Shown here: positions 1 through 64,000 of the stretch, piece by piece
Position numbering within the stretch: the first letter of the stretch is position 1
Layout of the letters: each line of letters opens with the position of its first letter
Virus record (IMG/VR): IMGVR_UViG_3300020477_001008
Coordinates: 1-64,000 of that record
Strand: one strand, 5' to 3'
DNA: 64,000 bases
Position numbers and translations under genes: made by a program
Notes under the pieces: model-generated
Databases searched by the model: none
Seen by the model: the letters and a program-made list of their open reading frames with translations, nothing else
Told to the model about the DNA's origin: nothing

Positions 1-2
1 TA

Positions 3-275
3 ATTAATATTGCAGTTGCTATGCAATCAATATGGATCGATGGATTAAAAATAAGTAAGACTTTACCTGATGAAGATTTTTTTCTTCATCAAGATTTAAG
101 ATTTGGTAATGTAGTTGTAATTAAAACAGACAACGGTTACGATTTTAAAATAATTGATCCTGACTCTTGTGGTATAGTACAAGGTTACTATGGTACTGTT
201 AAAATTGAAAAAACTTTATTAAGACTTTCTAGATTGTGGCACGAAATCAATCTTTATCAGCTTCAACAAAAATAG
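3..275 (+). CDS. Protein kinase-like protein, C-terminal part (5' end outside window)
   Basis: HQDLRFGN (HxDxxxxN catalytic loop) and KIIDPD (DFG-like position); frame open from base 3. Confidence 0.55.
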   Translation: MNIAVAMQSIWIDGLKISKTLPDEDFFLHQDLRFGNVVVIKTDNGYDFKIIDPDSCGIVQGYYGTVKIEKTLLRLSRLWHEINLYQLQQK

Positions 276-370
276 CTTCATTGCGTTCATAAGACTTATC
301 TTTTATAACAAATAGTATTAGTTTTCCTAGAGGTATGATACCTTAAATATTTACACGAGAGAGGTATCAT

Positions 371-991
371 ATGTTCGATAATAATAAAGTAATCTTATGT
401 GACATAGACGGCGTTGTTTTTGATTGGCACTCTGCATTTGTAAATTGGATGGAAATGCAAGGCTATACATCAACACAGATGAAACATCACGATGCTGATA
501 TACATTTAGAATTTGGAATTGATTATAACGAAGCTATAATTAAAAAAGAAGAATTCAATACGAATATGATAGCTTCTACACTACAGCCTTTTGCTGACGC
601 AGACATTTATATTAATAAATTATATAACGAAGGTTATAGATTTATTGGTGTTACAAGTTTTAGTGATAAGCCAATAGCCCAGTACTATAGGTATCTAAAT
701 TTAGAAGATTATTTTCCAACGGATTGCTTCGGTACAATGATATTTGTATCTGCAGGCGAACCTAAAAGAGAAATCCTAGAACAGTTCGAGGGAACTGGAA
801 TGATCTACGTAGATGATAGAATACTTAATATTAATAGCGGATTAGTCTTAGGACTTAAACCGATTCTAATGAGTCATTCATATAATTTACACTACGAGAG
901 AAACGATGTTTTACGAGCTAGGAATTGGAAACAGTTATACGACCACATCAAGAATTTAGAACAACCTAAAAAAATAGACGACAAAAAGTAA
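371..991 (+). CDS. HAD-superfamily 5'-nucleotidase/phosphatase (T4 30.2-like)
   Basis: ILCDIDGV motif I, YVDDR motif IV; SD GAGAGG. Confidence 0.8.
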   Translation: MFDNNKVILCDIDGVVFDWHSAFVNWMEMQGYTSTQMKHHDADIHLEFGIDYNEAIIKKEEFNTNMIASTLQPFADADIYINKLYNEGYRFIGVTSFSDKPIAQYYRYLNLEDYFPTDCFGTMIFVSAGEPKREILEQFEGTGMIYVDDRILNINSGLVLGLKPILMSHSYNLHYERNDVLRARNWKQLYDHIKNLEQPKKIDDKK

Positions 992-1043
992 TCTCTCCCT
1001 TGTTAGTATAGCAAACAGTACTACAGGCAATTTCACTAAATTA

Positions 1044-1072
1044 GAAGCGGCTACTTCGAAAGTAGCCGTTTC
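1044..1072 (+). terminator. Terminator-like hairpin
   Basis: GAAGCGGCTACT/AGTAGCCGTTTC stem downstream of 371..991; weak U-tract. Confidence 0.5.
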
Positions 1073-1331
1073 ACGTTCAAAAAGACTTGTTTTAAGCGTC
1101 ATACAATGGGGTTAAAGCGACCGAGTGGGGTGTTAGTACCCCCGGATTTTTTGGTAATCCAATAATTAACAACTACGATAATAAATAATATTATAATAAC
1201 AAAAGGAGGCCACTGCCTCTTATTATTATGGTTACCTCCTCAAACAAAGTGTGGCAAACTAACAGCATCTCATAAATACTTTTAGCAACGATCCAATACA
1301 AAAAAATAATTTAAACCAGGTCTACCATAAG

Positions 1332-1541
1332 ATGAGAAAAAATTATTATGGCAGGCGTAGATGGAATAGCAATACTAGAAATAATAAAAACCACTCAGTA
1401 ACTACGAACAGTAATAGTAAATCTGCGTTTGCGAAATACAAAGAATTATTAGATAGAGCCTCAAAGGCAAACGATCCTATCGAAAAGATAAACCTACAGC
1501 AATCTGCTGAACATTGGCTAAAGGTTAGCAAGGAGGCCTAG
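1332..1541 (+). CDS. DUF4167-like small protein (alphaproteobacterial family)
   Basis: R/N-rich N-terminus followed by KYxxLxxxA...D..E...Q.AEHW helix pattern. Confidence 0.65.
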   Translation: MRKNYYGRRRWNSNTRNNKNHSVTTNSNSKSAFAKYKELLDRASKANDPIEKINLQQSAEHWLKVSKEA

Positions 1542-2764
1542 TGAAACCTTATTGCATAGCACCATTTGTACATTTATATCAACATAGTCAAAGTCTAGAT
1601 GATAGAGTATGTTGCATTAGTAAAATAAACAAAGCTGATGATAATAGAGATAATGGTGTTGATAATAACTTACAAAGCAAATGGGAAAATGAATATTATC
1701 AAGACATTAGAAAAAGAATGTTAGAACCAGGTTCAGATTTACCTGAATGTGCAGAATGTATTAGGTTAGAAAAACAAGGACAAACTAGCGATAGATTAAA
1801 TTTTGAAAGTCGTTTTAAAAATCAATATATAGAATTTAATACTATAACTGGTAACCAATATAACCATCCATTAGATTATGATTTACGTCCAGGAAACTTA
1901 TGTAATTTAGGTTGTAGAATGTGTAGTCCAATGAGTAGTACACAATTAAGTAAAGAATATAAAAAACATAAAGATGATTTTAATGATCTTGTTCCTGAAA
2001 CTTTTTTTACAATGGAAGATGGTTGTGATTGGGACTATAAAGAAAACCTAGATTGGATTAAAGAAAATTTGTTATCAGGTAAAACAAATAGAATTAAATT
2101 CCTTGGCGGTGAACCTACAATAATGCCAGGTGTATTAGAATTACTTGACTTTATGATTGATAATAGTTTAACACGAACATCATTATCTTTTACTACAAAT
2201 TGTACAAATGAAAACAGACATTTTGTTAGTAAAGTATCAAGGTTTACTGATGTATATTTTCATTTTTCAATAGATGGTATTGGTAGAACATTAGAATACA
2301 TTAGACATCCTGCTAAATGGAACAAAATAAATGAAAATATTAGAAAATTATCTTCTAATAAGAGTTGGATAGCACCAATGTGTAATACAACTATTCAAGC
2401 ATATAATATTCATCATTTAAAAGATTATGTTTATTGGTTAAAAGCATTAAACAAAATCAGACACGTAGAACTCAATACAGTAATAATAGATTATCCAAGT
2501 CATATGAGTTATAAAGTACTTCCAGTAGAATATAGAAATTGCTATATTGTTGATTTAATTAATGATCCTATAATGCAATGGGACGTAATAAAACAATCTA
2601 ATTTAAGAGCAAACCTTAAAACTATATTAGAAGATAAAACTGTTGAAGGTACTGATAAGTTTATAGAGCATACTAAAGCATTTGATAAAGTTAGGAATCA
2701 AAATATAAAAAATTATATTCCACAACTAGCTAGTTATTTTGGTCTTTCAAATAGGTATCAGTAA
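1541..2764 (+). CDS. Radical SAM protein with N-terminal SPASM/Twitch-like Cys cluster
   Basis: CNLGCRMC (CxxxCxxC), GGEP, N-terminal CxxP...CC...CxxC. Confidence 0.9.
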   Translation: MKPYCIAPFVHLYQHSQSLDDRVCCISKINKADDNRDNGVDNNLQSKWENEYYQDIRKRMLEPGSDLPECAECIRLEKQGQTSDRLNFESRFKNQYIEFNTITGNQYNHPLDYDLRPGNLCNLGCRMCSPMSSTQLSKEYKKHKDDFNDLVPETFFTMEDGCDWDYKENLDWIKENLLSGKTNRIKFLGGEPTIMPGVLELLDFMIDNSLTRTSLSFTTNCTNENRHFVSKVSRFTDVYFHFSIDGIGRTLEYIRHPAKWNKINENIRKLSSNKSWIAPMCNTTIQAYNIHHLKDYVYWLKALNKIRHVELNTVIIDYPSHMSYKVLPVEYRNCYIVDLINDPIMQWDVIKQSNLRANLKTILEDKTVEGTDKFIEHTKAFDKVRNQNIKNYIPQLASYFGLSNRYQ

Positions 2765-2766
2765 TA

Positions 2767-3018
2767 TTATTTCTTCTTAAATGAATCTGCTGTAAGTCCA
2801 GCTTTTGCAAATGCATCAGCTAATGAATTGTTTTGCATACTACCTGATGAAAAGTTTTTTGCAGGTCTTTCTTTCTTTTCAAATTTTCTTTTTGGCTTTC
2901 TTGTTGGTTTTATTTCAGCTTTAGGAATAGAGATAGAGGTAACTTTTTTAGGCTTTGGTGCTTTACGTTTTTTAGGAACGGCTTTTGGTATCATTATTGT
3001 TTGTTTTTTATTTGCCAT
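2767..3018 (-). CDS. Lys/Pro-rich basic hypothetical protein
   Basis: ORF abuts neighbours in a minus-strand run. Confidence 0.6.
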   Translation of the reverse strand: MANKKQTIMIPKAVPKKRKAPKPKKVTSISIPKAEIKPTRKPKRKFEKKERPAKNFSSGSMQNNSLADAFAKAGLTADSFKKK

Positions 3019-3023
3019 ATACT

Positions 3024-3296
3024 TTATTTACTTCTTCTTATGTTTTTTCGTTCAGATTCGCCTTCAATTTGATATTTTTCATTTATTGGAATCCAAAATT
3101 TTGGTGGATCTACATAATCTTCAGTATCTATTTCACTCCACATATAGTCAAATAGTTCATCTTTATCAAGTAATTCGATATTGTAGCTTTCTTCAGCACT
3201 ATTAATTTCATCCCACATTACTTCTCTGTTATACTCTACCTTTCTTTGGTAGTCCCAGTAAGCTTTAAGTTCTTTATATTCCTTTTTTGAAATCAT
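3024..3296 (-). CDS. Hypothetical protein
   Basis: ORF with SD AAGG; operon context. Confidence 0.65.
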   Translation of the reverse strand: MISKKEYKELKAYWDYQRKVEYNREVMWDEINSAEESYNIELLDKDELFDYMWSEIDTEDYVDPPKFWIPINEKYQIEGESERKNIRRSK

Positions 3297-3358
3297 AGTA
3301 CCTTTTTTACTGCCAGCGAGTGCTTATGGAAGTTTAGCACTCGCAACAATAATTTGAT

Positions 3359-3823
3359 TTAGTGTTTTGTGTCTTCGTCTTCATCTTCGTAATCACCATC
3401 GATTACGTCGTCTTCGTCGTCGTAGTCAAAGTCATCACCTTCATCATCGAAGTCGTCGTGATCTTCGTCATCATCGCCGTCATCGTATTCAAAGTCGTCT
3501 TCATCATCTGAATCATCTTCGTCATCATCTGAATCATCGTCTTCGTAATCTTCATCATCAGAATCATCGTCTTCGTAATCTTCATCATCTGAATCATCTT
3601 CATCATTTGAATCGTCTTCAAAGTCGTAGTCTTCTGGTAAACAAGCACAAGGATCATCGTAACAATCGTCACAAACTTCATCATCGTTCTCGTCTTCAAA
3701 ATCATCGTCGTAGTCTTCATCGTGTATTGAAGTTAGATCTAAATGTTCGAAAAGCTCTTCTAATTTGCTTTCGATCAAATCTAATCTTTCTTCAATAGAA
3801 TCTAATCTATTCTCGTTGTCCAT
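3359..3823 (-). CDS. Extremely acidic (poly-D/E) protein with N-terminal coiled coil and CxxC-x4-CxC
   Basis: Strong SD GAGAGAGG; D/E-dominated sequence; VCDDCYDDPCAC. Confidence 0.8.
   Translation of the reverse strand: MDNENRLDSIEERLDLIESKLEELFEHLDLTSIHDEDYDDDFEDENDDEVCDDCYDDPCACLPEDYDFEDDSNDEDDSDDEDYEDDDSDDEDYEDDDSDDDEDDSDDEDDFEYDDGDDDEDHDDFDDEGDDFDYDDEDDVIDGDYEDEDEDTKH
3531..3590. repeat. 30-bp tandem repeat encoding DDEDYEDDDS
   Basis: GAATCATCGTCTTCGTAATCTTCATCATC at 3531 and 3561, with degenerate flanking copies. Confidence 0.85.
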
Positions 3824-3918
3824 ATGGTTACCTCTCTCAAATAGTAATTTAAATGTAAAGTATGCAGTATTACTTAATGAGTGGTAATTAGGAATTACCT
3901 ACTGATAGAATGGTTTAG

Positions 3919-4653
3919 TTAAGCTTTAATGAGAAATTTTCTTATGATCCAAGCTGGTAGATCTAGCTCGTACCAACGTTCTTTATTGTCCCAGCTATAG
4001 GGCTTTGCGTGGTGTGTATTGTGTAATCCACTACCTAGGGTAATAAGGTTCACAAATAAGTTGTTCGTGCTTTTATCCGGCGTATTAAACAATCTATAGC
4101 CCCATTTATGACATATACTATTAACAGCACCAGCACTATGGAATGTTACTACAGCAGGTATTGAAATTAAAAATACAGCTATACGCCAATCAATTAAAGC
4201 TAGTATAATGTAACTTGAAAACAATATTTTTAAGTAGTTTTGATGTACAAATTTAATAAAAGGATCTCGTATTAAATCAGCAACATATTTTCTTTCAACA
4301 CTAAATGGTTTCCAAAATGTAGTCCACACTCTCCATAATGATTGATCACCGTGTGGGTCTCCTTCAGCATCAGGTACTTGGTGATGTTTTCTATGTATAC
4401 CACACCATAATACAGGACTACCAAAACAATTAAAAATACTCATTGCAATTAAGAACTTTCTTCTTAATGGTCCTGTTTTGAAACTGTTATGAGCTAGATA
4501 TCTATGTAAAGCAATTTCGCCACCTACTTTACCAAACATAATCCAACCAACAAGTGATAATGCTAACCAACTAAGATCAGCATACACTAATCCTGTTACT
4601 AACATTATGTGATTGAATAATAATATTAATTTTAACTTATATTCGTAGCTCAT
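3919..4653 (-). CDS. Membrane fatty-acid desaturase (delta-9 type)
   Basis: Three His boxes HRYLAH, HRKHH, HNTHH plus TM segments; start moved to MSYEY (4653). Confidence 0.9.
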   Translation of the reverse strand: MSYEYKLKLILLFNHIMLVTGLVYADLSWLALSLVGWIMFGKVGGEIALHRYLAHNSFKTGPLRRKFLIAMSIFNCFGSPVLWCGIHRKHHQVPDAEGDPHGDQSLWRVWTTFWKPFSVERKYVADLIRDPFIKFVHQNYLKILFSSYIILALIDWRIAVFLISIPAVVTFHSAGAVNSICHKWGYRLFNTPDKSTNNLFVNLITLGSGLHNTHHAKPYSWDNKERWYELDLPAWIIRKFLIKA

Positions 4654-5302
4654 TTTTGTATACCTTATTTGTAGCATATTTATTTGTACTAGCTTCAATA
4701 AGCTTCTGGTGTGCTGATTCTACTACTTTACCTGCTATAAATCCTACAATACGATCGTCATCAATTCCTTCTTTAACATCAACGCCGTGTGGCTGTGTAC
4801 AATTATTAATTAAAAATGCATCTGTATCTTCTGGTATATTACAAAAATGTTTAGGTTGTTTACTCATATCTTTGCTGTAATCATATTCATTACACATATA
4901 CAAAGTATCTCGTGAACCAGTTACAATAAATCTATATCCAATTGGCTCATTAGACATTTGATGATCTAACATCTCTTGAGTAATTGTCATATGATGTTTG
5001 TATGGTGCTTCGGTTTTATTTCCATCAACGTGAGGTGCAACGTTTCCAGTTGACCTAGCTAGTCTTACATAAAATTTATGTTCAAAAGGAAAGTATGTAT
5101 CTATCCATTCTAATAGCTCAGGATATTTTTGTTTTGCAAAATCGTTCCAAGGTTTCATATCACCTAATGGTTGACTAAAATCTTTTGTTCCTAATAGTGT
5201 TTCTTCTTTCCACCATACGTATTTTTCTGCACCAACAAAGTTATCAATAATCTTTTGTTTGTTAGGTATCGGTGGTATATCTAAGGGTGTGAATACTAGC
5301 AT
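4637..5302 (-). CDS. Putative 2OG-Fe(II) oxygenase/cupin-fold hydroxylase
   Basis: PHVD...PHGV (HxD...H triad). Confidence 0.55.
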   Translation of the reverse strand: MLVFTPLDIPPIPNKQKIIDNFVGAEKYVWWKEETLLGTKDFSQPLGDMKPWNDFAKQKYPELLEWIDTYFPFEHKFYVRLARSTGNVAPHVDGNKTEAPYKHHMTITQEMLDHQMSNEPIGYRFIVTGSRDTLYMCNEYDYSKDMSKQPKHFCNIPEDTDAFLINNCTQPHGVDVKEGIDDDRIVGFIAGKVVESAHQKLIEASTNKYATNKVYKNELRI

Positions 5303-5311
5303 TGTTCTCTC

Positions 5312-5854
5312 CTATTTCCAATCTGCTTTTGCACTTAATACTAATGATTTTATTTCTTGCTCTTGATCTATTATCCAATTAATTGTATCTATTACTGTTT
5401 TAAATGTTAGTTTAGGACCTTTGTAATCTTTATTAAATTCTGTTTCAACGTGACCCAATGCAAGGTTAGTTATTTTAACTCTTCTACCTTCAATGTCTTG
5501 TTGTAATATTTCTACTGCCGAATGTACAGCCGCTTTTTCTACAGGATACATTCTATGAACTACTTGCCAAGCAGTTTGAGGAACAGCATCAGTTCCAATG
5601 TTTATAATTAATTTTCCTTTGCTATATTGCCAATCTTGATATAGTTCGTTTAACATATTAACTTGAGAAAATCTATCGTGTGCATTATTAATGAACACAT
5701 CACAGTCTTGAACTTTTTTTATTATTTCCATTCTATGGAATATATCATTGATGTTATGTCCATTATCTCTACTAAAGCCAACTATCTCGTGACCTAAGCC
5801 ATCATAGATTGCTTTACCTATGCCTGATGTGTGTCCTGTAATGGCTACCTTCAT
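5312..5854 (-). CDS. Short-chain dehydrogenase/reductase (SDR)
   Basis: TGHTSGIG, FINNA, YxxxK (YPVEK). Confidence 0.9.
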   Translation of the reverse strand: MKVAITGHTSGIGKAIYDGLGHEIVGFSRDNGHNINDIFHRMEIIKKVQDCDVFINNAHDRFSQVNMLNELYQDWQYSKGKLIINIGTDAVPQTAWQVVHRMYPVEKAAVHSAVEILQQDIEGRRVKITNLALGHVETEFNKDYKGPKLTFKTVIDTINWIIDQEQEIKSLVLSAKADWK

Positions 5855-6243
5855 TTTTTATTCTTATCTGGTAAGCCTCTTTGTTGAACTAAATGTTTAT
5901 CTAATGCATCTGCTGGAAAACCTGTTATGGGTTTTGGTTCTTCTAGCATTGAAGCTAAAGATCCATCTCCATACATTTCTCTAACAATATCAGCACCACC
6001 AACAAACTCTTTATTGATATAAAGTTGTGGTATAGTTGGCCAATCACTAAAAGTTTTTATTTCTTCCCTTAGATTACCATTAGTATCATCTAAAACATTT
6101 ACATCTTGAAAGTCTGTTTCAAGTTTACCTAATATTTTACAAACTAATCCAGAGAATCCACATTGTGGAAAGTCTTTAGTACCTTTCATAAAAAGTACTA
6201 CCTTGTTTTCGTCTATAATCTTTTGTATTTCTTCGTTTGTCAT
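5851..6243 (-). CDS. grxD: Monothiol glutaredoxin Grx4
   Basis: FMKG..PQCGFS, WPTIPQLY, GGADI. Confidence 0.95.
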   Translation of the reverse strand: MTNEEIQKIIDENKVVLFMKGTKDFPQCGFSGLVCKILGKLETDFQDVNVLDDTNGNLREEIKTFSDWPTIPQLYINKEFVGGADIVREMYGDGSLASMLEEPKPITGFPADALDKHLVQQRGLPDKNKK

Positions 6244-6617
6244 TAGCAATTCCTTCCTGGAAATAACATATCCGGGTACATACCTGGTCCTGGGTATGGT
6301 CCTTTATCAGGATCTTCATTAACCCAATTATTCATATTGGGATATTTTAATTTAAAAATAACAGCTTGTTCCTTGTTGTCAAATACCAAAGCTAATTTTC
6401 CTTCTTCTAACCAGTGATCAATTATTGGTGCCTGATGCTTTTCAAGATAGTTCCAAACATCGTCCATAAAGTATCTGTCTGTTAGCACAGGCATTGGTCT
6501 ATCTTTGCCATCTGGTACAATAACAACTGGTGCATTAATTCTTACTACTCTATCTTTTAATTTTTTATATTTCTTTTGCTTGTATTTAACGTTTTTCATT
6601 GTGTGTATTAATTTCAT
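6243..6617 (-). CDS. Hypothetical protein
   Basis: TAATG coupling at both ends; start moved to MKLIH. Confidence 0.6.
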   Translation of the reverse strand: MKLIHTMKNVKYKQKKYKKLKDRVVRINAPVVIVPDGKDRPMPVLTDRYFMDDVWNYLEKHQAPIIDHWLEEGKLALVFDNKEQAVIFKLKYPNMNNWVNEDPDKGPYPGPGMYPDMLFPGRNC

Positions 6618-6781
6618 TAAGGGTGTAGCCAATCCTTCCAACTGAAGTTAGCAAATTTTTGTTTGTTTTCTTTTGTTATCTTTTTTAATTGTTCTAAAGG
6701 ACTTCCTTTTTTTCTTCCACCTTTGTTCCTATGTATTCTTCTAGGCTTTCTATTAGCTGACATATTCTTTTTACTTGTCAT
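6617..6781 (-). CDS. Small basic protein (54 aa, MTSKKNMSANRKPRR...)
   Basis: Hand translation; ATGA/TAATG coupling with neighbours. Confidence 0.5.
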   Translation of the reverse strand: MTSKKNMSANRKPRRIHRNKGGRKKGSPLEQLKKITKENKQKFANFSWKDWLHP

Positions 6782-6897
6782 AATAACATTCCTATTATTA
6801 AACCTATTACAATTCCTTCACACCAAAATGCCCATCTATGAGAACCTTTTGCTGTATGTTTTTTAATAAACTCTGTTGTCCATTCTTTACTTGTCAT
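6778..6897 (-). CDS. Small membrane protein (39 aa, MTSKEWTTEFIKKHTAKGSHRWAFWCEGIVIGLIIGMLL)
   Basis: Hand translation; SD AAGGA; C-terminal TM helix. Confidence 0.55.
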   Translation of the reverse strand: MTSKEWTTEFIKKHTAKGSHRWAFWCEGIVIGLIIGMLL

Positions 6898-7050
6898 TGT
6901 GTTCCTTTATCCATTGTTCTATTTTTCGTTGAGTTATATATAAATTACTTCCTGATAGTTTAGGAACATATCTTTTTACCCAATCATTAGATTGATATGC
7001 TTCTATCTTTTTAAAAAGATATCCTGCTAAACTTTTTGAGTAATTGTCAT

Positions 7051-7968
7051 TTAAAAGACCGGCCATTGAATTGTTTCCATTTCTTCGTTCATTGATTCAT
7101 ATGCTGGTGTAAGACAAACTCTATTAACACCACTTTCTCTTTTAAACCTATCCCAAGCTGAATCAAAAGTTGTACCTAATAGATAAGAGTCGCTAGGTAT
7201 TAAATTAAATTGTGAACAAATAGCTTCTTGTTTTTGTCTATACATTTCTTTTTTATCAAACACACTACTATTTAATGTTACAGCTTTGAACACATCAATT
7301 ATTGCGTGATTAAAATAACCAACACCTTGTAGTTCTCTTTGTATTAGTTCTTCTCTTCTACTAAATCTTATTCCAGCTCTTAATAAGCCAAGTCCATATG
7401 GTTTTGATACACTCCAAAATATTTGTTTTACTTTTTTGTTTACTGGAATTTTATGTGGACCTGTTGTACCTATAAATGCTAAATCAAGATATATGTCTAT
7501 ATCTAAATCACTATTAATTACTTCTTCGTATCTTTCATCAAAACATCCTGTTGCACTAAAAGGATTGCTCATATACAAAGGTACACCATCTATTAAATCT
7601 TCTGGAGTTGTAGCAATATGTTTAGGAGTCTTAACAAATGATGAGTATCTATATTCTCCTTTAAAGATTTGATATTCATCAACCCAATTACACATAGCAT
7701 CTATACTTTCGTGAATACCATTAGTTGGGTATGCCCATTTATATTCGCTAGTATCAATTACAGGACTTAAAAACTTTCTTACTTGTTCAGCACAAACGTT
7801 CCATTTATCCCTTCTTTTTTCAGAAGATGTCCCAGTATTTTCATTGGTGCTTTCAACATAAGAACCATATTGATAAGTTAAAGCTTTCTTAATATCTAAA
7901 TCTACAGGAGAATGGATTGCTTTACTTTTACCAAACGATTCATTAGTTAAGTGAAATGTTGATATCAT
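7051..7968 (-). CDS. PLP-dependent aminotransferase-like enzyme (class I/II fold)
   Basis: SNPFSATG, YLDLAF, WSVSKPYGLGLLRAG (PLP-lysine motif). Confidence 0.8.
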   Translation of the reverse strand: MISTFHLTNESFGKSKAIHSPVDLDIKKALTYQYGSYVESTNENTGTSSEKRRDKWNVCAEQVRKFLSPVIDTSEYKWAYPTNGIHESIDAMCNWVDEYQIFKGEYRYSSFVKTPKHIATTPEDLIDGVPLYMSNPFSATGCFDERYEEVINSDLDIDIYLDLAFIGTTGPHKIPVNKKVKQIFWSVSKPYGLGLLRAGIRFSRREELIQRELQGVGYFNHAIIDVFKAVTLNSSVFDKKEMYRQKQEAICSQFNLIPSDSYLLGTTFDSAWDRFKRESGVNRVCLTPAYESMNEEMETIQWPVF

Positions 7969-8017
7969 ACTATAATTGTAATATAAATTTGCCTAAATGT
8001 CTATGGCTATTTTCTTA

Positions 8018-8045
8018 TTGACTTTTAAAATTTATCTGTTATTAT
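8018..8045 (+). promoter_or_regulatory. sigma70-type promoter
   Basis: TTGACT-N16-TATTAT with extended -10 TG. Confidence 0.6.
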
Positions 8046-8066
8046 AGTATTAATAATAATGAATTA

Positions 8067-8402
8067 ATGGATTGGTCAAACTTATTACTCGCAGTTGGAT
8101 TGGTCTACGTGGCTTACGAGGCAGGTAGATGGGCTCAAAGAGAAGATTTTAAAAGAGATGCTGAAATTCACGTAATGATAATGAAAGCATTTGAAAAAGC
8201 ACAACAACAGAACCATTATCAAAGTATTGTGGACCATAATGAAGAGATGGAAAAAGCAAAAGAAGATTATGAAAAGGGTAATAAGGAACTGTGGGACGAA
8301 ATTGAACAAGATAGAGCTAAATGGGAAGCAGAAGAATTAGCCAATCAAATTGAAAAAACACTAGAAGACGACGATAAAAAAGATGACGATAGAACCAATT
8401 AA
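8067..8402 (+). CDS. Hypothetical protein, N-terminal TM plus coiled coil
   Basis: ORF downstream of promoter. Confidence 0.65.
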   Translation: MDWSNLLLAVGLVYVAYEAGRWAQREDFKRDAEIHVMIMKAFEKAQQQNHYQSIVDHNEEMEKAKEDYEKGNKELWDEIEQDRAKWEAEELANQIEKTLEDDDKKDDDRTN

Positions 8403-8703
8403 AGAGAAACTAGACGAAAAGATTAAACGATTAAACTCATCAAGGGTAGTGAAGAAAGTGACACCTAAGGGCGATTTATCTTGGTATGTGAAATGGATAT
8501 CAGTATTTCTTATACTGTTCGCCACAGTGGCTAGAAGTGTAGGTAGTTTGCCACAATACGATATGTGGTTTGGATTGTTTGGTACATTAGGTTGGGCTTG
8601 GGTTGGATATCTATGGCACGACAGAGCATTATTGGTTTTAAATTCTATTTTGGTTACATTATTAATAATAGGACTTGCAAATTTCTATTTTGGAGTGATA
8701 TAG
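8383..8703 (+). CDS. Small multi-pass membrane protein (DUF6552-like)
   Basis: WYVKW...WHDRALLVLN; three TM segments. Confidence 0.6.
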   Translation: MTIEPIKEKLDEKIKRLNSSRVVKKVTPKGDLSWYVKWISVFLILFATVARSVGSLPQYDMWFGLFGTLGWAWVGYLWHDRALLVLNSILVTLLIIGLANFYFGVI

Positions 8704-9023
8704 ATCTTTGTTTAAGCTATTTTACATCCTATTTCCAGCAATTTCCATAGTAATGATCTTTATTTTCCTATATTTCTATGCTGATGTTATGGCTTTGTAC
8801 TTTAATGATCTTTTTGCTAATTCTAGCAATAATGAGGTATGTATGGTAAGTAATCTTATATGCTAAACAAGAAAATGATAACAATGATCTTTGCATTAAC
8901 ATTGATAATGGGTTGCGTAAAGAACAATATTCCAGAACAATTTCAAGATGATAAAAACCCTAAACCAGTTATGTACGAAAGAACACAAATTTAGGTCGTA
9001 ATTAACCCTATTTTATCATATAC

Positions 9024-9031
9024 TATAAATA
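9024..9031 (+). promoter_or_regulatory. T4-type late promoter
   Basis: Perfect TATAAATA 5 nt before ATG 9037. Confidence 0.65.
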
Positions 9032-9036
9032 ATAAT

Positions 9037-9180
9037 ATGCAACAGGAAGAAAACTTAATCGAATGTGTATGTAATTGCGGTTGCGAACATCATTGCGAAG
9101 AACCTTGTACAGAGTGTTTGAAATGCGATGATTGTGATTGTCAATGTGGATGCCAATGTGGCCCAGAGGAAGACGAATAG
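9037..9180 (+). CDS. Metallothionein-like Cys-rich peptide (47 aa, 13 Cys)
   Basis: MQQEENLIECVCNCGCEHHCEEPCTECLKCDDCDCQCGCQCGPEEDE; missed by the ORF track. Confidence 0.7.
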   Translation: MQQEENLIECVCNCGCEHHCEEPCTECLKCDDCDCQCGCQCGPEEDE

Positions 9181-9222
9181 TCAATTAATGCACAATAATC
9201 AAACTAAATTAATCGGGAAAAT

Positions 9223-9471
9223 ATGAGTACAGGTAAACTAAAATGGTTTAATGCCAAAAAAGGTTACGGCTTCATTACCACTAGCGAAGGTAAAGACGTT
9301 TTCTTACATATTTCTGACCTACAAGCTTCAGGTATTGAAAGCTTACAAGAAGGCGAAGATTTGTCTTTTGATATGGGTGAGAATAGAGGTAAAGAAAAAG
9401 CTATTAACATAAAACAAGTTGGTGGAGAAGCACCAGCTGAGGCACCAGAACCTACAGAAAAATCAGAATAA
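9223..9471 (+). CDS. cspA: Cold-shock protein
   Basis: GKLKWFNAKKGYGFI (RNP1), DVFLHIS (RNP2). Confidence 0.95.
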   Translation: MSTGKLKWFNAKKGYGFITTSEGKDVFLHISDLQASGIESLQEGEDLSFDMGENRGKEKAINIKQVGGEAPAEAPEPTEKSE

Positions 9472-9564
9472 CATAACCGATTAATCTTCAGTAACTTAAT
9501 CTGTTAAAAGGCACGTTAAATCCTTGCGGCCTAGCTCTAAATAACTTATGAGCGAGGTAGAGCA

Positions 9565-9870
9565 ATGGCTAAAGCTAAAATCAATTTTAGGTCTTGGAAA
9601 GCAAGAGCACCAAAAATACCAGAATACACTTGTCCATTAATAGACGGTATATTGGACGACTTATCTGCAGACACAAACATAACAGCCAAGCAATACACAA
9701 AAGCAAAAAGAAAGCTGGAACGATTAAGAAAGCAAAATGATCGTTTAAGATCTAGTGGCATTTATTGGTACGAAAAATGCAAAAAGAACTTCAGCAGAAT
9801 AGATGAATCCGTTACAGAAGACGCAAAAAGCATATGGAATACGTTCTTTCCTTGGCTAAAAATAAAATAA
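9565..9870 (+). CDS. Hypothetical protein (PEYTCPLID motif, coiled coil)
   Basis: SD GAGG; TAAATA late-type element upstream. Confidence 0.7.
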   Translation: MAKAKINFRSWKARAPKIPEYTCPLIDGILDDLSADTNITAKQYTKAKRKLERLRKQNDRLRSSGIYWYEKCKKNFSRIDESVTEDAKSIWNTFFPWLKIK

Positions 9871-10039
9871 AATAACGGCTTTTTATTCCTGTTCATTGGT
9901 GATAATTACATATACTCGAGTGCGAGAAGTAGCGGTGCTCAGCCACTTAAAAAGGCTACATTTGGTCCGAAAGTAAGCGACGGTAACAGTTTAAAAAGGC
10001 TTATAAAAATCTTTCATTTAGTGACCGTATATAAAAAAC

Positions 10040-10107
10040 AGACTAAAACATAGTTTTTGTCTACCCCGCCAGAGCTTGATGCTCTATAAAGTGCGGGGCT
10101 TTTTTTT
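10040..10107. terminator. Back-to-back terminators
   Basis: + strand CCCCGC...GCGGGG followed by a T-run; - strand AGACAAAAAC..GTTTTAGTCT followed by GTTTTTT. Confidence 0.65.
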
Positions 10108-10109
10108 GA

Positions 10110-10313
10110 CTATTTTTTCAGAAGTTGTATTAGATAATCATCTCTAGAAATGTTGCTGTAAACAACATAGCCTCGGGCTCCATTGTAGGGATTTTGCATA
10201 TAGGTTTCATAGGTGTAGTAATGCTTGAACAAGATAAGCTCACCGGTATCTAATCGTTTGGGTAGCAGAGCAAAACGTCTGGTCCATCTGCTGTTCATAT
10301 TGTATAACCACAT
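10110..10313 (-). CDS. Hypothetical protein
   Basis: TAAATA upstream; terminator downstream. Confidence 0.6.
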   Translation of the reverse strand: MWLYNMNSRWTRRFALLPKRLDTGELILFKHYYTYETYMQNPYNGARGYVVYSNISRDDYLIQLLKK

Positions 10314-10352
10314 TGTAGTATTATTTACTGAAATTGCATAAGATCTTTATGG

Positions 10353-10380
10353 TTGACTTATAGGCAAACTCTGTTATAGT
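10353..10380 (+). promoter_or_regulatory. sigma70-type promoter
   Basis: TTGACT-N16-TATAGT with TG. Confidence 0.7.
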
Positions 10381-10411
10381 AATGATGTTTAATTAACAAT
10401 AGGAGCAAAAG

Positions 10412-10645
10412 ATGTTTAAATCATTTATAAAACATTGGACAAAGTCGCTCTTATTTGTAGCATCATTATTGATGATAGCTTACGGATCAATACAGTTAGG
10501 CGAATATATCGCAGTAGCGACCGCGAGCGAAAACGCAGATAGAGTGACATTGGCAGTTAGTATGGCGATTATAGTATTAATAGGTACTATAGGTTGGGCA
10601 TACAATGGTGCTAAATTTGATACAGAAATAGCCAAAAGAAAATAA
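10412..10645 (+). CDS. Two-TM membrane protein
   Basis: SD AGGAG; two hydrophobic helices. Confidence 0.7.
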   Translation: MFKSFIKHWTKSLLFVASLLMIAYGSIQLGEYIAVATASENADRVTLAVSMAIIVLIGTIGWAYNGAKFDTEIAKRK

Positions 10646-10716
10646 ACAAGTGGGGGCGATTGCTGTAATATTCTGTAACAAAACCATTAAATAACTTTAC
10701 CAAAGAGGTAAAGCAT

Positions 10717-10812
10717 ATGGAATTGTTTAAAGGACTAGTAGCATTTTTTATATTAGCAATAGTGATCGCCCTGCTATTGGGTTGGTATCATAGTACACTG
10801 ATTTGGATGTAA
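10717..10812 (+). CDS. Membrane microprotein (31 aa, MELFKGLVAFFILAIVIALLLGWYHSTLIWM)
   Basis: SD GAGG; hand translation. Confidence 0.5.
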   Translation: MELFKGLVAFFILAIVIALLLGWYHSTLIWM

Positions 10813-10820
10813 ATGTAAAA

Positions 10821-10868
10821 CGTTCATCTGGTATAACAGACGGAAGTAAGCACTAGCTGAAGGAACGC
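10821..10868 (+). ncRNA. Glutamine riboswitch (glnA / Downstream-peptide class)
   Basis: P1 CGTTC/GAACG, P2 TCTG/CAGA, junction CGGAAGTA, P3 AGC/GCT, GAA E-loop; 25 nt upstream of an ORF. Confidence 0.85.
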
Positions 10869-10893
10869 ACTTAACTGTAAAAAGGAGAGTGTT

Positions 10894-11067
10894 ATGAGAG
10901 ACACAAAAGGACTAGAAGCTTACACTGATAAGATCAATAAAGAAAAGAAGGCTAAGGCACTTAATAGAACACTACGTAAGAGTGTTGAAACGGGTGCAAA
11001 TGGCACACAGAACTATGTGGTCAAGAGTGGTAAGAACAAGGGTAAGATAGCTTCTAAAGGACAGTAG
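10894..11067 (+). CDS. Small basic protein under the riboswitch (57 aa, MRDTKGLEAYTDKINKEKKAKALNRTLRKSVETGANGTQNYVVKSGKNKGKIASKGQ)
   Basis: SD AAGGAG; hand translation. Confidence 0.75.
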   Translation: MRDTKGLEAYTDKINKEKKAKALNRTLRKSVETGANGTQNYVVKSGKNKGKIASKGQ

Positions 11068-11563
11068 AACTGAACATAAACAGGCTGGTTAACACACTGA
11101 AATAATGGGTGGTCAAAAGGTTAAGGTACATCTCTCTTCACCCAGAAAAAAGGTCATAAAAGTATATTCTAAGATCATAAAACCTACCGTAAGATATCTA
11201 CAGACCCAAAAAGACCATTTTTCCCACCTTTCCCATCATACCCCAAGGTTCTGATATTGCCCCGCCTTTCAGGCTATGAGCCCATAACTGATAGGGGCCA
11301 AATATTCCCACCTTTCTCTATAATGATCTATATTGGTCAGAGAGCCGATCAGCACTACGTTGCTTTCAGCACTCGTGCTGTCTAGCTTGATGCCTGACCG
11401 TAATATGCTTCCTATGTTGGTTGACTCCGGGTACTCTACAATACCGTCAACCACAACATATAGTCACAGCAGTATCAGAGAGAAAACATTTTTTGAACAC
11501 ATTTCAAACACATTTGATCTAATGGTTACTAGATATAGTGCCGTTGCAGAATGAACACACCCC

Positions 11564-11607
11564 TCACGACAGCGTTTGACCTGGGATCTAGCGTAGGGCT
11601 CGCTATT
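11564..11607. repeat. Bipartite repeat copy 1: TCACGAC-N24-AGGGCTCGCTATT
   Basis: Identical arms and exact 24-nt spacer in three copies. Confidence 0.9.
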
Positions 11608-11634
11608 AGCTTTCGCTGGCTTGGCAAGAATTGG

Positions 11635-11662
11635 TTGACAAATCTGGATAATGTGTTAATAT
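11635..11662 (+). promoter_or_regulatory. Early sigma70-type promoter
   Basis: GGTTGACA-N16-TAATAT with TG. Confidence 0.75.
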
Positions 11663-11697
11663 AGTATTAATTAACCAATATAGCCGAGGAGGGCAAT

Positions 11698-11919
11698 ATG
11701 GCAACTAAAGATACATTATACAAATTCCACGCAACAGTAACAATGCCAAGCGGAAAGCAAAGACATTTGTTTACTAACGACACAGTTAGCAGAACAAAAG
11801 TTCTTATTAAAGCTGGTGTTGATATGAGTGGTGTTAATTGGATTGCATTAGACACTCCAATGACTAAAGCTCAGGTGATAGCTTCTGGGGAACCAGCAGT
11901 TACTACTCAAGTAGCTTAA
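11698..11919 (+). CDS. Hypothetical early protein (ends -VA)
   Basis: Own promoter; SD GAGGAGG. Confidence 0.75.
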   Translation: MATKDTLYKFHATVTMPSGKQRHLFTNDTVSRTKVLIKAGVDMSGVNWIALDTPMTKAQVIASGEPAVTTQVA

Positions 11920-11924
11920 CTCGT

Positions 11925-11968
11925 TCACGACGGTTTTGGCGGGCTCTTATCGCAGAGGGCTCGCTATT
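11925..11968. repeat. Bipartite repeat copy 2
   Basis: TCACGAC-ggttttggcgggctcttatcgcag-AGGGCTCGCTATT. Confidence 0.9.
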
Positions 11969-11978
11969 AAAGATCTAA

Positions 11979-12215
11979 TTATTCTGAATAATCCGGAAGA
12001 GGGCCACCATACTTCTTACCTTTGACTGTTTTATGGCCCACAGTCTTTCTTTTACCATCTAGCTTGTGTTCACGATCCGAATCACGTCTACGCAATCCTT
12101 TTGATCTACAGCTTGATAACCAGCTGGCAGGTAGCTCTGAATCAGGCTTACCACTCTTACACACTTTGGTAGGGGCTGGTCCTATATTGTCTGTTATGAT
12201 GTCTGACACTTTCAT
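11979..12215 (-). CDS. Small basic late protein (possible internal head protein)
   Basis: Perfect TATAAATA at 12221-12228 on the - strand; MKVSDIIT N-terminus resembles T4-type capsid-targeting leaders. Confidence 0.65.
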   Translation of the reverse strand: MKVSDIITDNIGPAPTKVCKSGKPDSELPASWLSSCRSKGLRRRDSDREHKLDGKRKTVGHKTVKGKKYGGPLPDYSE

Positions 12216-12234
12216 ACAAGTATTTATAAACGGT

Positions 12235-12278
12235 TCACGACAGTAATTAGAGTTGCAAAACCAAAAGGGCTCGCTATT
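12235..12278. repeat. Bipartite repeat copy 3
   Basis: TCACGAC-agtaattagagttgcaaaaccaaa-AGGGCTCGCTATT. Confidence 0.9.
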
Positions 12279-12408
12279 GCCTTTAAGGGGTGGGGTGGTT
12301 TAAATGTACTACCTTTGTACTTTTGAACTTAAACCATTGATTCTTGGTGGTTTGGGGCCTGTTTTGTTTGTTTCAGTCTGCGTAGTCCCGGCCCCTGAGA
12401 CGAAGTTT

Positions 12409-12771
12409 CTAGTTTAGATATAATGGTCCAGTCCACTTAACAATGTAGCCTGGCACAAACACATTACCTCTAGGCTGATTGAGTGCTGGTGCATTCCAAC
12501 CTGCCGCTTTAAGGATGTCTCCTCTTTTGAAGTGTTTGAAGTCGTGCTTATTAACGAAGCCCCAAACTGATCTGCTTCCACCTCTATCGTGTCTTATGAT
12601 TTTGATGAACTTCTGTCTTGAAGAATCTTTTACTTCCCAACCATCATCAAACTCTTTAATCATATTCTCGTTTACTTCAGGTATGTCACCGTTTGCTTTG
12701 GTGTTCCATTTACGATAGTCTGCTTTAGCTTGATCTATCATTGTGTCTATTGCTTTGTATATGTCGTCCAT
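12409..12771 (-). CDS. Conserved-looking phage early protein (GDILKAAGWNAPA..RGN motif)
   Basis: SD GAGGA; own promoter at 12795-12822 (-). Confidence 0.75.
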   Translation of the reverse strand: MDDIYKAIDTMIDQAKADYRKWNTKANGDIPEVNENMIKEFDDGWEVKDSSRQKFIKIIRHDRGGSRSVWGFVNKHDFKHFKRGDILKAAGWNAPALNQPRGNVFVPGYIVKWTGPLYLN

Positions 12772-12794
12772 ATTATCCTCTCTGTTATATTATT

Positions 12795-12822
12795 AATATA
12801 CAGCAGATTGCATATTTGTCAA
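12795..12822 (-). promoter_or_regulatory. Early sigma70-type promoter (divergent)
   Basis: TTGACA-N16-TATATT on the - strand. Confidence 0.7.
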
Positions 12823-12824
12823 CC

Positions 12825-12868
12825 ACAACATATATGCCCTAACTATGGACCTCGATACTACATATAGT
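12825..12868. promoter_or_regulatory. Tandem NrdR-box-like pair (32-bp spacing)
   Basis: ACAACATATATG (12825) and ACTACATATAGT (12857) versus NrdR core aCwAtATaTwGt. Confidence 0.6.
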
Positions 12869-12894
12869 CTTTTATGTGCGTCAGCATAACACAC

Positions 12895-12922
12895 TTGCGT
12901 TTTTTAGCTTTGCTGGTATACT
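12895..12922 (+). promoter_or_regulatory. Promoter of the TC/CC-free operon (atypical -35)
   Basis: TTGCGT-N16-TATACT with TG. Confidence 0.65.
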
Positions 12923-12942
12923 AATAACAAAAAGGAGCAGTT

Positions 12943-13344
12943 ATGATATTATATACAAAACAATTTAGTAATGCAGTTAGACAAGTTATAAAGAAGCATA
13001 GAGCAAAAGTGCATACGAGATACACATTTGGCACGAGTGGGAGTTGCAGTATGTTTACTAGCGAAGGCAAAAGAAAGATTAGCTTTAACTGTATAGGAAC
13101 TAGAAAACAATTTAACTTAATAAGAAAAGATTTAGTTAAGTTGTTTGCAGGAACTTGGCAACAAAACTTTATGAAGTACAAATGGAACACGGACGGTTGG
13201 CACGATAAAAGAATGTTTAGGATAGAGGGAACTTGTTTGTTTGAGGACAAAACAAAGGAAGAGTTTGCAAAAATAATGAAACAAAGAACACACAACATAT
13301 TGTGGGGCAAGTTGGCAGGTGATACTACAGCTTGTGGAAATTAG
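12943..13344 (+). CDS. Basic, proline-free immediate-early protein
   Basis: SD AAGGAG; no Pro; Ser coded only by AGY. Confidence 0.8.
   Translation: MILYTKQFSNAVRQVIKKHRAKVHTRYTFGTSGSCSMFTSEGKRKISFNCIGTRKQFNLIRKDLVKLFAGTWQQNFMKYKWNTDGWHDKRMFRIEGTCLFEDKTKEEFAKIMKQRTHNILWGKLAGDTTACGN
13292..13335. promoter_or_regulatory. Tandem NrdR-box-like pair (32-bp spacing)
   Basis: acACAACATATTGTgg (13292) and ACTACAGCTTGT (13324), upstream of the -35 at 13349. Confidence 0.6.
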
Positions 13345-13348
13345 GGGG

Positions 13349-13376
13349 TTGACAAGTAGCAATACTATGTTAAATT
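13349..13376 (+). promoter_or_regulatory. Early promoter
   Basis: TTGACA-N16-TAAATT with TG. Confidence 0.75.
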
Positions 13377-13382
13377 AATATT

Positions 13383-13505
13383 ATGGTTAGCAAGTTAATA
13401 AAATTAATTACAAGTTATTACGCAAGTTATTATGCAAGTATTATTTTAATATTTGTAATACTAGCAATAATAGGTGCGTTGCTAACAGCTTGTACACTAA
13501 TATAG
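13383..13505 (+). CDS. Membrane microprotein, paralog A (MVSKLIKLITSYYASYYASIILIFVILAIIGALLTACTLI)
   Basis: Probably leaderless; aligns ungapped with 16123 and 23940 ORFs. Confidence 0.65.
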   Translation: MVSKLIKLITSYYASYYASIILIFVILAIIGALLTACTLI

Positions 13506-13515
13506 AGAGGACTAT

Positions 13516-14139
13516 ATGCAAAAGCAAAAGTATACAAAAGAAGAGATAGAAGCAGGCGTTAAGTTTTTACAAAACGCAAATGTAAACTTTGACTATGACA
13601 AAGACGATATGCAAATTAACTTTAGTATAGACGTTGGTTGCAGAATATGGACGGACGGTAGTAGCATATGGAGTAGGGGAGTTGTTAAAGGAGTTAAAGT
13701 TAGTAGCTTGAGTTTAACAGCAACACACAGCAAAGATATGTACGACAAAAAGGATTGGGCAAGTTTAAAGGACGAGGACTTGTACTGGAGTGGTGGACTT
13801 ACGGGTTATGCTTTTTACGATGGTAGTGGCAAAGACGGAACGTGGTACGATGGCGTTGACGACGAAAGTGCATTAATTAATAGGAACACTAGTAAACATA
13901 GCGACGGCTTAATTTACACGGACGACGGCTTTGTTAAAAATTTAATAAAGTACTTAAGAGACGAGTGTAGCTTTGATACTAGCTTTACAGACTTAACAAA
14001 GTTTTTGGACTTTAGCTATAGCGAACAAGGGATGCAGGATATGGAAACTGTAAACTTTGACGTGGAAATGGACGGGGACTTTTGGATTAAGTGTAATGAC
14101 GAGCTAGTTAAGTTTTTACATAACAAAAAAGTAGCTTAA
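13516..14139 (+). CDS. Acidic, proline-free immediate-early protein (207 aa, ends -VA)
   Basis: SD GAGAGG; no Pro. Confidence 0.85.
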   Translation: MQKQKYTKEEIEAGVKFLQNANVNFDYDKDDMQINFSIDVGCRIWTDGSSIWSRGVVKGVKVSSLSLTATHSKDMYDKKDWASLKDEDLYWSGGLTGYAFYDGSGKDGTWYDGVDDESALINRNTSKHSDGLIYTDDGFVKNLIKYLRDECSFDTSFTDLTKFLDFSYSEQGMQDMETVNFDVEMDGDFWIKCNDELVKFLHNKKVA

Positions 14140-14348
14140 TGAGTACACGTTACAGATACGACAAGGCAACGGACAATTACGTTGAGGACGAATGGCAAGG
14201 TACTATACTAGAACAATGCGAAGCACTTGTACTAGCATTAAAGGAAGAAAGTGCTACAGAAGACAATGTAGCACGAAAGGAAGAATTGGAAATGCTAGTA
14301 GGGGAAATAGAATATAGAATAGGAGCAGGAGGAAACTATTTAATTTAA
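14139..14348 (+). CDS. Small acidic proline-free protein
   Basis: TAATG coupling. Confidence 0.7.
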   Translation: MSTRYRYDKATDNYVEDEWQGTILEQCEALVLALKEESATEDNVARKEELEMLVGEIEYRIGAGGNYLI

Positions 14349-14354
14349 TATGAT

Positions 14355-14397
14355 ACTAGTTGTAGTGTTAGCTTTAATAGTTGGCACTACATATAGT
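14355..14397. promoter_or_regulatory. Tandem NrdR-box-like pair (31-bp spacing)
   Basis: ACTAGTTGTAGT (14355) and ACTACATATAGT (14386), upstream of the -35 at 14410. Confidence 0.6.
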
Positions 14398-14470
14398 GAA
14401 TTTAAGCGGTTGACAAATAATAGATGTGTGTTAATTTAAAACAATAAACCAAACGAGAGGTAAAAACAAA

Positions 14471-14761
14471 ATGGTAAAACTAGCAAAAGAATCAATCATA
14501 GACAGTATATTAAAAATTACTGACACTAATGAATTGAGAGAAATCTCAAATGCTTTACACCAACATAGAACTTATATGAATGCTCAAGCAACAAGAAATT
14601 TTGTTGTAGGAGATAAAGTAGAGTTCGAAGGCAGAAGAGGTAGAACTGTACAAGGTGTAGTTAAGAGAGTTAAAATCAAAAACATTATAGTTGAAGAAAC
14701 TAATTCACCGTTTGGTGGAAGATGGAATGTTTCTGCTTCATTACTAAAGAAAGTAGCATAA
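14471..14761 (+). CDS. Early protein with SH3/KOW-like C-terminal domain
   Basis: VGDKVEF..GVVKRV..WNVSASLL; SD GAGAGG. Confidence 0.7.
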   Translation: MVKLAKESIIDSILKITDTNELREISNALHQHRTYMNAQATRNFVVGDKVEFEGRRGRTVQGVVKRVKIKNIIVEETNSPFGGRWNVSASLLKKVA

Positions 14762-14955
14762 TGCCAAAAGGGATTTTAACTAACAAGCAAGTAGACAAAT
14801 TAATAGAACTTGGGCCGGACATAATCGCCGGCCTAGAGTGCAATTTAAATGGCTCAGGATTACCTTGTAGAACTGATAGATTATATGCGGTTGACAAAAT
14901 GATTGCTTATGTTAAACTACACGGATACAAAGTAATAGACAAGGATAAAAAATGA
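14761..14955 (+). CDS. Hypothetical early protein (start MPKGIL)
   Basis: TAATG coupling. Confidence 0.55.
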   Translation: MPKGILTNKQVDKLIELGPDIIAGLECNLNGSGLPCRTDRLYAVDKMIAYVKLHGYKVIDKDKK

Positions 14956-15188
14956 GAGACTTGACTGAACAGCAAAAGGCTTTACTAGACTTACACAAAC
15001 ACATTGGGCGAGCAGAACAGCTTCCTAACAATGTGTGGGAGGAGTTAGTAGAACTAAATGATACAGAAGTTTTGTATCAAAATGTCAATTGTTATTTAGG
15101 AGACAATTACGACAGTGATGCTCCAGTTTATAATTGGAGTAAGAATCAATTAAACTTTAACTTTACAGAGGAGGATGCAAATGCCTAA
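14952..15188 (+). CDS. Hypothetical early protein
   Basis: ATGA overlap; SD AAGGA. Confidence 0.65.
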   Translation: MRDLTEQQKALLDLHKHIGRAEQLPNNVWEELVELNDTEVLYQNVNCYLGDNYDSDAPVYNWSKNQLNFNFTEEDANA

Positions 15189-15399
15189 ACCAAAAAAGCA
15201 AAAGTACGAGTATGAACCATTACCGGAAGATTACATCGACTTTGATGAAGACGGTACTTTACTAGATGAAGAGTCTAGTGATGTATTAGATCAAGATGTA
15301 GAAAGTCTTGATGAACTACAAGAAGACGAAGAGTATAAAGAAGAAGATGGCTACGGCGGAGGCGTCGAAGGCATTTACAATTGGGACGAATGGAATTAA
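15181..15399 (+). CDS. Small acidic early protein
   Basis: SD GAGGAGG. Confidence 0.65.
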   Translation: MPKPKKQKYEYEPLPEDYIDFDEDGTLLDEESSDVLDQDVESLDELQEDEEYKEEDGYGGGVEGIYNWDEWN

Positions 15400-15464
15400 C
15401 AGGTTGACAAAACGTTAACTTGTGTTACATTTAAATTATATTAACTTTTACAGAGAGAGAAAAT

Positions 15465-15893
15465 ATGTCTACAAGATCAAGAATAGCAGTACAGCAACCA
15501 GACGGTAGCTGGGATTCAGTTTATCATCATTACGACGGATATCCTGAAGGAGTAGGTGTTTGCCTAAAGCAACACATTCCAACTTACGACAAAGCAGTTA
15601 AACTAGTAGCAGGTGGCGACATCAGTTACATAGATTGGGACACAGCAGTTGTAAAATATTATGCAAAGCGAAGTAGCTGGGACGATCCTAGAGGCGGTAG
15701 CGACGAAGCTTGGGAAGATGTGGCACCCATTAACAGTAAAACTTTTGCAGATTTAATTGACGTAACTAACGGTAGTAACGGATGTTATCTATACGTATAC
15801 TACTTTCAAACAAACGGTGTGCGTTGTTACAATCCCGATACAAGGGAAGAAGTGCGTATACCAAAATCGAGGAAAGAAGAAGAGGTAGCTTAA
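15465..15893 (+). CDS. Phage early protein of MSTRSxI...YxHxDGYP type
   Basis: MSTRSRIAV, YHHYDGYPEGVG; own promoter. Confidence 0.8.
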   Translation: MSTRSRIAVQQPDGSWDSVYHHYDGYPEGVGVCLKQHIPTYDKAVKLVAGGDISYIDWDTAVVKYYAKRSSWDDPRGGSDEAWEDVAPINSKTFADLIDVTNGSNGCYLYVYYFQTNGVRCYNPDTREEVRIPKSRKEEEVA

Positions 15894-16122
15894 TGTTTAC
15901 AACTTATATCTTTTTAGTGAAGTTAAGTTACTTAGGTCCTGTAGCTTTAATAATATAGAGCTACAGTACTACACGTACAAACAGTATAGCTATCAGATAG
16001 TATCTATAAGCTTAGAAACAACTGTTTGTACACAGTACAATTGTAACAGTATTGCTGAATGCATAATTGTACACAGTATAGTTGTAGGTCGTGGTTGACA
16101 GAATTGAAAAGGATGCTATACT

Positions 16123-16278
16123 ATGAGCAACAAAATTATTGGAGATAACGGAGAAATACAAGAAGTACCTTTAATCAAAAAAGGAATAACATTATTTCTT
16201 TGGTATCTCGTAGGTAGATACGGAGGTGTATTTTTAATATATTTCCTACTAGCTATAATAGGAGGCCTTGTGTCCTAG
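16123..16278 (+). CDS. Membrane microprotein, paralog B (51 aa)
   Basis: ...LIKKGITLFLWYLVGRYGGVFLIYFLLAIIGGLVS. Confidence 0.55.
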   Translation: MSNKIIGDNGEIQEVPLIKKGITLFLWYLVGRYGGVFLIYFLLAIIGGLVS

Positions 16279-16573
16279 TAGCTATTACAGAATTCGTATC
16301 AGACGAAGTCTATATCGGTTTTGATGGAACTTCGTAGTCTTTGTTGTGATACAGAATGTAGTGGGGTTCTTCCCGGTGCGGGTGTTATTACCACTTAAAA
16401 TCCAAATAACAACGATGCGAGTCATTTCAGGGATAGAGACTCTTGCTAAATGAAATCCTTAGGGGTTTAGATTCATCACTAAACCCCACTAAACACTCCA
16501 TAAAATATAGAAAAAGTTGGTTGACAATTACCCGAAATATGCTATATTAGTTTATATAACAGAGGAGTTGAAA

Positions 16574-17131
16574 ATGCCAAATTGGTGCAATAACAATATA
16601 ACAATAAGAGCCCCTAAAAAGAAACTAGATAAGATAGTTAAAGCGGCTAAAAACGGCGAGTTGCTAAATCATTTTTTACCAATGCCTAAAGTATTAGACG
16701 GCACAACAGCCGATGGTTCTAAAGACAAAGCAATGATAAAGAAGACAGGCTACTCAGACTGGTATAGTTGGAGAGTTGATAATTGGGGAACTAAATGGGA
16801 CATAGATATCTATGAAGGTTCTATTAGTAGAGTAGATGACGAAACGGTGCAGTTTGGTTTTGACTCTGCTTGGGCTCCACCCATTGATGCCTACAAGGCA
16901 GTTCAAGATAAACATCAAGACATTTCAATCACGGCTTACTATTACGAACCAGGAATGGACTTTGCTGGAGAGTATGCAGACGGTGTGATAAGTGAAGTTA
17001 ATGTGTCAGATGAAAAGGATTCTTACTTTGAAGATACCGCACTAGGTAAAGAGTTAGATGCTTACTACGGTATATTAGAATCTAGAGCTGAATGGGAAGC
17101 ACAAAGAAATGCGGAGGTTCATAGTGCCTGA
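16574..17131 (+). CDS. DUF1281/YubB-like ferredoxin-fold protein
   Basis: MPNWCNN, WYSWRVDNWGTKWD, FDSAWAPP, YYEPG; SD GAGGAG. Confidence 0.8.
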   Translation: MPNWCNNNITIRAPKKKLDKIVKAAKNGELLNHFLPMPKVLDGTTADGSKDKAMIKKTGYSDWYSWRVDNWGTKWDIDIYEGSISRVDDETVQFGFDSAWAPPIDAYKAVQDKHQDISITAYYYEPGMDFAGEYADGVISEVNVSDEKDSYFEDTALGKELDAYYGILESRAEWEAQRNAEVHSA

Positions 17132-17492
17132 TAATCTACCAACTGATAAAAAAGATTGTAGAGAACAAGAAGAAGTGATCGTTGATAAGGACGGTCACTT
17201 TTTAAGTCACTATGTTTTAGCAGAAAGATTACTACAAGTTGAGTATGCTCAAATTAGAGATGAGATACGCCACGAAGCAACAAGTGATACTTTAACATAT
17301 ATCCTTGAAGGTGGCTTTAGAGGTTTTCACAAATTTACTAAACAGCAACAAAGAGATGAATGGCTTGATGGTGCAGAAGAGAAATGGTTTCACTTGTACG
17401 AAACAGGAGAACTACCTTGGGAACCATATGAAGAAGATCCTATTGCTATTAGAGACCACGCAAAGCGAAAGGAGAACAATGCCACTATTTAA
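17124..17492 (+). CDS. Hypothetical early protein
   Basis: GTG start after GGAGG. Confidence 0.6.
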   Translation: MPDNLPTDKKDCREQEEVIVDKDGHFLSHYVLAERLLQVEYAQIRDEIRHEATSDTLTYILEGGFRGFHKFTKQQQRDEWLDGAEEKWFHLYETGELPWEPYEEDPIAIRDHAKRKENNATI

Positions 17493-17670
17493 ATTATTCG
17501 CAGATGTAGACTCAGTTGTTGAAGAAGCAGAACATCTTGAACAAATATTCAAAGATGGTATCGAAGCAGAAAACGATGATGAGGCTTATAAGATAGTTGA
17601 GAAGAAAGTAAAAGAGTTAAACTTTGGTGGACCTTACTACACTTTAAGTGATCAATGGGAGGACGACTAA
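17479..17670 (+). CDS. Hypothetical early protein (start MPLFKL)
   Basis: SD AGGAG. Confidence 0.6.
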   Translation: MPLFKLFADVDSVVEEAEHLEQIFKDGIEAENDDEAYKIVEKKVKELNFGGPYYTLSDQWEDD

Positions 17671-18218
17671 TGGAATTTTTACCTAGAGAAGAAGACAACA
17701 GATTAGATGATAGAACAGCAAGGTTCCACGCAAGAGTAATGAAAGAAGACCTTGCAACATTACCTTATGTTCCTACAACAGCAAACAGAGACATCAACAT
17801 AGCAAGAGCTCAAAACTATGTGACTTGGGACTATGATAAAGATATGTGGTGTTCGGTAGATCATTTAATGATGAACTTTTATATTAAAGCAACAACAGAT
17901 CAATCAAGAGAAGTATTAGAAGATATGATTAATAGAGATGTTGTTAGATTGATTAAAGGTCCTAGATATTATCAACAAGCAAAAGTATATTCTTTTATTG
18001 ATATGGATTATCCAGAAGATGAATCAATATATGATTTAGTCAAGAAGCCTAAGAAAGATAGAAAGGCACACAGCATTACTGGCGACGAAGGAGAGATTAC
18101 TTACTTTGTCACACTACACATTCAGGAATGTAATAACTTAGACCTTAGAGTTTATGATGAAGAAGGTCGTGGAGATTATTTTGACTTACACGGAACTAAC
18201 CTAGAGGAGGTAGCATAA
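17670..18218 (+). CDS. Hypothetical early protein (ends -VA)
   Basis: TAATG coupling, SD GGAGG. Confidence 0.7.
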   Translation: MEFLPREEDNRLDDRTARFHARVMKEDLATLPYVPTTANRDINIARAQNYVTWDYDKDMWCSVDHLMMNFYIKATTDQSREVLEDMINRDVVRLIKGPRYYQQAKVYSFIDMDYPEDESIYDLVKKPKKDRKAHSITGDEGEITYFVTLHIQECNNLDLRVYDEEGRGDYFDLHGTNLEEVA

Positions 18219-18466
18219 TGGCTTGGAGCCAAGAAGAAGAACACGAACATCTTAAATCACCTTACACGAAATATAGTATAGGTTTAGAATATACGGTATG
18301 GGTTGATGTAGATGCCAAAGATGAAAGCGAAGCAATAGATAAGGCCTGCAACGCAAATTATAGTTTGAATGTTTATATAGGTAAGAACCATCCTAGAGTA
18401 GCAGTTAGTACACACGCAGAACTAAATGAATATTCAGACCCAAAAGTATGGTGCGAAAATGACTAA
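18218..18466 (+). CDS. Hypothetical early protein (VxAxxxxEA motif)
   Basis: SD GAGGAGG. Confidence 0.65.
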   Translation: MAWSQEEEHEHLKSPYTKYSIGLEYTVWVDVDAKDESEAIDKACNANYSLNVYIGKNHPRVAVSTHAELNEYSDPKVWCEND

Positions 18467-18701
18467 AAAGAAATTAGATATGAAAGCAGTAAAGAAGGAG
18501 TTAGATAAGATGTTTGATGATTATGATTTAAGCAAAAAAGGTAGCGGAGCACCTAAAGGATCTAGATATATTGAAGTTGTAGTAGGTTTGCACATAGATG
18601 AAAACGCAGACCCCAGCGAGATCATTGAGAATGTTGATTATGATTTCAAGCACAAACACATAAAGGATATGTCGATACAAGATGTATTAACAGAGTTCTA
18701 G
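18459..18701 (+). CDS. Hypothetical early protein
   Basis: Overlaps upstream stop. Confidence 0.6.
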   Translation: MTKKKLDMKAVKKELDKMFDDYDLSKKGSGAPKGSRYIEVVVGLHIDENADPSEIIENVDYDFKHKHIKDMSIQDVLTEF

Positions 18702-18772
18702 TAAGGCACTAGATATAGTAGGTTGACAAATATTCAACTTATGTTAGTATTAAGAATAAGGAGAAGTTGCAA

Positions 18773-19156
18773 ATGACAAAAGAAATATATAACAAAGACA
18801 ATCCACACCAGGATATAGGTAAATCAAAATACAGAGTTAGAAGACATTACACTTGTTGGGTAGAATACGATGTAGTTGCTAATTCAAAAGAAGAAGCGGA
18901 AGATGCCGTTTTAGAACAAGGTGGCATTAACAAGATCGATTGGGAAGAAGGTTATCATAAAGATGAACCTGTAGAAGTTTATGCTAACGATTACAATTGG
19001 TCAGATTGTGATGATAGAGATTACGAAAAATACAGAGGACCATTAACAAACAAAGTTGCTGAATGTATTCCATACGAAGATAGTGATAGTATAGACTATC
19101 AAGATCCAGATTGGTCTACAGACGATTATGAATGGAAGAAAGAAGAAATAGCATAA
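18773..19156 (+). CDS. Hypothetical acidic early protein (VxAxSxEEA motif)
   Basis: Own promoter; SD AGGAG. Confidence 0.7.
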   Translation: MTKEIYNKDNPHQDIGKSKYRVRRHYTCWVEYDVVANSKEEAEDAVLEQGGINKIDWEEGYHKDEPVEVYANDYNWSDCDDRDYEKYRGPLTNKVAECIPYEDSDSIDYQDPDWSTDDYEWKKEEIA

Positions 19157-19281
19157 TGGCAAAACTTACTAAAAAAGAAAAGAAAGAATTATTAAAAGAG
19201 TTCTTACATTTCTGGCCACTATCAATAGTTGTCCCGGCTATGTTATTATTAATATTGTTTGGACCTTATATTGTAGGTTGA
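19156..19281 (+). CDS. Membrane microprotein (41 aa, MAKLTKKEKKELLKEFLHFWPLSIVVPAMLLLILFGPYIVG)
   Basis: TAATG coupling; hand translation. Confidence 0.55.
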   Translation: MAKLTKKEKKELLKEFLHFWPLSIVVPAMLLLILFGPYIVG

Positions 19282-19326
19282 CAGATCTAAGAACTATGTT
19301 AATATAAAGAATAACAAAAAGAAGAG

Positions 19327-20370
19327 GTGCAAATGCAAAAAAACGCAATCAAGATAAGAACAGGTATATTTGATAATCAACCTGTGCAAGATATCACTTT
19401 TAATTTAATAAAAGACTTCGAGCCTTATAAGACAGGCGGTGGCTTTTATTTGGTGGATGGGAAAACGGCAAGTGAAGGAGACTATCCTACTAGACCAATT
19501 AGAGTGAAAGTTAAAGATCCAGCTCACGCAGAGTACATAGCAGTAGAGCAACCTTTAACAAAAAAGAAAGTTGTTAAGAAGCCAACTGAAACTGATGAAC
19601 AAGCAATTGAAAGAATCAGAGAAAGGTTTGATATCTTAACTGAAATGGTAGAAGCAACACAAGAAGGAGTTGTCCGTGCAATGATAGTATCGGGACCTCC
19701 AGGTGTTGGTAAGTCATATGGTGTTGAAGCACAATTAAACAAGTCAGACATCTTTAATAAAATAGCAGACGAGAAGCCTAGGTTCGAAGTTGTTCGAGGG
19801 GCTATGTCCGCAATTGGTTTATACCAAAAACTATTCAAGTTCAGTAATGCAGGAAACATTCTTGTATTAGATGATTGTGATAGTATTTTATTTGATGATG
19901 TAGCACTTAACATCTTAAAGGCCGCACTAGACTCTAGTAAGAAAAGATATATCAGTTGGAATACTGAATCAAGAGTTCTTGCTAACGAAGGTGTTCCAGA
20001 TAGATTTGAATTTAGAGGATCAGTAATAATGATCACTAACATTAAATTTGATTATGTTAGATCTAAAAAATTACAAGATCACTTAAATGCAATTATGTCT
20101 AGATGTCACTACTTGGATCTTACAATGGATACAATTAGAGATAGAATGTTAAGATGTAAGCAGGTCCTTGCAGATGGAGAGATGTTAGCAGATTATATGT
20201 TCTCCAAAGAAAAGGAAAAAGAATTGATGGACTTTATGTGGGAATATAAAGAACATCTAAACGAGATTTCATTAAGGATGATCACTAAAATAGCCGACCT
20301 GGCAAAGATGTCAGATGATTGGAAGAAGTTAGCGAGAGTCACTTGTATGAAAAGGAGTTCCGCAGTATAG
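19327..20370 (+). CDS. AAA+ family ATPase
   Basis: Walker A GPPGVGKS, Walker B ILVLDD, ITN sensor-1, SR arginine finger. Confidence 0.9.
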   Translation: MQMQKNAIKIRTGIFDNQPVQDITFNLIKDFEPYKTGGGFYLVDGKTASEGDYPTRPIRVKVKDPAHAEYIAVEQPLTKKKVVKKPTETDEQAIERIRERFDILTEMVEATQEGVVRAMIVSGPPGVGKSYGVEAQLNKSDIFNKIADEKPRFEVVRGAMSAIGLYQKLFKFSNAGNILVLDDCDSILFDDVALNILKAALDSSKKRYISWNTESRVLANEGVPDRFEFRGSVIMITNIKFDYVRSKKLQDHLNAIMSRCHYLDLTMDTIRDRMLRCKQVLADGEMLADYMFSKEKEKELMDFMWEYKEHLNEISLRMITKIADLAKMSDDWKKLARVTCMKRSSAV

Positions 20371-20425
20371 CGGAATAGAGACTTAGGTTATTCACTTGCA
20401 ACCTCTCTTACCTAAGTCTTGACAC

Positions 20426-20453
20426 GGGGGTGGGCGTAAAAACCCACCCTTTT
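20426..20453 (+). terminator. Rho-independent terminator
   Basis: GGGTGGG/CCCACCC followed by TTTT. Confidence 0.75.
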
Positions 20454-20521
20454 ACTACGAATATAAGAGGTTGACGTATTTCAAATCCAATGTATATTAG
20501 TACTATAAAGGGAGGCAAACT

Positions 20522-20890
20522 ATGTCAAAAGAAGTTAAACAATTTACAACAGCAAAGATGAATCCAGCAGAAATCTTTGGTAATGCGTGTCTAAAGGCGA
20601 GATATGCTGTAGATGAATTTACAGCTAAACACGGTGAACCAATGTACTGTGGATTTGCTAACATTTCAATTCATCCTGCAAGAGGACCTTTTGTTTCTTG
20701 GTGCAAGAAGATGAATATTGGTAGCAATGGTTATGGTGGCGGTTGGAGAATTTCATATTATGATTTTATGAATGATCACCAATACAAACATACACAATCA
20801 ATGGATATAAAAGAAGTGGCTATGAACGCCGTTTCTTCGTACTTTGAAAGCTTAGGAATTACTGCCTATGCAGAAAGTAGGGCAGATTAA
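20522..20890 (+). CDS. Phage early protein (CGFA motif)
   Basis: Own promoter, SD GGAGG. Confidence 0.75.
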   Translation: MSKEVKQFTTAKMNPAEIFGNACLKARYAVDEFTAKHGEPMYCGFANISIHPARGPFVSWCKKMNIGSNGYGGGWRISYYDFMNDHQYKHTQSMDIKEVAMNAVSSYFESLGITAYAESRAD

Positions 20891-20970
20891 TTAGTAAAAC
20901 TGGCATAAAATAGGGGGTTGACATAATCCCCTTTTATGTTATTATGATTATATAAAGAGAGAGAGGTTAT

Positions 20971-21183
20971 ATGAAAAAAATAAGTAGAAACTTTTTTAAC
21001 ACATTAGCAACAATATTGATTGCAGTTGGTATTATTATGATTGCAGGTAGCGGTAATGATTGTGATGGTAAGTGTGTTGAGACAGCAAACACAATTAGCG
21101 AAATGTTAATGTATGCAGGAATAGGTTTAAGTTTTTTTATTACTGGTGCATTAGTTTTAATTAGTAATAGAGACGAGGCGTAA
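20971..21183 (+). CDS. Two-TM membrane protein
   Basis: Two hydrophobic helices flanking a CDGKC loop. Confidence 0.7.
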   Translation: MKKISRNFFNTLATILIAVGIIMIAGSGNDCDGKCVETANTISEMLMYAGIGLSFFITGALVLISNRDEA

Positions 21184-21833
21184 TGAAGAAACTTGTAATA
21201 TACTTTTTTTTAATTTATTTGTTCGCTTGGAAGTTAGTTGGTTATGCAGAAGCAAAAGACAAATACGATGAAGTTATTTTTACAGAACAAGCACAATTAA
21301 TTTTTGATACTACTTTACACGATTGGAAAGAGCACTATACAGATATCAATGAAGATCAAGTTAGATGTATGGCACAGAACATTTACTTTGAAGCAAGAGC
21401 AGAAAGTATGTTAGGTAAGACAGCAGTTGGCTTTGTGACTATTAATAGAGTTAATGATGATAGATGGCCTAACACCATTTGTAAAGTTGTTCATCAAGGA
21501 CCGCACAGAGAAAGTTGGAAAACTAAACAAGATGAGACACTAGCAGATGAAGATAGAATTTATTATCCTAGAAAGCACAGATGTCAATTCAGTTGGTATT
21601 GTGATGGTAAGAAAGATATTATTTGGGCAAACTATTCAGACGGTAGAACAATAGAACAGAATGCTAGAGCTTGGTTTGATAGTATAGTGATTGCACTAGC
21701 AGTTATGACTGGGCACGTCAACGATAACACAGACGGCAGTTTATACTATTACAATCATCACCTAGTATATCCTACTTGGGCTGATACACAAGAACTAAAA
21801 GTGATTATAGGTAATCACACATTTATGAGGTAA
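21183..21833 (+). CDS. SleB-like cell wall hydrolase (Hydrolase_2)
   Basis: NIYFEARAE, NRV...WPNTICKVV, CQFSWYCDG, IGNHTF; signal peptide. Confidence 0.9.
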   Translation: MKKLVIYFFLIYLFAWKLVGYAEAKDKYDEVIFTEQAQLIFDTTLHDWKEHYTDINEDQVRCMAQNIYFEARAESMLGKTAVGFVTINRVNDDRWPNTICKVVHQGPHRESWKTKQDETLADEDRIYYPRKHRCQFSWYCDGKKDIIWANYSDGRTIEQNARAWFDSIVIALAVMTGHVNDNTDGSLYYYNHHLVYPTWADTQELKVIIGNHTFMR

Positions 21834-22004
21834 TATGGATAGCGATTTATTTCAATATATACAGAAACTACAAGCAGAAAACAAGGCTTTAAAACTACAG
21901 GTTGCAGAAGAAACCAAAGAAAAGTACCAATTATATAACAGAATTAAGCACTTGACAGAATCCAAAAATAGTGTACATTTAAACAATAAAGAGAGGTAAA
22001 CTAT

Positions 22005-22985
22005 ATGGAGAAATTTACAACAAGACTTACAATAGCAATAATGGCGCTGATGGTTATGTTATCAATTTCAAATCAGGCTAAAGCAGGTTGGTATGATACC
22101 GCTAGTAAAGATCACAAGAAGTGGGCTAAAGAATTTTATCAAGTAAAAGACAAAGACAAATATACTAATGTTCACGAAACATTATTATCAGATGATATCA
22201 AACTAAAGTTTGGTTATATTAAATTTCCTGGAATCGAAATGAAGAGTTCTTTAAAGTCTGGTAAGAATAACTTTGCAGAAGTAATTGGTGCACAAGAGAT
22301 TGCTTACAATGGAGAAACATTTCATTCTATTATAGTTGACCATAGTAAATGCTACAAAGGTGAATGGGGTAATGACTGTGGTTCAAGTGGTGGTAGCAGT
22401 AGATCAGAATTAAAAGCAAAAGGTTATACATTTAACGAAGGCACAGAGAAATGGATTAACTATGCGGTACTGCCTGCAAACAATATTTTATTTGATGGTA
22501 GAAGCAGAACATTCACAGTTGGACAATGTCATCCACAAGATGATGACGGTGAAAGAATTACTTGGATGATCAAGTTCAGAGACAATACATTAGAATTAAA
22601 TCATAACTTCAAAAGCACACAACAAAATGATGGTACTTGGAAAAGAGGTTATGAAGTGTTTAGAACATTAAAGACATTTTCAGCTAATGAAAACAATGGT
22701 AGCTTTGATTGGACTAACATCAGAATCAACTTTAAGAATAGCAAGAAGGCAGATGGTAAATTACACATTTGGATAGATGGCAAACTGGCTTATGAATACA
22801 CAGGTCCTACTAACTGGAACGATGGTAAAAGAGACAAATGTCAGTTTAAATTTGGTTTATACACTAATGGTAATTTGACATCACCCTACAAAGAGCATAT
22901 GGAGAATATGACAGTATTTGTAGACTATATGGCTATTGCTAAAACAGAAGCAAAATTAGAGAAATTGCTTAAGAAAGACAAGTAA
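22005..22985 (+). CDS. Secreted polysaccharide lyase-like (concanavalin/jelly-roll) protein
   Basis: Signal peptide; RSEL, GQCH, GKLHIWIDGK, FKFGLY. Confidence 0.7.
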   Translation: MEKFTTRLTIAIMALMVMLSISNQAKAGWYDTASKDHKKWAKEFYQVKDKDKYTNVHETLLSDDIKLKFGYIKFPGIEMKSSLKSGKNNFAEVIGAQEIAYNGETFHSIIVDHSKCYKGEWGNDCGSSGGSSRSELKAKGYTFNEGTEKWINYAVLPANNILFDGRSRTFTVGQCHPQDDDGERITWMIKFRDNTLELNHNFKSTQQNDGTWKRGYEVFRTLKTFSANENNGSFDWTNIRINFKNSKKADGKLHIWIDGKLAYEYTGPTNWNDGKRDKCQFKFGLYTNGNLTSPYKEHMENMTVFVDYMAIAKTEAKLEKLLKKDK

Positions 22986-23053
22986 AATAGGGGATTGACA
23001 AAATGGGTAAATGTGTTAATATTAATAATATGCAAACAACAACAGAGGAGAAA

Positions 23054-23563
23054 ATGAATATAAAAGACTATATTTCAATTTCGATTATTGCTTTGGCTTT
23101 TATGCTTATCACTGGGATAGCAAAAGCTGAAGAGTTCAAAACAATATCAGGTTCTGTTGTAGGCGTTGAGGCTATATACGAAACCAAAAACATCCACGAG
23201 CCGCACGAACATTGTACGATACAGGAAGTTCCTATATACGGACAAGACCAAGGTGCGAATATCGTAGGTGCTATTATCGGTGGCTACATAGGTAGCAAGA
23301 TCGGTGGTGGTAAAGGTAATGATATAGCAATAGGTACAGGTGCAGTTATTGGTTCACAAATAGGCAACAAAAAGATAGTTGGCTACAAACAGGTTAGAAC
23401 TTGTGAAACAACCTACACTACCAGCTTACAAAAGGTTTTGAACTATTACATAATATCGTGGAAATCAAACGATGGTATGTTTAGCGGTAAAGCGAAAAGC
23501 ACAAAGCATTGGACTACTGGAGATCACATCAAAGTTAGACTGATAGCTCAACCAGTATTATAG
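23054..23563 (+). CDS. Glycine-zipper 2TM (YcfJ-like) exported protein
   Basis: GAIIGGYIGSKIGGGKG..AIGTGAVIGSQIG; SD GAGGAG. Confidence 0.85.
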   Translation: MNIKDYISISIIALAFMLITGIAKAEEFKTISGSVVGVEAIYETKNIHEPHEHCTIQEVPIYGQDQGANIVGAIIGGYIGSKIGGGKGNDIAIGTGAVIGSQIGNKKIVGYKQVRTCETTYTTSLQKVLNYYIISWKSNDGMFSGKAKSTKHWTTGDHIKVRLIAQPVL

Positions 23564-23584
23564 AACAACCATAACTTGCAACCA

Positions 23585-23613
23585 AGGGCGGGCCTTAAAA
23601 TCCGCCCTTTTTT
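23585..23613 (+). terminator. Rho-independent terminator
   Basis: AAGGGCGG/CCGCCCTT followed by T-run. Confidence 0.8.
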
Positions 23614-23652
23614 AATGGTTGACGGATAGCCAATTTCTGCTATTATAACACT

Positions 23653-23943
23653 ATGAACAGAGGAGCAATTATGCAAAAAGAAATGTTAAAAGGCCAAGGT
23701 GCTAATCCACTACCATTTGATTGTGTAGTATTGGATAGACCTGAAACGATCAAGAACCCATATAGCGGCGAGTCAGTAGAACTACAACCAGATGCAGTAG
23801 CAGTATATGATTGTATCAAAGGTGCTGAACTATTAGCACAAGGTATAGACGATGGCGGACATCCGTTATGGTGCAAGGTTAGAGAAGGCCTAGATTGGTT
23901 TAGACAATACTATGCCAAAGAGTATATGGTATTGTTAGATTGA
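23653..23943 (+). CDS. Hypothetical early protein (start may be 23671)
   Basis: Own promoter; SD GAGGAG. Confidence 0.7.
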   Translation: MNRGAIMQKEMLKGQGANPLPFDCVVLDRPETIKNPYSGESVELQPDAVAVYDCIKGAELLAQGIDDGGHPLWCKVREGLDWFRQYYAKEYMVLLD

Positions 23944-24056
23944 TTAAAAAGATCATTAAACTGGTAGCCAGTTACTATGCAGGATACATAGGTGGCTGGT
24001 TGCTAGTGTTTACCCTACTAGCGATTGCAGGTGCAATAATCTGTATCACTTGCTAG
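23940..24056 (+). CDS. Membrane microprotein, paralog C (MIKKIIKLVASYYAGYIGGWLLVFTLLAIAGAIICITC)
   Basis: TTGA overlap; aligns with paralog A. Confidence 0.6.
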   Translation: MIKKIIKLVASYYAGYIGGWLLVFTLLAIAGAIICITC

Positions 24057-24129
24057 ACTTTTCAAAATAAAAAAAAGAAAAAAATATTTTTCGACCTCGA
24101 CCGTGTATATGCGTCTGGGGTCGGAAACC

Positions 24130-24507
24130 TGAGAATGGGGCTAACGATTGCTAATAAAAAAAGTGGGCTATTATATAGGCGGCGAGATAAAAAGGGCTAT
24201 ATGCAATAGAGGTAAAAGCGAATGCTTTTTAAACTAAAGCACTTGCTTTGGTTTAGACTAGGAAAACAAATGTGGTTGAGGAAACTTGGTTGCTAAAAAA
24301 ATTACGCAGTAAAATTTTATGGGCTAGTGTATAGGCGACGGACTTATATGCATAGCTGATATGGTTAGGTATGCAAAACTAACATAACGGACTTATATGC
24401 AGTTAAAACGTACTTTAATACATTAGAAGCACTTTGATACTACTGAATATGGTTATGACGCTTAAACAGAAGGATATGCACGTTTAAAGGCGGTATTTAC
24501 AACGTAC
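24130..24507 (+). other. Second TC/CC-free tract (apparently non-coding)
   Basis: All Cs (about 48 by hand count) preceded by a purine; repeats (CGGACT)TATATGCA. Confidence 0.85.
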
Positions 24508-24946
24508 CTACCATTAGATCCTGTGGATAGTAAAAAGAACCCTAGAGCATAAGAATACTGTGGATCTCTCGGGCTAGTCAACACTTGAGCGAAGCGAATG
24601 CTTATAAGGGTTATTCAATATAACCACTGTGTCTACTGTATACCACTAGTTGTGAAAAGTTCAGCCCACCCAATTCCAAGGATCACTATAACGTTCCAAT
24701 TCACTTTTATATGGCTTTGCACTCAAACGTAGTACTATTACAAAACCAATAATAAGGATATAAAGCGTCATATAAAGTATATATGATTAACCAGGGTTAG
24801 AACACCTTTAGCTACTGTCAGAACGGTGGATTGTTCCTAGAGCTGAAAGCGAAAGGCTGACCGTACTATTAAGTGGTAGTTAACTAGCTTGAAAAATCGT
24901 TCGTACACATAAAAATTAATACTAATACATCTCTATTAAAATATAA

Positions 24947-25115
24947 CACATACACATATTAGTAAAAATATATCGCGGCATACACATACAGCAAATAATA
25001 AAAAACACATACGCCAAAATTTTTAAACGCATACACACCTCTAAAATAAAAAATCGCATACAAACCTATGTAAAAATACACATACACATACATAAAAAAA
25101 TAGGACGCATACACA
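24947..25115 (+). repeat. Iteron-like (C/G)CATAC repeats separated by A-tracts
   Basis: CATAC at 24949, 24979/85, 25008, 25030, 25057, 25081/87, 25108. Confidence 0.75.
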
Positions 25116-25166
25116 ATTGGCTGTATAATAGCTTGACTTTTAAGCAATATATGTTATATTACTACT

Positions 25167-25406
25167 ATGGGAATTAACTTTGATCTTCCAGAAGAGCAAC
25201 CAATTGAAACAGTATGGATTACTTGTACAGATAAGAACAAGACTATGGAAGCCAATGTAGTTTCTAAAAGACAGCACGAAATTGTTATGGTTACTAAAGA
25301 AGGTAATATTAGATTAAGTTTTAAAAAAGCAAACAGCTTTGGTAAAATCAAAGAAGGAGTTTGGACATCTAATATGGCAGGATATGAATTTGTATATACA
25401 GAATAA
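25167..25406 (+). CDS. Hypothetical protein, probably leaderless
   Basis: TTGACT-N16-TATATT promoter 25133-25160; ATG 6 nt after the -10. Confidence 0.7.
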   Translation: MGINFDLPEEQPIETVWITCTDKNKTMEANVVSKRQHEIVMVTKEGNIRLSFKKANSFGKIKEGVWTSNMAGYEFVYTE

Positions 25407-25886
25407 ATGGCAACAGAAAAAACTAAAAAACTACTGGACAAGCTCAACGATATTACGAGCACTCATAAAGATCTTAACGTACCCAAACACATACCTACTA
25501 GCAATATTATGTGGGTATCAGTTCTAGATATGTACGATTTTCCTAAACACTATGACAAAGTCAAAAAGCACAAAGAAGTAGATGAGGATGGTGTAGAGGA
25601 TTCTTGGTTTTACTATGATAGAATATATGGAGCAAGTCATACGCAAAGATTGATACAAGCAGATGGTTCAGAATATCAAGGCAAAATTTACGATAGACGT
25701 AAAGTTATAAAAAGAGAAGATGGTACTAAATTTTATACTAGATGTCATCAGACAGCAGATGGAAGATGGTTTGATGGATCTGGAATGCCTATGACACCAC
25801 CCACAGAGATAGACAATGAACAAGATGAAAAACAAATACCTGAAGAAGCCCAGTCCGAAGAGAAGGAAACTGGCTCGCAAGAATAA
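25407..25886 (+). CDS. Hypothetical protein
   Basis: Directly abuts upstream stop. Confidence 0.7.
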   Translation: MATEKTKKLLDKLNDITSTHKDLNVPKHIPTSNIMWVSVLDMYDFPKHYDKVKKHKEVDEDGVEDSWFYYDRIYGASHTQRLIQADGSEYQGKIYDRRKVIKREDGTKFYTRCHQTADGRWFDGSGMPMTPPTEIDNEQDEKQIPEEAQSEEKETGSQE

Positions 25887-26094
25887 GTTCTGGCTAAAGC
25901 TTAAAGGAACTTATCAAGAAGATACTACTATGTTAGATCACGACGAACTAGCAAAAGATGTAGAAAGATTGATTGCGGCTGTACAGCAAGATATGATGTG
26001 GGACGACAAAGATGTAAAAACCTGGGATATGATACAACAAGGAATTGTAGATTGGTCAGGAGAAGTAGCTAAAAAATATAGGAAGAAAAAATGA
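25816..26094 (+). CDS. Hypothetical protein (true start may be 25930)
   Basis: ORF track; overlap makes the start uncertain. Confidence 0.5.
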   Translation: MNKMKNKYLKKPSPKRRKLARKNKFWLKLKGTYQEDTTMLDHDELAKDVERLIAAVQQDMMWDDKDVKTWDMIQQGIVDWSGEVAKKYRKKK

Positions 26095-26215
26095 TTAGAT
26101 ATATAACAACTTTGATTTGGGAATTAATTAAAGACATTTTTACTGACTTAAAAATATGGTTATATGTAATGCTTATTATAGGAGTTAGTATTATTATTAA
26201 TTGGGCTTTGTTCTA

Positions 26216-26404
26216 ATGAGTGCCGTATATTATAAGGTTACAGTTACTAAAAATGATATGGAATGTACCTTATATTGGTGGGAAAAAACTTATTCTAAGT
26301 TATTGGAATCAGTTGACTTTTTGTACAAATATGCTAAAGTAGATGCAGTAGAACTTGAAATGATAACAAAAAAAGAATGGCATAAAGGAGAATATGGTTT
26401 CTAA
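26216..26404 (+). CDS. Hypothetical protein
   Basis: Overlaps the nadE start. Confidence 0.55.
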   Translation: MSAVYYKVTVTKNDMECTLYWWEKTYSKLLESVDFLYKYAKVDAVELEMITKKEWHKGEYGF

Positions 26405-27149
26405 AGAAATATCAAGTTGGATTAAAAGTTATGCTGGAGAGCATAACAGAGAAAGTTTAGTTGTTGGTATATCCGGAGGCATTGATAGTTCAGTTGTTAG
26501 TACTTTGTGTGCTATGACAGAACTACCTGTATATGCTTTAACTATGCCTATAAGACAAATTGAAAGTCAAAACGATTTAAGTATGAAACAAGGCGAATGG
26601 CTTGTTAAAAAATTTAACAATGTATCTCATTGTATTATTCCTTTAGATTCAGTTTATAATAATTTTCAAGATAGTTTAGGCAGTCCTTTTGATAATGAAC
26701 TTGCTTATGCAAATACAAAATCAAGATTACGTATGGTAACACTACACCAAATATCTGGATCTAAAAAAGGTTTAGTTGTAGGTACAGGAAACAAAGTAGA
26801 AGATTTTGGAGTAGGCTTTTTTACAAAATATGGAGATGGTGGAGTTGACTTATCACCAATTGGCGACTTGTTTAAATCTGAAGTTTATGCACTAGCTAAA
26901 GAACTTGATATAATGCAAGAAATAATTGACGCACCACCAACAGATGGTTTGTGGGAAGACGGTAGAACTGATCAAGATCAACTAGGTGGATTAACTTACG
27001 ATCAAATGGAACGAGCTATGGACTTAGATCAAAAAGGTGCAATTACAATTGATGATGATAGTGTATTAATACAAAACTATAGAAATATTAGAAAACAAAA
27101 TTTACATAAAATGGAACCAATACCAATCTACAAAAAGGAGTATAAATGA
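26394..27149 (+). CDS. nadE: NH3-dependent NAD+ synthetase
   Basis: GISGGIDS, N.KSRLRM, TGNKVE, GFFTKYGDG, PIGDLFKSEV, PPTDGL. Confidence 0.95.
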   Translation: MVSKEISSWIKSYAGEHNRESLVVGISGGIDSSVVSTLCAMTELPVYALTMPIRQIESQNDLSMKQGEWLVKKFNNVSHCIIPLDSVYNNFQDSLGSPFDNELAYANTKSRLRMVTLHQISGSKKGLVVGTGNKVEDFGVGFFTKYGDGGVDLSPIGDLFKSEVYALAKELDIMQEIIDAPPTDGLWEDGRTDQDQLGGLTYDQMERAMDLDQKGAITIDDDSVLIQNYRNIRKQNLHKMEPIPIYKKEYK

Positions 27150-27667
27150 TAAAGCATATCTGCGCCACACTATTGCTGGCTTGTAATTTAATATCTCAAC
27201 CAGTAAGTTATGAAACAAAAGATCAGTTTGTTCATCTTATTAAAGAGTGTGCAGTTGAATATAATGCTTACTTTGCCGAACCAGATAAAAGAATTCCTGT
27301 GCCATTAGTTGTAGCAGTTGCAGGACACGAGAGTGGTTGGGGTACTAGTAGATTTGCAACAGAAGGCTATAACTTTTTTGGAATTTATGCAGGACCTAAT
27401 GCAGTAGATTATATGGTACCAAAAGATAACGATCAAATTAAATTAGTAAAATTTGAATCAATATGTGATGGTGTGTATGGCTTTATGGATCTGTTATCAA
27501 AAGATAAACGATATAAAGACTTTAGAGATCAATTAATACATCAATGGATATCTGATGATATTAATTATGATGCATTAGTTTATCTATTATCACCTATATA
27601 TGCTACTGACCCAGGCTGGGGTCCTAAAGTATTACAAACAATTAAGCAATTAGAATTAAAATATTAA
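27146..27667 (+). CDS. GH73 glucosaminidase/muramidase (Bax/FlgJ-like)
   Basis: HESGWG.S, NFFGI, YATDP. Confidence 0.85.
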   Translation: MIKHICATLLLACNLISQPVSYETKDQFVHLIKECAVEYNAYFAEPDKRIPVPLVVAVAGHESGWGTSRFATEGYNFFGIYAGPNAVDYMVPKDNDQIKLVKFESICDGVYGFMDLLSKDKRYKDFRDQLIHQWISDDINYDALVYLLSPIYATDPGWGPKVLQTIKQLELKY

Positions 27668-28734
27668 CTAAAGTAATCTTCTTGATTACCTTCTCTTATA
27701 GTATCCATTGTTAAACAATGTATTCCACCATCCCAGAAATGTTTGTGTCGCCAATGCCACGGCCAAGCTTCTATTCCGTGAGCTTTAAATTTATCGTATG
27801 TTTCTTTATGGTAGCCGTTAGTAATTACTAAATTTTCATTTACACTAAAGCAGTTAACATCAAATACTGTTTCATCACAATAGCCAATCCATTCAGTTAA
27901 GTACTCTGAAACAAATTCTTGATACCATCTTTTTTTACGTGTTTTTGTAAAATAGTCAGGTACGTTCCACGCAGTCTTAGGCACTTCGATTACGTCCCAA
28001 CTTTTTAAAACTTCTGGAATATCTTCTTTATCCCAACAAGCAAGAAGTCCTGGTCTTAGTAATGCTAACTTACCATCAAGGTGTCCACCTACATTAACAA
28101 TATGATATCTAAACTTATCACCGAATGCTCTTTGTAACCATTCCATACCTAAGTTAGAACCTTTGCCTTTATGATGACCACGTGTTGGATGTACAGCAGA
28201 ATAAAAAATATCTTTGCCACATCTTAATATATTTGCTGAATGATACAATATTTTTTTATCATCGTGTTCTTCATATCCTTGTGTTGGACTATCAAAGTTA
28301 GGCATAGGCATTGAAATCCAATTATTACCTTGCTTATAATATTCTATAAAATGATTGTAAGTACCCCAGTTTTCAAAAAAACGACCATTGTTACCTGTGT
28401 AAAAATGAACTAACGTATCTCCATAAACACCAGCAGTATCTCTTGGTTGAAGTGGATGATTTGGAAATTGAAATTTAAATTTGCTTAAATCAATTTGGCC
28501 AAACTTCTTGTTTAAGTCAAATGTTATTTCTGGTCTTAATACATTAACACCAACACTTTCTAAAAAGTCTTTGACTTTTAAAACATCTTCTTCAGTCTCT
28601 TCGAATATTTGTTTTAGCCCAGCACGTAAATCATCTTCAGGAAATTGCTCTTTAGTTAACCAGTCTGTTGTATAACCTTTACCTAGTATAACTTCTTTTA
28701 ATGGTTGGAACTCTGTCCAAGAATTAGCTTTCAT
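27664..28734 (-). CDS. Amidinotransferase (glycine/inosamine-phosphate type)
   Basis: NSWTEFQPLKEVILG, PRD, HLDG, GGIHCLTMD..R. Confidence 0.85.
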   Translation of the reverse strand: MKANSWTEFQPLKEVILGKGYTTDWLTKEQFPEDDLRAGLKQIFEETEEDVLKVKDFLESVGVNVLRPEITFDLNKKFGQIDLSKFKFQFPNHPLQPRDTAGVYGDTLVHFYTGNNGRFFENWGTYNHFIEYYKQGNNWISMPMPNFDSPTQGYEEHDDKKILYHSANILRCGKDIFYSAVHPTRGHHKGKGSNLGMEWLQRAFGDKFRYHIVNVGGHLDGKLALLRPGLLACWDKEDIPEVLKSWDVIEVPKTAWNVPDYFTKTRKKRWYQEFVSEYLTEWIGYCDETVFDVNCFSVNENLVITNGYHKETYDKFKAHGIEAWPWHWRHKHFWDGGIHCLTMDTIREGNQEDYFS

Positions 28735-28845
28735 TTGTACACCTTTTTTATTATTATATTATTATTTATTTTATTAAGATGTGTACTATCACACCGGTTG
28801 GATTGTTAAGATTGTAATGTTTTTAAAGTTTAAAAAATAGAAGAA

Positions 28846-28935
28846 TTATTTCCTCTTCCATCTTTTACTTCTAGCTCTTCTTTTTTTACTGCCTCTTTTA
28901 CGTCTGCCCTTGTGGGTCTTATCCTGCCTAGCCAT
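28846..28935 (-). CDS. Very basic 29-aa peptide (MARQDKTHKGRRKRGSKKRRARSKRWKRK)
   Basis: Hand translation; SD AAAGG. Confidence 0.5.
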   Translation of the reverse strand: MARQDKTHKGRRKRGSKKRRARSKRWKRK

Positions 28936-29041
28936 AAAGCCTTTCATTACTTCAATGAACTGCTATTTGCTTACATTAATGTGATACAACCGTAAATGAA
29001 AATTGACGTATAGACAATAAAAAGTGCCCACATCGTCTTAC

Positions 29042-29194
29042 TCATTCAACATCCTTTTGATGTGCTTTACCTGATTTTCTACCACGCATATAATATTTTG
29101 ATGGTTCATAATCCCATCTCATACCGTGATGTCCACGTATATCAGCATACCACATTCTAAGTCTAACTATCATCTTTCTAATTTGTCTTGCCAT
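29042..29194 (-). CDS. Small basic protein (50 aa, MARQIRKMIVRLRMWYADIRGHHGMRWDYEPSKYY...)
   Basis: Hand translation; downstream of late promoter TATAAATA 29329-29336 (-) and a long hairpin leader. Confidence 0.65.
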   Translation of the reverse strand: MARQIRKMIVRLRMWYADIRGHHGMRWDYEPSKYYMRGRKSGKAHQKDVE

Positions 29195-29367
29195 TGGTGC
29201 TCAGTCTTTCGTTTTAACAAAGTTAACAAAATTTCAAAGTAGTCTTCTACAATATTTCTGTTAACGTTTTATCAAAACGACTGTGCCATTAGCCGAAATA
29301 ATAGGGTGTTCTACTTGAAGTTCATACCTATTTATAATTCAAGTTAAAATTTAACTTCAAACGACAA

Positions 29368-29472
29368 TTATTTGTAAATGAAAGGATCTCGCTTTTTGAG
29401 TTCTTTAATTTTTTTCTTGTAAGCGAAATGCATTTTGATCTCAATCCAGATGTTTTTGATCCACTTAATCAT
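29368..29472 (-). CDS. Small protein (34 aa, ...KELKKRDPFIYK)
   Basis: SD AGGAG; hand translation. Confidence 0.6.
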   Translation of the reverse strand: MIKWIKNIWIEIKMHFAYKKKIKELKKRDPFIYK

Positions 29473-29479
29473 ATTGCTC

Positions 29480-30661
29480 CTATCTGATTTTAATGATATT
29501 CATTAGCTCTGATAACTCAGGAAACGTTTTATCAAATGACTCTACTCTTACTAAATCCATTCTGTATATGTGCCTCTTAAACTCACCTATTTTATTACTA
29601 CTATCGCTGTTTTCCATAAATTGAATTACTTGGTTGAATCCTTTATAATTATAGTCTAAAAGCCTATCTTTTACAACCTCTTTTAAGAAGCTTGGTAATG
29701 TAGAGATGTTATAATGCTTGGGTTCGTGTAATGTATTTAGGTATACTTTCATACCAAAATTATCAGTCCAGTCTATGAATTCAGGCAAGTAAAAAGCATT
29801 AAAAATATTAACAGTATGACATATAGATAAATCTAGCTTATTTGATTCATATGTTTGCCACACTTCTAAATTCTTCAGTACTTGCTCCCATTTAGCTGGG
29901 TGTCTTTGGTATTCAAATTGTTTACCTATACCATCGATACTAAAATGCACATCAACATATTTGAAATGCGGAAATATATTATCAAGAGCATCTAATGGCA
30001 ATTGTGTTCCATTTGTGTTATAGTGTAAGCTGATTTTATGTGCGTGTCCTTGTTTTATAATCTTATGTAAAAGATCCAAATGTTCTTTTATCATAAACGG
30101 TTCACCACCTGTAAAATCCAAATGCTCTAGTACAGGAATTAGTGATTCAACATTTTTCCAAAACACTTCTGATTTTTCTGGCCAATCAAGTCTTTCATAA
30201 AACTTAATATCTTTATCAATTATATCATATTTTCTTTGTTCTGAAATCCATTTAGATGAGTATTGTGGAGAACAAATTCTGCATTTAAGATTACATATAT
30301 TTCCAAGTTTTAAATCCAAATATCTAGGAGCAGATTCTTCCCATATGATTTTATCATTAATTAAATGCTTGTATTTTGCATTATCTCTTACTCTTTTAGA
30401 TGCTTTACCCGACATTTCTTCCATCCAACATCTATGGCATCCACGTGGTTGTGTGCCAGATAAAAACCTTTTACGTATAGTAGCTAGTTCTTCACTATTC
30501 CATATTTCTTGGAATTCTTCACGTTGGATTTTATATTCTTGACCATTTTCCTTTTTTAGTGTATCTTTATACATACAGCACGGTTTTACTGTGCCGTTAG
30601 GTTGGACTTCTAAACCAGTCCAAGGAAGAATACAAAAATTTTGAGGTAATTTATTATCCAT
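29480..30661 (-). CDS. Radical SAM/SPASM-Twitch protein
   Basis: CNLKCRIC, GGEP, FCILPW..PCC..CHRC. Confidence 0.9.
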   Translation of the reverse strand: MDNKLPQNFCILPWTGLEVQPNGTVKPCCMYKDTLKKENGQEYKIQREEFQEIWNSEELATIRKRFLSGTQPRGCHRCWMEEMSGKASKRVRDNAKYKHLINDKIIWEESAPRYLDLKLGNICNLKCRICSPQYSSKWISEQRKYDIIDKDIKFYERLDWPEKSEVFWKNVESLIPVLEHLDFTGGEPFMIKEHLDLLHKIIKQGHAHKISLHYNTNGTQLPLDALDNIFPHFKYVDVHFSIDGIGKQFEYQRHPAKWEQVLKNLEVWQTYESNKLDLSICHTVNIFNAFYLPEFIDWTDNFGMKVYLNTLHEPKHYNISTLPSFLKEVVKDRLLDYNYKGFNQVIQFMENSDSSNKIGEFKRHIYRMDLVRVESFDKTFPELSELMNIIKIR

Positions 30662-31405
30662 ATGTTAAATGTCGCTTTTATCGGTTGTAGTTGGACGCAA
30701 GGTTACAATATTCCATATACTAGTACTTATCCGTATATTGTACACGAATTGTTAAACAAATACAAGGTTGAAAACAGAGTAGTTAATGCTGGAAGAAATG
30801 GTTCCAGTTGGGTTACATATCCAAGTACTATAAAATATATTAACGAAACGTATGATGCTGATATATTTGTAGTTCAGCATACAACACCGGACAGAGGTTT
30901 ATTGCAGTTTTCATCTAGCCAGTGGAAGTACCAAAAAATAGCTAGAGATCACGATGTGTATGAAAACTATTTGCAGTTATGGGATAACACACAAAGTTAT
31001 TATCATTTAACAATAGGAATGGCTGAACAAATAATTGCTGATGAAAAATCAGAATTAGTACAACATATTTTTCACGAAATACAACGCAAGAGTACATTAA
31101 CAAAACAACAAATAATTGATAGAGTTTCTTATTGGTATAATCAAGAAAGACATCATCCTCTTAACTTTGAAAAATATACAGAAGCAGTTGAGTATTGTAA
31201 TTATTATATTAAAGATAAAAACAAAAAAATTGTAAATTTATTTTGGTTAGATGATGAGTTTTGTAAATCATTTACAAATCTACCCAATAAAATAGTTGTA
31301 CAAAACGAAATAGATTTTAAACAATATGCAATTGATTCTGGATATCACTTTGATGATAAAGGAAATAAAATATTAGCTGAGGTACTAATACCCCAGCTTT
31401 TATAG
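30662..31405 (+). CDS. SGNH/GDSL-like protein
   Basis: GCSWT, NAGRNG, DSGYH. Confidence 0.7.
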   Translation: MLNVAFIGCSWTQGYNIPYTSTYPYIVHELLNKYKVENRVVNAGRNGSSWVTYPSTIKYINETYDADIFVVQHTTPDRGLLQFSSSQWKYQKIARDHDVYENYLQLWDNTQSYYHLTIGMAEQIIADEKSELVQHIFHEIQRKSTLTKQQIIDRVSYWYNQERHHPLNFEKYTEAVEYCNYYIKDKNKKIVNLFWLDDEFCKSFTNLPNKIVVQNEIDFKQYAIDSGYHFDDKGNKILAEVLIPQLL

Positions 31406-31558
31406 GATTATTTTTTAGCTTTCTTTTTAGGTTTACTCTCAACTTTTTTTGGAGGTTTACCAACTAAAAATTCTGTTAGTGCTTCTAAGTCTTTTATAAC
31501 TTTGTCGATAAATTTGGCCATATTAATCTCCTTGTTAATTGTTTAATAGTATATATGA

Positions 31559-31756
31559 TTATGATTTGTCTTTAGGAACTTTGACCCAACGGTCAACTTC
31601 TGTACCTTTTCTATTAGTATACTCTACTCTTAGAAACTGTGTACCTTTTGGTGCCGAGCCTGCCACAGATTTAAATATTTTTTTAAAGCCTAAGCCTTCT
31701 TTTTCTTGTGTAAACTCTTTATCATCGGTTATTTTAATTTTTATCTTTCTACCCAT
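31559..31756 (-). CDS. Small basic protein (start MGRKIK)
   Basis: ORF track, start adjusted. Confidence 0.6.
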   Translation of the reverse strand: MGRKIKIKITDDKEFTQEKEGLGFKKIFKSVAGSAPKGTQFLRVEYTNRKGTEVDRWVKVPKDKS

Positions 31757-31848
31757 AACTTTACTTATCCACAAAAATTTCGGGGGTACTAACACCCCAG
31801 GTGGTGGCGTTTCGGGTACTGTAGGGGTCTTAAAACAAATCTTTTTTT

Positions 31849-33072
31849 CTATGATTTAGCTATTTTTTCAAGATCTAGCAATTCTGGAAATATATCACGC
31901 CAATTTTCATTTCTTATATTATCTAAACGATTTGTGATTTCATACCAGTCTTTTATTAAGTGAGAGTAGTCAGCTTCATACAAATAACTTATTAGCGATT
32001 CATATCTTGTATGATTAGCATCTGTATTTTCTTTCATCCACGTTTGAGCATTAGTCCATTTCTCTGCAAGTTTATCTTTCATATCTTTTGGTAGTATTTG
32101 TATTCTCAAATGCTCAGGAGTTTGCAAAGGATTTAATAAACTATGTGGACCAACCCATTCCTTTTTAATCCAATCAATATGAAAATCTGAAACGTGAAAA
32201 CTATTAAACACGTCAACACACGACGCAACAAAAAAGAAAGCCCTAGGACATTTTTCAAAAACATTTTTTCTATTTTCTTCAACTTGCTCCCAGCTTTGCC
32301 CAGCACGAAGATATTCACCTCGCTTATGTGTTGCATCTAAACTAGCACCAATTTCTACATATTCAAACTTGTCCCATTCTTTGAATACGTCCATTCCTTT
32401 ATAAATTACTTGGCTAAAGTTTGTATTGTACTTTAGTCTTACGTGAAACATTTTCTTTTCTACTAATTTTTTTAATATTCTATAATGCTCTTCCATTATT
32501 AATGGTTCACCACCGGCAAAATATACTTCTTCTAAACCATCTACATATGGCTCAACTACTTCCCAAAATCTTTTTTCGTCTTTGTATGGTCTAATAACTT
32601 TAGAGTGATCTGGTTTACTGAATAATTTAGTTTGGTCTTCATACCAGCTTGATGATAAATCTGGACCACAAGTTCTACATTTAAAGTTACATAAGTTACT
32701 AAATCTAAAATCAATGTAAGGTAAATTAACTTTGTCAACAGTACCATCTTCTTTAGTTGATTCTACAACATCCCAATGATGATTTAATTTTTCATTAGAC
32801 CAAGTTCTAGTTGTATTAATACTATGTCTTTCTTGTTCGTAACAACGTGTACAGATCTTATTAGCTTTTCCATTTAGTAAGTCTTTACGTAATTGTTTTT
32901 GTTGCGGAGAATTCCAAGCTTGTTCTAATGTTATTTCTTTTAAGTTACCCATTATATCGTTACTATCACTCATACAACAAGTCAATACTCTACCATCTGG
33001 CCACGTGTGTAAATGTGTCCACGGTATCATACAAAAAGTTTTTGATTTAAGTAACTTATCTTTATCTAGCAT
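31849..33072 (-). CDS. Radical SAM/SPASM-Twitch protein
   Basis: CNFKCRTC, GGEP, FCMIPW..CC..CTRC. Confidence 0.9.
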   Translation of the reverse strand: MLDKDKLLKSKTFCMIPWTHLHTWPDGRVLTCCMSDSNDIMGNLKEITLEQAWNSPQQKQLRKDLLNGKANKICTRCYEQERHSINTTRTWSNEKLNHHWDVVESTKEDGTVDKVNLPYIDFRFSNLCNFKCRTCGPDLSSSWYEDQTKLFSKPDHSKVIRPYKDEKRFWEVVEPYVDGLEEVYFAGGEPLIMEEHYRILKKLVEKKMFHVRLKYNTNFSQVIYKGMDVFKEWDKFEYVEIGASLDATHKRGEYLRAGQSWEQVEENRKNVFEKCPRAFFFVASCVDVFNSFHVSDFHIDWIKKEWVGPHSLLNPLQTPEHLRIQILPKDMKDKLAEKWTNAQTWMKENTDANHTRYESLISYLYEADYSHLIKDWYEITNRLDNIRNENWRDIFPELLDLEKIAKS

Positions 33073-34072
33073 TGATTTCGCTTTTCCAACTTGGAATAAG
33101 CAGATTTTCAAACACACTTCTGTTATGAGAAAGTTTTGCTTTTATATCATCTTGTTGATATAATTCTGTCCATTCCTCAGGTGTTTTATGTACAAGAGTT
33201 TCTATCTCGTTCCACATAGCACTATATCTTTCATTGTAAGGTAAACTATCAAATGCTTCGTGGTTATATAATTCTGTGTAAGGTTCAAAGCCATTATCTA
33301 TTAAGAACTTCATTGTATCCTTACAACCGTGAACGATAAAAATTTTATTGTACAAAATTGGTTTCCAAGTTTTTTCTGTTATAAACAAACTAGTATCACT
33401 AACAATACTTTCATTTACTATTTCAAATCCCGCATAGTGATAATTTGGAGGTAATATTTCTTGATTTTGTCCTTCGTCAATTTCTTTACCTGTAAAATCT
33501 AATTTAAGATCATCTCCTTGAAATTTTGGATTAGTAAAATAATGATCAGGCACATTATTACCATATCTATTAATCCAAGATATCTCGCCAAATCCATCTA
33601 ATCCATTATCAAACAAATCAGTGACTAATTTTGCTCTATGTGTTTTTGCCGCTCCATTTAAACAAATAAATCTTCTAGTTTTTCTTTCATATGCTTTGGG
33701 TTGTTTAATACTTTTATTTTGTTTGTTTATTATTGTTCTGGATAGTAATTCAAAAGGTGCTGACACTATGTTTACAGGAAAATCTTTACGTTCAGTTCCT
33801 GCAAACCATTTATCTACATTTTCTTTTAGATTAACATCAGCCATTACTAAACTAGCATTATCTTCAGGCCAACCTTCTAAAGCTTCACGTACATACGGTA
33901 AAAAATTTTCTTTTGTTTGGAAATGTATTTCACCTTCCCACACTCTTTTAATTACAATATGATGTGTTTCTTTTTTATCTTGATTATTACGAATCCAATA
34001 ATTTAGGGCATTAAGTTGTCCTAAAATATCGTGTGTACAATCTAAATCAACTATGTGAAGTTCTTTATTCAT
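33062..34072 (-). CDS. Glycosyltransferase-like protein (E..F.TEK..KP family)
   Basis: FICLNG...HR, NES..FITEKTWKPI, GF. Confidence 0.6.
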   Translation of the reverse strand: MNKELHIVDLDCTHDILGQLNALNYWIRNNQDKKETHHIVIKRVWEGEIHFQTKENFLPYVREALEGWPEDNASLVMADVNLKENVDKWFAGTERKDFPVNIVSAPFELLSRTIINKQNKSIKQPKAYERKTRRFICLNGAAKTHRAKLVTDLFDNGLDGFGEISWINRYGNNVPDHYFTNPKFQGDDLKLDFTGKEIDEGQNQEILPPNYHYAGFEIVNESIVSDTSLFITEKTWKPILYNKIFIVHGCKDTMKFLIDNGFEPYTELYNHEAFDSLPYNERYSAMWNEIETLVHKTPEEWTELYQQDDIKAKLSHNRSVFENLLIPSWKSEINAR

Positions 34073-34539
34073 TTGTTTAATCTCTTTAACATATTTACTC
34101 TTTTTTGATGACGCCCACCTTCAAATTTAGTTTGGAAAAAATCTTCTATCATATATTGTGCTGTATCAGTATCTGTATAATCTGCACCTAAACACATAAC
34201 ATTCATATCGTTGTGTTCACGTGCTTGTTCAACATCATACCTATCTCTACAAACTACTGCTCTAATATTTTGAAATCTATTAGCCGCAATACAAACACCA
34301 AAACCAGATCCACATATTAAAATTCCGTGTGTATATATGTCAAATGTTTCACCAAACTTTTTAACATAATTAGGATAATCACATTTATCATTTGTATATG
34401 TTCCTACGTCTTGCATAACAGCAATTGGAAATGGTCCTTCATTATCGCTGTTAACAGGACACACCCAATCCATTAATTCATTTTTTAATTCAAGTCCTCT
34501 ATGGTCCGATCCCCACAATAAATCTATTGTTTTAGCCAT
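34069..34539 (-). CDS. rpiB: Ribose-5-phosphate isomerase B
   Basis: GSDHRG, DYP, ICGSGFG, AREHND.NV, FEGGRH. Confidence 0.9.
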   Translation of the reverse strand: MAKTIDLLWGSDHRGLELKNELMDWVCPVNSDNEGPFPIAVMQDVGTYTNDKCDYPNYVKKFGETFDIYTHGILICGSGFGVCIAANRFQNIRAVVCRDRYDVEQAREHNDMNVMCLGADYTDTDTAQYMIEDFFQTKFEGGRHQKRVNMLKRLNK

Positions 34540-35852
34540 TCTGTAAATCCTTCTAAATATTTTTCCTTGTTAAGTTTTAAAAACAGCTCTCTGTTATATA
34601 AAAGCTTGTCGTATATTTCAAAATACATACGATGTAAATCTTCATTCTTCATACCACACATTAAATTAATTTGTCTCCAGGCACTATCAATTCTTTCTGC
34701 TGAATTTTCTATCCAATCATAGTTACTATCAAACATTGGTTCAAATGTTTTGTAACCACAATCTTGTAGATGTGCTAGTGTACCACGTGAGCCAACTACA
34801 ATAAATGGATGTAGTTGTAATATTGGCTGATATACTTTTTCAGTTATAAACAACGGATCACCTGGTGCTGATTCGCAAACAGTCTCATTAATAATTGAAA
34901 AATAACTATTGGAATAGTGTTCAACTTTCATTCTTCTTTGATTTAATTGTTCACCTATATCATCAGCTGTGTTATCTAAAACAATCGGTATGCTTTCTTT
35001 TAAAAACTTTTGCATATCGTCAACTGCTTCTTTTGGATCACCTTTAGTAAACTGTTCAGCATCTTTTAAAGTAAAACTATCTACACTAGGTGTGAAATAA
35101 CGATTTAAGAAACTTGTATAACCATCTTTTAAATAGTTTCTTTTATACAATTGACTCATAATCCATATTCTATGTGGTCTAGGATTTGCATTACGACAAA
35201 CAAATTTCATTGTTCTAATTTCACTATCATCAACTGTATCTGGATGTACTAGTTCATCTGCAACTTTTATTTCACGCATTCTATCACGTGAAAAATACAT
35301 ACGATCAGTTTCTAAACGATAATTTAGTTCAAATATATTCAAGCCAAATGTTTTAATATTTGATTGCAGTCTACGTTTTTTAAGATATGTTTTAAAGTTT
35401 TCTTCCATACGCAAGTCACCAAACACAAGATTAATCTTGTCATCAGGTATACCCTTATCACCAAGAGTCCATAACAAGTCGTCCATAAATCTTGGCATAT
35501 TTAAATTGAAGCCTTCTGTAGGAAACCATATTAATATTTTAATTTGATCGTTGCATTTTATTTGATTTAATATATCTTCATCAATAAAATGAAACACGTT
35601 CTCGTAAAAGAAACTTAGATCAATCCATTCTGGTTGTATATGAAACCAAAATGTTTCTCCACTTGTTGCTAAAGCATCTGGGTTATTTTTTGTATATTCT
35701 ATGTTACAGTAATCTAATATCTCTTCAAGATATTCATATTTTACATTACCCCAATTGTTATGATGTTCATTGTTTCTTTTCCAGAAAGGAATGCAGTTAG
35801 GCAAAGGCCTACCATCTATCCACGTTTGATATAATAAATTAATTTTCTTCAT
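34524..35852 (-). CDS. Glycosyltransferase-like protein (TEK family)
   Basis: PRPHR, SIINET..FITEKVYQPI...HPF, GYKTF. Confidence 0.6.
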   Translation of the reverse strand: MKKINLLYQTWIDGRPLPNCIPFWKRNNEHHNNWGNVKYEYLEEILDYCNIEYTKNNPDALATSGETFWFHIQPEWIDLSFFYENVFHFIDEDILNQIKCNDQIKILIWFPTEGFNLNMPRFMDDLLWTLGDKGIPDDKINLVFGDLRMEENFKTYLKKRRLQSNIKTFGLNIFELNYRLETDRMYFSRDRMREIKVADELVHPDTVDDSEIRTMKFVCRNANPRPHRIWIMSQLYKRNYLKDGYTSFLNRYFTPSVDSFTLKDAEQFTKGDPKEAVDDMQKFLKESIPIVLDNTADDIGEQLNQRRMKVEHYSNSYFSIINETVCESAPGDPLFITEKVYQPILQLHPFIVVGSRGTLAHLQDCGYKTFEPMFDSNYDWIENSAERIDSAWRQINLMCGMKNEDLHRMYFEIYDKLLYNRELFLKLNKEKYLEGFTEWLKQ

Positions 35853-36597
35853 CTTGTATCCAATGTTCTACAACTTTATCAGCAAATGCTTTATGACATT
35901 CAGTTGACGGGTGACCAATCATAATTTTCTCGCCTTTTATTTCTGCCCAACCTTGTGGTTCTTTATTAATATGATCTTCTAACAAATTTCCAGTAAAGTC
36001 GTTTGCAATACCCCATTCAGCTAGTCCACCATCTTTACCGTGAAACCAAAACTGACTCCAATCAACTTGGTTATACCAAAATTCTAATTCGTCTCTTCCT
36101 TTAATTACACCTGCGTGATATTCATCTGTAAAAGTCTTTTGCCAGCAAAATAGTTTTAATCTTACGTTATGTACTTTACAATAATTTTGTAAAGCAACTA
36201 TTGAGCATAATGTTCTTAAAGCCTGTGTAACATTATGAAAATTATATTTCATATAATATTTTATAGGTTTTGATATTTTAGAATCTGCATCATTAATCCA
36301 GTCTAAATTACCTGCACTCTTTAGCCAAGTATAATTTTCTTTAGCTACAACGTGGTCACTTGTATGTTCTAACTTTCCTTTTGTAGTAACTTCAAATCTG
36401 TCTATTCCTGATATTTGCATTATAGCCATATCGGGTTTGAAATTAGAAATAGCTTTCATTAAATTTCTAATATTCATTTCATTACCACCACCACCTTCAG
36501 CAACATTGAACAATTCATATCTTTGTTCTAACCAATTTGCCCAGCTGTCTGGTGCGTGTGTAAAGGAACAACCTGATGTAACTAATCTTACTTGCAT
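35839..36597 (-). CDS. SGNH-like protein
   Basis: GCSFT, NVAEGGGGN, GHP. Confidence 0.65.
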   Translation of the reverse strand: MQVRLVTSGCSFTHAPDSWANWLEQRYELFNVAEGGGGNEMNIRNLMKAISNFKPDMAIMQISGIDRFEVTTKGKLEHTSDHVVAKENYTWLKSAGNLDWINDADSKISKPIKYYMKYNFHNVTQALRTLCSIVALQNYCKVHNVRLKLFCWQKTFTDEYHAGVIKGRDELEFWYNQVDWSQFWFHGKDGGLAEWGIANDFTGNLLEDHINKEPQGWAEIKGEKIMIGHPSTECHKAFADKVVEHWIQDEEN

Positions 36598-36609
36598 TGG
36601 ATATATTCT

Positions 36610-37557
36610 CTATTCTTTGTTATTATTTAAGCTACTATTAATGATTGATAGTGTGCTTTTAGCATTGTTCTTTAGTACTTGTACATTATAGTCAGTTATA
36701 CTGTTAAATGGGGTATAATCAAGTTTTAAGGCGGATTTTAAAGCGATTGTAAGCTGAAGTAGTCTCTTGCTATGCTCTTTTTCAAAGTCATAATTTTCAT
36801 CTATTAAATTGGAAAAAGTCTTATATCCTTTCCTTTTTAAGTTAGTTAAAAAGAAAGGTGTTGATGCTATAATAAAAGGGTGTTTATTAGCAATAGCCCT
36901 ATATGTTTTTTCAGTTGGATGAAACTCTTGATTTCCATCGTAGTGCGTTTCTGCTATTAAACTAAAATTAGTAACACGATATAATCGTTCATCATATGGG
37001 TAGCCAAGATAATGATTTCCTTCTACTTGAATATCATCTAATGTTTTTGTAATTCCAAATAAAGAGGAGTATCCTTCTCCTAATATTCCAGCACCCATTA
37101 ATAAATCATATAAATTTTTTCTGTTATATTTGTTTGCTTTACCACCTAGAAACAAATATCTAAGACTGCCTAAATGTTTGTTTGCAGTTTTACATTCTTT
37201 GTTAACAAATAATCTATGATATGCATCTAATTCAAATTGGTCTATAATTATATTTTTTCTTCCTGGTGCAAATTTTTCAAAAGAACTTAATGAAAAAATT
37301 ATTATATCCTGTGTTGGATTTAAACTAGCAAATTGTGTTTTTAAATGTTCGTCGTGTTCGTATGGATGCTCTCTTATATAAGAATATAAAATAGGAATTG
37401 TACTTCCTAATGTATCTTCAAATACTGGTTCATTGTGCGAACTAGCAATAGCAACAAAGTCTGCTTTGTTAATATTATCAACATATTCTACATCTATAAA
37501 TCTTGTTACAGATTCTAAATCATAAAAATATTTTGGATGTTTATATACCTTAACCAT
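36610..37557 (-). CDS. Glycosyltransferase-like protein (TEK family)
   Basis: SLIAET..TEKTYRAI..HPF, GYKTF..IDE.YD. Confidence 0.6.
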   Translation of the reverse strand: MVKVYKHPKYFYDLESVTRFIDVEYVDNINKADFVAIASSHNEPVFEDTLGSTIPILYSYIREHPYEHDEHLKTQFASLNPTQDIIIFSLSSFEKFAPGRKNIIIDQFELDAYHRLFVNKECKTANKHLGSLRYLFLGGKANKYNRKNLYDLLMGAGILGEGYSSLFGITKTLDDIQVEGNHYLGYPYDERLYRVTNFSLIAETHYDGNQEFHPTEKTYRAIANKHPFIIASTPFFLTNLKRKGYKTFSNLIDENYDFEKEHSKRLLQLTIALKSALKLDYTPFNSITDYNVQVLKNNAKSTLSIINSSLNNNKE

Positions 37558-37741
37558 CTTTGCCAGACTCTTTAAAGTCTATGTCAATTCTCTTTTCAAC
37601 ATCTTTTTCATTAAAAATGCTAGTTGCAATAACTGTTGTAATTGCTAACATTGGCATAGTATATACCATAGCTTCTGTCCATATCGCAATACTATATGTT
37701 GGTATTGCTATAATTAATATTTTATAAATTAATTTAACCAT
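37550..37741 (-). CDS. Small two-TM membrane protein
   Basis: Hydrophobic; overlaps neighbours. Confidence 0.55.
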   Translation of the reverse strand: MVKLIYKILIIAIPTYSIAIWTEAMVYTMPMLAITTVIATSIFNEKDVEKRIDIDFKESGKDG

Positions 37742-38651
37742 ATAATATTTTATTTTTAATCTCTCCACAATCAATTGATTCAGCTAATCTTCTATTATTC
37801 ATAAGCTTTGATGGAGATAATTTTTGTTGTATTTCTTCTATACTTAATTGTGTAAATTTTAACAGTTCATCTAAAGGATCATTATTATAATCAAGTAATT
37901 CGTCATACAATTGAAATCCCATTTTCTTTAATTCTTCGTAATATCTATCTGGATCACCTACACCATAATATAAAAATATTTGGAAGTTTAATATTGGCTT
38001 CCAAGTTTTTTCAGTAAAGAAAACGTGCTTGTCTTCGTGTGTTTCATTAATAACATTTAAGAAACTATCTTTCATAATATCTAATGGAACACTCTTGTCA
38101 TCTGCTTTTACTTCATCAACTGTTTTATCTAGAGTATAAAGATTTACTTTTTCTTCTGTTTTGAACCCGTGGTCGTATGTACCAATTAGGCTTACATAGT
38201 TATTTTTTATTAAGTTATGTTCTTCACAAAATTTAATAAACTTAATTCTTTTATGTTTAATTGCACCATTAAATGAACAAAAATGTTTTGACCTTGTAAA
38301 TGACATACCATTTAATCTATCTTCCTTCTGTTGAATATCTAAAAAATGATAAGGATAATGTAAAACTTTTCCAGCAAAAGGTACACCTTTACAATTTAAA
38401 TTTGGTGTAACAAATGTAATATCATAAGGATGTATATTTTCTAGTTGTCTAGTCATACAGTCAACAACTGTTTCACCAGACTTCATAACAGGGCCAGGAA
38501 TATCTGCTTCCCAAGGTTCAAAAATAATTAACTTTTTTTCTCCACTACCAATAAATTCATCTAGGTTTGGTAATGGATTATCGCAAAATAAGTCAGGCAT
38601 ATTTTGACTTGGTGTTGCTCTGTAATAAGGATTCTCAATAATAAAAGACAT
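37734..38651 (-). CDS. Glycosyltransferase-like protein (TEK family)
   Basis: NVINET..FFTEKTWKPI, GF. Confidence 0.6.
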   Translation of the reverse strand: MSFIIENPYYRATPSQNMPDLFCDNPLPNLDEFIGSGEKKLIIFEPWEADIPGPVMKSGETVVDCMTRQLENIHPYDITFVTPNLNCKGVPFAGKVLHYPYHFLDIQQKEDRLNGMSFTRSKHFCSFNGAIKHKRIKFIKFCEEHNLIKNNYVSLIGTYDHGFKTEEKVNLYTLDKTVDEVKADDKSVPLDIMKDSFLNVINETHEDKHVFFTEKTWKPILNFQIFLYYGVGDPDRYYEELKKMGFQLYDELLDYNNDPLDELLKFTQLSIEEIQQKLSPSKLMNNRRLAESIDCGEIKNKILYG

Positions 38652-39091
38652 TATTCGTATTCAAAGTTCTGGGTTTCACTATTCACTTGTAATTCTTTTG
38701 CACCATTGCGTAAATGAAATCTTCTTGCCATTTCTGTTAGTGGAGATAATGTTACATATCTTTTTATTTCTGGCATTTCTTCTTTCAACCACTTTTGTGC
38801 TTCAAAAACTATTTCTCTTCCAGAACCTTTTTTATAACTCCATAATGTATAAAACATAGCTATTGAACCTTCTTTTCCATCTTGTATTCGTTGCTTGGAA
38901 AAATCTAGCAACTCTTTATCTGTAATTGGTACTTCATTTGTAAACATCATACAAATTACGGCGTCAACCATTCCTTCGTTTTCTAGGACTAAAACTTTTC
39001 CACCGTCCATCTTTTCATCTATTGATATGCCAGGCCTAACTGGATCATCATCTAATAGTTGTAGCTCATCATCTTGGATTTCTCTTAACAT
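38651..39091 (-). CDS. GNAT-like phage protein
   Basis: FYTLWS..KGSGR, VTLSP, RFHLRNGA. Confidence 0.5.
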   Translation of the reverse strand: MLREIQDDELQLLDDDPVRPGISIDEKMDGGKVLVLENEGMVDAVICMMFTNEVPITDKELLDFSKQRIQDGKEGSIAMFYTLWSYKKGSGREIVFEAQKWLKEEMPEIKRYVTLSPLTEMARRFHLRNGAKELQVNSETQNFEYE

Positions 39092-39106
39092 AATTGTTGT
39101 CCTGTT

Positions 39107-39871
39107 CTAATCGTCTAAATCAAATAACCACGGTTCAATGATTGATAGTGTAAAAAGATATTGGGCTTCTGTTGCCGGATGTCCTCCGGGCATATCATCA
39201 AAACCTTTATCAATACACCATTCTTTCATACCACACTTCTTATTATAGAACCACCAGGTGTCTTTGTCAATCAGCTTTTCAAGATGTTTTGTCATTGGAT
39301 ACTCTGTACGGAATAAATCAGTATCCCAAGCTTTAAAATTCAATAATTCAATCTCATTGGCTTTGCAATATTGTTGGACAAGTAGGATATTTTCCAATGT
39401 ACGCATCATTTGTTCTTCCCTAGTATGATAGTTTTTAATGTATTCTTTAACCAATTTATTAACTATATCACTTTTGGTTTTCCAAACATCGTAGCCCCCA
39501 CCTGGCTTGATAAAGCTACCTTTAGTAGAACAATGCCATTTACCAGTTAATATTTGGTTAGTAAACCCAGCTTCATCTTTCATTGTTTCATATATGTCCA
39601 TATAAAGTGGATGTTCTTGATTTACATATAAACTAAATCTATTAGGATCACTCCACCCAATTATAACGTGAGTAATATCGTCTTGATGTTTTTGTAATCC
39701 TTTAATAACATTTCTTGCTATTAAAACATTATCACTAGCCATTTCTGAAACGTTTATTACTTTAGATTCTTTCCAAGGGTCTTTGGCTTTATTAATATGA
39801 TTAGGCCAAGCAATATTATCTTTCATAATATGTGCTGTAAATGAATCTCCACCTGTTAATACTGTTGTCAT
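39107..39871 (-). CDS. SGNH-like protein
   Basis: GDSFT, WS...R, GHP. Confidence 0.65.
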   Translation of the reverse strand: MTTVLTGGDSFTAHIMKDNIAWPNHINKAKDPWKESKVINVSEMASDNVLIARNVIKGLQKHQDDITHVIIGWSDPNRFSLYVNQEHPLYMDIYETMKDEAGFTNQILTGKWHCSTKGSFIKPGGGYDVWKTKSDIVNKLVKEYIKNYHTREEQMMRTLENILLVQQYCKANEIELLNFKAWDTDLFRTEYPMTKHLEKLIDKDTWWFYNKKCGMKEWCIDKGFDDMPGGHPATEAQYLFTLSIIEPWLFDLDD

Positions 39872-41061
39872 TCTGCCTCTATTATTTGTGTTAATGCGTC
39901 AATAAATGCAAAGTATCTATTGATTAAATTATATTGATTCTGTATTGCTATCTCTAATGTTTTAACAGGTAATCCATCTTTGCATATTTTTTCTACTTGG
40001 TCCAAAGCTTTTACCATTCTTAATTCTGGATCTAGTTCTTCATCGTAGCTTTCGTTTATGTGCGGATTAAATGTTTCATATCCATAATTTTTTAATTGTT
40101 TCAAATAGTTTGGTGTTGCTAAAACAATAAAAGGATGACAATTACCAATTGCTTTAACAAGCTTCTCACTTAAAAAGAATTGTGGATTGCAAGTTCCATT
40201 GCCTTTATGTGGATATGGTTGACAATGTCCGCTATGTGTTTCACTAACTAAACTCATAAATGTATCCATAAACAATTGCTTATTATATGGATAACCTGGA
40301 TGGTGTTTACCAAAGAAAACTTTTTCACTAATATTTTCATCTGCATCGTGTGAATTTGGCCACCACTTCCAAAATTTTTCCCAGTCTTTTTCATTTATAA
40401 TATCACTAACTAATTCATAATATTTGTCTTTGTTCCAGTTCTCGTGATCACCAGATCCTCTTAATAAATTAATAATACCTTTATCAACTAATCTTTTATT
40501 CCATAAATGAACAACGTGTCTTAACCTCATATACTTGTGAGGCTTACCATTCATATCTAAAAATTGTCTTTGCGGATTTTTATAAGCCGCTTCGTGTGGT
40601 GTACATATTTGTATTTCCTTGTTTAAGTATCTATGTACAAAGTCTACTTCAAAGTAAGGAACCTCAACAACATTAACTCTTCTTTTATGTAAGCTTTCTA
40701 AATGCTCAGGATTGTTTCCATAAAAATAAAATATTTGTCCAGGATCTATTCCGTGATCGTTTGCCGCTTGTTCACCTATTCTACTTTGCATTTGAACCCA
40801 TTCATTATCTGCAAAAGGAAATTCTCTCATATAGCAAATAGCCAAACGTGCCTGTTTCAATTTTAAGTAAGGCAACATCTCTTTCATTTTTGGATAGCTC
40901 CAAAAGTTTTCTATATCACTTCCTACCATAGCAACTTCAAACCAAAATTTTGTATCGCCACCTAGTGCAGGTAACTCTTCGAGATACTCAACATCTCTCA
41001 CAAAACGAGATATAGTTTCTAATGGTTCATAATGTCCCACGTAAGCTTTTTTAACTAACAT
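39868..41061 (-). CDS. Glycosyltransferase-like protein (TEK family)
   Basis: SLVSET..FLSEKLVKAI..HPF, GYETF..INESYD. Confidence 0.6.
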   Translation of the reverse strand: MLVKKAYVGHYEPLETISRFVRDVEYLEELPALGGDTKFWFEVAMVGSDIENFWSYPKMKEMLPYLKLKQARLAICYMREFPFADNEWVQMQSRIGEQAANDHGIDPGQIFYFYGNNPEHLESLHKRRVNVVEVPYFEVDFVHRYLNKEIQICTPHEAAYKNPQRQFLDMNGKPHKYMRLRHVVHLWNKRLVDKGIINLLRGSGDHENWNKDKYYELVSDIINEKDWEKFWKWWPNSHDADENISEKVFFGKHHPGYPYNKQLFMDTFMSLVSETHSGHCQPYPHKGNGTCNPQFFLSEKLVKAIGNCHPFIVLATPNYLKQLKNYGYETFNPHINESYDEELDPELRMVKALDQVEKICKDGLPVKTLEIAIQNQYNLINRYFAFIDALTQIIEAE

Positions 41062-41791
41062 TTGGTATTACTACTCTTTCAGCATATTGATCGTGTTGTT
41101 CTTTAGTTGGATGATTTCCTTGATCTAATTCTTCTTGAGTTAGGCTAGTATTTTCCACACACCATTCTCCAAGACTAGGTAACCATATTGTATGTTCATT
41201 TGTAATTTGTGAAGCTATTGGTCCACTAAATCTTCCTAGTTTATAATTTTCTATTTCAGGTTTCCACCAAAACATAATATTTTTTAATCCTTTACTTTTG
41301 CAATAATACTGTACTTTCAATATATTTTCAAGAGATTCTATGATTGCTTGTTCGTCTGAATAAAAGTGTTTTGCATAAGGTTCAACAAAATGTTTATGTA
41401 TAAGATCAGATGATCCTTTATGGTTAATATTGTTTCCACCTGTTTTAATCCAGAATTCAGGTTTTTTAACTGCATCTGAATTTATATCTGTATAGTCTCC
41501 AGCCCAGTCCGGCCATTCTGCTTTTTTAAATTCTGAGTGTAAAGGATGTGAGCTATCTATATAATAACTTTTTCTATGTATTCCAGACCACTGACAGATT
41601 ATTAATGGATTAGTATGCTTATCAGCTTCATTGATTACTGACCTAGCGATATAATCATTACCTGCCGCACAAGAACCTACATTAATAACATCGGTATGTT
41701 CAGCTAGTTTTCCTGCCCAAGTCATTTCATTATTATACGTAAATGAACAACCTGCAACAATAATTTTTTTATAATTAAATATTTTATTCAT
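41051..41791 (-). CDS. SGNH-like protein
   Basis: GCSFT, AAGNDYI, QWS...R, NHP. Confidence 0.65.
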   Translation of the reverse strand: MNKIFNYKKIIVAGCSFTYNNEMTWAGKLAEHTDVINVGSCAAGNDYIARSVINEADKHTNPLIICQWSGIHRKSYYIDSSHPLHSEFKKAEWPDWAGDYTDINSDAVKKPEFWIKTGGNNINHKGSSDLIHKHFVEPYAKHFYSDEQAIIESLENILKVQYYCKSKGLKNIMFWWKPEIENYKLGRFSGPIASQITNEHTIWLPSLGEWCVENTSLTQEELDQGNHPTKEQHDQYAERVVIPNVS

Positions 41792-42140
41792 CCCAATACA
41801 TCTTATTCATTTTTTGATACTCATATTCTTTTTTTAAATTTCTCATTTCTTGTTCTGTTACTCTATGATGAAATGTCATACCATTAATTGTTATACTAAT
41901 TCTTACGTAAGGATTAGGTGCACGGTGTGGCCTAGGTCCTCGCTCTTTATATTGTACGTACCAGTGTGTACCATCTCTATCAATACCAACTCCGGGTTTC
42001 CAATGGTCTAATATATTTTCAAAATCTTCTACAAGCAATTTATATCCATTTGTTAATTCTTCGTTAACAAGGATTGATATGTCAACTGTTTGTGTATTTT
42101 TCAACAAATATATTTTTATTTTTTTACTAAATTTTGTCAT
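41784..42140 (-). CDS. Hypothetical protein
   Basis: Overlaps both neighbours. Confidence 0.65.
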   Translation of the reverse strand: MTKFSKKIKIYLLKNTQTVDISILVNEELTNGYKLLVEDFENILDHWKPGVGIDRDGTHWYVQYKERGPRPHRAPNPYVRISITINGMTFHHRVTEQEMRNLKKEYEYQKMNKMYWDE

Positions 42141-43659
42141 TACTATCTACGTATTCTTGGCTTCCTGGATTAGCACCTTGTGGTTTTACTATCCAGCCTT
42201 CTTTTTTAGCTCTTTCTTCTAATTCTTTTTTATGCATTGATCCTTTTGTAGCATCGCCATCGAACAAACCAACTGGCTTGATAACAGTTTCAGGTATACT
42301 AACAAACCATTTTTGTAACTCTTTATGAGTAAATGTTTCAATAAAATTTTTATTTCTTCTAGTATCATATTGCGTATAAAAAGTTTTAAAGTCTCTATGT
42401 CTTGTTACTTCACTTGATGTATATGCGTGACCTGTTTTAATTACTCTTGTATACTCTATTAATCTTTTAATACCATCAATTTCCATATCGTGAACAAGTG
42501 GATTATCTTTGTTATCAGCTATCCATTTTTCTAATGCATCAGCTCTTTCATTTCTAATATGTGTTGGTAATGTTACAATACTTTGAAAACTTGGAAATCT
42601 TAATATATTAAAACTCATTGTAGGAAAATGTTTTCCATATTGTTCTTTTAAGTTAACCATCTCGTCCATAAACTCAGGTAATGAAAATAAACATAAAGCA
42701 TTAATAGTCATCATCATATGAAACTCACGTACATTACCTTCTTGTAAAAACTTGTGAATATTTCCTATCCACGTATCCCATAATAAACCATCTCTAATAT
42801 ATTCTGCTTGTTTTCCAAATGATTCATTGGATGTATACAAATCAAAATATTTAAAAGAGTGTGTTGCATCAACTAATCTTTGCATTAGCTCCGGTTTAGC
42901 TCCTAGGTTAGTATTAACAGCAAATCTAACATTACAATCTGGATTATTATTCCACCAATCAATTAATCTCCAAAAGTCTTGCGACATAGTTGCTTCACCG
43001 CCTGTTACTCTTAATTCTTCTAATGTATCTTTTAATTCATCTTCCCACCATTTAAAAAAAGCATCTATATAAGGATTGCCTTCATTTCTCTTTCCATATT
43101 TCATTGCCCACGAGCCGTCTTGCTGAAATGCTCTAGCACCATCACTAACTAAATTTTGATATGCTCCATTTTTCTTAATATCGTTTTGCCATTGTGTTGA
43201 AAAACTAGCATTACAATATGAACAAGAAAAATTACAGTTGGCATCAAAGGCAATTTCTAATGTTTTTAAAGGAACATCTTCTGTATAACTATATTTTGTT
43301 TTTGCTTCTTCTAATGCTTTTTCTTTATAGATAACTGATTTATATGTTCTATCTGATACATAATTTTTACCTAAGTCTTCAACTTTCCAACAGTATTCAC
43401 ACTCTTTAGGTCTTTCACCATCGAGCATTTGTTTACGCACCATCTTTTTATATTTGGTATTGTGAATAGCTTTAAAGTTTTTTTGTACTTCTTCTAAAGG
43501 AATTTTATGTGCTGGTGGGTGGTGGCAACTTGCAGTAGATCCTGAGTTCAACCATATAGTAGAGTTGTACCATTTAGCACCACAGAAGCTTGGGGATATT
43601 TTATCAATAACTCTATCCCGCCACTCTTGATAAGATTCGTTTGGCTTTTTATCTATCAT
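42127..43659 (-). CDS. Radical SAM/Twitch protein
   Basis: CNFSCSYC, GGE, FCGAKW..SCHH..CEYCW. Confidence 0.9.
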   Translation of the reverse strand: MIDKKPNESYQEWRDRVIDKISPSFCGAKWYNSTIWLNSGSTASCHHPPAHKIPLEEVQKNFKAIHNTKYKKMVRKQMLDGERPKECEYCWKVEDLGKNYVSDRTYKSVIYKEKALEEAKTKYSYTEDVPLKTLEIAFDANCNFSCSYCNASFSTQWQNDIKKNGAYQNLVSDGARAFQQDGSWAMKYGKRNEGNPYIDAFFKWWEDELKDTLEELRVTGGEATMSQDFWRLIDWWNNNPDCNVRFAVNTNLGAKPELMQRLVDATHSFKYFDLYTSNESFGKQAEYIRDGLLWDTWIGNIHKFLQEGNVREFHMMMTINALCLFSLPEFMDEMVNLKEQYGKHFPTMSFNILRFPSFQSIVTLPTHIRNERADALEKWIADNKDNPLVHDMEIDGIKRLIEYTRVIKTGHAYTSSEVTRHRDFKTFYTQYDTRRNKNFIETFTHKELQKWFVSIPETVIKPVGLFDGDATKGSMHKKELEERAKKEGWIVKPQGANPGSQEYVDSNDKI

Positions 43660-43662
43660 ATT

Positions 43663-43914
43663 TTAAGTCTTCAATATTACGTGATGTTTTTTTGGTTTAA
43701 CTCTAGGTTTGTATTTTTTAGTTAACAAATCTTTAGCTTTCTTTTCCAGCTTACTAAATCTACAATTGAATAATTTTCTTGAACCTTTACTAGTGACTAT
43801 AACTGGTTGATTGTGTTCATCTAATTCAATTGATTTAACTTTAGCCACAACGTTACGAAAGCGTCCCACCTCGATATAATCTCCAACTTTAATTTCTACT
43901 TTATAACTTTTCAT
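43663..43914 (-). CDS. Small basic beta-barrel-like protein
   Basis: IKVGD..VGRFRN..VKSI..DEHNQP. Confidence 0.6.
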   Translation of the reverse strand: MKSYKVEIKVGDYIEVGRFRNVVAKVKSIELDEHNQPVIVTSKGSRKLFNCRFSKLEKKAKDLLTKKYKPRVKPKKHHVILKT

Positions 43915-45409
43915 TATGTATCCATTTATTTAATAATTGTACACCCCAACCTGTAGCACCACCTGATGCTGTCATTGAACCTTTATCATTCCAAGTAACA
44001 CCTGCAATATCTAAATGAGCCCACGGTGTATCATTAACAAATCTTTGCAAAAATTGTGCCGCTGTTGTTGAACTTGCTTCACCACCTTTACCTACATTGT
44101 GCATATCTGCAATAGTTGAATCAACATATTTGTCGTATCTTTCACCTAGTGGATCACAAGGTAAACGCCAAAGTTTTTCATTAACTTCTTTTCCAGCTTT
44201 TAATAGTTGATCACTTAATTCATCATTGTTTGAAAATAATCCACCAAGTTGATCTCCTAACGCAATTGAAATAGCACCTGTGAGTGTTGCTAGATTAACC
44301 ATAGCTGATGGTTTATATTTGTCTTGTGTATACCATAAGCAATCAGCTAATACTACTCTACCTTCAGCATCTGTATTATCAATTTCAATAGTTTGTCCAC
44401 TTAATGATTTGATAACGTCACCTGGTTTATATGCATTACTTGATACCATATTTTCTACTAGTCCAATAACGCCTACAGCATTTACTTTTGATTTACGCAT
44501 AGCTAATGACATCATTGTACCAACAACTACTGCTGATCCACCCATATCATATTTCATATCTTTTAAACCTCTAGATGGTTTAATTGAATAGCCACCTGTA
44601 TCAAAACATACACCTTTACCAACTAACGCAATTGGTTTTGAATCTCCACCGTTCATCCATTCCATTACAACTACTTTGGATTCTCTAGCACTACCTTGTC
44701 CTACTGACAATAATGCTCTCATACCTATATCTTCTAATTCTTTTTCACCAAATACTTTTATGTTTAATCCTGTGTCTACTGCCATTGCTGTAACTCTATC
44801 TGCATATGATTGTGGATATAAAATATTAGATGGTTCTGAAATTAAATCTTTTGTAAAAAATATACTTTGAGCTATTGCTTTTTTATCTTGAAATAATTTA
44901 TTTGCAGACTCTTCATTGTCATCTTGAATAACTAAATCAAAATTTGTATATTTAGGAACTTTATCACCTGTATAATATTTGTTGAAGTTATATGTTTTTA
45001 GCATCATACCAAATGCAATATTAACTCCCATAGTATCAGCATAAATGGCTACCTTGCCTTTTGTTCCTCTGCTTTGTAATAAGCTATATATTTGTCCACC
45101 TAAGTCTTTACATTTATTTTCATCTCTTGATTCTGAAAAAGAATTAGGATTTAAAATTAATTTTTTTAAATCACCTAAACTAATAATCAATGCTTCATTG
45201 CTGTTTAATTTATTTGTAGTAACAAAAAATCCTGATCCAAAGTCTCCTTTGTAATCATTATTAGTAACAGTATTAGTAATTGCACCTTCTGTTAATTCGT
45301 CAACTCTTTTTGCTGACTCTGATAATATAAATTCTTTTTCTTTTTTAGATATGAAATGTATTTCACAACTTGTTTTTTCTTCTATTGTTTTTTTAAATTC
45401 TATATTCAT
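43901..45409 (-). CDS. pepA: Leucyl aminopeptidase (M17)
   Basis: VGKGVCFDTGG, MKYDMGG, NTDAEGR, ATLTGA, WAHLDIAG. Confidence 0.95.
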   Translation of the reverse strand: MNIEFKKTIEEKTSCEIHFISKKEKEFILSESAKRVDELTEGAITNTVTNNDYKGDFGSGFFVTTNKLNSNEALIISLGDLKKLILNPNSFSESRDENKCKDLGGQIYSLLQSRGTKGKVAIYADTMGVNIAFGMMLKTYNFNKYYTGDKVPKYTNFDLVIQDDNEESANKLFQDKKAIAQSIFFTKDLISEPSNILYPQSYADRVTAMAVDTGLNIKVFGEKELEDIGMRALLSVGQGSARESKVVVMEWMNGGDSKPIALVGKGVCFDTGGYSIKPSRGLKDMKYDMGGSAVVVGTMMSLAMRKSKVNAVGVIGLVENMVSSNAYKPGDVIKSLSGQTIEIDNTDAEGRVVLADCLWYTQDKYKPSAMVNLATLTGAISIALGDQLGGLFSNNDELSDQLLKAGKEVNEKLWRLPCDPLGERYDKYVDSTIADMHNVGKGGEASSTTAAQFLQRFVNDTPWAHLDIAGVTWNDKGSMTASGGATGWGVQLLNKWIHNEKL

Positions 45410-45410
45410 A

Positions 45411-45731
45411 TTAATTTCCTTCTTTATCGAAATCAGCATACATTGTATACTTTGCTGTTAATTCTTCGCCTGCTTTAATTTTTTTAATAGTACACAAATA
45501 ACGAACAGGTAATTGATGCCAAAAGCCTTTTAAGTTTATACAATTAGGTGTATCTGAATGATTATAAAAAGCACCTAAGGCAGTTCTAATAGCACCGTGT
45601 GGAAAGTTTTTGTTTTCAATATGTACAATACCTAATACAACTTCTTTATCAAAATCTTTTGTAGCAAACAAGCCTAAGCCTTGCACTTTAGATTCTTTAA
45701 TTGTTAAGCCATCTGGTAAAGGTTTATACAT
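45411..45731 (-). CDS. SET-domain protein-lysine methyltransferase
   Basis: GLGLFA, FYNHS..PN, IKAGEELT..Y. Confidence 0.9.
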   Translation of the reverse strand: MYKPLPDGLTIKESKVQGLGLFATKDFDKEVVLGIVHIENKNFPHGAIRTALGAFYNHSDTPNCINLKGFWHQLPVRYLCTIKKIKAGEELTAKYTMYADFDKEGN

Positions 45732-46040
45732 TTATCTTTTTCCTATCGGTGGATGTGTTGTTATTTCTTTGCAAACAAATTCAATTTCTTTGTTTTTAAT
45801 TTTTCGTATTATATCACAATCTTTTCCAGTTACACTTGATATAATCATATCTGTTGTAGTTTTTTGTCCTGATAATGCTAGTCCTGTATCAATACCGGTC
45901 TTTGCCATAGTCACAGATTTGTATGTTGAATAACTACTACCTGCCGCCGCTGTGGTACTTGACCCAAGTATAGTAGTTTCAATAAAACCACAACCTGATA
46001 ATGTCACTAATAACACTAATAATCCAAAAATTCTTACCAT
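45732..46040 (-). CDS. Putative lipoprotein
   Basis: MVRIFGLLVLLVTLSGC lipobox; start moved to 46040. Confidence 0.65.
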   Translation of the reverse strand: MVRIFGLLVLLVTLSGCGFIETTILGSSTTAAAGSSYSTYKSVTMAKTGIDTGLALSGQKTTTDMIISSVTGKDCDIIRKIKNKEIEFVCKEITTHPPIGKR

Positions 46041-46098
46041 ACGTAAATTCCTAAATAAATTGCTATCCACAATACTATCGCCCAAAATATTATAGTTC

Positions 46099-47484
46099 TC
46101 ATAAGCAACTTTCATAAAATTCTTCCAATTCCGGAAAAACTTTTTTAAATGATTTGTTCCTTCTTTTATCATATTCATTAATATATCTTACAAAATCATT
46201 TCTAGTTATATTTAAGTTAATTTGCTCAGCTTCGTTTGGATCTGCTTCTGCATATGACTTAAAACGCATTAATTTAGCTAGTTCAAAATCAAAAAACCCT
46301 TTATATGGGTTGTTATGTGTTTCAGCATTATTCTCCATAACTGCCACAGCAGGATCTAATAATGATCCATATTTTTTAGGTAATATTGAAGCACTCAAAT
46401 AAGCAGGGTGCCTTAAAATTGCTGTGTCTATTGTTATTGGTACTTTTCTATCATTGCTATAAAATTCTGTTTTTAATGGATGTATTATATCAAGTAACTT
46501 ATGCAACCTTGGCATACTTAATAATCCAGTTGTACACATAATTGTAATTTTTGTTTTTGGTAATTCAGTTAGCACACGACACATATTATCATACCATTGA
46601 TTAAAGTCTAACCCATCTCTAATATACTCTGCTTGTTCGCCAAATGTATCAACTGATGTGTATAGTCTTGTTAAACCAATTTTATTATCTAATGTTATAC
46701 GTTTCATTTTTTCAATGTATTGATCAAACAGTTTATCTGGTACGCAACCATTTGAGTTAATGCTTAATTCTAATTCTGGTCTTGGATTGTTATTAACATA
46801 ATCTAATACTTTAAAAGTATCTTTTGCTAATAGAGGTTCCCCGCCTGTAATTCTAAAAACCTGGAGAGTTTTGTACAGGTCGGGAAACCATTTCCAAAAA
46901 GCGTCAACATAAGGATTATGTTCACGATGCGGAATCGGTAATTTGCCTTGTTGTTTTAGCCAAGACAAGTTATTAAATTTATCGCTTGTAGGATATGCAC
47001 CTTCAGATTGTATTTCTTCCATCCAGGAACTACTGAATGCAGGACTACAATATGCACATTTTAAATTACAAACATTTGAAAAACTAACTTCAACATAAGT
47101 TGGATTAACATTTTCTACGCCAACCATTTTAGCAGTTTCTTCTAAATATGGTTTAGCCCACGGCTCGTGTGATTTAGAACTTCTATCGCTATAATGTTCT
47201 GGACCTAGATCTTCTACGTTCCAACAGTATTGACATTCAGGAGGTCGTACTCCTTTTAACATTAATTCTCTTTGTGATTTTTTATATTCAGTATTGTGTA
47301 AAGCACTAGGATTAGTTTTTAATTCTTCTACAGGAACTTGGTGTGTTCTAGGGTGATGACAACTATGTGTATGACCATATTGTAAATGAATAGTTGACTG
47401 ATACCATTTCGCTAGACAGAATGATGGCGATACAGCATTAAGCTGATCTCTTGTCTGCTTGATTTTAATAACTTCATCTGTCAT
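46099..47484 (-). CDS. Radical SAM/Twitch protein (paralog of 42127)
   Basis: CNLKCAYC, GGEP, FCLAKW..SCHH..CQYCW. Confidence 0.9.
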   Translation of the reverse strand: MTDEVIKIKQTRDQLNAVSPSFCLAKWYQSTIHLQYGHTHSCHHPRTHQVPVEELKTNPSALHNTEYKKSQRELMLKGVRPPECQYCWNVEDLGPEHYSDRSSKSHEPWAKPYLEETAKMVGVENVNPTYVEVSFSNVCNLKCAYCSPAFSSSWMEEIQSEGAYPTSDKFNNLSWLKQQGKLPIPHREHNPYVDAFWKWFPDLYKTLQVFRITGGEPLLAKDTFKVLDYVNNNPRPELELSINSNGCVPDKLFDQYIEKMKRITLDNKIGLTRLYTSVDTFGEQAEYIRDGLDFNQWYDNMCRVLTELPKTKITIMCTTGLLSMPRLHKLLDIIHPLKTEFYSNDRKVPITIDTAILRHPAYLSASILPKKYGSLLDPAVAVMENNAETHNNPYKGFFDFELAKLMRFKSYAEADPNEAEQINLNITRNDFVRYINEYDKRRNKSFKKVFPELEEFYESCL

Positions 47485-47619
47485 TTTTTTTAAAAAAACT
47501 TTTGATATAATTCCATAGACATTGTGTATATGCAGTTATAACAACAGCAGTAATTAATATTATACAAATTGGTATCCATATAATCCAAAAAATAATATCA
47601 CCTATTGTATCTAATATTT

Positions 47620-47871
47620 TCATTGTGCTTCTATTTGAAAGCCTTTCCACGGTTTAGGTTTGTATGTACCGTTATGTAGTGCTTCCATATTTTTTGCTAA
47701 TCGCTCTTCGTGTTCTGCTTTTAGTCTTGCTTTTTTTATCTCCATATCTTCATAAATTTTTTCAACGTTTTCTTCACCTGTTATAATCTGTGCTGTCTTT
47801 ATCATTGCACCCATTGGTAATCCAAACACAAATGTAAAAAATAATATTGCCATTGCTATTACTGTTTTCAT
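47620..47871 (-). CDS. Membrane-anchored hypothetical protein
   Basis: N-terminal TM; ATGA overlap. Confidence 0.6.
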   Translation of the reverse strand: MKTVIAMAILFFTFVFGLPMGAMIKTAQIITGEENVEKIYEDMEIKKARLKAEHEERLAKNMEALHNGTYKPKPWKGFQIEAQ

Positions 47872-48863
47872 ATAGTTTTATAAGTTATCCTTCCTTCAGA
47901 ATCTTTTTCTGTAACTAAATTTCCTTGTCTAGGTGGATTCCAATAAACTTTTTTAAAGAACTTTGATCCAGCTTCGTCTATTTCTGAAACAGGCATATTT
48001 AATTTTTTACGTAATTGATCTCCAAGAAATCTTGTTTCTTTTTCAAGCTTTTCCATACTCCAATTGTATTTTGACTTAACACAATATTGATCTTCTCCTG
48101 CAAACTTTGGCATAATTTCTTCTGTGAAATATTTTGTGTGCCAATCAAAGTGTGCAACATTTACAAAGTCAAACGTTGGATCTAAATTTGTTAAGTAACA
48201 ACCTAATCTTGTTCCATACAAAGCCCATAAGCCGTTTTCCACATCTCTACCTATGTTACTCCATATGAGTAATCTCCAATAATTTTTATCGTGTAAACTT
48301 GCTTCAAAATTATCTGGATCAACTTTTACTCCTCTATCCAAAGACATCTTTACACCTTCTCTAAATCCTGCTCTATAAGCCTGATAAGGTGTTGCATTAT
48401 TCATTACATAACTAAATGCTTCATTGAATTGAATATAATTTAAGTCCCAACAAAAGTCTACTTTGGATCTTTCATCCTCTGCAATCTCGTGTGTTTTCAT
48501 ATCTAAAACATATTGTACAGGCCAACATTTAATTCCACCATTACCATATACTAGTCCATTAATACTATTAATACCACACCAACTAATAACAGAACTTTCT
48601 AGTTTAACATCAGCTTGTCTAAAATCAATTACTTGATCAAAAAACTTTGGATCAACAATATTATCACCGTCAACAGAAATAAATCTATCCGTTTCACTTG
48701 CTTCAGCACAGGCTTTGTGTGCCGCATCTGAGCCTAATACTCCGTGTGTTCTTTTAGCCCAAGGACATTTTGTTTTTAAGTCAGCCCAGTTTTCTTCCAT
48801 ATTAGGTTCGTCAAAACTAATATAAAAAATGTCAATGTCAGTTACATCAATTATTTTACTCAT
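47868..48863 (-). CDS. GT-A fold glycosyltransferase-like protein
   Basis: FYISFDEP, AHKACA, SVDGDN (DxD), YGNGGIKCW, RAGFREGVK. Confidence 0.6.
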   Translation of the reverse strand: MSKIIDVTDIDIFYISFDEPNMEENWADLKTKCPWAKRTHGVLGSDAAHKACAEASETDRFISVDGDNIVDPKFFDQVIDFRQADVKLESSVISWCGINSINGLVYGNGGIKCWPVQYVLDMKTHEIAEDERSKVDFCWDLNYIQFNEAFSYVMNNATPYQAYRAGFREGVKMSLDRGVKVDPDNFEASLHDKNYWRLLIWSNIGRDVENGLWALYGTRLGCYLTNLDPTFDFVNVAHFDWHTKYFTEEIMPKFAGEDQYCVKSKYNWSMEKLEKETRFLGDQLRKKLNMPVSEIDEAGSKFFKKVYWNPPRQGNLVTEKDSEGRITYKTI

Positions 48864-49452
48864 CTTTTAATTCCTTATAACAATAATCGTCGTATATTCT
48901 TTTTGTATAAACACAATTATCTGTGTGTTTAGTATTATAAGAAACGACTGCTTCTTTATTTGTTAGCAAGTATAAAACCGGAATACGTGCATACTCAATT
49001 AAATTATGTGGATCACTATCGTAACATAAAATAAAATCTAAAAATTCTTGTCCTTCTATATTAATATTTTCAATTTTAGTATCATTTGTTATTTTGTATT
49101 TTTTCATCAAATAAGCTCTGAATGTTTCATCAAATTTAATAGTTAATTTTTGTTCTTTTATATTGTTTTCCACAATTACGTCCCCAGCTTCTAGTTTAGG
49201 TATTTTAAATAACCTATCATCTATAAGCTTTACAGCAATATCTGTTTTCTTCAACTTTATTGAATATTTACTCTGTTTTACATCCTTATCTATGTAATAA
49301 TGCACAGGATTTTTCTTGTTATTAATAAAGTCTTCTACGTCTTTATAATCAATTTCAAAGTATGTTTTAGACAAATCAGGTTGGTTACGATTAATACCTA
49401 ATATATTTCTAGTTTCTAAATCAAATAAAACGTATCTTTTTTCGTCTATCAT
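48856..49452 (-). CDS. Hypothetical protein
   Basis: Overlaps neighbours. Confidence 0.65.
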   Translation of the reverse strand: MIDEKRYVLFDLETRNILGINRNQPDLSKTYFEIDYKDVEDFINNKKNPVHYYIDKDVKQSKYSIKLKKTDIAVKLIDDRLFKIPKLEAGDVIVENNIKEQKLTIKFDETFRAYLMKKYKITNDTKIENINIEGQEFLDFILCYDSDPHNLIEYARIPVLYLLTNKEAVVSYNTKHTDNCVYTKRIYDDYCYKELKDE

Positions 49453-50300
49453 AATCCAATTTTCTTTTCTAATTTAACTATTATTTCATCTGTAAGAAAT
49501 TCTTTGTCTTGATAATGAAATGGTAAAGTTTGTTTATAATTTCCAATTTTTAAATCACAATCTTTTGAAAAATATGCACCAATATGTTTTGTCCAATTTT
49601 TAGAATAACCAGGACCCCAACCTTGTACATTTGATTTCATATGTACAAAAGTAGGATAGTTTAAATGTTTATTACATATTTCATTGCCTATGCCTAATAT
49701 TTTTCCAGCCAAAGCATAAACTACATCAGCACTTAAAAATGTTTGTCTTGGTGGTACTAAAAAGTCTTCTTTAAATGTATCATAGTTTCTAAAAATATGT
49801 TCAACTAATTTAAAATACTCTTCTGCTACATCGCTATTTTTATTAAAATGAAAAAATGCTGTATATATATTTGGTAAATTATTTGCTAAAAATGTTTGTC
49901 TATTTGAATTATTATTAGCTATTTCATTTCTATAAGTTTTAACTTGAGATGGTGATGTTAAATTTCTATTTGAAAAATAATCCCACCAATGTCCTATGTC
50001 ACTTAAAAATAACATATCAGTATCTAAAATAACTGTATGTTGATATGGAGTCATATAATAATATTTCCATTTGTTATTAATCTTCCAATCAGCCAATTGT
50101 GCGTCATCATTGAATGGCATTTCTATTACTTGATCAAATACAGTTTTATATTTGTCAGGAACAATTGTATCTTTGTCAACAGCAATACTAATACGTCTAA
50201 CAGATCTTTGTGTGTTGGTAATACTTAAAGCAAGAGCATAAGCCATACGAACATAATCATAATTACTATTTTGTGCTATTACTAGATATCCTTTACTCAT
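49449..50300 (-). CDS. GT-A glycosyltransferase (GT8/mannosyltransferase-like)
   Basis: TPY..TVILDTDML (DxD), FVHMK, PFHY. Confidence 0.7.
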   Translation of the reverse strand: MSKGYLVIAQNSNYDYVRMAYALALSITNTQRSVRRISIAVDKDTIVPDKYKTVFDQVIEMPFNDDAQLADWKINNKWKYYYMTPYQHTVILDTDMLFLSDIGHWWDYFSNRNLTSPSQVKTYRNEIANNNSNRQTFLANNLPNIYTAFFHFNKNSDVAEEYFKLVEHIFRNYDTFKEDFLVPPRQTFLSADVVYALAGKILGIGNEICNKHLNYPTFVHMKSNVQGWGPGYSKNWTKHIGAYFSKDCDLKIGNYKQTLPFHYQDKEFLTDEIIVKLEKKIGL

Positions 50301-50475
50301 TATCTAACTCTTCCCAACTGTTATCAGCTTCTTTATTTTTTTTGTATTTTTTTAAAACAGATGTATCACCACTGCCAATTGCTTTAAAAAAATCAGACAT
50401 CGCTGAACTTTTTTCTTTAATTGATTGACAACCAGTTAGCATTGTTATTGCAATTATTAATACAAATATTCTCAT
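50293..50475 (-). CDS. Small lipoprotein
   Basis: MLTGC lipobox. Confidence 0.6.
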   Translation of the reverse strand: MRIFVLIIAITMLTGCQSIKEKSSAMSDFFKAIGSGDTSVLKKYKKNKEADNSWEELDNE

Positions 50476-50792
50476 TATCTATTATCGCCATCTCCGTGGA
50501 TTGTATTATTTTTTAATCTTTCTTCAAGCTTTGTCTTGTTTGTATCGGCAACTTCTTGTAATGTAATATTTAAATCACCAGCTAGTGCTGAAAGATACCA
50601 AAGCACATCTCCTAATTCTTTTGTAATAGTTTCTTTAAAGTTTTCTTTTGCACCATCTCTAATGTGCTTTTTTACTTTTTCAGCTACTTCGCCTGCTTCT
50701 CCACATAGCCCTAAAGTTGGATATAATGTTGTATATTCTTTTGGATATCGCTTCATAGATGCAACAAATTCTTGATACTCGTTAAATGTCAT
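50475..50792 (-). CDS. MazG-like NTP pyrophosphohydrolase
   Basis: LGLCGEAGEVAEKVKK, ELGDVLWY. Confidence 0.9.
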   Translation of the reverse strand: MTFNEYQEFVASMKRYPKEYTTLYPTLGLCGEAGEVAEKVKKHIRDGAKENFKETITKELGDVLWYLSALAGDLNITLQEVADTNKTKLEERLKNNTIHGDGDNR

Positions 50793-51670
50793 TAGCTGTT
50801 CTCCTTAATAATTTTATCTGATAATCTGTTTAACGCAAATTTATTCATTACGTGTATGTTTGTGTTTTCAGTTTGACATAATAGATAGTCGCCTGGGTTG
50901 TTTGGTTTTTCTAATAAAAATTTAAATTTAGTTCCTTCAACATCTATAAAATCATCAAAGCCGTGTGAGTGTTGTAAAAATGGAACTGGTAATGGCTTAA
51001 CAAAATTATTATTTGCCATTCCATTTAATAAATGTATAGCTATACTAAATGCAAAATCATTTCTAAATGTTGGTGCATCAAAATGATAAAGTAATTTATA
51101 ATATTCATAATTGCGTTGTACGTGATTAACCATATCAAATAACATTTCAGATTCTTTTGTTTTTCTAAAAAATACTGCGGTTGCCCAATAAAAGTTAATT
51201 GACTGTTCTCCTATTCTAGAAAACTCTTCAAATTTTCTAGTTGAAAATATATCTTTTGAATCTCTATTAATTTGTATATCATAATCTAATTCCCAACACA
51301 TATCAAATTGATTATTGCAAATCATATAATCAACATCTAATATTAATGTTTCATCATATGGAGAGTAATGGAAAGAGTTATGCCTATCAATATTATAAAA
51401 TGTTTCAATTTGTTTAGAATATCTAGTATCGTAAAATCTTTTTTTGTTTGGAGTGTTTCTTCGTCTTTCAATTAGAATATTATCTATTTTACTATCAACA
51501 AATTCTTTACTATATGCTTTGTATAGCCAATTAACTGTGCCTTCATCTGTAACAATAGTTACAGAATTATTTTTCATATGTTTTTTGATTAGACAGCTAT
51601 TTGCTAAAGCTATCTTTCCGTAATCGATATGACGATTATTATGTGCGTAAAATAGAATACCTCTAGACAT
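50792..51670 (-). CDS. GT-A glycosyltransferase (paralog of 49449)
   Basis: SPYDETLILDVDY, FRNDFAFSIA, HVMNK. Confidence 0.7.
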   Translation of the reverse strand: MSRGILFYAHNNRHIDYGKIALANSCLIKKHMKNNSVTIVTDEGTVNWLYKAYSKEFVDSKIDNILIERRRNTPNKKRFYDTRYSKQIETFYNIDRHNSFHYSPYDETLILDVDYMICNNQFDMCWELDYDIQINRDSKDIFSTRKFEEFSRIGEQSINFYWATAVFFRKTKESEMLFDMVNHVQRNYEYYKLLYHFDAPTFRNDFAFSIAIHLLNGMANNNFVKPLPVPFLQHSHGFDDFIDVEGTKFKFLLEKPNNPGDYLLCQTENTNIHVMNKFALNRLSDKIIKENS

Positions 51671-51675
51671 AGGAA

Positions 51676-52023
51676 TTACTCTACTAGTTTATGTACTTTT
51701 CTTTTATTTGCTAGTTCGCTATGTTGTCTATGATATTCGTTAACTGATTCAAACCACCTGGTTGTAATTTGATTATAAAAGTCTTGTAAATCTTCTATAT
51801 CAATTGGTGTTTTATTTGAATCTAACATTATCATTGATTTTTTGCCTTGCTTACAAAAAGAATCAATAAATGCTATTAATGTTTCATTAATATGAAATAT
51901 ACCACCATTGTAAGCATAATTCAATTGTGCTTCGCATCTATCTTTAAGCTTTTCTTTTTGGTTAGCCAATGTTGATCTATAGTTGGCAAATTCCAATGCT
52001 TTTTCAAGTCTTTGATCGGTCAT
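51676..52023 (-). CDS. Conserved-looking hypothetical protein
   Basis: ORF between tail genes and the GT island. Confidence 0.7.
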   Translation of the reverse strand: MTDQRLEKALEFANYRSTLANQKEKLKDRCEAQLNYAYNGGIFHINETLIAFIDSFCKQGKKSMIMLDSNKTPIDIEDLQDFYNQITTRWFESVNEYHRQHSELANKRKVHKLVE

Positions 52024-52061
52024 AAAAAAACCCTCCAGTGTGTTTATAATACACTAGAGGG
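52024..52061 (-). terminator. Rho-independent terminator of the tail operon, overlapping a TTGACT-N17-TATTAT promoter
   Basis: CCCTCTAGTGT/ACACTGGAGGG followed by T7 on the - strand. Confidence 0.75.
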
Positions 52062-52098
52062 CTTTATAAGTCAACTAATTTATATAATATTATATCAA

Positions 52099-53028
52099 TT
52101 ATAACGTAGCTGTATTGGCAAAACTTGGAGAAGCCACTTGTACGTAAGAGGCATTATCCGCTTTGTCAAAAGTAACAGTACTTGATATTGTACCATCTAC
52201 TGAGTCAGTACCAGTCCAACCTGTACCTTCATTTGGTGCAGTACCTAAACCGCCACCAGTGTATGTACCAGTTTCTGCCGCGTGATCATCGTTCAAATCA
52301 ACCTGGAAAGTTAGTAATCCAGATCCATCTGTTTTAGCTTGGATATGTATATCGTTCGCTGTGTAATCACCTGAACCAATTGGTGCTGACATAATTGTTT
52401 GGTTAGAAGTTGTTAAATCTCTATAACCAACTGATGTGTTAGTACCATATGATCCGCCTGATTTTGTAGTGTCTGTTGCATTCATAGTCACAGTACCTAG
52501 ACCTGTACCTAAGTTAGTCCAAGCCGTGTTTTGGTCTGTTGAAGAACCGCCTGATCTTGCTACAACTATGTGGATTTTACCACCTGAGTTGAAAAAGTAT
52601 CTAGCCGCATTCTGCGAACCAAAGTTAACAGTGAAAGTATGTGTAATAGTACCACTCCAAGAATCAGTTCTTGAAGATGAAATACCAGCTTGTCCCGTTG
52701 ACAAGTTAGAGGCATCAGCCGTGTCTGCGTTAGTATCGATTAACGTGACGTCTGCCGCTAAATTTGACAAAGGTAAAATATTTCCACCTGTTGTTACTGT
52801 GTTAGATGCATTAGTTAGTGTTGTTCCTTGGTGATTGGCCGCTTTTTGTAGACCTGAAAGTAAAGAATTCCATTGAGCCGCTGTAATCGTAGCGCCTGCA
52901 CTCAAAGTTGTTATCTCTGATAAGCCGTATCCTTTTGCTCCCGAGCCGGTACCAATCACTGCATTTACGTTATTAGCAAACGTGTTATAGTCTGCCGCTG
53001 TAATTGTATCACCTTGTTGATAAGCCAT
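52099..53028 (-). CDS. Virion structural protein (tail/baseplate-associated)
   Basis: G/T/S/A-rich; ITAADYN/ITAAQWN repeats; RYFFNSGG. Confidence 0.7.
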   Translation of the reverse strand: MAYQQGDTITAADYNTFANNVNAVIGTGSGAKGYGLSEITTLSAGATITAAQWNSLLSGLQKAANHQGTTLTNASNTVTTGGNILPLSNLAADVTLIDTNADTADASNLSTGQAGISSSRTDSWSGTITHTFTVNFGSQNAARYFFNSGGKIHIVVARSGGSSTDQNTAWTNLGTGLGTVTMNATDTTKSGGSYGTNTSVGYRDLTTSNQTIMSAPIGSGDYTANDIHIQAKTDGSGLLTFQVDLNDDHAAETGTYTGGGLGTAPNEGTGWTGTDSVDGTISSTVTFDKADNASYVQVASPSFANTATL

Positions 53029-53030
53029 TG

Positions 53031-54350
53031 TTATTTCACTCCTATTGCAATAGTTATTTTGTCAACCTCTTCGGTTGTTTTTGACACTAGAGCTCTACCA
53101 AAGGTAGCTTTCCAGTTGTCATTTGGATCGGCTTTTACAGCAACACCTGGAATATCACTGCTAACCAATCTATCACCTTTTGCAACTGGTCCCTTAACTT
53201 TGCAAGAAACCCTTCCAGAAAAAGCTACAAATGGGTGAGTAGTATCATCTCCCGCTCCGTCATTCATTCTAAATGCTGGAGTTTCAGAAATAACACCAAA
53301 TACGTTTTCATCTGCCCTGTCGGCAGTTTTTGTAATTTCTTCTACACCACCTAGTGCAACAATTGTACCTGGATCCATAGTAACGTCTGCCGCAAATCTT
53401 TCAGCGATATCGGCGTATTGGGCTGAAGTTGCCACACCGTATATGGTTGCATAACGTTTAGTATTTGATCCTAAATCAACTGAAGCATTCGCAGTAGGTT
53501 CTAACTTACCTGCGTGTGCCTGTGTAGTAGTTTTAGTTAAAATCATTATTTTAGCCGAGTCATAACTTACCGCGGCGTTACTAGCATCTTGTACTGCAAG
53601 AGCTTCGTCTGCCAACGGAGCTACTGCCGCCGGATCTAAATAACCATCTCTAATATTCAAACCAGCTTGTAGCGAACCTGTTGCCGCCGCACCTGATGTT
53701 GTTACTGAGAAGTTATTTCTAATATCATATTGTAAAGTTCCATTTGTCATAGCCGCTGTTTGACCAGTACTAATATCAAATGAAGCTGGAGCATATAAGG
53801 CAATTACTTGATCAGCACCTGCACCTGTTTTTCCAATTATTGCAGTTACTTCAACATCAGTATCACCAGATACGTTAGTACCTGCTGTGTAACCAGCTCT
53901 TCTAGCCGCTGTTGCCCAAGCATTTGGACCAACTTTAAGTGTTACTGAAGTTTGTCTAGCATTTGCAGTTGCCATAGCAGTCGCCTGCCAAGCCGCTCCA
54001 TCATAAATTTTTAAAATTTTATCTGAAGTAGTATCCATCCACAAAGTACCTGCTGTTGCAGAACTTGGCGCTGATGTTCCTACTGTTACGTTTAATCTAT
54101 CCCAAGCTGTACCGTCATATGCTTTTAATACAGATTCACCTGTATCATACCATAATTGTCCTGTTTGTGGACTTGATGGTGCAGAGCTGTTAGCTTGATT
54201 TTCTAGTAATTTTACAAAGTCCTCAGCGATTAACTCACCGTAACCTGTATAGTTTTTTCCAATCAGTGTTATGCCACCTACAACCTGAGTAGTACCCGGT
54301 GTAACTGTGGTAACAACTGTTCCTCTTGTATTATTAATTGTATAAGACAT
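53031..54350 (-). CDS. Tail fibre/baseplate protein with C-terminal autoproteolytic chaperone-like domain
   Basis: LIGKNY.GYGE, GQLWYD; ATSAQYADIAE...GVIS..PAF.MN...GRV.CKV.G...KGD.LVSS. Confidence 0.75.
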   Translation of the reverse strand: MSYTINNTRGTVVTTVTPGTTQVVGGITLIGKNYTGYGELIAEDFVKLLENQANSSAPSSPQTGQLWYDTGESVLKAYDGTAWDRLNVTVGTSAPSSATAGTLWMDTTSDKILKIYDGAAWQATAMATANARQTSVTLKVGPNAWATAARRAGYTAGTNVSGDTDVEVTAIIGKTGAGADQVIALYAPASFDISTGQTAAMTNGTLQYDIRNNFSVTTSGAAATGSLQAGLNIRDGYLDPAAVAPLADEALAVQDASNAAVSYDSAKIMILTKTTTQAHAGKLEPTANASVDLGSNTKRYATIYGVATSAQYADIAERFAADVTMDPGTIVALGGVEEITKTADRADENVFGVISETPAFRMNDGAGDDTTHPFVAFSGRVSCKVKGPVAKGDRLVSSDIPGVAVKADPNDNWKATFGRALVSKTTEEVDKITIAIGVK

Positions 54351-54436
54351 TATTAGTTGCTCCTATTTCTATTTATGCGTAGTTTCATTAAAACCGGTGT
54401 TATATAGCATAAAATTAACTGTTTCCTTTTGTTGCA

Positions 54437-55087
54437 TTATTGCATTTGTACCCTTACGGTATACACTATTTCTATTTGTCTATTGGTACTTTTTTGTACT
54501 GGGTGGAAAATAACGTGCGATAGCATTAAAGCCTGCGTATTATCTAATGTTCCACTTGTAGTATCTTGATAATAACCAAATAAACCTAGCTCATCAAACA
54601 CATAATTTGAGTCTGTTGTAGCTGAATCACTTGCATCTTGCGTAGCTGGTTCACCAAAATCTAAAGTACATTTTACTTTTAGATCTGTATATGCGCCAGT
54701 TGATGGCAAAATTTCAATATTATTGTTTGGATCTGTAGTTGCTGTTGTGCTTGTACCTGATGGTTTAGCTACAGCTTTTGTATAAGTTCTGTTATACAAA
54801 TCTGATGAATTATCTTTTGTAGCAGTTGTGTTTGTACTTTTGTACTTAATACTACCTGTTGATAATATATCAGATCCACCGTTACCAAAGCCCATCCAAT
54901 AAATTCCTGAGTCATTTAACGTATGATAACTTAAAGCTGAAGCTATCACGTAAGCCATATTACCAAAATGGATTGCGTTTTTTTGGTCTACTAATACCTC
55001 TCCGGTATTTTTATCCTTAATTAAAATGTGACCTTCCATTTTAATTTTACCTTCTTCATCTGGCTTTTGTACGTTATTTTCTGACAT
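54437..55087 (-). CDS. Baseplate/tail structural protein
   Basis: KNAIH..N, FDELGL, HVIFHPVQKS.NR. Confidence 0.65.
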   Translation of the reverse strand: MSENNVQKPDEEGKIKMEGHILIKDKNTGEVLVDQKNAIHFGNMAYVIASALSYHTLNDSGIYWMGFGNGGSDILSTGSIKYKSTNTTATKDNSSDLYNRTYTKAVAKPSGTSTTATTDPNNNIEILPSTGAYTDLKVKCTLDFGEPATQDASDSATTDSNYVFDELGLFGYYQDTTSGTLDNTQALMLSHVIFHPVQKSTNRQIEIVYTVRVQMQ

Positions 55088-55160
55088 AATTTTTCCCTAT
55101 ATTATATTATAATGATATTTATTGTCAACATTATAATAGTATTTAATCTCCTTATATTCC

Positions 55161-57680
55161 TTATATTACAGTCGCATTCTGACGTGCTAATAACACCCAA
55201 CCAGTAGTCTGATAAAGTAGTGTTACTGTGTCCTCAACATTGTTGAATAATATACTTGTTCCATTTACAAAGTTAGTTGGAGTAACAGTACCGTTACCGC
55301 CGTTCACTTTCATTGAAATTATTTTAATCTGTCCTTCTACTCCATCTGCTAGTGAGTAAGCATCTGTACCAGTTGTTGTTAGTAATGTGACTGTTTCTGC
55401 TAAACTTATTGTTCCTGCTCCACTGATGTTTTGTACACCGTGAACAGTTTTATTAGCTTTTACTGTACCTGCAAAGTAAGCCGTATCATTAGTCTCTGGT
55501 GCGTAAACAGAATATCTGTTTGTGGCTGTACCATTATCAAGAGTTGTTTTAGCTAATACACCAATTAAATTTGTTGTTGATGAACTAGCATCATCCATAC
55601 CGGCTTTTGCCGCTAAACCTACAACATTCGTTGCTGTTAGGTTATGAGTACCTGTTGTAATATCTCCAACTATGTGTCTACCAACCACACCTGATACAGT
55701 AGTAGCCGCACCTGAGTTTTCAAGTGATGTCCAATCATAGTTACCTAACCATCTACCGTCATTGGTTGGATTATCTGCACCAAAACTGTAACCTGCTAAA
55801 TCAAATCTTGTGTCAGTTAATAAACCTTGTTTTCTATTTCCTGAATCAGTATTAGCACCTAAAGTAAGTTTGTTACCTATTGCTTGGTTGTAATGTCTTT
55901 GAGTATTATCTAAACCTGTTGTTGTAAAAAAGCTTTGAGCTTTTTGAATTCTTGCTTGAGTTGTTGCGTTCCAATGTCCTGGTGTTGAACCTATATCAAG
56001 TTTACCAGTTGGTTTTAATTTAAGTTCACCTGTAGCTGTAAGTGTTAGATCTTTTGCTTTGTATTCTGCGTTAATTGGACCATATGCTTCTGCATCAGTA
56101 ATAGGAGATCCAGAATCATATCTTCTTATGTTATCATATGCTCTGTTTTCGTGAACAATCTTACCTCTGGCATCACCAGAGAAAATTGTTACCCTTGCCT
56201 CTGCGTCAGCATTATCTGATCTATCAATAGTTTTAAATTGCCACATTGAACCATTCTTACTTGCATTAACATAAGACTCATACAATGGATGTGAATTATT
56301 GAATAATGAAATATTAAAGCCGGCGTTACCATTTTTATCATAATGGTATGCACTTAGATTGGCACCAGTGTCTACTGACACACCCGCGTTGTTAGTATTT
56401 TGTAAAAATGTTATACCTGATAGTAAATCACTCTTGATTCTAATATCACTAAGGTTAGTAGCACCTGCAATACTTGTTGTAGTATTCAAATAGTCTGCTT
56501 GTAAACTGTCACCAACTGCTGAAGCTGATCTAGTAGATAAACCACCTGATGCGTATGCTGTAAATCCAGTTGTATCTGTTCCACTTAACTCAAATGTATT
56601 TGTTGTTTTGTTTGCAACTTCATATGTGTTAGTGTTAAGTTGAGTCATTCCAACAACGCCAGTGATAGTAACTCTATCACCATTAATCCATTTATGTCCA
56701 TTAGCAGTAACCACACCTGGGTTAGCTTGAGTTACACCTGTTATAGCAATTGAATATGCTCCAGATGTAATACTTGCATTAGAAGTTAAATCTGTTGTAA
56801 TGTTTCTATCTGCATAAGTTGAAAGTTTAATATCACCTGTTGAACTTGTTAATGTGTTTGCTTTTAAGTCACCATCCCAATCGGTACTATCACTTGAGTT
56901 CACCCAAGCACTACCGTTGTATTTTAAAACTTGTCCATTACTAGGTCCTGATATTGTTGTATCAGTCATTCCTGATAATGTTGTTGTAGTTGAATCTGCA
57001 ACTACCCAATTGGTACCATTATATTGTAAAATTTTAGTTGATGCTATACCAGTTGTATCTACATCTGATAATGCATTAATACTTGATGCCGCTATTCTAA
57101 CATCTGCTCTTGCATCTGCTCTAGCATTTGTGAAATATAAATTAGAACCTTCTGTTAGATTTGCTGTTGTTTTAGTTCCTAATCTTGTATCCCATCTTGC
57201 GTCTGTATAGTAAAGGTTCGTACCTTCACTTAAATTTGTTGTTGACTTGGCCGCTAACCTAGTATCAAATCTTGCAGTTGTATAATATAAGTTTGTCGAA
57301 CCTTCTGGCAAATAATCTGTGTTACTAAAATTACCAAATTTAATACTTGTTGTACCGTGATCATAATACATATGATACTTGTCATCTGAGGCACCTGGCG
57401 TAGCTACATCTGATAAATCACCTATTTTTGCTGTTCCAGTTAAGTAGGCTCCTACTCTTGCGTTTGTGTAGTATAAGTTTGTACCTTCTGTTAAATCACT
57501 TGTAGTAAAATTTGTAATTTGATTAGCTTTTACAGAATGTCCTATTTCTAAAAAGTTTAAGTCAACTTCTTCGTGTGTTAGCGGTCTATTAACAATGTCA
57601 ATAGTCGCATCTACATTAGCCTTCAGATTAACTACTGAAGAGCTTGAAGTTGATCGTAATGTAATATTTCCTAGTGCCAT
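55161..57680 (-). CDS. Long tail fibre / receptor-binding protein
   Basis: PLTHEEVDLNF anchor; four LxEGxNLY(Y/F)TxAR repeats; LSDV/W-V-N repeats; beta-rich C-terminus. Confidence 0.75.
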   Translation of the reverse strand: MALGNITLRSTSSSSVVNLKANVDATIDIVNRPLTHEEVDLNFLEIGHSVKANQITNFTTSDLTEGTNLYYTNARVGAYLTGTAKIGDLSDVATPGASDDKYHMYYDHGTTSIKFGNFSNTDYLPEGSTNLYYTTARFDTRLAAKSTTNLSEGTNLYYTDARWDTRLGTKTTANLTEGSNLYFTNARADARADVRIAASSINALSDVDTTGIASTKILQYNGTNWVVADSTTTTLSGMTDTTISGPSNGQVLKYNGSAWVNSSDSTDWDGDLKANTLTSSTGDIKLSTYADRNITTDLTSNASITSGAYSIAITGVTQANPGVVTANGHKWINGDRVTITGVVGMTQLNTNTYEVANKTTNTFELSGTDTTGFTAYASGGLSTRSASAVGDSLQADYLNTTTSIAGATNLSDIRIKSDLLSGITFLQNTNNAGVSVDTGANLSAYHYDKNGNAGFNISLFNNSHPLYESYVNASKNGSMWQFKTIDRSDNADAEARVTIFSGDARGKIVHENRAYDNIRRYDSGSPITDAEAYGPINAEYKAKDLTLTATGELKLKPTGKLDIGSTPGHWNATTQARIQKAQSFFTTTGLDNTQRHYNQAIGNKLTLGANTDSGNRKQGLLTDTRFDLAGYSFGADNPTNDGRWLGNYDWTSLENSGAATTVSGVVGRHIVGDITTGTHNLTATNVVGLAAKAGMDDASSSTTNLIGVLAKTTLDNGTATNRYSVYAPETNDTAYFAGTVKANKTVHGVQNISGAGTISLAETVTLLTTTGTDAYSLADGVEGQIKIISMKVNGGNGTVTPTNFVNGTSILFNNVEDTVTLLYQTTGWVLLARQNATVI

Positions 57681-57688
57681 AACAATAT

Positions 57689-60600
57689 TTATTCCTCATT
57701 AAAGTACCCAGTTTTATCACCTGATGGTGTAGTATATCCTGGCTGTACGTATGTTGTATTATGCAATTTAAAGTTACTTAGACCACCTTGTCTAATGAAT
57801 ATAGCTTGTTCTGATGGGTCAAGTTCTGCTTTATCCCACTCAACACTATCAAACATAACTGCGTCCCAGTTAGCTTGTATAGTTTTATCAACTAGTTTAG
57901 TACCAGCTGGATCAAAACCAGACCATCTAGCTGAAGTATCAGCATTTGGTATATCGTGCTGTGAACTTGATGAATATATAACTTCATCTGTAGTGTGATT
58001 TGTAATTGGAGTACCTAAAATACCTCTACGTATTTTTTTCAAAGTATTACCACTTACTTCACTAAATTCTATTAATTCGTCTCCAATCCAAACATAACCA
58101 GGATTGGTTGAGCTTACTGATCCTGTAATAATTGCAGGGATTGTTCCAATAGCCGCTGTTGTTGGATTACCACTTGAATCGTAATTTGTATCAGGATCTG
58201 GAACACTAACACTATCAAATAAAACACTAGCATTAGCAACTGTAATTTGATTAACAGTTAAATCAATGTTTGCACTCAAGCTTGTTTCACAAACTTTTGG
58301 TAATCTTTTAAATTGTGCTTTGTTATCATTACCATAAAAAATTCTAAATGCATATTGATCACCATAGCCCATAGTTTCTGTTGTATCCCCATCACTATCT
58401 AAATCTTTTTTATCTGCCGCAGTTTCTTGATAAGTTATAACTGTAATTTTTAAAGTTTCTTTCATTTGCATTAAGAAGTTTTCTTCTGGTCTATCTTCTT
58501 GTAATGGTCTTAAGAAACCTGCACCATCGAATTTAGTTACAACTAAATTCCATTTACCTGCCGCATAGTCAGTTGCAAAATTTGCCGTACTTGTATGATC
58601 TGAAGCCGCAAAATAAATGTATTCGTCAATTAAATCCCATCTAGAAAACTGCATACCAGATTCACCTGCAAGATTTTTATGTTGTACGTTACATCTATAA
58701 ATTTTGCCTTGGTATTCAACAACGTCTTTAACTTTGTATTCTGATACACTACTCCAAGCCGGGAAGTGACTAATATCATCATACTTCACAAAATTATTTG
58801 TTGTAATTTGATCATTATCATCAATAGTTATTTTTGTTGAATAACTTGTAGTTGGTTGCCATAACAATGAAGTTTGGAATAACGTATTAAAGAAATCTTG
58901 TACAGCATCTTCATCCCATTTTAATGAAGTATCAAAATCTGAAATATCAAAACCTAAGCTTTCAATTGCTTCATCGTCTGCATAACTTGTAAGATTAAAA
59001 TCTGTAGCAGTAGCAAAACCATCTGATATCATTGAGTTAAAATCAATATCTCTAAATGGAGATAATTTAACTCTTAGTTTTCTCATAAACTCAGTTATTT
59101 GATCTGTTGAGTTTATATCAAGTGCCGCTAACTCATTTGCAAAATGATATTTTGCAATTCTTTCAATTGCACTATTAGTTGAACCATAAGTTAAGTCACC
59201 TGCTCCACCTGTGCTTTGAATTTCTGTACTTGTTTTCTTTTTCTTTAATTCAACTAATTGAGTTTTATCATCACTAAACACTTGTACAGTTTTTGTTGTA
59301 TACGAACCAGAATTTTCATCCCAGCTAGAATATGTTAATCCATCTGGGTGGTTTTCAGTAACTAATTCAATTTGTTTACTAATTCTATCAAACACTAAAG
59401 TTTCTTTACTTGTTCTAGTTTCAGCAACATTAACATTTGCATTTTCAAGTGGTGTTTGTTTTTTACTAGTATAGTTAATTAATTTTGAGTGATATGGTTT
59501 AGCTTCATTAATATAATCTTTAACGTAACTAAATGTATCAGGTGCGTATGAAACTGATTGTTGTAAAGATAAATCTTTTTGTACAGCGTCAAAATATGTT
59601 GTTTTTATAATCCAATCAATATTGTTTTGTTCTTCAAACACAAAGTTAACTGATGCAAATAATAAATTATTTAGATAAGTTTTTTGTGATCCTAAGAATA
59701 GATATGTGTATAATAAATTCATCCATTCTCTTACACCAGTTGATATATCATCTGTTGTTGTCCAGAACTTATTATTCAATTGTGTTGTAGATGTCTTACT
59801 ACTAATTCTTACAAGCTCAGGATTATCTGCTTTACCTGTAAATGTACTCACAGTAGTTGTAGTACTTGCTATATTTGAATTAGAAGTTTCATTATAACTT
59901 CCTGTTGACGTTGTTGCCATTCCTGCCGTAAAGTCAAGATTTGCAGTAGCAACTGGAGCCTGTCCATTTAATACAACATCTCTATCACCATATACATAAA
60001 TTGCTGACTTACTGTTGTAATCATAATTTACTTTAATTACATCATAATCAGATAATGTAGATAAATCTATATTTGCTTTGTAGTCAACTGTTTTATTAAC
60101 AATTATACTATCATCATATCCATTTACATAATAATCTGATTTGTCATATAATGTTTTATCAGTTAATGTATTTTCCCATTCCGGATAATCTACATCAAGG
60201 TTTGTTACTTTTAATATATTGTTTAACGTATATGCAAATACTCTTCTTGCTTCTTTAATATTTTTAAACCAAGTTTGTCTAGGTCTTACACTATTACCGT
60301 ATTGTGAGTACTTACTTAATATTGACGTATCAGGTACTGCTTTTCCTGATGCATCTTTTCCAGATAATGAATCAGTAAGCTTGTTCCAAATCATTTTATC
60401 AACGACTGTATCAGGATCATTTTCTTTAATCATAATCCATTGTTTGTGTATTGGAACGTCTTTATCAATTTTCTTATAGTTCAATCTAAATACTGAATCG
60501 CTAGTAATATGTTTTGTTGCATTTGAAATAGTTAATGCAGTAGTTGATATTGGTGCATACCAATTAACACCATACGAAGTAGGATTTTTAATTAGTCTAC

Positions 60601-63600
60601 TTATTTGTGTTGTTGATAAAGATCTGTATTTTGAATCTGCAACTTTTGTTTTGTTTTTAGTCCAGAAATAATATTTTGTAGATGTAAATCCATCTTTACT
60701 TGTTTTAGTAATTGTGCAATAGTTTGTAGTATTTGCCACAGTACCGTCACCTGTATAATTTGCAGGTAACTCTGAACTTTCTGTCCATTCATAAATGTCA
60801 ACTGTTGATCCTGGGAATAATTTACCCCAATTGTTTTGTCTATATTCATCACTAAAGTTTTCGTATTCAAGATATCTAAGAGTAGATGTATCCCACCACG
60901 TTAAACCATTGTGATCAGCGTCCCACGGAGAGTTTATACTTACTCTGTTTGTACTAGAATGATTAGTATACACAGCCGGATCTGATTGTGTAATATAATT
61001 TATTTCTCTTTGAGCATTACCAGGTATTAAATTTTTAACTGGATCAATTACTTCAAATGGTACTTCACTAGTATAATCATTTGTATCAATTAATGTTAAT
61101 TTAGATTGAGAAAATAGTTTAGTATTAACTTGCGAATTCTTTTTATTAGTTCTTGCTGAACTATCAAAAATTGATTGTCTAATACTTGCATCTGGTTGAT
61201 CGTAATCAACATCAGAGTGTACAAGCCAATAATTAGAACCAATTTTAACACTACCAATTTCGTCACCAGTAGAACTAATAACTGCGGCTGTAATACTGAT
61301 TAATCCTGAATGCCTATCTGCAGGATTCAAATAACTTGAACCATCTGGATTATTTGGATCATCTGCGTGAGGTGTAACAGTTATAGTTGGTAGAGCTTGA
61401 TAATTATCACCTGGTGCTGATAAAGTTATACCATTTATTGCGGCAAGATTACCACGTGCATTTGTTAAGTAAGTTCCTAATCCACCACTAGTTGAACCAG
61501 TAAGATTATAATTATGAGCTTTGTTTAATGAAAATGCTGTTCCATTTAAGTCTTTAAGTGTTACAGATGTTGCACCAGTTACACCAGCAACTACTGTTCC
61601 TGATGCTCCTGTTGTAGCTTGAGTAATTGTTTCTCCTGTTACTACTGTTATTGCTGAATTAGTAGTTAATACTAAATCAATTTTTGCAGTTGCAGTTGCT
61701 CCAGCACCTGAGTCATCACCAGTTCGTGGTGTAATTGTAACATTTGGTGCTAGTAAATATCCTACACCAACATTGTCTACTGTTAAACTTGTTACCGGTC
61801 CTCTTGATGAAACACCTTTATTAAATGCTATATCATCGTGTCTTGTTTTAATAGTAGTATTAGCAGTCATTCTCATTGTGTACCAATAACTATCTCCGCC
61901 ATTGTCTAACCAAATTTTATCTCCTTCAGTAAACGTAACAGTTGAACAAACATTAGAAACAAAGTCTTTAACTGTTGCCGCCAAGTCTGCACCAATATTA
62001 GATGTGTCAATACCATTATTTCTAGTAGCAAGTCTTACATCTTTATATGTATAAAGAGGATGTTTATTTGAACCATTAAAGAAAGTACTTGAATATGCTG
62101 ATACAGTTGTTGCCGCAACAACATCATTTTCTGGTAAATCAAATACATTGTAAATTGCTTTTTTATAATTTACAGAAATTTTTGCAGTACCAGTTGTTGA
62201 TCCTGTAGTTGCAAATCTAATTCTTAATGTAGCATTTGCTCTATCTGTAATTGGCGTACCAAAAGATGTTGCAACTGCATTAGTAGATAAACTTTGATTT
62301 GAAAGTAAACTGTTTGGTGTTGCTGTTGTACCAATATCAAATTGTGGATTCGATCCATCAAATGCAGTATTGATTACAATTTGTACATTAGCAATTGAAT
62401 CTGGTTTAATTAATTGATCTGTAAAGTCTACATATTTGTTGTCACTATCTGTGATAGTATCTTTAACAACAATACCAATTGTTGGATTATCTGAAAATTC
62501 TTTTCTATAACCATAACTACCATTTTCAACATAAGCTTTATTAATTACACCCGATGATGCACTAACAACACCAGTTGCTGGTGATGTTCCTGAAATAGTC
62601 ATAGTAGGTGAAACATAATTTGAACCACCTTTGTTAATTGTTAAATTTAATATTGCACCAAATGTTGAATCCCCGTATGCTGATCCAGACCTTGCTGTAA
62701 CAGTATGTGATCCAGTTGTACTTGCACCTCCAGTACCACCTGTTATTTGATTTGTTGTATCAAATGTATTTGTGTGATCGTAAATGTGTAAAATTGTACT
62801 TGTACCATCTGTATATACATTAATTACTTTACCAGTTGCACCTGTATTTGCCTGTGTTATAGTTTCCCCATATTGGAATGGCGTACTTGCATTTGATAAT
62901 GTTGTATTAATTTGGTACGTTGGATTATTTCCTTTAAACCTAATAACAGCACTAGAACCAGCTGAATCTGATCCACCTGTTTTAATTGATACGTTACCTG
63001 GTTCACCGTAATATGCACCACCAGGATTTGTTAATGTTATTGATGTAATACCACCACTACCGTTGATTGTTGCAACTGTACCTGATGCAGATGTACCACC
63101 GTTTCCGTCAGCTTCAATTGTATCTCCAACTGAATAACCTGAACCAGCAGTTGTTACTACCATTGCTGATACCCCATCAGCAACATTGGCTACAGAAACA
63201 TTTGCATTAGCTCCACCAAAGTCTGTAAAGTTAATTGTTTTTTCAATTACTTGATCTGTTAGTGATAACTGAAATGTTTTTGTTCCATATGTAGTTGTTG
63301 TAATTGTACTTGCGTCTGCATTTTTATGATCTGGTAATACAGCTTCAAATGTAGCATTAGCAGTTGTTACTAATTTTCCAGCAGTCTCATTCATTGATAC
63401 TGTTAATGGATTAGTTGTAATAACACTTTCAATTCCGTGATTTGTATCTGTTAATCTGTATACGTTCCAGTCACCATTGTCATCTTTTGCTACCCAGGTA
63501 GTTGACCCTATAGCAACATCAGTGTTACTTGCTACGGTATTACCGTATTGTGTTTTTAAATTTGCTTTCTCTAATGCTTGGAAATTTGTATCATTAATAT

Positions 63601-64000
63601 GTACGTATCCAGCTGTTGGTAAATCAAATGATTCTGCTCTAGTTGGCCAAATAACATCTGATACTTTAGAGCCTGTTGGCTTTTTAGTCCAGTTTAAACT
63701 GTCATCAGCATCAATAGTAATAATATCATCAGTAATAATATCTGTAGTAACTACATTATCAATTCTTGGTAAAAATTTAACTACTTGAGGATTTGTTTTA
63801 ATTTTAGTTGGATCAAGTCTAAATTCCATAGATTGATTAATTTCTGTACCACCAAATTCACCAACTTTAAATGCATAATACTCATAAAGATTAATTTCTT
63901 GTCTTTCATTAATAATATCAGTTCTTAAAATTTTATCAACTGAGTTTCTAGAACCTTTTTGTCTTACAAATCCTTGATAGAATCTTGTTTGACTTTCATC
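57689..64000 (-). CDS. Very large baseplate wedge-like virion protein (5' end outside window)
   Basis: Frame open to the window edge (...FYQGFVRQKGS...); GSGY/GGAY beta repeats; KPYHSK. Confidence 0.75.
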   Translation of the reverse strand, partial: DESQTRFYQGFVRQKGSRNSVDKILRTDIINERQEINLYEYYAFKVGEFGGTEINQSMEFRLDPTKIKTNPQVVKFLPRIDNVVTTDIITDDIITIDADDSLNWTKKPTGSKVSDVIWPTRAESFDLPTAGYVHINDTNFQALEKANLKTQYGNTVASNTDVAIGSTTWVAKDDNGDWNVYRLTDTNHGIESVITTNPLTVSMNETAGKLVTTANATFEAVLPDHKNADASTITTTTYGTKTFQLSLTDQVIEKTINFTDFGGANANVSVANVADGVSAMVVTTAGSGYSVGDTIEADGNGGTSASGTVATINGSGGITSITLTNPGGAYYGEPGNVSIKTGGSDSAGSSAVIRFKGNNPTYQINTTLSNASTPFQYGETITQANTGATGKVINVYTDGTSTILHIYDHTNTFDTTNQITGGTGGASTTGSHTVTARSGSAYGDSTFGAILNLTINKGGSNYVSPTMTISGTSPATGVVSASSGVINKAYVENGSYGYRKEFSDNPTIGIVVKDTITDSDNKYVDFTDQLIKPDSIANVQIVINTAFDGSNPQFDIGTTATPNSLLSNQSLSTNAVATSFGTPITDRANATLRIRFATTGSTTGTAKISVNYKKAIYNVFDLPENDVVAATTVSAYSSTFFNGSNKHPLYTYKDVRLATRNNGIDTSNIGADLAATVKDFVSNVCSTVTFTEGDKIWLDNGGDSYWYTMRMTANTTIKTRHDDIAFNKGVSSRGPVTSLTVDNVGVGYLLAPNVTITPRTGDDSGAGATATAKIDLVLTTNSAITVVTGETITQATTGASGTVVAGVTGATSVTLKDLNGTAFSLNKAHNYNLTGSTSGGLGTYLTNARGNLAAINGITLSAPGDNYQALPTITVTPHADDPNNPDGSSYLNPADRHSGLISITAAVISSTGDEIGSVKIGSNYWLVHSDVDYDQPDASIRQSIFDSSARTNKKNSQVNTKLFSQSKLTLIDTNDYTSEVPFEVIDPVKNLIPGNAQREINYITQSDPAVYTNHSSTNRVSINSPWDADHNGLTWWDTSTLRYLEYENFSDEYRQNNWGKLFPGSTVDIYEWTESSELPANYTGDGTVANTTNYCTITKTSKDGFTSTKYYFWTKNKTKVADSKYRSLSTTQISRLIKNPTSYGVNWYAPISTTALTISNATKHITSDSVFRLNYKKIDKDVPIHKQWIMIKENDPDTVVDKMIWNKLTDSLSGKDASGKAVPDTSILSKYSQYGNSVRPRQTWFKNIKEARRVFAYTLNNILKVTNLDVDYPEWENTLTDKTLYDKSDYYVNGYDDSIIVNKTVDYKANIDLSTLSDYDVIKVNYDYNSKSAIYVYGDRDVVLNGQAPVATANLDFTAGMATTSTGSYNETSNSNIASTTTTVSTFTGKADNPELVRISSKTSTTQLNNKFWTTTDDISTGVREWMNLLYTYLFLGSQKTYLNNLLFASVNFVFEEQNNIDWIIKTTYFDAVQKDLSLQQSVSYAPDTFSYVKDYINEAKPYHSKLINYTSKKQTPLENANVNVAETRTSKETLVFDRISKQIELVTENHPDGLTYSSWDENSGSYTTKTVQVFSDDKTQLVELKKKKTSTEIQSTGGAGDLTYGSTNSAIERIAKYHFANELAALDINSTDQITEFMRKLRVKLSPFRDIDFNSMISDGFATATDFNLTSYADDEAIESLGFDISDFDTSLKWDEDAVQDFFNTLFQTSLLWQPTTSYSTKITIDDNDQITTNNFVKYDDISHFPAWSSVSEYKVKDVVEYQGKIYRCNVQHKNLAGESGMQFSRWDLIDEYIYFAASDHTSTANFATDYAAGKWNLVVTKFDGAGFLRPLQEDRPEENFLMQMKETLKITVITYQETAADKKDLDSDGDTTETMGYGDQYAFRIFYGNDNKAQFKRLPKVCETSLSANIDLTVNQITVANASVLFDSVSVPDPDTNYDSSGNPTTAAIGTIPAIITGSVSSTNPGYVWIGDELIEFSEVSGNTLKKIRRGILGTPITNHTTDEVIYSSSSQHDIPNADTSARWSGFDPAGTKLVDKTIQANWDAVMFDSVEWDKAELDPSEQAIFIRQGGLSNFKLHNTTYVQPGYTTPSGDKTGYFNEE

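What the first reader, a model, noticed from the sequence alone, without database searches (positions are those of the whole stretch)
10821..11067. Phage-borne glutamine riboswitch controlling an uncharacterised 57-aa protein
Seen: a complete three-way-junction aptamer, then GCACT...AGTGT pairing that can bracket the AAGGAG SD, and a basic ORF with a VETGANGTQ motif. Established: glnA/Downstream-peptide riboswitches sense L-glutamine and in cyanobacteria control small proteins such as glutamine synthetase inactivating factors. Inference: the phage reads host nitrogen status through a small regulator, in a phage that otherwise looks non-cyanobacterial.
Basis: partly seen in the sequence, partly recalled or inferred. 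Interest (0 to 1): 0.7.

Follow-up and report, generated by a model that had tools for sequence, protein, structure and literature searches.

The report
Glutamine riboswitch gating a phage mini-protein
A genuine glutamine-sensing RNA switch sits in front of a conserved 57-residue basic protein in a large marine phage that is not a cyanophage; the same switch turns out to be a widespread cassette in front of several small basic proteins in phages of streamlined marine bacteria, but what those proteins do is still unknown.

Summary
Window 10819-10871 (+) matches Rfam RF01739 (type-1 glutamine riboswitch) over the full model at 61.4 bits (gathering score 35). It is the only copy in the 242,646-bp virus record.

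Next come a hairpin that sequesters the Shine-Dalgarno (SD) site (10868-10872 with 10887-10891), the SD AAGGAG (10882-10887) and a 57-aa ORF (10894-11067). All 11 syntenic relatives keep the aptamer 22 nt before the ORF. The 55-nt leader differs at 1-2 positions; the ORF differs at 25-41 of 174. The hairpin covaries across viral contigs (CACUU/GAGUG against CACCU/GGGUG).

This matches the ON-switch model proposed for Synechocystis gifB. Glutamine captures the C after P1, melts the helix and allows translation.

The protein belongs to phrog_32989, a virus-only family found in 26 Pelagibacter phage records. It has no DUF4278/IF17 signature. Its model is one long helix plus a small beta-hairpin.

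The phage is a 32% GC jumbo myovirus. Its terminase is closest to PA5oct-like phages. It carries an alpha-type tmRNA and no psbA.

Glutamine riboswitches in non-cyanophages were already reported (Melnitz, Mosig). The link to small-ORF families appears undescribed. Effector function is unresolved.

The parts
10810..10815 (+). TAAATG, a 5-of-6 match to the TAAATA motif that precedes most phage copies of this riboswitch. It may be a T4-type late-promoter core.
   Evidence: TAAATA lies 11-16 nt upstream of P1 in 157 of 208 unique viral upstream sequences, against 6 of 208 in a control window. In the window, TAAATG starts 11 nt before C10821. The promoter reading rests on my own knowledge of the T4 late consensus TATAAATA and was not tested.
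10819..10871 (+). Type-1 glutamine riboswitch aptamer (Rfam RF01739). P1 is 10821-10825 with 10863-10867, P1a is 10827-10830 with 10837-10840, and P2 is 10849-10851 with 10856-10858. The conserved cores CGUUCA, ACGGAAGUA and GAAGGAACGCA are all present.
   Evidence: 61.4 bits against a gathering score of 35, full model. In a 43-sequence alignment all P1a and P2 pairs covary, and 97.9% of cells are paired against 83.0% in shuffles.
10868..10891 (+). Expression-platform hairpin. CACUU (10868-10872) pairs with GAGUG (10887-10891), enclosing the SD. C10868 is the conserved C after P1 (model position 50), the counterpart of the linchpin C60/C68 in the published structures.
   Evidence: RNAfold MFE and centroid; -8.2 kcal/mol. 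The helix is 100% paired in 43 sequences, and its fourth pair is C-G in 23, U-A in 18 and U-G in 2. In 152 unique platforms the fourth pair is C-G 61, U-A 51, U-G 7 and never C-A. Own-partner matches number 117 of 152 against 81.2 +/- 3.3 for shuffled partners.
10882..10887 (+). Shine-Dalgarno sequence AAGGAG, 6 nt upstream of the start codon. Its last G (10887) lies in the platform helix, and A10883-G10884 pair with C10875-U10876 in the MFE fold.
   Evidence: Sequence; fold.
10894..11067 (+). ORF for a 57-aa basic protein (pI 10.25) of family phrog_32989, called family C in this report. The predicted fold is a long N-terminal helix (residues 2-30) plus a small beta-hairpin carrying the conserved E-V-x-x-G-x-x-G-T-x-x-Y-x-x-K-x-G-x-N motif.
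   Evidence: ORF list. phrog_32989 at E 1.8e-16. 28 phage records, 26 of them Pelagibacter phages. 164 metagenomic homologues. 338 representative clusters at 50% identity, nearly all 44-134 aa. Alignment A1. AlphaFold2 model with pLDDT 75.9.

Best explanation
Window 10819-11067 is a complete cis-regulatory module: a type-1 glutamine riboswitch that controls translation of a small basic phage protein. Shown here are the aptamer, its covarying helices, a covarying 5-bp helix that ties the nucleotides right after P1 (C10868-U10872) to the 3' end of the SD and the spacer (G10887-G10891), and a conserved 57-aa coding sequence starting 22 nt after the aptamer. The mechanism is inferred by homology with the Synechocystis gifB riboswitch (Klahn 2018, Ren 2015). 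Without glutamine the helix holds the ribosome-binding region closed. When L-glutamine binds, the conserved C after P1 is drawn into a long-range pair inside the aptamer, the helix melts and the ORF is translated (an ON switch). The module lies in a marine jumbo myovirus of at least 243 kb and 32% GC that is not cyanophage-like and probably infects a streamlined, low-GC marine heterotroph (a SAR11- or SAR116-like alphaproteobacterium is the best guess). The same aptamer and platform is a mobile leader cassette in marine viral contigs. It sits in front of at least three unrelated families of small basic proteins of 30-65 aa, mostly behind a T4-late-promoter-like TAAATA motif. The phage therefore most likely makes this protein, probably late in infection, only when host glutamine is high, meaning nitrogen is sufficient. 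The protein's target is not known. My ranking is: a nucleic-acid-, ribosome- or virion-associated late protein, then a lysis or late-cycle timing factor, then an inhibitor of host nitrogen assimilation such as glutamine synthetase.
For: Aptamer: RF01739 at 61.4 bits, full length. Conservation: all 11 syntenic relatives (ORF 72-84% identical) carry RF01739 ending 22 nt before the ATG. The 55-nt leader differs at 1-2 positions while the ORF differs at 25-41 of 174 nt. Platform: MFE and centroid hairpin and compensatory change U-A to C-G with no C-A combination. Published model for the same arrangement: PMC6212724. Coding: phrog_32989, 164 and 338 homologue sets, and riboswitch-free homologues in cultured pelagiphages, so the ORF is a real gene in its own right. 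Cassette: the exact platform string occurs in 94 viral contigs. At least 120 further contigs were found for each of two looser patterns. Downstream ORFs cluster into family C (78 loci, including the window), B-like families (89 and 28 loci) and family A (80 loci). The window's 38-nt 3' aptamer plus platform string is identical in 20 loci where it precedes family A instead. Cultured phages: in Mosig the riboswitch directly precedes the annotated 51-aa CDS Mosig_00116. In Melnitz it precedes an unannotated 32-aa ORF. Late expression hint: TAAATA upstream in 157 of 208 sequences, and family C sits inside a baseplate gene cluster in L195. Genome and host.
Against: No binding or expression measurement exists for this RNA. 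The ON direction is transferred from one cyanobacterial example. Three of the five platform pairs are invariant, and the covarying pair separates two large sequence groups, so the number of independent compensatory events is small. Sequences were also collected with patterns that fixed the CAC at the start of the 5' strand. The TAAATA match in the window is 5 of 6, and the promoters of this phage group are unknown. RNA-library contigs covering relatives of the module do not prove transcription. The host is not identified. The protein has no informative homologue or fold match.
Confidence: 0.75

Rival explanations
1. The 57-aa protein is a functional analogue of the cyanobacterial glutamine synthetase inactivating factors IF7/IF17. 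High glutamine would switch on a small basic protein that plugs host GS, so the phage would throttle host nitrogen assimilation.
For: The regulatory logic is the same as gifB (glutamine ON switch, small basic product; PMC6212724). All riboswitch-linked phage ORF families have pI of about 10-11. Cells of the SAR116 order carry tandem glutamine riboswitches in front of 38-40-aa basic ORFs as well as amt, and a related single-cell genome carries one in front of gltB. This places the peptides in a nitrogen regulon.
Against: No DUF4278 match and no YRG repeats in families A, B or C. Cells of the SAR116 order that carry the peptide module have both GS and the adenylyltransferase GlnE, so they do not lack conventional GS control. 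The OM43 host of Melnitz is reported to lack glnA altogether, yet Melnitz carries a riboswitch-peptide module (PMC9004378). Family C is found only in viruses. In T4-like contigs it sits among baseplate genes.
Confidence: 0.1
2. The aptamer is a decaying relic or a chance look-alike, and the ORF is expressed constitutively.
For: Many homologues of the protein have no riboswitch. These include five cultured pelagiphage genomes and the P0012 contigs at 74% identity.
Against: The match is full length and 26 bits above the gathering score. The leader is far better conserved than the coding sequence in relatives. The helices covary. An identical platform is maintained in about 100 contigs.
Confidence: 0.04
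3. The riboswitch regulates the phage tmRNA (ssrA) rather than a protein, as proposed for phage Melnitz.
For: In Melnitz the aptamer lies immediately 3' of the permuted tmRNA and falls inside the annotated SsrA feature (PMC9004378).
Against: In this genome the only riboswitch is at 10.8 kb and the tmRNA is at 172.2 kb. In Melnitz itself the aptamer is downstream of the tmRNA and is followed by the same SD-sequestering platform and a 32-aa ORF. In Mosig it precedes an annotated CDS.
Confidence: 0.02
4. The host is a cyanobacterium after all, and the module is an ordinary cyanophage glutamine riboswitch.
For: The class was defined in cyanobacteria and occurs in T4-like cyanophages. Four of the seven cellular hits to the aptamer-plus-platform pattern were cyanobacterial MAGs. 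Only about 55% of the genome is held.
Against: No psbA in 243 kb. TerL and tail sheath are nearest to jumbo phages of Proteobacteria, not to the hundreds of cyanophage records in the same search. The tmRNA is alpha-type at 152.8 bits. The protein family's isolate homologues are 26 Pelagibacter phage records and no cyanophage. The cyanobacterial hits carry different downstream ORFs (DUF4278-like or hydrophobic peptides).
Confidence: 0.05

Closest known systems
Type-1 glutamine riboswitch of Synechocystis gifB (IF17 leader), Klahn et al. 2018 (PMC6212724); structure by Ren et al. 2015
   Same: Same Rfam family (RF01739) and same three-helix aptamer. The conserved C after P1 and the following nucleotides pair with the ribosome-binding region. 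It controls translation of a small basic protein. The proposed direction (glutamine switches it ON) is transferred from this system.
   Different: The product here has no DUF4278/IF17 signature and is virus-only. The carrier is a jumbo phage of a probable heterotroph. No NtcA context is known. Nothing has been measured.
Glutamine riboswitches of OM43 phage Melnitz, Pelagibacter phage Mosig and related pelagimyophage contigs, Buchholz et al. 2022 (PMC9004378)
   Same: Non-cyanophage marine phages carrying RF01739. Melnitz shares the platform GCACUUAAC...GGAGAGUGUUAUG (83% identity over 59 nt). Both also carry alpha-type permuted tmRNAs.
   Different: Those are ~141-kb T4-like Kyanoviridae, whereas this is a PA5oct-like jumbo phage. 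The paper assigns the switch to ssrA control. Here it is 161 kb from the tmRNA and plainly leads a small ORF. The downstream ORFs differ: family B in Melnitz, family A in Mosig, family C here.
Downstream-peptide / glutamine-II riboswitch (RF01704) with IF17-like mini-ORFs such as yfr6 in Prochlorococcus and marine Synechococcus
   Same: A glutamine aptamer directly in front of very short conserved ORFs (17-100 codons), in many copies, in nitrogen-poor oceans.
   Different: It has a different aptamer architecture (pseudoknot instead of P1). No RF01704 hit was found here even at E<=1. Those peptides carry DUF4278-like YRG motifs, which family C lacks.
Glutamine riboswitches in T4-like cyanophages (mentioned in PMC9602691 and PMC9964418)
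   Same: A phage-borne RF01739.
   Different: Cyanobacterial hosts. In my sample the YRG-repeat (DUF4278-like) ORFs form a separate cluster from the window's family.
Cellular glnA-motif leaders in marine heterotrophs. The metagenomic associations of Weinberg et al. 2010 (PMC2864571) are here traced to genomes of the SAR116 order.
   Same: Same aptamer. A SAR116-labelled single-cell genome has the same GCACUUAAC...AGUG platform upstream of gltB. Fifteen of 151 genomes of that order carry the motif, usually in tandem, upstream of amt or of 38-40-aa basic ORFs related to phage family B.
   Different: Those are cellular genes, mostly tandem aptamers, and the amt leaders use another platform. Family C was not seen downstream of any cellular copy.

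Membership tests
Glutamine riboswitch, type 1 (glnA RNA motif, Rfam RF01739) | Covariance-model score at or above the curated gathering score over the full model | tested here: met
   61.4 bits against 35, model positions 1-53 of 53, E 3.9e-11; confirmed.
Glutamine riboswitch, type 1 (glnA RNA motif, Rfam RF01739) | Three-helix junction (P1, P1a, P2) supported by compensatory changes, with invariant core strands CGUUCA, CGG(A/G)AGUA and GAAGGAACGC | tested here: met
   In alignment A2 (43 sequences) all 4 P1a pairs and all 3 P2 pairs change on both sides. P1 and the core strands are invariant. 97.9% of cells are paired against 83.0% in shuffles, with 0 of 500 shuffles reaching the observed value.
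Glutamine riboswitch, type 1 (glnA RNA motif, Rfam RF01739) | Position in the 5' leader of a gene on the same strand, with an expression platform in which the C after P1 and following bases pair with the ribosome-binding region | tested here: met
   The aptamer ends 22 nt before the ATG at 10894. The helix 10868-10872 with 10887-10891 overlaps the SD. Covariation is shown. The model comes from PMC6212724.
Glutamine riboswitch, type 1 (glnA RNA motif, Rfam RF01739) | Selective binding of L-glutamine and glutamine-dependent change in expression | not testable with these tools
   Needs in-line probing or ITC, plus reporter assays.
Glutamine-II riboswitch (Downstream-peptide motif, RF01704) | Covariance-model match | tested here: not met
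   An E-value-mode scan of 10640-11720 lists only RF01739.
GS inactivating factors IF17/IF7 (DUF4278-containing, gifB/gifA) | Pfam DUF4278 match or YRG-type repeats | tested here: not met
   No DUF4278 hit at E<=0.1 for the window protein, nor at E<=10 for it and representatives of families A and B. YRG-repeat ORFs cluster separately.
GS inactivating factors IF17/IF7 (DUF4278-containing, gifB/gifA) | Physical binding to and inhibition of glutamine synthetase | tested here: inconclusive
   Co-folding with two copies of a SAR116-order GS gave a score of 0.00 and the verdict 'no answer'. This is not evidence either way, and the true host GS is unknown.
PHROG phrog_32989 (pelagiphage small protein of unknown function) | Profile HMM match over the full length | tested here: met
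   E 1.8e-16, protein residues 1-53 on profile positions 1-53 of 54. tblastn finds 45-63% identity to 26 Pelagibacter phage records.

The most novel reading that the evidence does not exclude
The window is one instance of an undescribed, ocean-wide regulon. A portable glutamine-riboswitch leader cassette is recombined, at the start codon, in front of several unrelated families of 30-65-aa basic proteins in phages of streamlined heterotrophs (SAR11, OM43, probably SAR116) and in some of their host cells. These mini-proteins would be effectors that couple the late infection programme to the host's nitrogen state, through virion completion, lysis timing or shut-down of host nitrogen assimilation. 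That would make them non-cyanobacterial counterparts of the IF7/IF17 system.
Probability: 0.3. Interest if true: 0.8.

Novelty: new member of a known kind. Interest (0 to 1): 0.55.

Why it matters
Riboswitches in phages are rare. A metabolite sensor wired directly to a phage gene shows which host signal the virus considers worth reading.

Here the signal is glutamine, the central read-out of nitrogen status. The setting is the nitrogen-poor surface ocean and its most abundant heterotrophs. The data move the class out of cyanobacteria and cyanophages. They correct the published idea that such phage switches control tmRNA. They also expose hundreds of small, unannotated or 'hypothetical' basic ORFs as the real cargo.

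Cultured systems exist: Mosig and other pelagiphages on HTCC1062, and Melnitz on OM43. The question of what a phage does differently when nitrogen is plentiful therefore becomes directly testable.

The carrier is also of interest. It is a jumbo phage of at least 243 kb with the base composition and gene sharing of SAR11-type virus-host systems.

Tried and rejected
- **DNA search against isolate phages.** Megablast of 9000-14000 found nothing.
- **Riboswitch next to pelagiphage homologues.** Six loci at E<=1 and five whole pelagiphage genomes had no RF01739. The pairing is therefore not a general property of the protein family.
- **Function from sequence.** Pfam gave only sub-threshold noise (CFTR_R at E 0.067). 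The PDB profile search hit only designer beta-propeller 'Cake' proteins through a repeated 15-residue hairpin motif worth about 2 bits per repeat. The protein atlas gave virus-only unnamed clusters. The exhaustive profile search found 338 clusters, nearly all 44-134 aa. Two long proteins matched only through many repeats of the hairpin motif.
- **Function from structure.** The AlphaFold2 model (pLDDT 75.9) is a helix plus a hairpin. The best Foldseek PDB match had E 6.8, so nothing usable.
- **GS binding.** Co-folding of the protein with two copies of a SAR116-order GS returned 'no answer' with score 0.00. I do not count this for or against binding.
- **Missing covalent GS control as an argument for IF-like inhibitors.** Rejected, because the five SAR116-order genomes tested all have GlnE and GS.
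- **Host from tmRNA similarity.** Only short matches to Melnitz, which are uninformative.
- **Riboswitch distribution in Alphaproteobacteria.** Two of 151 sampled genomes have it. Genomes reached this way are unnamed, so I could not say whether SAR11 cells carry it.
- **Transcription evidence.** Contigs from RNA libraries cover the aptamer and ORF of relatives. DNA carry-over cannot be excluded, and no 5' ends were resolved.
- **Sigma-70 promoter and terminator scan.** No convincing promoter directly upstream, and no terminator between aptamer and ORF.
- **Structure in the 630-nt ORF-less region downstream.** RNAalifold gave an unfavourable covariation term with 5 sequences, and there was no Rfam hit at E<=1.

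Full report
**Observation**

The region was read directly and scanned with all Rfam models. The window has one gathering-level hit. It is RF01739, the type-1 glutamine riboswitch, at 10819-10871 on the + strand. It scores 61.4 bits against a threshold of 35 and covers the full model. The same single hit is the only one in the whole 242,646-bp virus record that contains the window. An E-value-mode rescan of 10640-11720 finds nothing else, in particular no glutamine-II motif.

P1 is CGUUC (10821-10825) with GAACG (10863-10867). P1a is 10827-10830 with 10837-10840, and P2 is 10849-10851 with 10856-10858. Twenty-two nucleotides after the aptamer, a 57-codon ORF starts at ATG 10894 and ends at 11067. 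It is preceded by AAGGAG at 10882-10887.

**Expression platform**

RNAfold places 10867-10872 against 10887-10892 in both the MFE and the centroid structure. The isolated hairpin folds at -8.2 kcal/mol. The 5' strand begins with C10868, which is the conserved C at model position 50, directly after P1.

Klahn et al. 2018 build on the Ren et al. 2015 structures and describe exactly this arrangement for Synechocystis gifB. The C after P1 and its neighbours pair with the ribosome-binding site. Glutamine binding recruits that C into a long-range pair and melts the inhibitory helix, which gives an ON switch (PMC6212724).

To test the helix I collected phage copies with patterns that constrain only the aptamer and the first bases of the 5' strand.
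- Among 152 unique platforms, the fourth pair is C-G in 61, U-A in 51, U-G in 7 and never C-A.
- 117 platforms have a perfect 5-bp partner within 14 nt of the AUG. Shuffled partners give 81.2 +/- 3.3, with a maximum of 93 in 2000 shuffles.
- On a 43-sequence MAFFT alignment the helix is 100% paired, with C-G 23, U-A 18 and U-G 2 at the variable pair. All P1a and P2 pairs covary as well.

There are caveats. Three of the five platform pairs never vary. The two variants mark two large groups, so the number of independent events is small.

**Close relatives**

Proteins 84% and 72% identical to the ORF (P0009, P0011) lie on metagenomic contigs syntenic with the window. The shared genes include the cold-shock gene, a 77-aa gene, a 76-aa gene and a DUF7717 gene. 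All 11 loci examined carry RF01739 ending 22 nt before the ATG.

From the GACGG core to the ATG, the leader differs at 1-2 of 55 positions. The ORF differs at 25-41 of 174 positions, with both synonymous and non-synonymous changes. A 74%-identical homologue in another genomic context (P0012) has no aptamer. The switch is therefore under stronger constraint than the gene it precedes, and it can be gained or lost over short evolutionary distances.

**The protein**

The product has a pI of 10.25 and contains 12 Lys. It matches phrog_32989, a family of unknown function, end to end at E 1.8e-16. tblastn finds it in 28 isolate-phage records, and 26 of these are Pelagibacter phages: podoviruses, a siphovirus and the myovirus HTVC008M.

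There are 164 metagenomic homologues and 338 clusters at 50% identity in an exhaustive profile search. Almost all are 44-134 aa long. Atlas neighbours are 100% viral. Invariant positions are R2, G37, T38 and G46. E30, V31, Y41, K44 and N48 are nearly invariant.

AlphaFold2 (pLDDT 75.9) predicts a helix over residues 2-30 followed by a small beta-hairpin. Pfam, PDB sequence profiles and Foldseek give nothing informative. The protein is not a recognisable IF17/IF7 relative.

**A wider cassette**

The window's aptamer 3' end plus platform, taken as an exact pattern, occurs in 94 IMG/VR contigs. Downstream ORFs cluster as follows:
- Family C, 57-65 aa, 78 loci, containing the window protein. tblastn of a 65-aa member against the genome hits 10897-11049 at E 1e-8.
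- Two B-like groups, 27-51 aa, with 89 and 28 loci.
- Family A, about 50 aa, 80 loci.
- A mixed group that includes YRG-repeat, DUF4278-like ORFs.

All are strongly basic. The window's 38-nt string is identical in 20 loci where it is joined to family A instead of family C. The leader therefore behaves as a module exchanged at the start codon.

TAAATA lies 11-16 nt upstream of P1 in 157 of 208 unique upstream sequences, against 6 of 208 in a control window. The window has TAAATG at that position. From my own knowledge this resembles the T4-type late promoter. Consistent with that, family C lies inside a baseplate gene cluster in L195, and between a head-completion/DNA-end-protector region and baseplate genes in HTVC008M.

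**Cultured phages**

In Pelagibacter phage Mosig, RF01739 (50 bits) sits directly in front of the annotated 51-aa CDS Mosig_00116, a family A member. There the platform strand CUCUUU pairs with AAAGGAG.

In OM43 phage Melnitz the aptamer (52.8 bits) lies just 3' of the permuted tmRNA. It is followed by the same platform as in the window and by an unannotated 32-aa family B ORF. Buchholz et al. 2022 reported these riboswitches and interpreted the Melnitz one as controlling ssrA (PMC9004378). In the present genome the tmRNA lies 161 kb away. The data fit control of the small ORF better.

**Cells**

A pattern scan of one genome per prokaryotic species found seven hits. Four are cyanobacterial MAGs with DUF4278-like or hydrophobic peptides downstream. 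One is a SAR116-labelled single-cell genome (29% GC) in which the same GCACUUAAC...AGUG platform precedes gltB.

In that genome's order, 15 of 151 genomes carry RF01739, mostly as tandem pairs. These lie upstream of an ammonium transporter or of 38-40-aa basic ORFs resembling phage family B. In a class-wide sample only 2 of 151 genomes carry it. This gives names to part of the 'marine metagenome' associations of Weinberg et al. 2010.

**The phage and its host**

The record is 242,646 bp and 32% GC. It carries nine tRNAs and a permuted tmRNA that scores 152.8 bits on the alphaproteobacterial model. CheckV estimates 55% completeness.

PHROG hits identify T4-like baseplate, sheath, portal and terminase genes. 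TerL is 53.6% identical to PA5oct-like Pseudomonas jumbo phages and 52.7% to the 469-kb Sinorhizobium phage Phosso. The tail sheath is about 40% identical to PA5oct. No psbA and no GS gene are present in the held sequence.

Several observations point the same way:
- low GC content;
- the alpha-type tmRNA;
- a small-protein family shared with SAR11 phages;
- a platform shared with a SAR116 cell and with Melnitz/Mosig-type phages.

Together these point to a streamlined marine heterotroph, most likely an alphaproteobacterium. The host is not established.

**What the protein does**

- There is no DUF4278 signature.
- The SAR116-order cells that carry peptide modules possess GlnE as well as GS.
- The Melnitz host is reported to lack glnA.
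- Co-folding with a SAR116-order GS gave no answer.

I keep this idea at about 10%. Other options are equally open. One is a late-gene, virion- or nucleic-acid-associated role, suggested by basic composition, late-promoter-like motifs and structural-gene neighbourhoods. Another is a role in timing the end of infection. In HTVC023P, family A lies two genes upstream of an M15 peptidase. In podoviruses, family C lies just upstream of the maturase genes.

**Verdict**

Relative to the literature it is a new member of a known class: phage-borne and non-cyanophage examples were already published. There is an added, apparently undescribed observation. The switch is a portable leader for several families of small basic phage proteins, and this jumbo phage uses it for a phrog_32989 protein. 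Ligand binding, the direction of regulation, the host and the effector function all remain to be shown experimentally.

Noticed in passing
window 11068-11697: A ~630-nt stretch without a conserved ORF follows the 57-aa gene. It is 81% identical on average across relatives, about as conserved as the ORF. It includes an invariant 37-nt block (about 11107-11143), a GCCCCGCC...GGGGC hairpin and a direct repeat AACACATTT. It ends in a good sigma-70-like promoter (TTGACA-16-TAATAT at 11635-11662) for the next gene. The 49-aa ORF at 11105-11254 is cut by a stop in relative L144, so it is probably not coding. There is no Rfam hit, and RNAalifold gives no covariation support with 5 sequences.
   Followed up: partly
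window 9037-9180 (+), with 1541-2764, 29480-33117, 42127-43659 and 46099-47484: A 47-aa ORF with 15 cysteines lies just upstream of the cold-shock gene. A 44-47-aa gene is called at the same place in relatives. The window also holds at least five radical-SAM-like proteins by PHROG matches. This could be a peptide-modification system or a metal-binding peptide.
   Followed up: no
window 57689-64000 (-), continuing to G000 69874: A giant ORF of 4061 aa runs off the window. It is followed by a 1158-aa baseplate-wedge-like protein (phrog_10646) and other T4-like structural genes.
   Followed up: partly
L144-L154 (for example L144 2587-2757) against window 10646-10818: Syntenic relatives carry one to three tRNA genes between the 77-aa membrane-protein gene and the riboswitch. 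In the same interval the window instead has a 31-aa hydrophobic ORF (10717-10812).
   Followed up: no
L008 (Melnitz MZ577097.1) 1484-1653: The Melnitz glutamine riboswitch lies downstream of the permuted tmRNA and partly inside the annotated SsrA feature. It is followed by an SD-sequestering platform and an unannotated 32-aa ORF. A 33-aa CDS is annotated on the opposite strand instead. The published 'riboswitch controls ssrA' reading looks doubtful.
   Followed up: yes
L125-L137 (genomes of the order of the SAR116-labelled SAG); L121: Tandem glutamine aptamers about 60 nt apart precede either an ammonium transporter (with a different platform, GCGGAUC...) or 38-40-aa basic ORFs (MTYRQYQWK...) related to phage family B. 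A single aptamer precedes gltB in the SAG. The genomes tested also encode GS and GlnE.
   Followed up: partly
L381 (G161, an unnamed alphaproteobacterial genome of 1.6 Mb; locus GC 29%): A single RF01739 copy (59.7 bits) lies upstream of an ORF of at least 452 aa that I did not identify. It has yet another platform sequence.
   Followed up: no
G000 172221-172515 (L109 7221-7515): The jumbo phage encodes a permuted two-piece tmRNA of alphaproteobacterial type (RF01849 at 152.8 bits; tag ADENLALAA by ARAGORN), 161 kb from the riboswitch.
   Followed up: partly
L160, L164, L168 and similar viral loci: A further riboswitch-linked family of 26-33-aa peptides (for example MKTKNNWQLVLIKQQKEKEQRK...) uses a different platform, GCACCAAUACC...AAGGAGCA. 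There the strand after P1 appears to pair with the SD itself.
   Followed up: no

Follow-up and report, generated by a model that had tools for sequence, protein, structure and literature searches.

Paired NrdR-type boxes upstream of predicted early promoters in an uncultured marine jumbo phage

An uncultured marine jumbo phage carries, just upstream of several of its predicted earliest promoters, paired DNA boxes that match the binding site of the bacterial repressor NrdR in sequence and spacing. We analyzed a window of 64,000 nucleotides (positions 1 to 64,000 of IMG/VR record IMGVR_UViG_3300020477_001008) together with the whole record of 242,646 bp. NrdR senses dATP/ATP, and our best reading is that the NrdR of the host binds these boxes and thereby couples a subset of early promoters to the dATP/ATP status of the cell. 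We found no published description of such sites in the open literature we searched.

Box pairs in the early region

The initial annotation had reported NrdR-like palindromes in pairs 31-32 bp apart, and additional single ones, mostly just upstream of a -35. This observation was confirmed, and all of its coordinates hold. Two boxes do not strictly match ACWANNNNTWGT: the one given there as 12825 has its G shifted by one position, and 18677 has T in place of G. The loose pattern occurs 57 times in 242,646 bp, and 14 of these occurrences lie in 11.45-19.22 kb. The stricter ACWANATATWGT occurs 6 times, all in that region.

To score the sites independently, a position weight matrix (PWM) was built only from ten validated NrdR boxes of E. 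coli and S. coelicolor (PMC13584703). Among 242,631 positions of the phage record, ranks 1-9 are all boxes of this kind. Eight of them lie in 11.4-18.7 kb and had already been flagged; the ninth (219972) heads a further pair that had been missed. A scan against a randomized background had been proposed beforehand, with an equal frequency of the motif across the genome as the outcome that would speak against NrdR. Sites scoring at least 12.9 number 8 inside the 8.1-kb region and 1 in the other 234.5 kb, whereas Markov simulations gave about 4.5 per whole genome. Pairs at 31-32 bp were observed four times against 0.03 expected, with a maximum of 1 in 60 simulations. At a score of 10 or more, the only spacings seen within 10-90 bp are 31, 32, 32 and 75.

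Two single boxes lie at the left edge of the early region. The first, CCACAACATATAGTCA (11451-11466; PWM 14.9, rank 5), is located in a non-coding stretch of roughly 440 bp. The second, TTACTAGATATAGTGC (11526-11541; PWM 12.9, rank 9), is 75 bp from the first and 93 bp upstream of the promoter at 11635. In a relative (L004), the ortholog of the downstream 73-aa gene also has a strong box upstream of its promoter.

The first pair (12823-12870) consists of CCACAACATATATGCC and ATACTACATATAGTCT (PWM 11.9 and 15.2) with a 16-bp linker, i.e. boxes at 12823/12855 with a center-to-center distance of 32 bp, between divergent promoters. Its first box abuts the -35 of a sigma70-type promoter on the minus strand (12795-12822; TTGACA, 16 nt, TATATT) for the minus-strand genes 12771-12409 (DUF7717-like) and 12215-11979. 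The second pair (13290-13337), ACACAACATATTGTGG and ATACTACAGCTTGTGG at 13290/13322, also has a 16-bp linker and a distance of 32 bp; it scores 17.5 (rank 1) and 13.7. It overlaps the 3' end of ORF 12943-13344 and lies 11 bp from the -35 of a plus-strand early promoter (13349-13376; TTGACA, 16 nt, TAAATT, TG-extended) driving 13383-13505 and 13516-14139.

The third pair (14353-14399), ATACTAGTTGTAGTGT and GCACTACATATAGTGA at 14353/14384, has a 15-bp linker and a distance of 31 bp (PWM 13.3 and 16.5). It lies 10 bp from the -35 of a plus-strand early promoter of the same family (14410-14437; GGTTGACA...TGTGTTAATTT; our promoter families D1/D2) driving 14471-14761 and downstream genes. The fourth pair (18675-18721), ATACAAGATGTATTAA and GCACTAGATATAGTAG at 18675/18706, likewise has a 15-bp linker and a distance of 31 bp. 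Its distal box is weak (PWM 6.8, with T at position 13) and lies in the end of ORF 18426-18701, whereas the proximal box (PWM 15.2) is 1 bp from the -35 of a plus-strand early promoter (18723-18750; TTGACA, 16 nt, TAGTAT) driving 18767-19156. A degenerate single box, GGACCTTATATTGTAG (19261-19276; PWM only 6.6), is found 1 bp from the -35 of the promoter at 19278, which precedes the AAA-ATPase gene 19327-20370. It sits in the same position as box 18706 within a 54-nt duplicated promoter module (promoter family D4).

It also held that most boxes lie just upstream of a -35: the gap from the proximal 16-mer to TTGACA is 0 (12823, minus strand), 1 (18706), 1 (19261), 10 (14384) and 11 (13322). The additional pair at 219939/219972 has a spacing of 33 bp, i.e. 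a 17-bp linker, and AA middles, and it lies inside a coding region 63 bp upstream of the -35 of another promoter of the same family. We therefore regard it only as a possible site.

One could suspect that the boxes are a chance feature of an A+T-rich genome (32% G+C) or a generic UP-element-like part of the promoter. The regular expression for NrdR boxes used in the field hits 718 times against about 690 expected by chance. It is too permissive at this G+C content and too strict for the deviant boxes, such that none of the four pairs counts as a pair because each has one deviant box; a PWM was used instead. However, eight of the nine top PWM sites fall in 3% of the genome. In contrast to an UP element, i.e. 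an A+T-rich tract at -40 to -60 without conserved G/C that is present at strong promoters generally, the boxes have a nearly invariant C4 and G13, and most promoters of the same family lack them. The PWM ranks, the spacings and the excess of pairs refute this reading.

Similarity to NrdR operators and conservation

The classification as NrdR-type box pairs is well supported by computation. In 25 boxes of the clade the published key positions are kept as follows: C4 in 25, A6 in 24, A8 in 24, T9 in 21, T11 in 24 and G13 in 23. Positions 7 and 10 vary freely, as in the published logo. As these 25 boxes were picked with the same PWM, this profile is partly circular. Each deviant box has a validated precedent, namely an AG middle, a TT middle and a G shifted to position 14. 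The linkers of 15-16 bp equal the linker rule for NrdR and, as expected for an NrdR operator, are constrained in length rather than in sequence. The syntenic counterpart of the third pair in L004 keeps both boxes but has a changed linker and a 10-bp indel before the -35. Strain variants from RNA libraries change only the linker of this pair or restore A at box position 8. At the first pair, all listed changes among strain variants, a listing that is not exhaustive, fall in the linker or at flank positions 1-2 of box 2. A strain variant of the second pair skips 13314-13345, which leaves box 1 at the same 11-bp distance from the -35. Thus both the 10-bp indel and the 32-bp deletion preserve the phase between box and -35, the gap being 0-1 or 10-11 bp.

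Several phage boxes are near-identical to validated ones from the nrd promoters of E. coli (nrdAB, nrdHIEF, nrdDG) and S. coelicolor (nrdAB, nrdRJ), which share the two 16-bp partial palindromes, the six key positions and the free linker of 15-16 bp. GCACTACATATAGTGA resembles the E. coli nrdEF box CAACTACATCTAGTAT, and ACACAACATATTGTGG resembles the synthetic consensus ACACAACATCTAGTGG. In contrast to these operators, the phage sites are found several times within 8 kb, upstream of small genes of unknown function that match no ribonucleotide reductase (RNR) family. Searches with Pfam, PHROGs and the protein atlas gave no function for the box-controlled genes. A single-protein search for more relatives of the 207-aa gene found none, and a profile search added one contig without boxes. 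The initial annotation was correct that no nrd gene is adjacent. The phage's own RNR gene lies at 166 kb and has no boxes; the one loose match upstream of it scores -5.2 and has no partner, and the idea that this gene is NrdR-controlled was rejected.

The proximal boxes abut the -35 or lie 10-11 bp from it and do not cover the -35/-10 as in most nrd promoters. [quoted passage not shown] Metatranscriptome contigs cover the early genes but cannot show transcription start sites. A precedent for the upstream arrangement exists in the S. pneumoniae nrdHEF promoter, where both NrdR boxes lie upstream of the -35 and -10, although the spacer there is 25-26 bp (four turns) and the gene is an RNR operon. 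A validated NrdR target outside the nrd regulon is P. aeruginosa topA, a chromosomal gene with a single box, which is activated by NrdR.

No NrdR or NrdR-type zinc ribbon was found in this record or in a complete 328-kb relative, and NrdR homologs occur in only 18 of 50,697 phage records. In bacteria NrdR is common: it scored over the cut-off in 250 of 301 sampled genomes of one phylum and in 9 of 14 control genomes. Whether the host of this phage encodes nrdR was not examined, since the host is not known, and nothing in our data shows it to be alphaproteobacterial. The window contains no tRNA and there is no psbA. Capsid-protein hits in bacterial MAGs look like binned phage contigs; three such MAGs had no NrdR hit, but they are incomplete. 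Nucleotide searches of the early region against cultured phages, near and distant, found nothing. Eight cultured phages (PA5oct, Vibrio 2.275.O, Sinorhizobium Phosso, Serratia BF, Listeria LMLPA3, a Staphylococcus Kay-type record, Bacillus PBC2 and KLEB27-3), four of them jumbo relatives of this phage, have no box pairs and thus gave no anchor to a known host.

Across IMG/VR, perfect box pairs occur in at least 118 contigs at the three-turn spacing and in at least 115 at four turns, against 6 at an off-phase spacing. This is the known integer-turn rule of NrdR. The pairs are almost never next to reductase genes.

Possible roles of the boxes

The interpretation given in the initial annotation, that the phage gates its earliest genes on the dNTP status of the host or titrates NrdR to derepress host RNR, was partly supported: the assignment as NrdR-type box pairs stands, whereas both functional alternatives are untested. 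We consider it more likely than not, with moderate confidence, that the boxes are operators for the host's own NrdR, the zinc-ribbon/ATP-cone protein that binds DNA as a tetramer only when loaded with dATP plus ATP. In this view each pair offers two 16-bp half-palindromic boxes three helical turns apart, on a fixed face of the helix directly upstream of the -35 of a strong sigma70-type early promoter. The most likely direction is repression when dATP is high, by occluding or bending the -35/upstream region, which would be relieved when the cell is consuming dNTPs. Against this reading speak the non-RNR genes downstream, the position of the boxes upstream of the -35, the deviant box in each of the four pairs, the lack of such pairs in the eight cultured phages checked and the irregular box spacings in a complete relative (G004). 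Our analysis demonstrates that the sites exist far beyond chance, that they match NrdR sites in sequence profile, spacing and linker behavior, that they are conserved in relatives and that the phage encodes no NrdR; that NrdR is the binder, the direction of regulation and the physiological logic are inferences, and binding, including its dependence on dATP, was not assayed. NrdRs from different phyla bind each other's boxes, so one consensus can serve many hosts.

Alternatively, the boxes could be operators for a different protein, either a phage-encoded early-shutoff regulator or another host factor, with a coincidental or convergent resemblance to NrdR boxes. The boxes flank non-RNR genes, and a DNA binder could be hidden among the early proteins, most of which have no assigned function. 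In a complete relative (G004) several boxes stand 21, 45 or 55 bp apart, which is not an NrdR spacing. Other operator-like repeats exist in the same region, for example TTGTACACAGTAYARTTGTA twice upstream of the promoter at 16095. However, a coincidental match would have to hit all six key positions, the free positions 7 and 10 and the variable linker of 15-16 bp. The recurrence of the same consensus and of the three- and four-turn rule in hundreds of unrelated viral contigs of 26-49% G+C argues for a universally conserved binder rather than a lineage-specific phage protein, and the earliest promoters must fire before any phage protein is made. We consider this alternative unlikely.

It also seems unlikely that the boxes serve only for titration, i.e. 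that replicating phage DNA soaks up NrdR and derepresses the host nrd operons with little effect on the neighboring promoters. There are nine strong boxes per genome, which replication would multiply many-fold, and as the phage's own RNR gene carries no boxes, the phage would gain from the loss of NrdR and lose nothing. Yet a sponge needs no fixed position, and the precise helical phasing relative to the -35 favors promoter control over a pure titration role. Moreover, the boxes occur only at the leftmost early promoters and are not spread over the genome, and a single infecting genome presumably cannot titrate much before replication.

A further possibility is that NrdR activates these promoters from a site centered near -43 or -54, so that early genes would fire best when dATP is plentiful. 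According to our calculation the box centers sit where class I/II activators bind, and the example of topA means that repression is not assured. However, the promoters are already near consensus (TTGACA, 16 nt, TG-extended -10) and should not need an activator, sister promoters of the same family work without boxes, and all paired-box NrdR sites studied so far repress. Activation is thus improbable, but the direction of regulation is not settled.

Implications for phage gene expression

That a phage borrows a host sensor-repressor by carrying its operator has a parallel in phage functions controlled by LexA. Here the signal would be dATP/ATP and not DNA damage, the phage is a lytic-type jumbo myovirus, and the sites are at early promoters. 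The early region also resembles that of T4-type phages, where tandem strong host-type sigma70 promoters, including early-promoter cassettes in hyperplastic regions, stand in front of many small shuffled early genes; gene order differs between relatives. We know of no NrdR-type operator described for those cassettes.

NrdR is regarded as a near-dedicated repressor of RNR genes. Its operator architecture at the first early promoters of a widespread marine jumbo phage would extend the NrdR regulon to viruses, and the same would follow from the phase-specific box pairs in hundreds of other viral contigs. Tentatively, many unrelated phages could wire the host's dATP/ATP sensor into promoters of non-reductase genes, so that host nucleotide status would act as a general checkpoint for phage gene expression, the window analyzed here being a clear example with four operators stacked at its first early promoters. 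This would give phages a simple way to read whether the host is making or consuming DNA precursors, which bears on infection timing in slow-growing or cell-cycle-synchronized ocean bacteria.

The early region and its boxes

The IMG/VR record, of which the window comprises the first 64 kb, is linear, 242,646 bp long and has 32% G+C; CheckV estimates it at 55% complete. Its major capsid protein is 65-70% identical to those of Pseudomonas phage PA5oct, Sinorhizobium phage Phosso, Vibrio phage 2.275.O and Serratia phage BF, which places it in the group of giant T4-related myoviruses of Proteobacteria. The host is not known, and nearly identical DNA is present in many marine metagenomes from several studies. 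A weak hint about the host comes from a glutamine riboswitch (Rfam RF01739, 61.4 bits, E 9e-12) at 10819-10871 (+), just upstream of a 57-aa ORF (10894-11067) that has an ortholog in the complete relative, as such riboswitches are reported in phages of SAR11, OM43 and Prochlorococcus (PMC9004378). A MAG labelled Candidatus Neomarinimicrobiota holds two contigs of 153 kb and 335 kb (PBPT01000082.1, PBPT01000016.1) whose capsid gene is 73% identical to that of this phage, but these are probably binned phage genomes and not evidence of a host. Elsewhere in the window, at least four ORFs, at 1541-2764 (+), 29480-30661 (-), 31849-33117 (-) and 46099-47484 (-), match one radical-SAM PHROG family (phrog_14086), an unusual number for one phage segment. 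A very long ORF of 2046 aa at 57689-63829 (-), presumably a giant virion or tail-fibre protein, lies beside an 839-aa ORF with structural-protein matches.

From about 11.4 to 23.7 kb the plus strand carries many small genes, each preceded by a near-consensus sigma70-type promoter of one family, which consists of GGTTGACA, a 16-nt spacer and a TG-extended -10 such as TGTTAATAT. Almost none of the encoded proteins has a known function, and this is a typical host-takeover early region. Contigs from RNA libraries of the same samples cover several of these genes, which is compatible with expression but does not prove it. Other repeated elements were found in the same region. Three copies of AGGGCTCGCTATT at 11595, 11956 and 12266, each inside a small hairpin (TAGCGTAGGGCTCGCTA) and preceded by a TCACGACAG-like word, sit at gene ends and may be terminators or another regulatory element. 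Two copies of TTGTACACAGTAYARTTGTA, 41 bp apart at 16026-16086, lie just upstream of the promoter at 16095 and form a second operator-like repeat, unrelated to the NrdR-type boxes.

Every box listed in the initial annotation is present at its position. A weight-matrix scan against a shuffled background had been proposed there as a check, and an equal frequency of the motif across the genome had been named as one of the outcomes that would refute it. To avoid circularity, we built the position weight matrix (PWM) only from the ten E. coli and S. coelicolor boxes whose NrdR binding was measured in PMC13584703, and scanned the whole record with it. The nine best of 242,631 positions are 13290, 14384, 12855, 18706, 11451, 13322, 14353, 219972 and 11526. 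Eight sites scoring at least 12.9 lie in the 8.1-kb region and one lies in the other 234.5 kb, whereas first-order Markov simulations give about 4.5 such sites per genome. Four pairs 31-32 bp apart were observed against 0.03 expected, and among sites scoring at least 10 the only distances seen within 10-90 bp are 31, 32, 32 and 75. The observation is therefore real and far beyond chance. The site at 219972 belongs to a further NrdR-like pair (219939-219987) inside the 3' end of a 389-aa ORF, 63 bp upstream of an early-type promoter at 220051; it has a 17-bp linker and both boxes have AA middles.

In the literature an NrdR site is defined as two partly palindromic 16-bp boxes with highly conserved C4, A6, A8, T9, T11 and G13, separated by 15-16 bp of free sequence. 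A spacing one helical turn longer is also accepted, and both boxes are required. We compared 25 boxes from this phage and its two nearest relative lineages. C4 is kept in 25, A6 in 24, A8 in 24, T9 in 21, T11 in 24 and G13 in 23 of them; positions 7 and 10 vary freely, and positions 5 and 12 are A or T. As these boxes were chosen with the PWM, the profile is partly circular. Each of the four pairs has one perfect and one deviant box, the deviations being a G moved to position 14 (12823), an AG middle (13322), a TT middle (14353) and T at position 13 (18675). The first three have measured precedents that still bind NrdR, whereas the fourth is a weak box. Because of these deviations, the strict regular expression used in the field does not call any of the four as a pair. 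That expression is also uninformative at 32% G+C, giving 718 hits against about 690 expected.

Position relative to promoters and conservation

The gap between the promoter-proximal 16-mer and TTGACA is 0 bp for the minus-strand promoter at 12822, 1 bp at 18723 and at 19278, 10 bp at 14410 and 11 bp at 13349. These values differ by one helical turn, and further observations show the same phasing. In the relative locus L004, the syntenic pair in front of the ortholog of gene 14471-14761 keeps both boxes, but has a changed linker and a 10-bp deletion that brings the box flush with the -35. One strain variant skips exactly 32 bp (13314-13345) at the 13290/13322 pair, which removes one box plus one linker and leaves the remaining box again 11 bp from the -35; the support for this variant is thin, with one contig in each of two runs. 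Other strain variants in public runs, at 14136-14339, lack the 69-aa gene 14139-14348 while keeping the box pair behind it. Most sister promoters of the same family have no boxes, and the boxes are therefore not part of the promoter itself.

Among 58 related loci found through the AAA-ATPase gene, only the closest lineages carry high-scoring boxes in their early regions. These are G002/G003, with 72% identity, and the complete 328-kb genome G004, with 66%; in both, the boxes are concentrated at the left edge of the region. In G004 some boxes are 21, 45 or 55 bp apart, which does not fit NrdR and for which we have no explanation. Next to its box cluster G004 has a roughly 1-kb non-coding stretch (560-650 and 700-760 of its locus L006, the former at about 127.6 kb of the genome) with about nine tandem 10-bp units (..CTCAAAG..) and repeated GAGATGTTGYA...TACAACA palindromes, which could be an origin or another control region. 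Among strain variants in four DNA runs, all changes examined around the 12823/12855 pair fall either in the 16-bp linker (five substitutions and three indels) or at the two non-conserved flank positions of box 2. None of the changes examined falls in box 1 or in the core of box 2; as the examination was not exhaustive, this is suggestive only.

The candidate binding protein and box pairs in other viral contigs

The record contains one ATP-cone, which belongs to the phage's own reductase large subunit at 166.0-168.3 kb. Profile searches with the full NrdR model and with the NrdR zinc-ribbon model found nothing significant in this record, in two partial relatives or in the complete relative. NrdR homologs occur in only 18 of 50,697 phage records, mostly as short unannotated pieces. 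In bacteria, by contrast, NrdR is common: it scores over the cut-off in 9 of 14 control genomes and in 250 of 301 genomes sampled across one phylum, and the literature gives 77% of bacterial genomes. If NrdR is the binder, it is the host's. The promoter of the phage's own reductase has no box pair, so the phage enzyme would escape this control.

To examine whether such pairs occur more widely, IMG/VR was scanned for exact pairs of a strict box (ACTANATATWGT and ACWANATATWGT) at three spacings. The three-turn spacing gave at least 118 contigs, which carry 104 different linkers. The four-turn spacing gave at least 115 contigs, which carry 60 different linkers. In contrast, an off-phase spacing five bases longer than three turns gave 6, about what composition predicts. 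This is the integer-helical-turn rule measured for NrdR. The flanking genes are very diverse, as 139 ORFs fall into 103 clusters. Twenty representatives matched no reductase family; they include an NAD-dependent DNA ligase, a nuclease, portal proteins and an RNA polymerase alpha-CTD-like protein. A class I/II reductase large subunit was detectable in 1 of 118 loci and 0 of 114 loci, whereas class III enzymes and small subunits were not searched. So NrdR-type operators at non-reductase genes appear to be widespread in viral contigs, and we found no description of this in the literature searched.

A possible role of NrdR at early promoters

The analysis confirms that the boxes exist where the initial annotation had placed them. 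Its reading of them as NrdR-type sites is strongly supported by computation, yet it is unproven, as binding was not assayed and the host is not known; its proposals for their function, gating of the earliest genes by the dNTP status of the host or titration of NrdR, are untested. What acts on the promoters, in which direction and to what end is inferred, and the physiological role is plausible but undecided. A pure titration role fits the number of sites but not their fixed phase with promoters. Activation cannot be excluded, since the box centres lie near -43 or -54 and NrdR activates P. aeruginosa topA through a single box. The operator and the sensor system are already known; what is new is the setting, namely phage early promoters of non-reductase genes.

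NrdR loaded with ATP alone forms oligomers that do not bind DNA, whereas with dATP in its outer site it forms a tetramer that binds both boxes and bends the DNA sharply. Bound directly upstream of, and in phase with, the -35, it would most simply hinder sigma region 4 or the alpha C-terminal domains. The most likely interpretation is that this would repress the promoter when dATP is high relative to use, and that repression would lift when the cell is replicating and draining dNTPs. Two versions of the benefit to the phage can be inferred, and both are inference only: this would let the phage hold back a subset of its first genes in cells that are not synthesising DNA, and it could also shut those genes off once host DNA breakdown raises dNTPs.

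What the first reader, a model, noticed from the sequence alone, without database searches (positions are those of the whole stretch)
11564..12278. Three bipartite repeats TCACGAC-N24-AGGGCTCGCTATT bracketing single genes
Seen: identical 7-nt and 13-nt arms with unrelated spacers of exactly 24 nt at 11564, 11925 and 12235, all co-oriented and 361/310 bp apart. One small gene with its own promoter lies between successive copies (one early-type on +, one late-type on -). I saw no other copy in the window. Inference: bipartite protein-binding sites near the physical genome end (terminase/pac, terminal-repeat processing or ejection start), or recombination sites of a gene-cassette system.
Basis: partly seen in the sequence, partly recalled or inferred. 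Interest (0 to 1): 0.7.

Follow-up and report, generated by a model that had tools for sequence, protein, structure and literature searches.

The report
Bipartite junction repeats bracketing phage genes
Three exact copies of a two-box DNA signal with a fixed gap flank two small genes in an uncultured marine T4-like phage. Relatives show the same signal marking the edges of genes that come and go, so it looks like a junction of a gene-cassette hot spot, although the protein that reads it is unknown.

Summary
TCACGAC-N24-AGGGCTCGCTATT occurs exactly three times (11564, 11925, 12235, all on +) and nowhere else in the 242,646-bp record; chance expectation is zero.

- **Conserved spacing.** In 42 distinct units from 19 marine contigs, the heptamer lies 26 or 27 nt before GGCTCGCTATT. 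The spacers between them diverge freely.
- **Core 11-mer.** GGCTCGCTATT is far more widespread. In 60 IMG/VR stretches it sits as a co-oriented pair just 3' of homologues of the window's minus-strand late gene (57 with that gene visible, 3 cut at the stretch end), and nowhere else in those contigs.
- **Variable content.** Extra copies bracket a homing endonuclease, other ORFs or a tRNA-Arg. Some relatives carry two or three empty units where the window has genes.
- **RNA layer.** Units that directly follow a + strand ORF have spacers that pair with the 11-mer. This forms a stem-loop that is strong only on the + strand RNA.

Best reading: these are module-junction elements of a hypervariable locus, recognised as DNA at two boxes and used as crossover points. 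They work like PeSLs or attC sites but belong to neither family.

The terminus/pac reading has no support, and a guide-RNA reading is rejected. No recombinase was found, so the mechanism is inferred (confidence 0.4).

The parts
11564..11607 (+). Unit 1: box A TCACGAC (11564-11570), 24-nt spacer, box B AGGGCTCGCTATT (11595-11607). It lies 28 nt upstream of the -35 hexamer of gene 1's early promoter.
   Evidence: Orthologous units with the same spacing are present in L151-L165, L203 and L227.
11635..11662 (+). Sigma-70-type early promoter of gene 1 (TTGACA-16-TAATAT, with an upstream TG).
   Evidence: It belongs to a repeated early-promoter family.
11698..11919 (+). Gene 1: a 73-aa early protein of unknown function. 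Its family is narrow, with 24 clusters. The predicted fold is beta-beta-alpha-beta-alpha.
   Evidence: Metatranscriptome contigs cover 11721-11975.
11925..11968 (+). Unit 2: box A starts 5 nt after gene 1's stop codon, and box B ends 10 nt before gene 2's stop codon.
11937..11966 (+). Stem-loop inside unit 2. The spacer pairs with box B over 12 pairs, 4 of them G-U. The fold is -19.6 kcal/mol on the + strand RNA against -7.2 on the other strand.
   Evidence: Spacer changes that keep the pairing are seen in L151, L159, L162, L203 and L227.
11979..12215 (-). Gene 2: a 78-aa basic late protein. Its family has more than 400 clusters. In other T4-like phages it sits directly after the major capsid gene gp23.
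12221..12228 (-). T4-type late promoter TATAAATA of gene 2, 5 nt before the ATG.
   Evidence: Sequence. The same arrangement is seen in relatives.
12235..12278 (+). Unit 3, just upstream of gene 2's late promoter. It is followed on + by a G-rich tract.

Best explanation
The three repeats are copies of a 44/45-bp junction unit: box A TCAC(G)AC, a free spacer of fixed length, and box B (A)GGGCTCGCTATT. This unit marks module boundaries in one hypervariable locus of an uncultured marine T4-like myovirus lineage, probably phages of SAR11.

Box B is the old, widely conserved part. It flanks a small late capsid-module gene (gene 2) that has been moved out of its usual place after gp23. Box A at a fixed distance is an addition found only in the window's own lineage.

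**Most likely mechanism (inferred).** The unit is read as double-stranded DNA by a sequence-specific factor that touches both boxes about 3.3 helical turns apart. The units then act as preferred crossover or insertion points where genes, a tRNA or a homing endonuclease are gained, lost and swapped.

**Second layer (shown by sequence and folding).** Where a unit directly follows a + strand ORF, its spacer has evolved to pair with box B. That gives the ORF's transcript a 3' stem-loop.
For: **Shown**
- The repeats are exact, co-oriented and unique to this locus.
- In 42 distinct units from 19 contigs, the best A-like heptamer is always 26 nt (32 units) or 27 nt (10 units) before GGCTCGCTATT. Conservation drops to background outside the two boxes.
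- Orthologous units in relatives with 97, 90 and 82% gene-2 identity keep the spacing, while the spacers are partly or wholly replaced.
- The 11-mer, with up to 1 mismatch, occurs in 739 kb of related loci only at this position, and in four whole 67-124 kb records only there.
- Of 63 IMG/VR stretches holding a pair, 57 show a gene-2 homologue just upstream, 3 are cut at the stretch end and 3 are unrelated coding repeats. All copies are co-oriented, spaced 11, 12, 20 or 30 nt.
- At least 9 unrelated gene families follow the pair.
- Extra copies bracket a homing endonuclease, two ORFs in L022 and tRNA-Arg.
- L204, L198 and L247 have gene 1 followed by two or three empty units and then the homologue of the window's 207-aa gene. 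They lack gene 2 and the 120-aa and 133-aa genes.
- Homology between the window and L162 or L166 breaks at the box edges.
- In the available metatranscriptomes, units 1 and 3 have no RNA cover. The box-B strand is antisense to both flanking late genes in the pair-type loci.
Against: - No tyrosine or serine recombinase or GIY-YIG gene was found in the 242-kb record, though the record is only about 55% of the genome.
- No excised or rearranged molecule was observed.
- Homology breaks at conserved islands are partly an alignment effect.
- Not every variable-gene boundary in the window has a unit.
- The + strand-specific stem-loops, and box A starting 4-5 nt after stop codons, show that at least some units act in RNA.
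- 11-13 bp is short for homologous recombination.
Confidence: 0.4

Rival explanations
1. Transcription punctuation. The unit acts in, or on, the + strand transcript as a terminator, attenuator, 3'-end stabiliser or roadblock site. Its role is to insulate the isolated late gene from convergent early transcription. Bracketing of genes is then a by-product of sitting at the ends of transcription units.
For: - 12 of 40 units fold into strong stem-loops with box B as the 3' arm (z -2.3 to -4.3). The folds are weaker on the other strand because of G-U pairs, and different spacers preserve the pairing.
- Box A starts 4-5 nt after the stop codon in these units.
- RNA contigs from two runs cover gene 1 through unit 2 and stop at 11972 and about 11992. 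Gene 2 is not covered.
- The unit upstream of tRNA-Arg ends 8 nt before the tRNA. It would therefore be a stable 3' end after RNase P cleavage.
Against: - Two thirds of the units have no stem-loop, yet they keep both boxes and the spacing.
- There is no U tract after the stem.
- The signal is used at one locus only in 242 kb.
- Three units in tandem behind a separate GC hairpin, as in L204, are hard to explain.
- In the pair-type loci, box B lies on the strand antisense to both neighbouring late genes.
- Copies occur inside ORFs.
Confidence: 0.3
2. Operator or iteron cluster. The boxes are binding sites of one dedicated DNA-binding protein that controls this locus only. The function could be a replication origin, a partition or condensation site, or a regulator of gene 2. 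The pairs spaced 11, 20 or 30 nt would place bound proteins on one face of the helix.
For: - One locus per genome.
- Pair spacings close to 1, 2 and 3 helical turns.
- Neighbouring arrays of short tandem repeats and inverted repeats upstream of gene 2 in relatives.
- Highly basic proteins are encoded next to it.
Against: - The sites sit beside, and even inside, different genes in different phages.
- Units persist where gene 2 is absent.
- No initiator or ParB-like gene was identified.
- The gene 1 and gene 2 models gave no DNA-binding fold.
Confidence: 0.15
3. One reading: terminase/pac or terminal-repeat processing sites at the physical end of the genome.
For: It is a unique locus with repeated asymmetric sites, 11.5 kb from the end of the record.
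Against: - The record has no end repeats and is about 55% complete.
- A related contig appears to run on about 17.7 kb beyond the locus in that direction.
- T4-like phages package by headful without a fixed end (textbook knowledge).
- The sites bracket variable genes in many contexts.
- Only contigs, not reads, are held for the public runs, so no read-start pile-up could be seen.
Confidence: 0.03
4. Guide-RNA or mini-CRISPR-like units, in which the 24-nt spacers target other sequences.
For: The layout is conserved ends with a variable middle of fixed length.
Against: - No spacer has a match of more than 12 nt elsewhere in the genome, which is chance level.
- The boxes are 7 and 11-13 nt and are separated by whole genes, so they are not contiguous repeats.
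- There is no Rfam match.
- Units 1 and 3 have no RNA cover.
- Some spacers are constrained to pair with box B.
Confidence: 0.02

Closest known systems
PeSLs (promoter-early stem-loop cassettes) of T4-type phages (Arbiol et al. 2010, PMC2839356; Comeau et al. 2014, PMC4122927)
   Same: Both are short conserved motifs at gene boundaries in hyperplastic regions of T4-like phages. Both are associated with indels and replacements of small ORFs and with no dedicated recombinase, and a stem-loop is part of the element in some copies.
   Different: - PeSLs contain a sigma-70-type promoter. They are conserved over about 100 bp and occur in many copies across the genome.
- These units contain no promoter. 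They have two short boxes at a fixed 26/27-nt distance with a free spacer, and occur at one locus only.
- Box B is conserved across far more divergent phages.
Integron attC sites and cassette arrays
   Same: - Co-oriented sites with conserved ends and a variable middle, one per cassette boundary.
- Single-gene cassettes and empty sites.
- Sites that overlap ORF ends.
   Different: - The two boxes are not inverted repeats, and most units do not fold.
- No IntI-type recombinase was found in the record.
- The enclosed genes have their own promoters and lie in either orientation.
Free-standing homing endonuclease insertion sites in T-even phages
   Same: In L133/L094 a homing endonuclease gene with its own late promoter sits exactly between two box-B pairs. 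Relatives have a single pair at that place.
   Different: Box B is conserved in the great majority of phages that lack the endonuclease, and it is duplicated on both sides of the insert. It is therefore more than an endonuclease target.
Bacterial REP/BIME elements and the RNase III punctuation sites of T7 early mRNA
   Same: They are intergenic, lie just after stop codons, occur singly or in tandem, and can stabilise or end upstream transcripts.
   Different: Those elements are defined by their hairpins. Here two thirds of the units have no hairpin, and what defines the unit is two sequence boxes at a fixed spacing.

Membership tests
PeSL (promoter-early stem-loop) | A sigma-70-type early promoter lies within the element. 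| tested here: not met
   No promoter-like site falls inside any of the three 44-nt units. Unit 1 has a separate promoter 28 nt downstream, and units 2 and 3 have none.
PeSL (promoter-early stem-loop) | A stem-loop terminator is part of every element. | tested here: not met
   Only 12 of 40 units fold significantly. Units 1 and 3 of the window do not.
PeSL (promoter-early stem-loop) | Many copies are spread over the hyperplastic regions of the genome. | tested here: not met
   There are three copies at one locus in 242,646 bp, and one locus per record in relatives.
PeSL (promoter-early stem-loop) | The elements flank ORFs that differ between close relatives. | tested here: met
PeSL (promoter-early stem-loop) | Recombination between copies gives mini-circles. 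| not testable with these tools
   This needs inverse PCR or raw long reads. The public runs are held as contigs only.
Integron attC | Imperfect inverted repeats (R''/L''...L'/R') fold as single-stranded DNA. | tested here: not met
   Box A and box B are not complementary. The mean fold z-score is -0.8 on + and -0.4 on -, and most units are unstructured.
Integron attC | An IntI tyrosine recombinase and attI are present in the same element. | tested here: not met
   PF00589 is absent from the record while all 14 control genomes are positive. The record is about 55% complete, so absence from the whole phage is not proven.
Integron attC | A co-oriented array with one site per cassette. | tested here: met
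   All copies are co-oriented in every locus. Single genes, a tRNA or nothing lie between the copies.
CRISPR array / guide RNA | Contiguous repeats of 23 nt or more at a regular short period, with spacers that match targets. | tested here: not met
   The boxes are 7 and 11-13 nt and lie 310-361 bp apart. The spacers have no target in the genome.
pac/cos terminase site | Position at the physical terminus, with read starts piling up. | not testable with these tools
   Only assembled contigs are held for the runs. The end of the record is not shown to be a genome end.
Intrinsic terminator | A GC-rich hairpin followed by a U tract. | tested here: inconclusive
   Unit 2 has a 12-pair hairpin (z -3.0) but is followed by AUUAAAGAUC rather than a U run. 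RNA contigs end 4 to about 24 nt after it.
Iteron-type origin or centromere | Clustered direct repeats bound by an initiator or partition protein encoded nearby. | tested here: inconclusive
   Direct repeats at helical spacing exist. No initiator or ParB-like protein was identified, and the gene 1 and gene 2 models gave no DNA-binding fold.

The most novel reading that the evidence does not exclude
Marine T4-like phages carry an integron-like cassette platform of their own. Its 44/45-bp bipartite sites (box A, 26/27 nt, box B) would be recognised by an as yet unknown recombinase or nuclease. Through this platform small genes, tRNAs and homing endonucleases would be captured, excised and exchanged between co-infecting phages.
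Probability: 0.2. Interest if true: 0.8.

Novelty: new variant of a known kind. Interest (0 to 1): 0.6.

Why it matters
How large lytic phages gain and lose the small accessory genes that fill their hyperplastic regions is an open question. PeSLs are the only proposed vehicle so far, and they were described in coliphage and vibriophage relatives.

This element is different in three ways. It has strict geometry. It is conserved across hundreds of marine contigs. It marks presence/absence polymorphisms of ORFs, a tRNA and a homing endonuclease. It also comes with a clear molecular handle, two boxes at a fixed spacing, that can be mutated and used for pull-downs.

If it is a recombination site, it would define a new site-directed route of gene flow in the most abundant ocean myoviruses. 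If it is a transcription insulator, it would show how a late gene can be parked inside an early region.

Tried and rejected
- **Named phages:** near, distant and protein searches of the phage collection gave no match, so no annotated relative could be used.
- **Exact bipartite pattern in IMG/VR:** none found, probably because the window's own record is left out.
- **Rfam:** nothing at the units at either threshold.
- **Common RNA fold:** the three copies share no fold on either strand.
- **Spacer targets:** chance matches only in the window's own genome.
- **Micro-ORF idea:** no frame is open in more than 32 of 42 units, and a 27-nt spacing breaks the frame.
- **False positives:** L102, L127 and L132 also hold pairs of the 11-mer, but L127 and L102 are 36-nt repeats (L127 reads as a 12-aa coding repeat) and L132 is an 18-nt repeat. 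They were treated as unrelated.
- **Host motif idea:** box B is at chance level in five SAR11 genomes, and the single exact hit lies in a coding region.
- **Pfam and PHROGs:** no hit for gene 1 or gene 2.
- **Atlas look-up of gene 2:** only unnamed viral clusters.
- **Structure models:** gene 1 reached pLDDT 78 but had no PDB match (Foldseek E above 0.2, VIA Z at most 3.1). The gene 2 model is poor, at pLDDT 65.
- **Literature string search:** searching for the motif found only unrelated primers.
- **Reads:** laying contigs showed no clean deletion joint at unit boundaries. The one joint near unit 2 has a short side and is probably a divergent relative.
- **Cyanophage assumption:** dropped after the riboswitch-linked peptide matched only Pelagibacteraceae.

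Full report
**Observation**

The pattern TCACGAC-N24-AGGGCTCGCTATT occurs at 11564, 11925 and 12235, all on the + strand. Even with three mismatches allowed there is no further match in the window, and none of 100 shuffles gave one. The 13-mer, with up to one mismatch, is found only at these three places in the whole 242,646-bp virus record. The three spacers are unrelated to one another.

Between copies 1 and 2 lies gene 1 (11698-11919, +, 73 aa), behind a sigma-70-type promoter at 11635-11662. Between copies 2 and 3 lies gene 2 (11979-12215, -, 78 aa). Gene 2 has a T4-type late promoter, TATAAATA, at 12221-12228 on the minus strand, 5 nt before its ATG.

The claim that the locus is near a physical genome end is not supported. 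The record has no end repeats and is rated 55% complete. A related contig appears to run about 17.7 kb beyond the locus on that side.

**What kind of genome**

A glutamine riboswitch (RF01739, 61 bits) lies at 10819-10871, in front of a 57-aa ORF. All but one of the 56 cellular homologues of that ORF are in Pelagibacteraceae. The early and late promoter types, and the gene-2 relatives that sit beside gp21-gp23 genes, mark the phage as T4-like. It is most likely a large uncultured myovirus of SAR11. The collection of named phages gave no match.

**Box B is widely conserved**

Gene 2 belongs to a large family of small basic proteins, with more than 400 clusters and no Pfam or PHROG family. In some T4-like contigs this gene lies directly after the major capsid gene gp23. 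I read that as its usual, possibly original, place.

In a large subgroup of IMG/VR contigs the gene lies elsewhere. There it is followed, about 20 nt after its stop codon and on the opposite strand, by the core GGCTCGCTATT.

- **Scan for pairs.** A scan for two copies up to 30 nt apart found 63 stretches. Of these, 57 show the gene-2 homologue just upstream and 3 are cut at the stretch end. The other 3 are unrelated repeats of 36 or 18 nt.
- **Orientation and spacing.** All copies are co-oriented. Start-to-start spacings are 11 nt (46 times), 30 nt (9), 20 nt (4) and 12 nt (3).
- **Specificity.** In 739 kb of related loci the 11-mer, with up to one mismatch, occurs almost only there. In four whole records of 67-124 kb it occurs only there.
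- **What follows.** The gene after the pair belongs to at least nine unrelated families. In about ten loci it is convergent. The pair is therefore tied to the 3' side of gene 2, not to the next gene.

**The bipartite unit is conserved in the window's own lineage**

Contigs carrying gene 2 at 97, 90 and 82% identity (L151-L165) have three units at the orthologous places. Each keeps exactly 26 nt between TCACGAC and GGCTCGCTATT. Meanwhile the spacers diverge: the spacer of copy 1 is almost wholly replaced, and copy 3 of L162 is replaced completely. More distant contigs have 27 nt.

Over 42 distinct units from 19 contigs, the best A-like heptamer within a 20-33 nt range always lies at 26 nt (32 units) or 27 nt (10 units). 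Column conservation falls to background right outside the two boxes. Among the chance hits of the metagenome scan, the gap is spread evenly from 14 to 40 nt.

Contigs from four independent marine metagenomes span the window's units in the same arrangement.

**The enclosed genes vary**

- **Empty units.** L204, L198 and L247 have a gene-1 homologue, then two or three units in tandem with nothing between them. L204, the longest, then continues into the homologue of the window's 207-aa gene (78% identity). No gene 2 was found in any of the three. In L204 the 120-aa and 133-aa genes that the window carries at this place are missing as well.
- **A tRNA.** L205, L251 and L226 have tRNA-Arg(ACG) between two units.
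- **A homing endonuclease.** L133/L094 have a homing endonuclease gene (phrog_655, E 1.5e-50) between two box-B pairs. The second pair is homologous to the single pair of L108 and L148.
- **Two ORFs.** L022 has two ORFs between the pair and a third copy, and that copy overlaps an ORF end.
- **A copy inside an ORF.** In L090, L099, L137 and L136 a third copy lies in frame inside the 3' part of a UDP-glucose dehydrogenase gene.
- **Homology breaks.** Homology between the window and L162 runs exactly from the start of box A1 to box A3. Homology with L166 runs from just before box B2 to gene 2's promoter.

**DNA or RNA?**

The three window copies share no fold. However, 12 of 40 units fold strongly, with z-scores from -2.3 to -4.3. 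In those examined, box A starts 4-5 nt after the stop codon of a + strand ORF.

In these units the spacer pairs with box B as the 3' arm. The fold is much weaker on the other strand because of G-U pairs: for unit 2 of the window, -19.6 against -7.2 kcal/mol. Different spacers achieve the same pairing.

Metatranscriptome contigs from two runs cover gene 1 through unit 2 and stop at 11972 and about 11992. Other RNA contigs cover the 120-aa early gene. Gene 2 and units 1 and 3 have no cover, but these are assembled contigs of low depth.

So box B has been recruited as a stem-loop arm at the 3' ends of + strand genes. Even so, most units keep both boxes and the spacing without any fold. In the pair-type loci, box B lies antisense to both neighbouring late genes. 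That points to recognition as DNA.

**What it is not**

- The spacers have no target in the genome.
- The units are not coding.
- Rfam has nothing at the units.
- Box B is not a host motif: it is at chance level in five SAR11 genomes.
- The record holds no tyrosine or serine recombinase and no GIY-YIG gene, and has only a weak HNH_3 match far away.
- Gene 1 is always next to A-type units. Its model has a small beta-beta-alpha-beta-alpha fold (pLDDT 78) with no solved relative. The gene 2 model is poor. No reader protein can be named.

**Comparison with known systems**

The units work like the PeSLs of T4-type phages, which are conserved boundary motifs that mediate modular shuffling without a dedicated recombinase (PMC2839356, PMC4122927). 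They also resemble integron attC sites: co-oriented, with conserved ends and a variable middle, one per cassette.

They fail the defining tests of both families:
- there is no promoter inside the unit, no obligatory stem-loop, and only a single locus per genome;
- the arms are not inverted repeats, and no IntI-type gene was found.

A string search of the literature found no paper that contains the motif other than as unrelated primers.

**Verdict**

The cassette reading is partly supported by comparative evidence. The terminus reading has no support.

The best explanation is a bipartite junction element of a hypervariable locus, read as DNA and used as a crossover point, with a secondary role of box B in 3' stem-loops (confidence 0.4). 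A pure transcription-punctuation role (0.3) and an operator or iteron role (0.15) remain open.

Noticed in passing
window 10819-11067: A glutamine riboswitch (RF01739, 61.4 bits) precedes a 57-aa ORF (phrog_32989). All but one of the ORF's 56 cellular homologues are in Pelagibacteraceae. So this is a phage-borne riboswitch-controlled host-like peptide, and it points to SAR11 as the host.
   Followed up: partly
L169-L171: 1269-2785: The gene-2 family lies directly after the major capsid gene gp23 in a gp21-gp22-gp23 module in some T4-like contigs. In the window the gene is an isolated late gene inside an early region.
   Followed up: partly
window 11528, 12857, 14386, 18708: The motif ACTA-N-AT-N-TAGT is half of the palindrome GGCACTA-N4-TAGTGCC seen in relatives. 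It occurs four times in 242 kb, all within 7 kb. Two copies abut the -35 hexamer of early promoters, and one lies 22 nt before unit 1.
   Followed up: partly
L004:5700-5815; L011-L036, about 100-250 nt upstream of gene 2: Arrays of short tandem repeats lie between gene 2 and a divergent late gene for a very basic protein of 147-164 aa. The repeat unit differs from phage to phage. In L004 the unit has an 11-nt period and contains the same heptamer as box A. A conserved block of about 70 nt with an inverted repeat (AAGTTGATCTT/AAGATCAACTT) follows.
   Followed up: partly
window 10350, 11632, 13346, 14408, 14889: A family of about 40-nt early-promoter cassettes (GGTTGACAAAT...TGTTAAT/TATA) is repeated in front of small + strand genes. 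They are PeSL-like in the sense of conserved promoters at ORF boundaries.
   Followed up: no
window 11917, 14137, 14759; A1 alignment: Several small early proteins end in -VA or -AVA: gene 1 and all its relatives, the 207-aa protein and the 96-aa protein. This conserved C-terminal dipeptide could be a degradation or recognition tag.
   Followed up: no
L127:1-1470; L102: L127 has about 40 tandem 36-nt repeats that read as a 12-aa repeat (xxxExPxxxERA), and L102 has a shorter 36-nt repeat. They matched the 11-mer by chance and are unrelated to the finding.
   Followed up: yes
window 1718-2764, 29480-30661, 46099-47484: At least three radical-SAM genes, one with a weaker QueE-like match, lie in the window. 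This suggests nucleotide or glycan modification functions.
   Followed up: no
window 12279-12300 and after box B in many relatives: Box B is often followed on its strand by G-run tracts such as GGGGTGGGGTGG or GGGGTTTGGGGTT. Their meaning is unknown; they could favour G-quadruplex or R-loop formation.
   Followed up: no
window 11068-11563: About 500 nt between the riboswitch ORF and unit 1 are conserved at 85-87% in relatives. They have a higher GC content and no convincing ORF. A 48-nt block (11107-11154) is even conserved in the distant L004.
   Followed up: no
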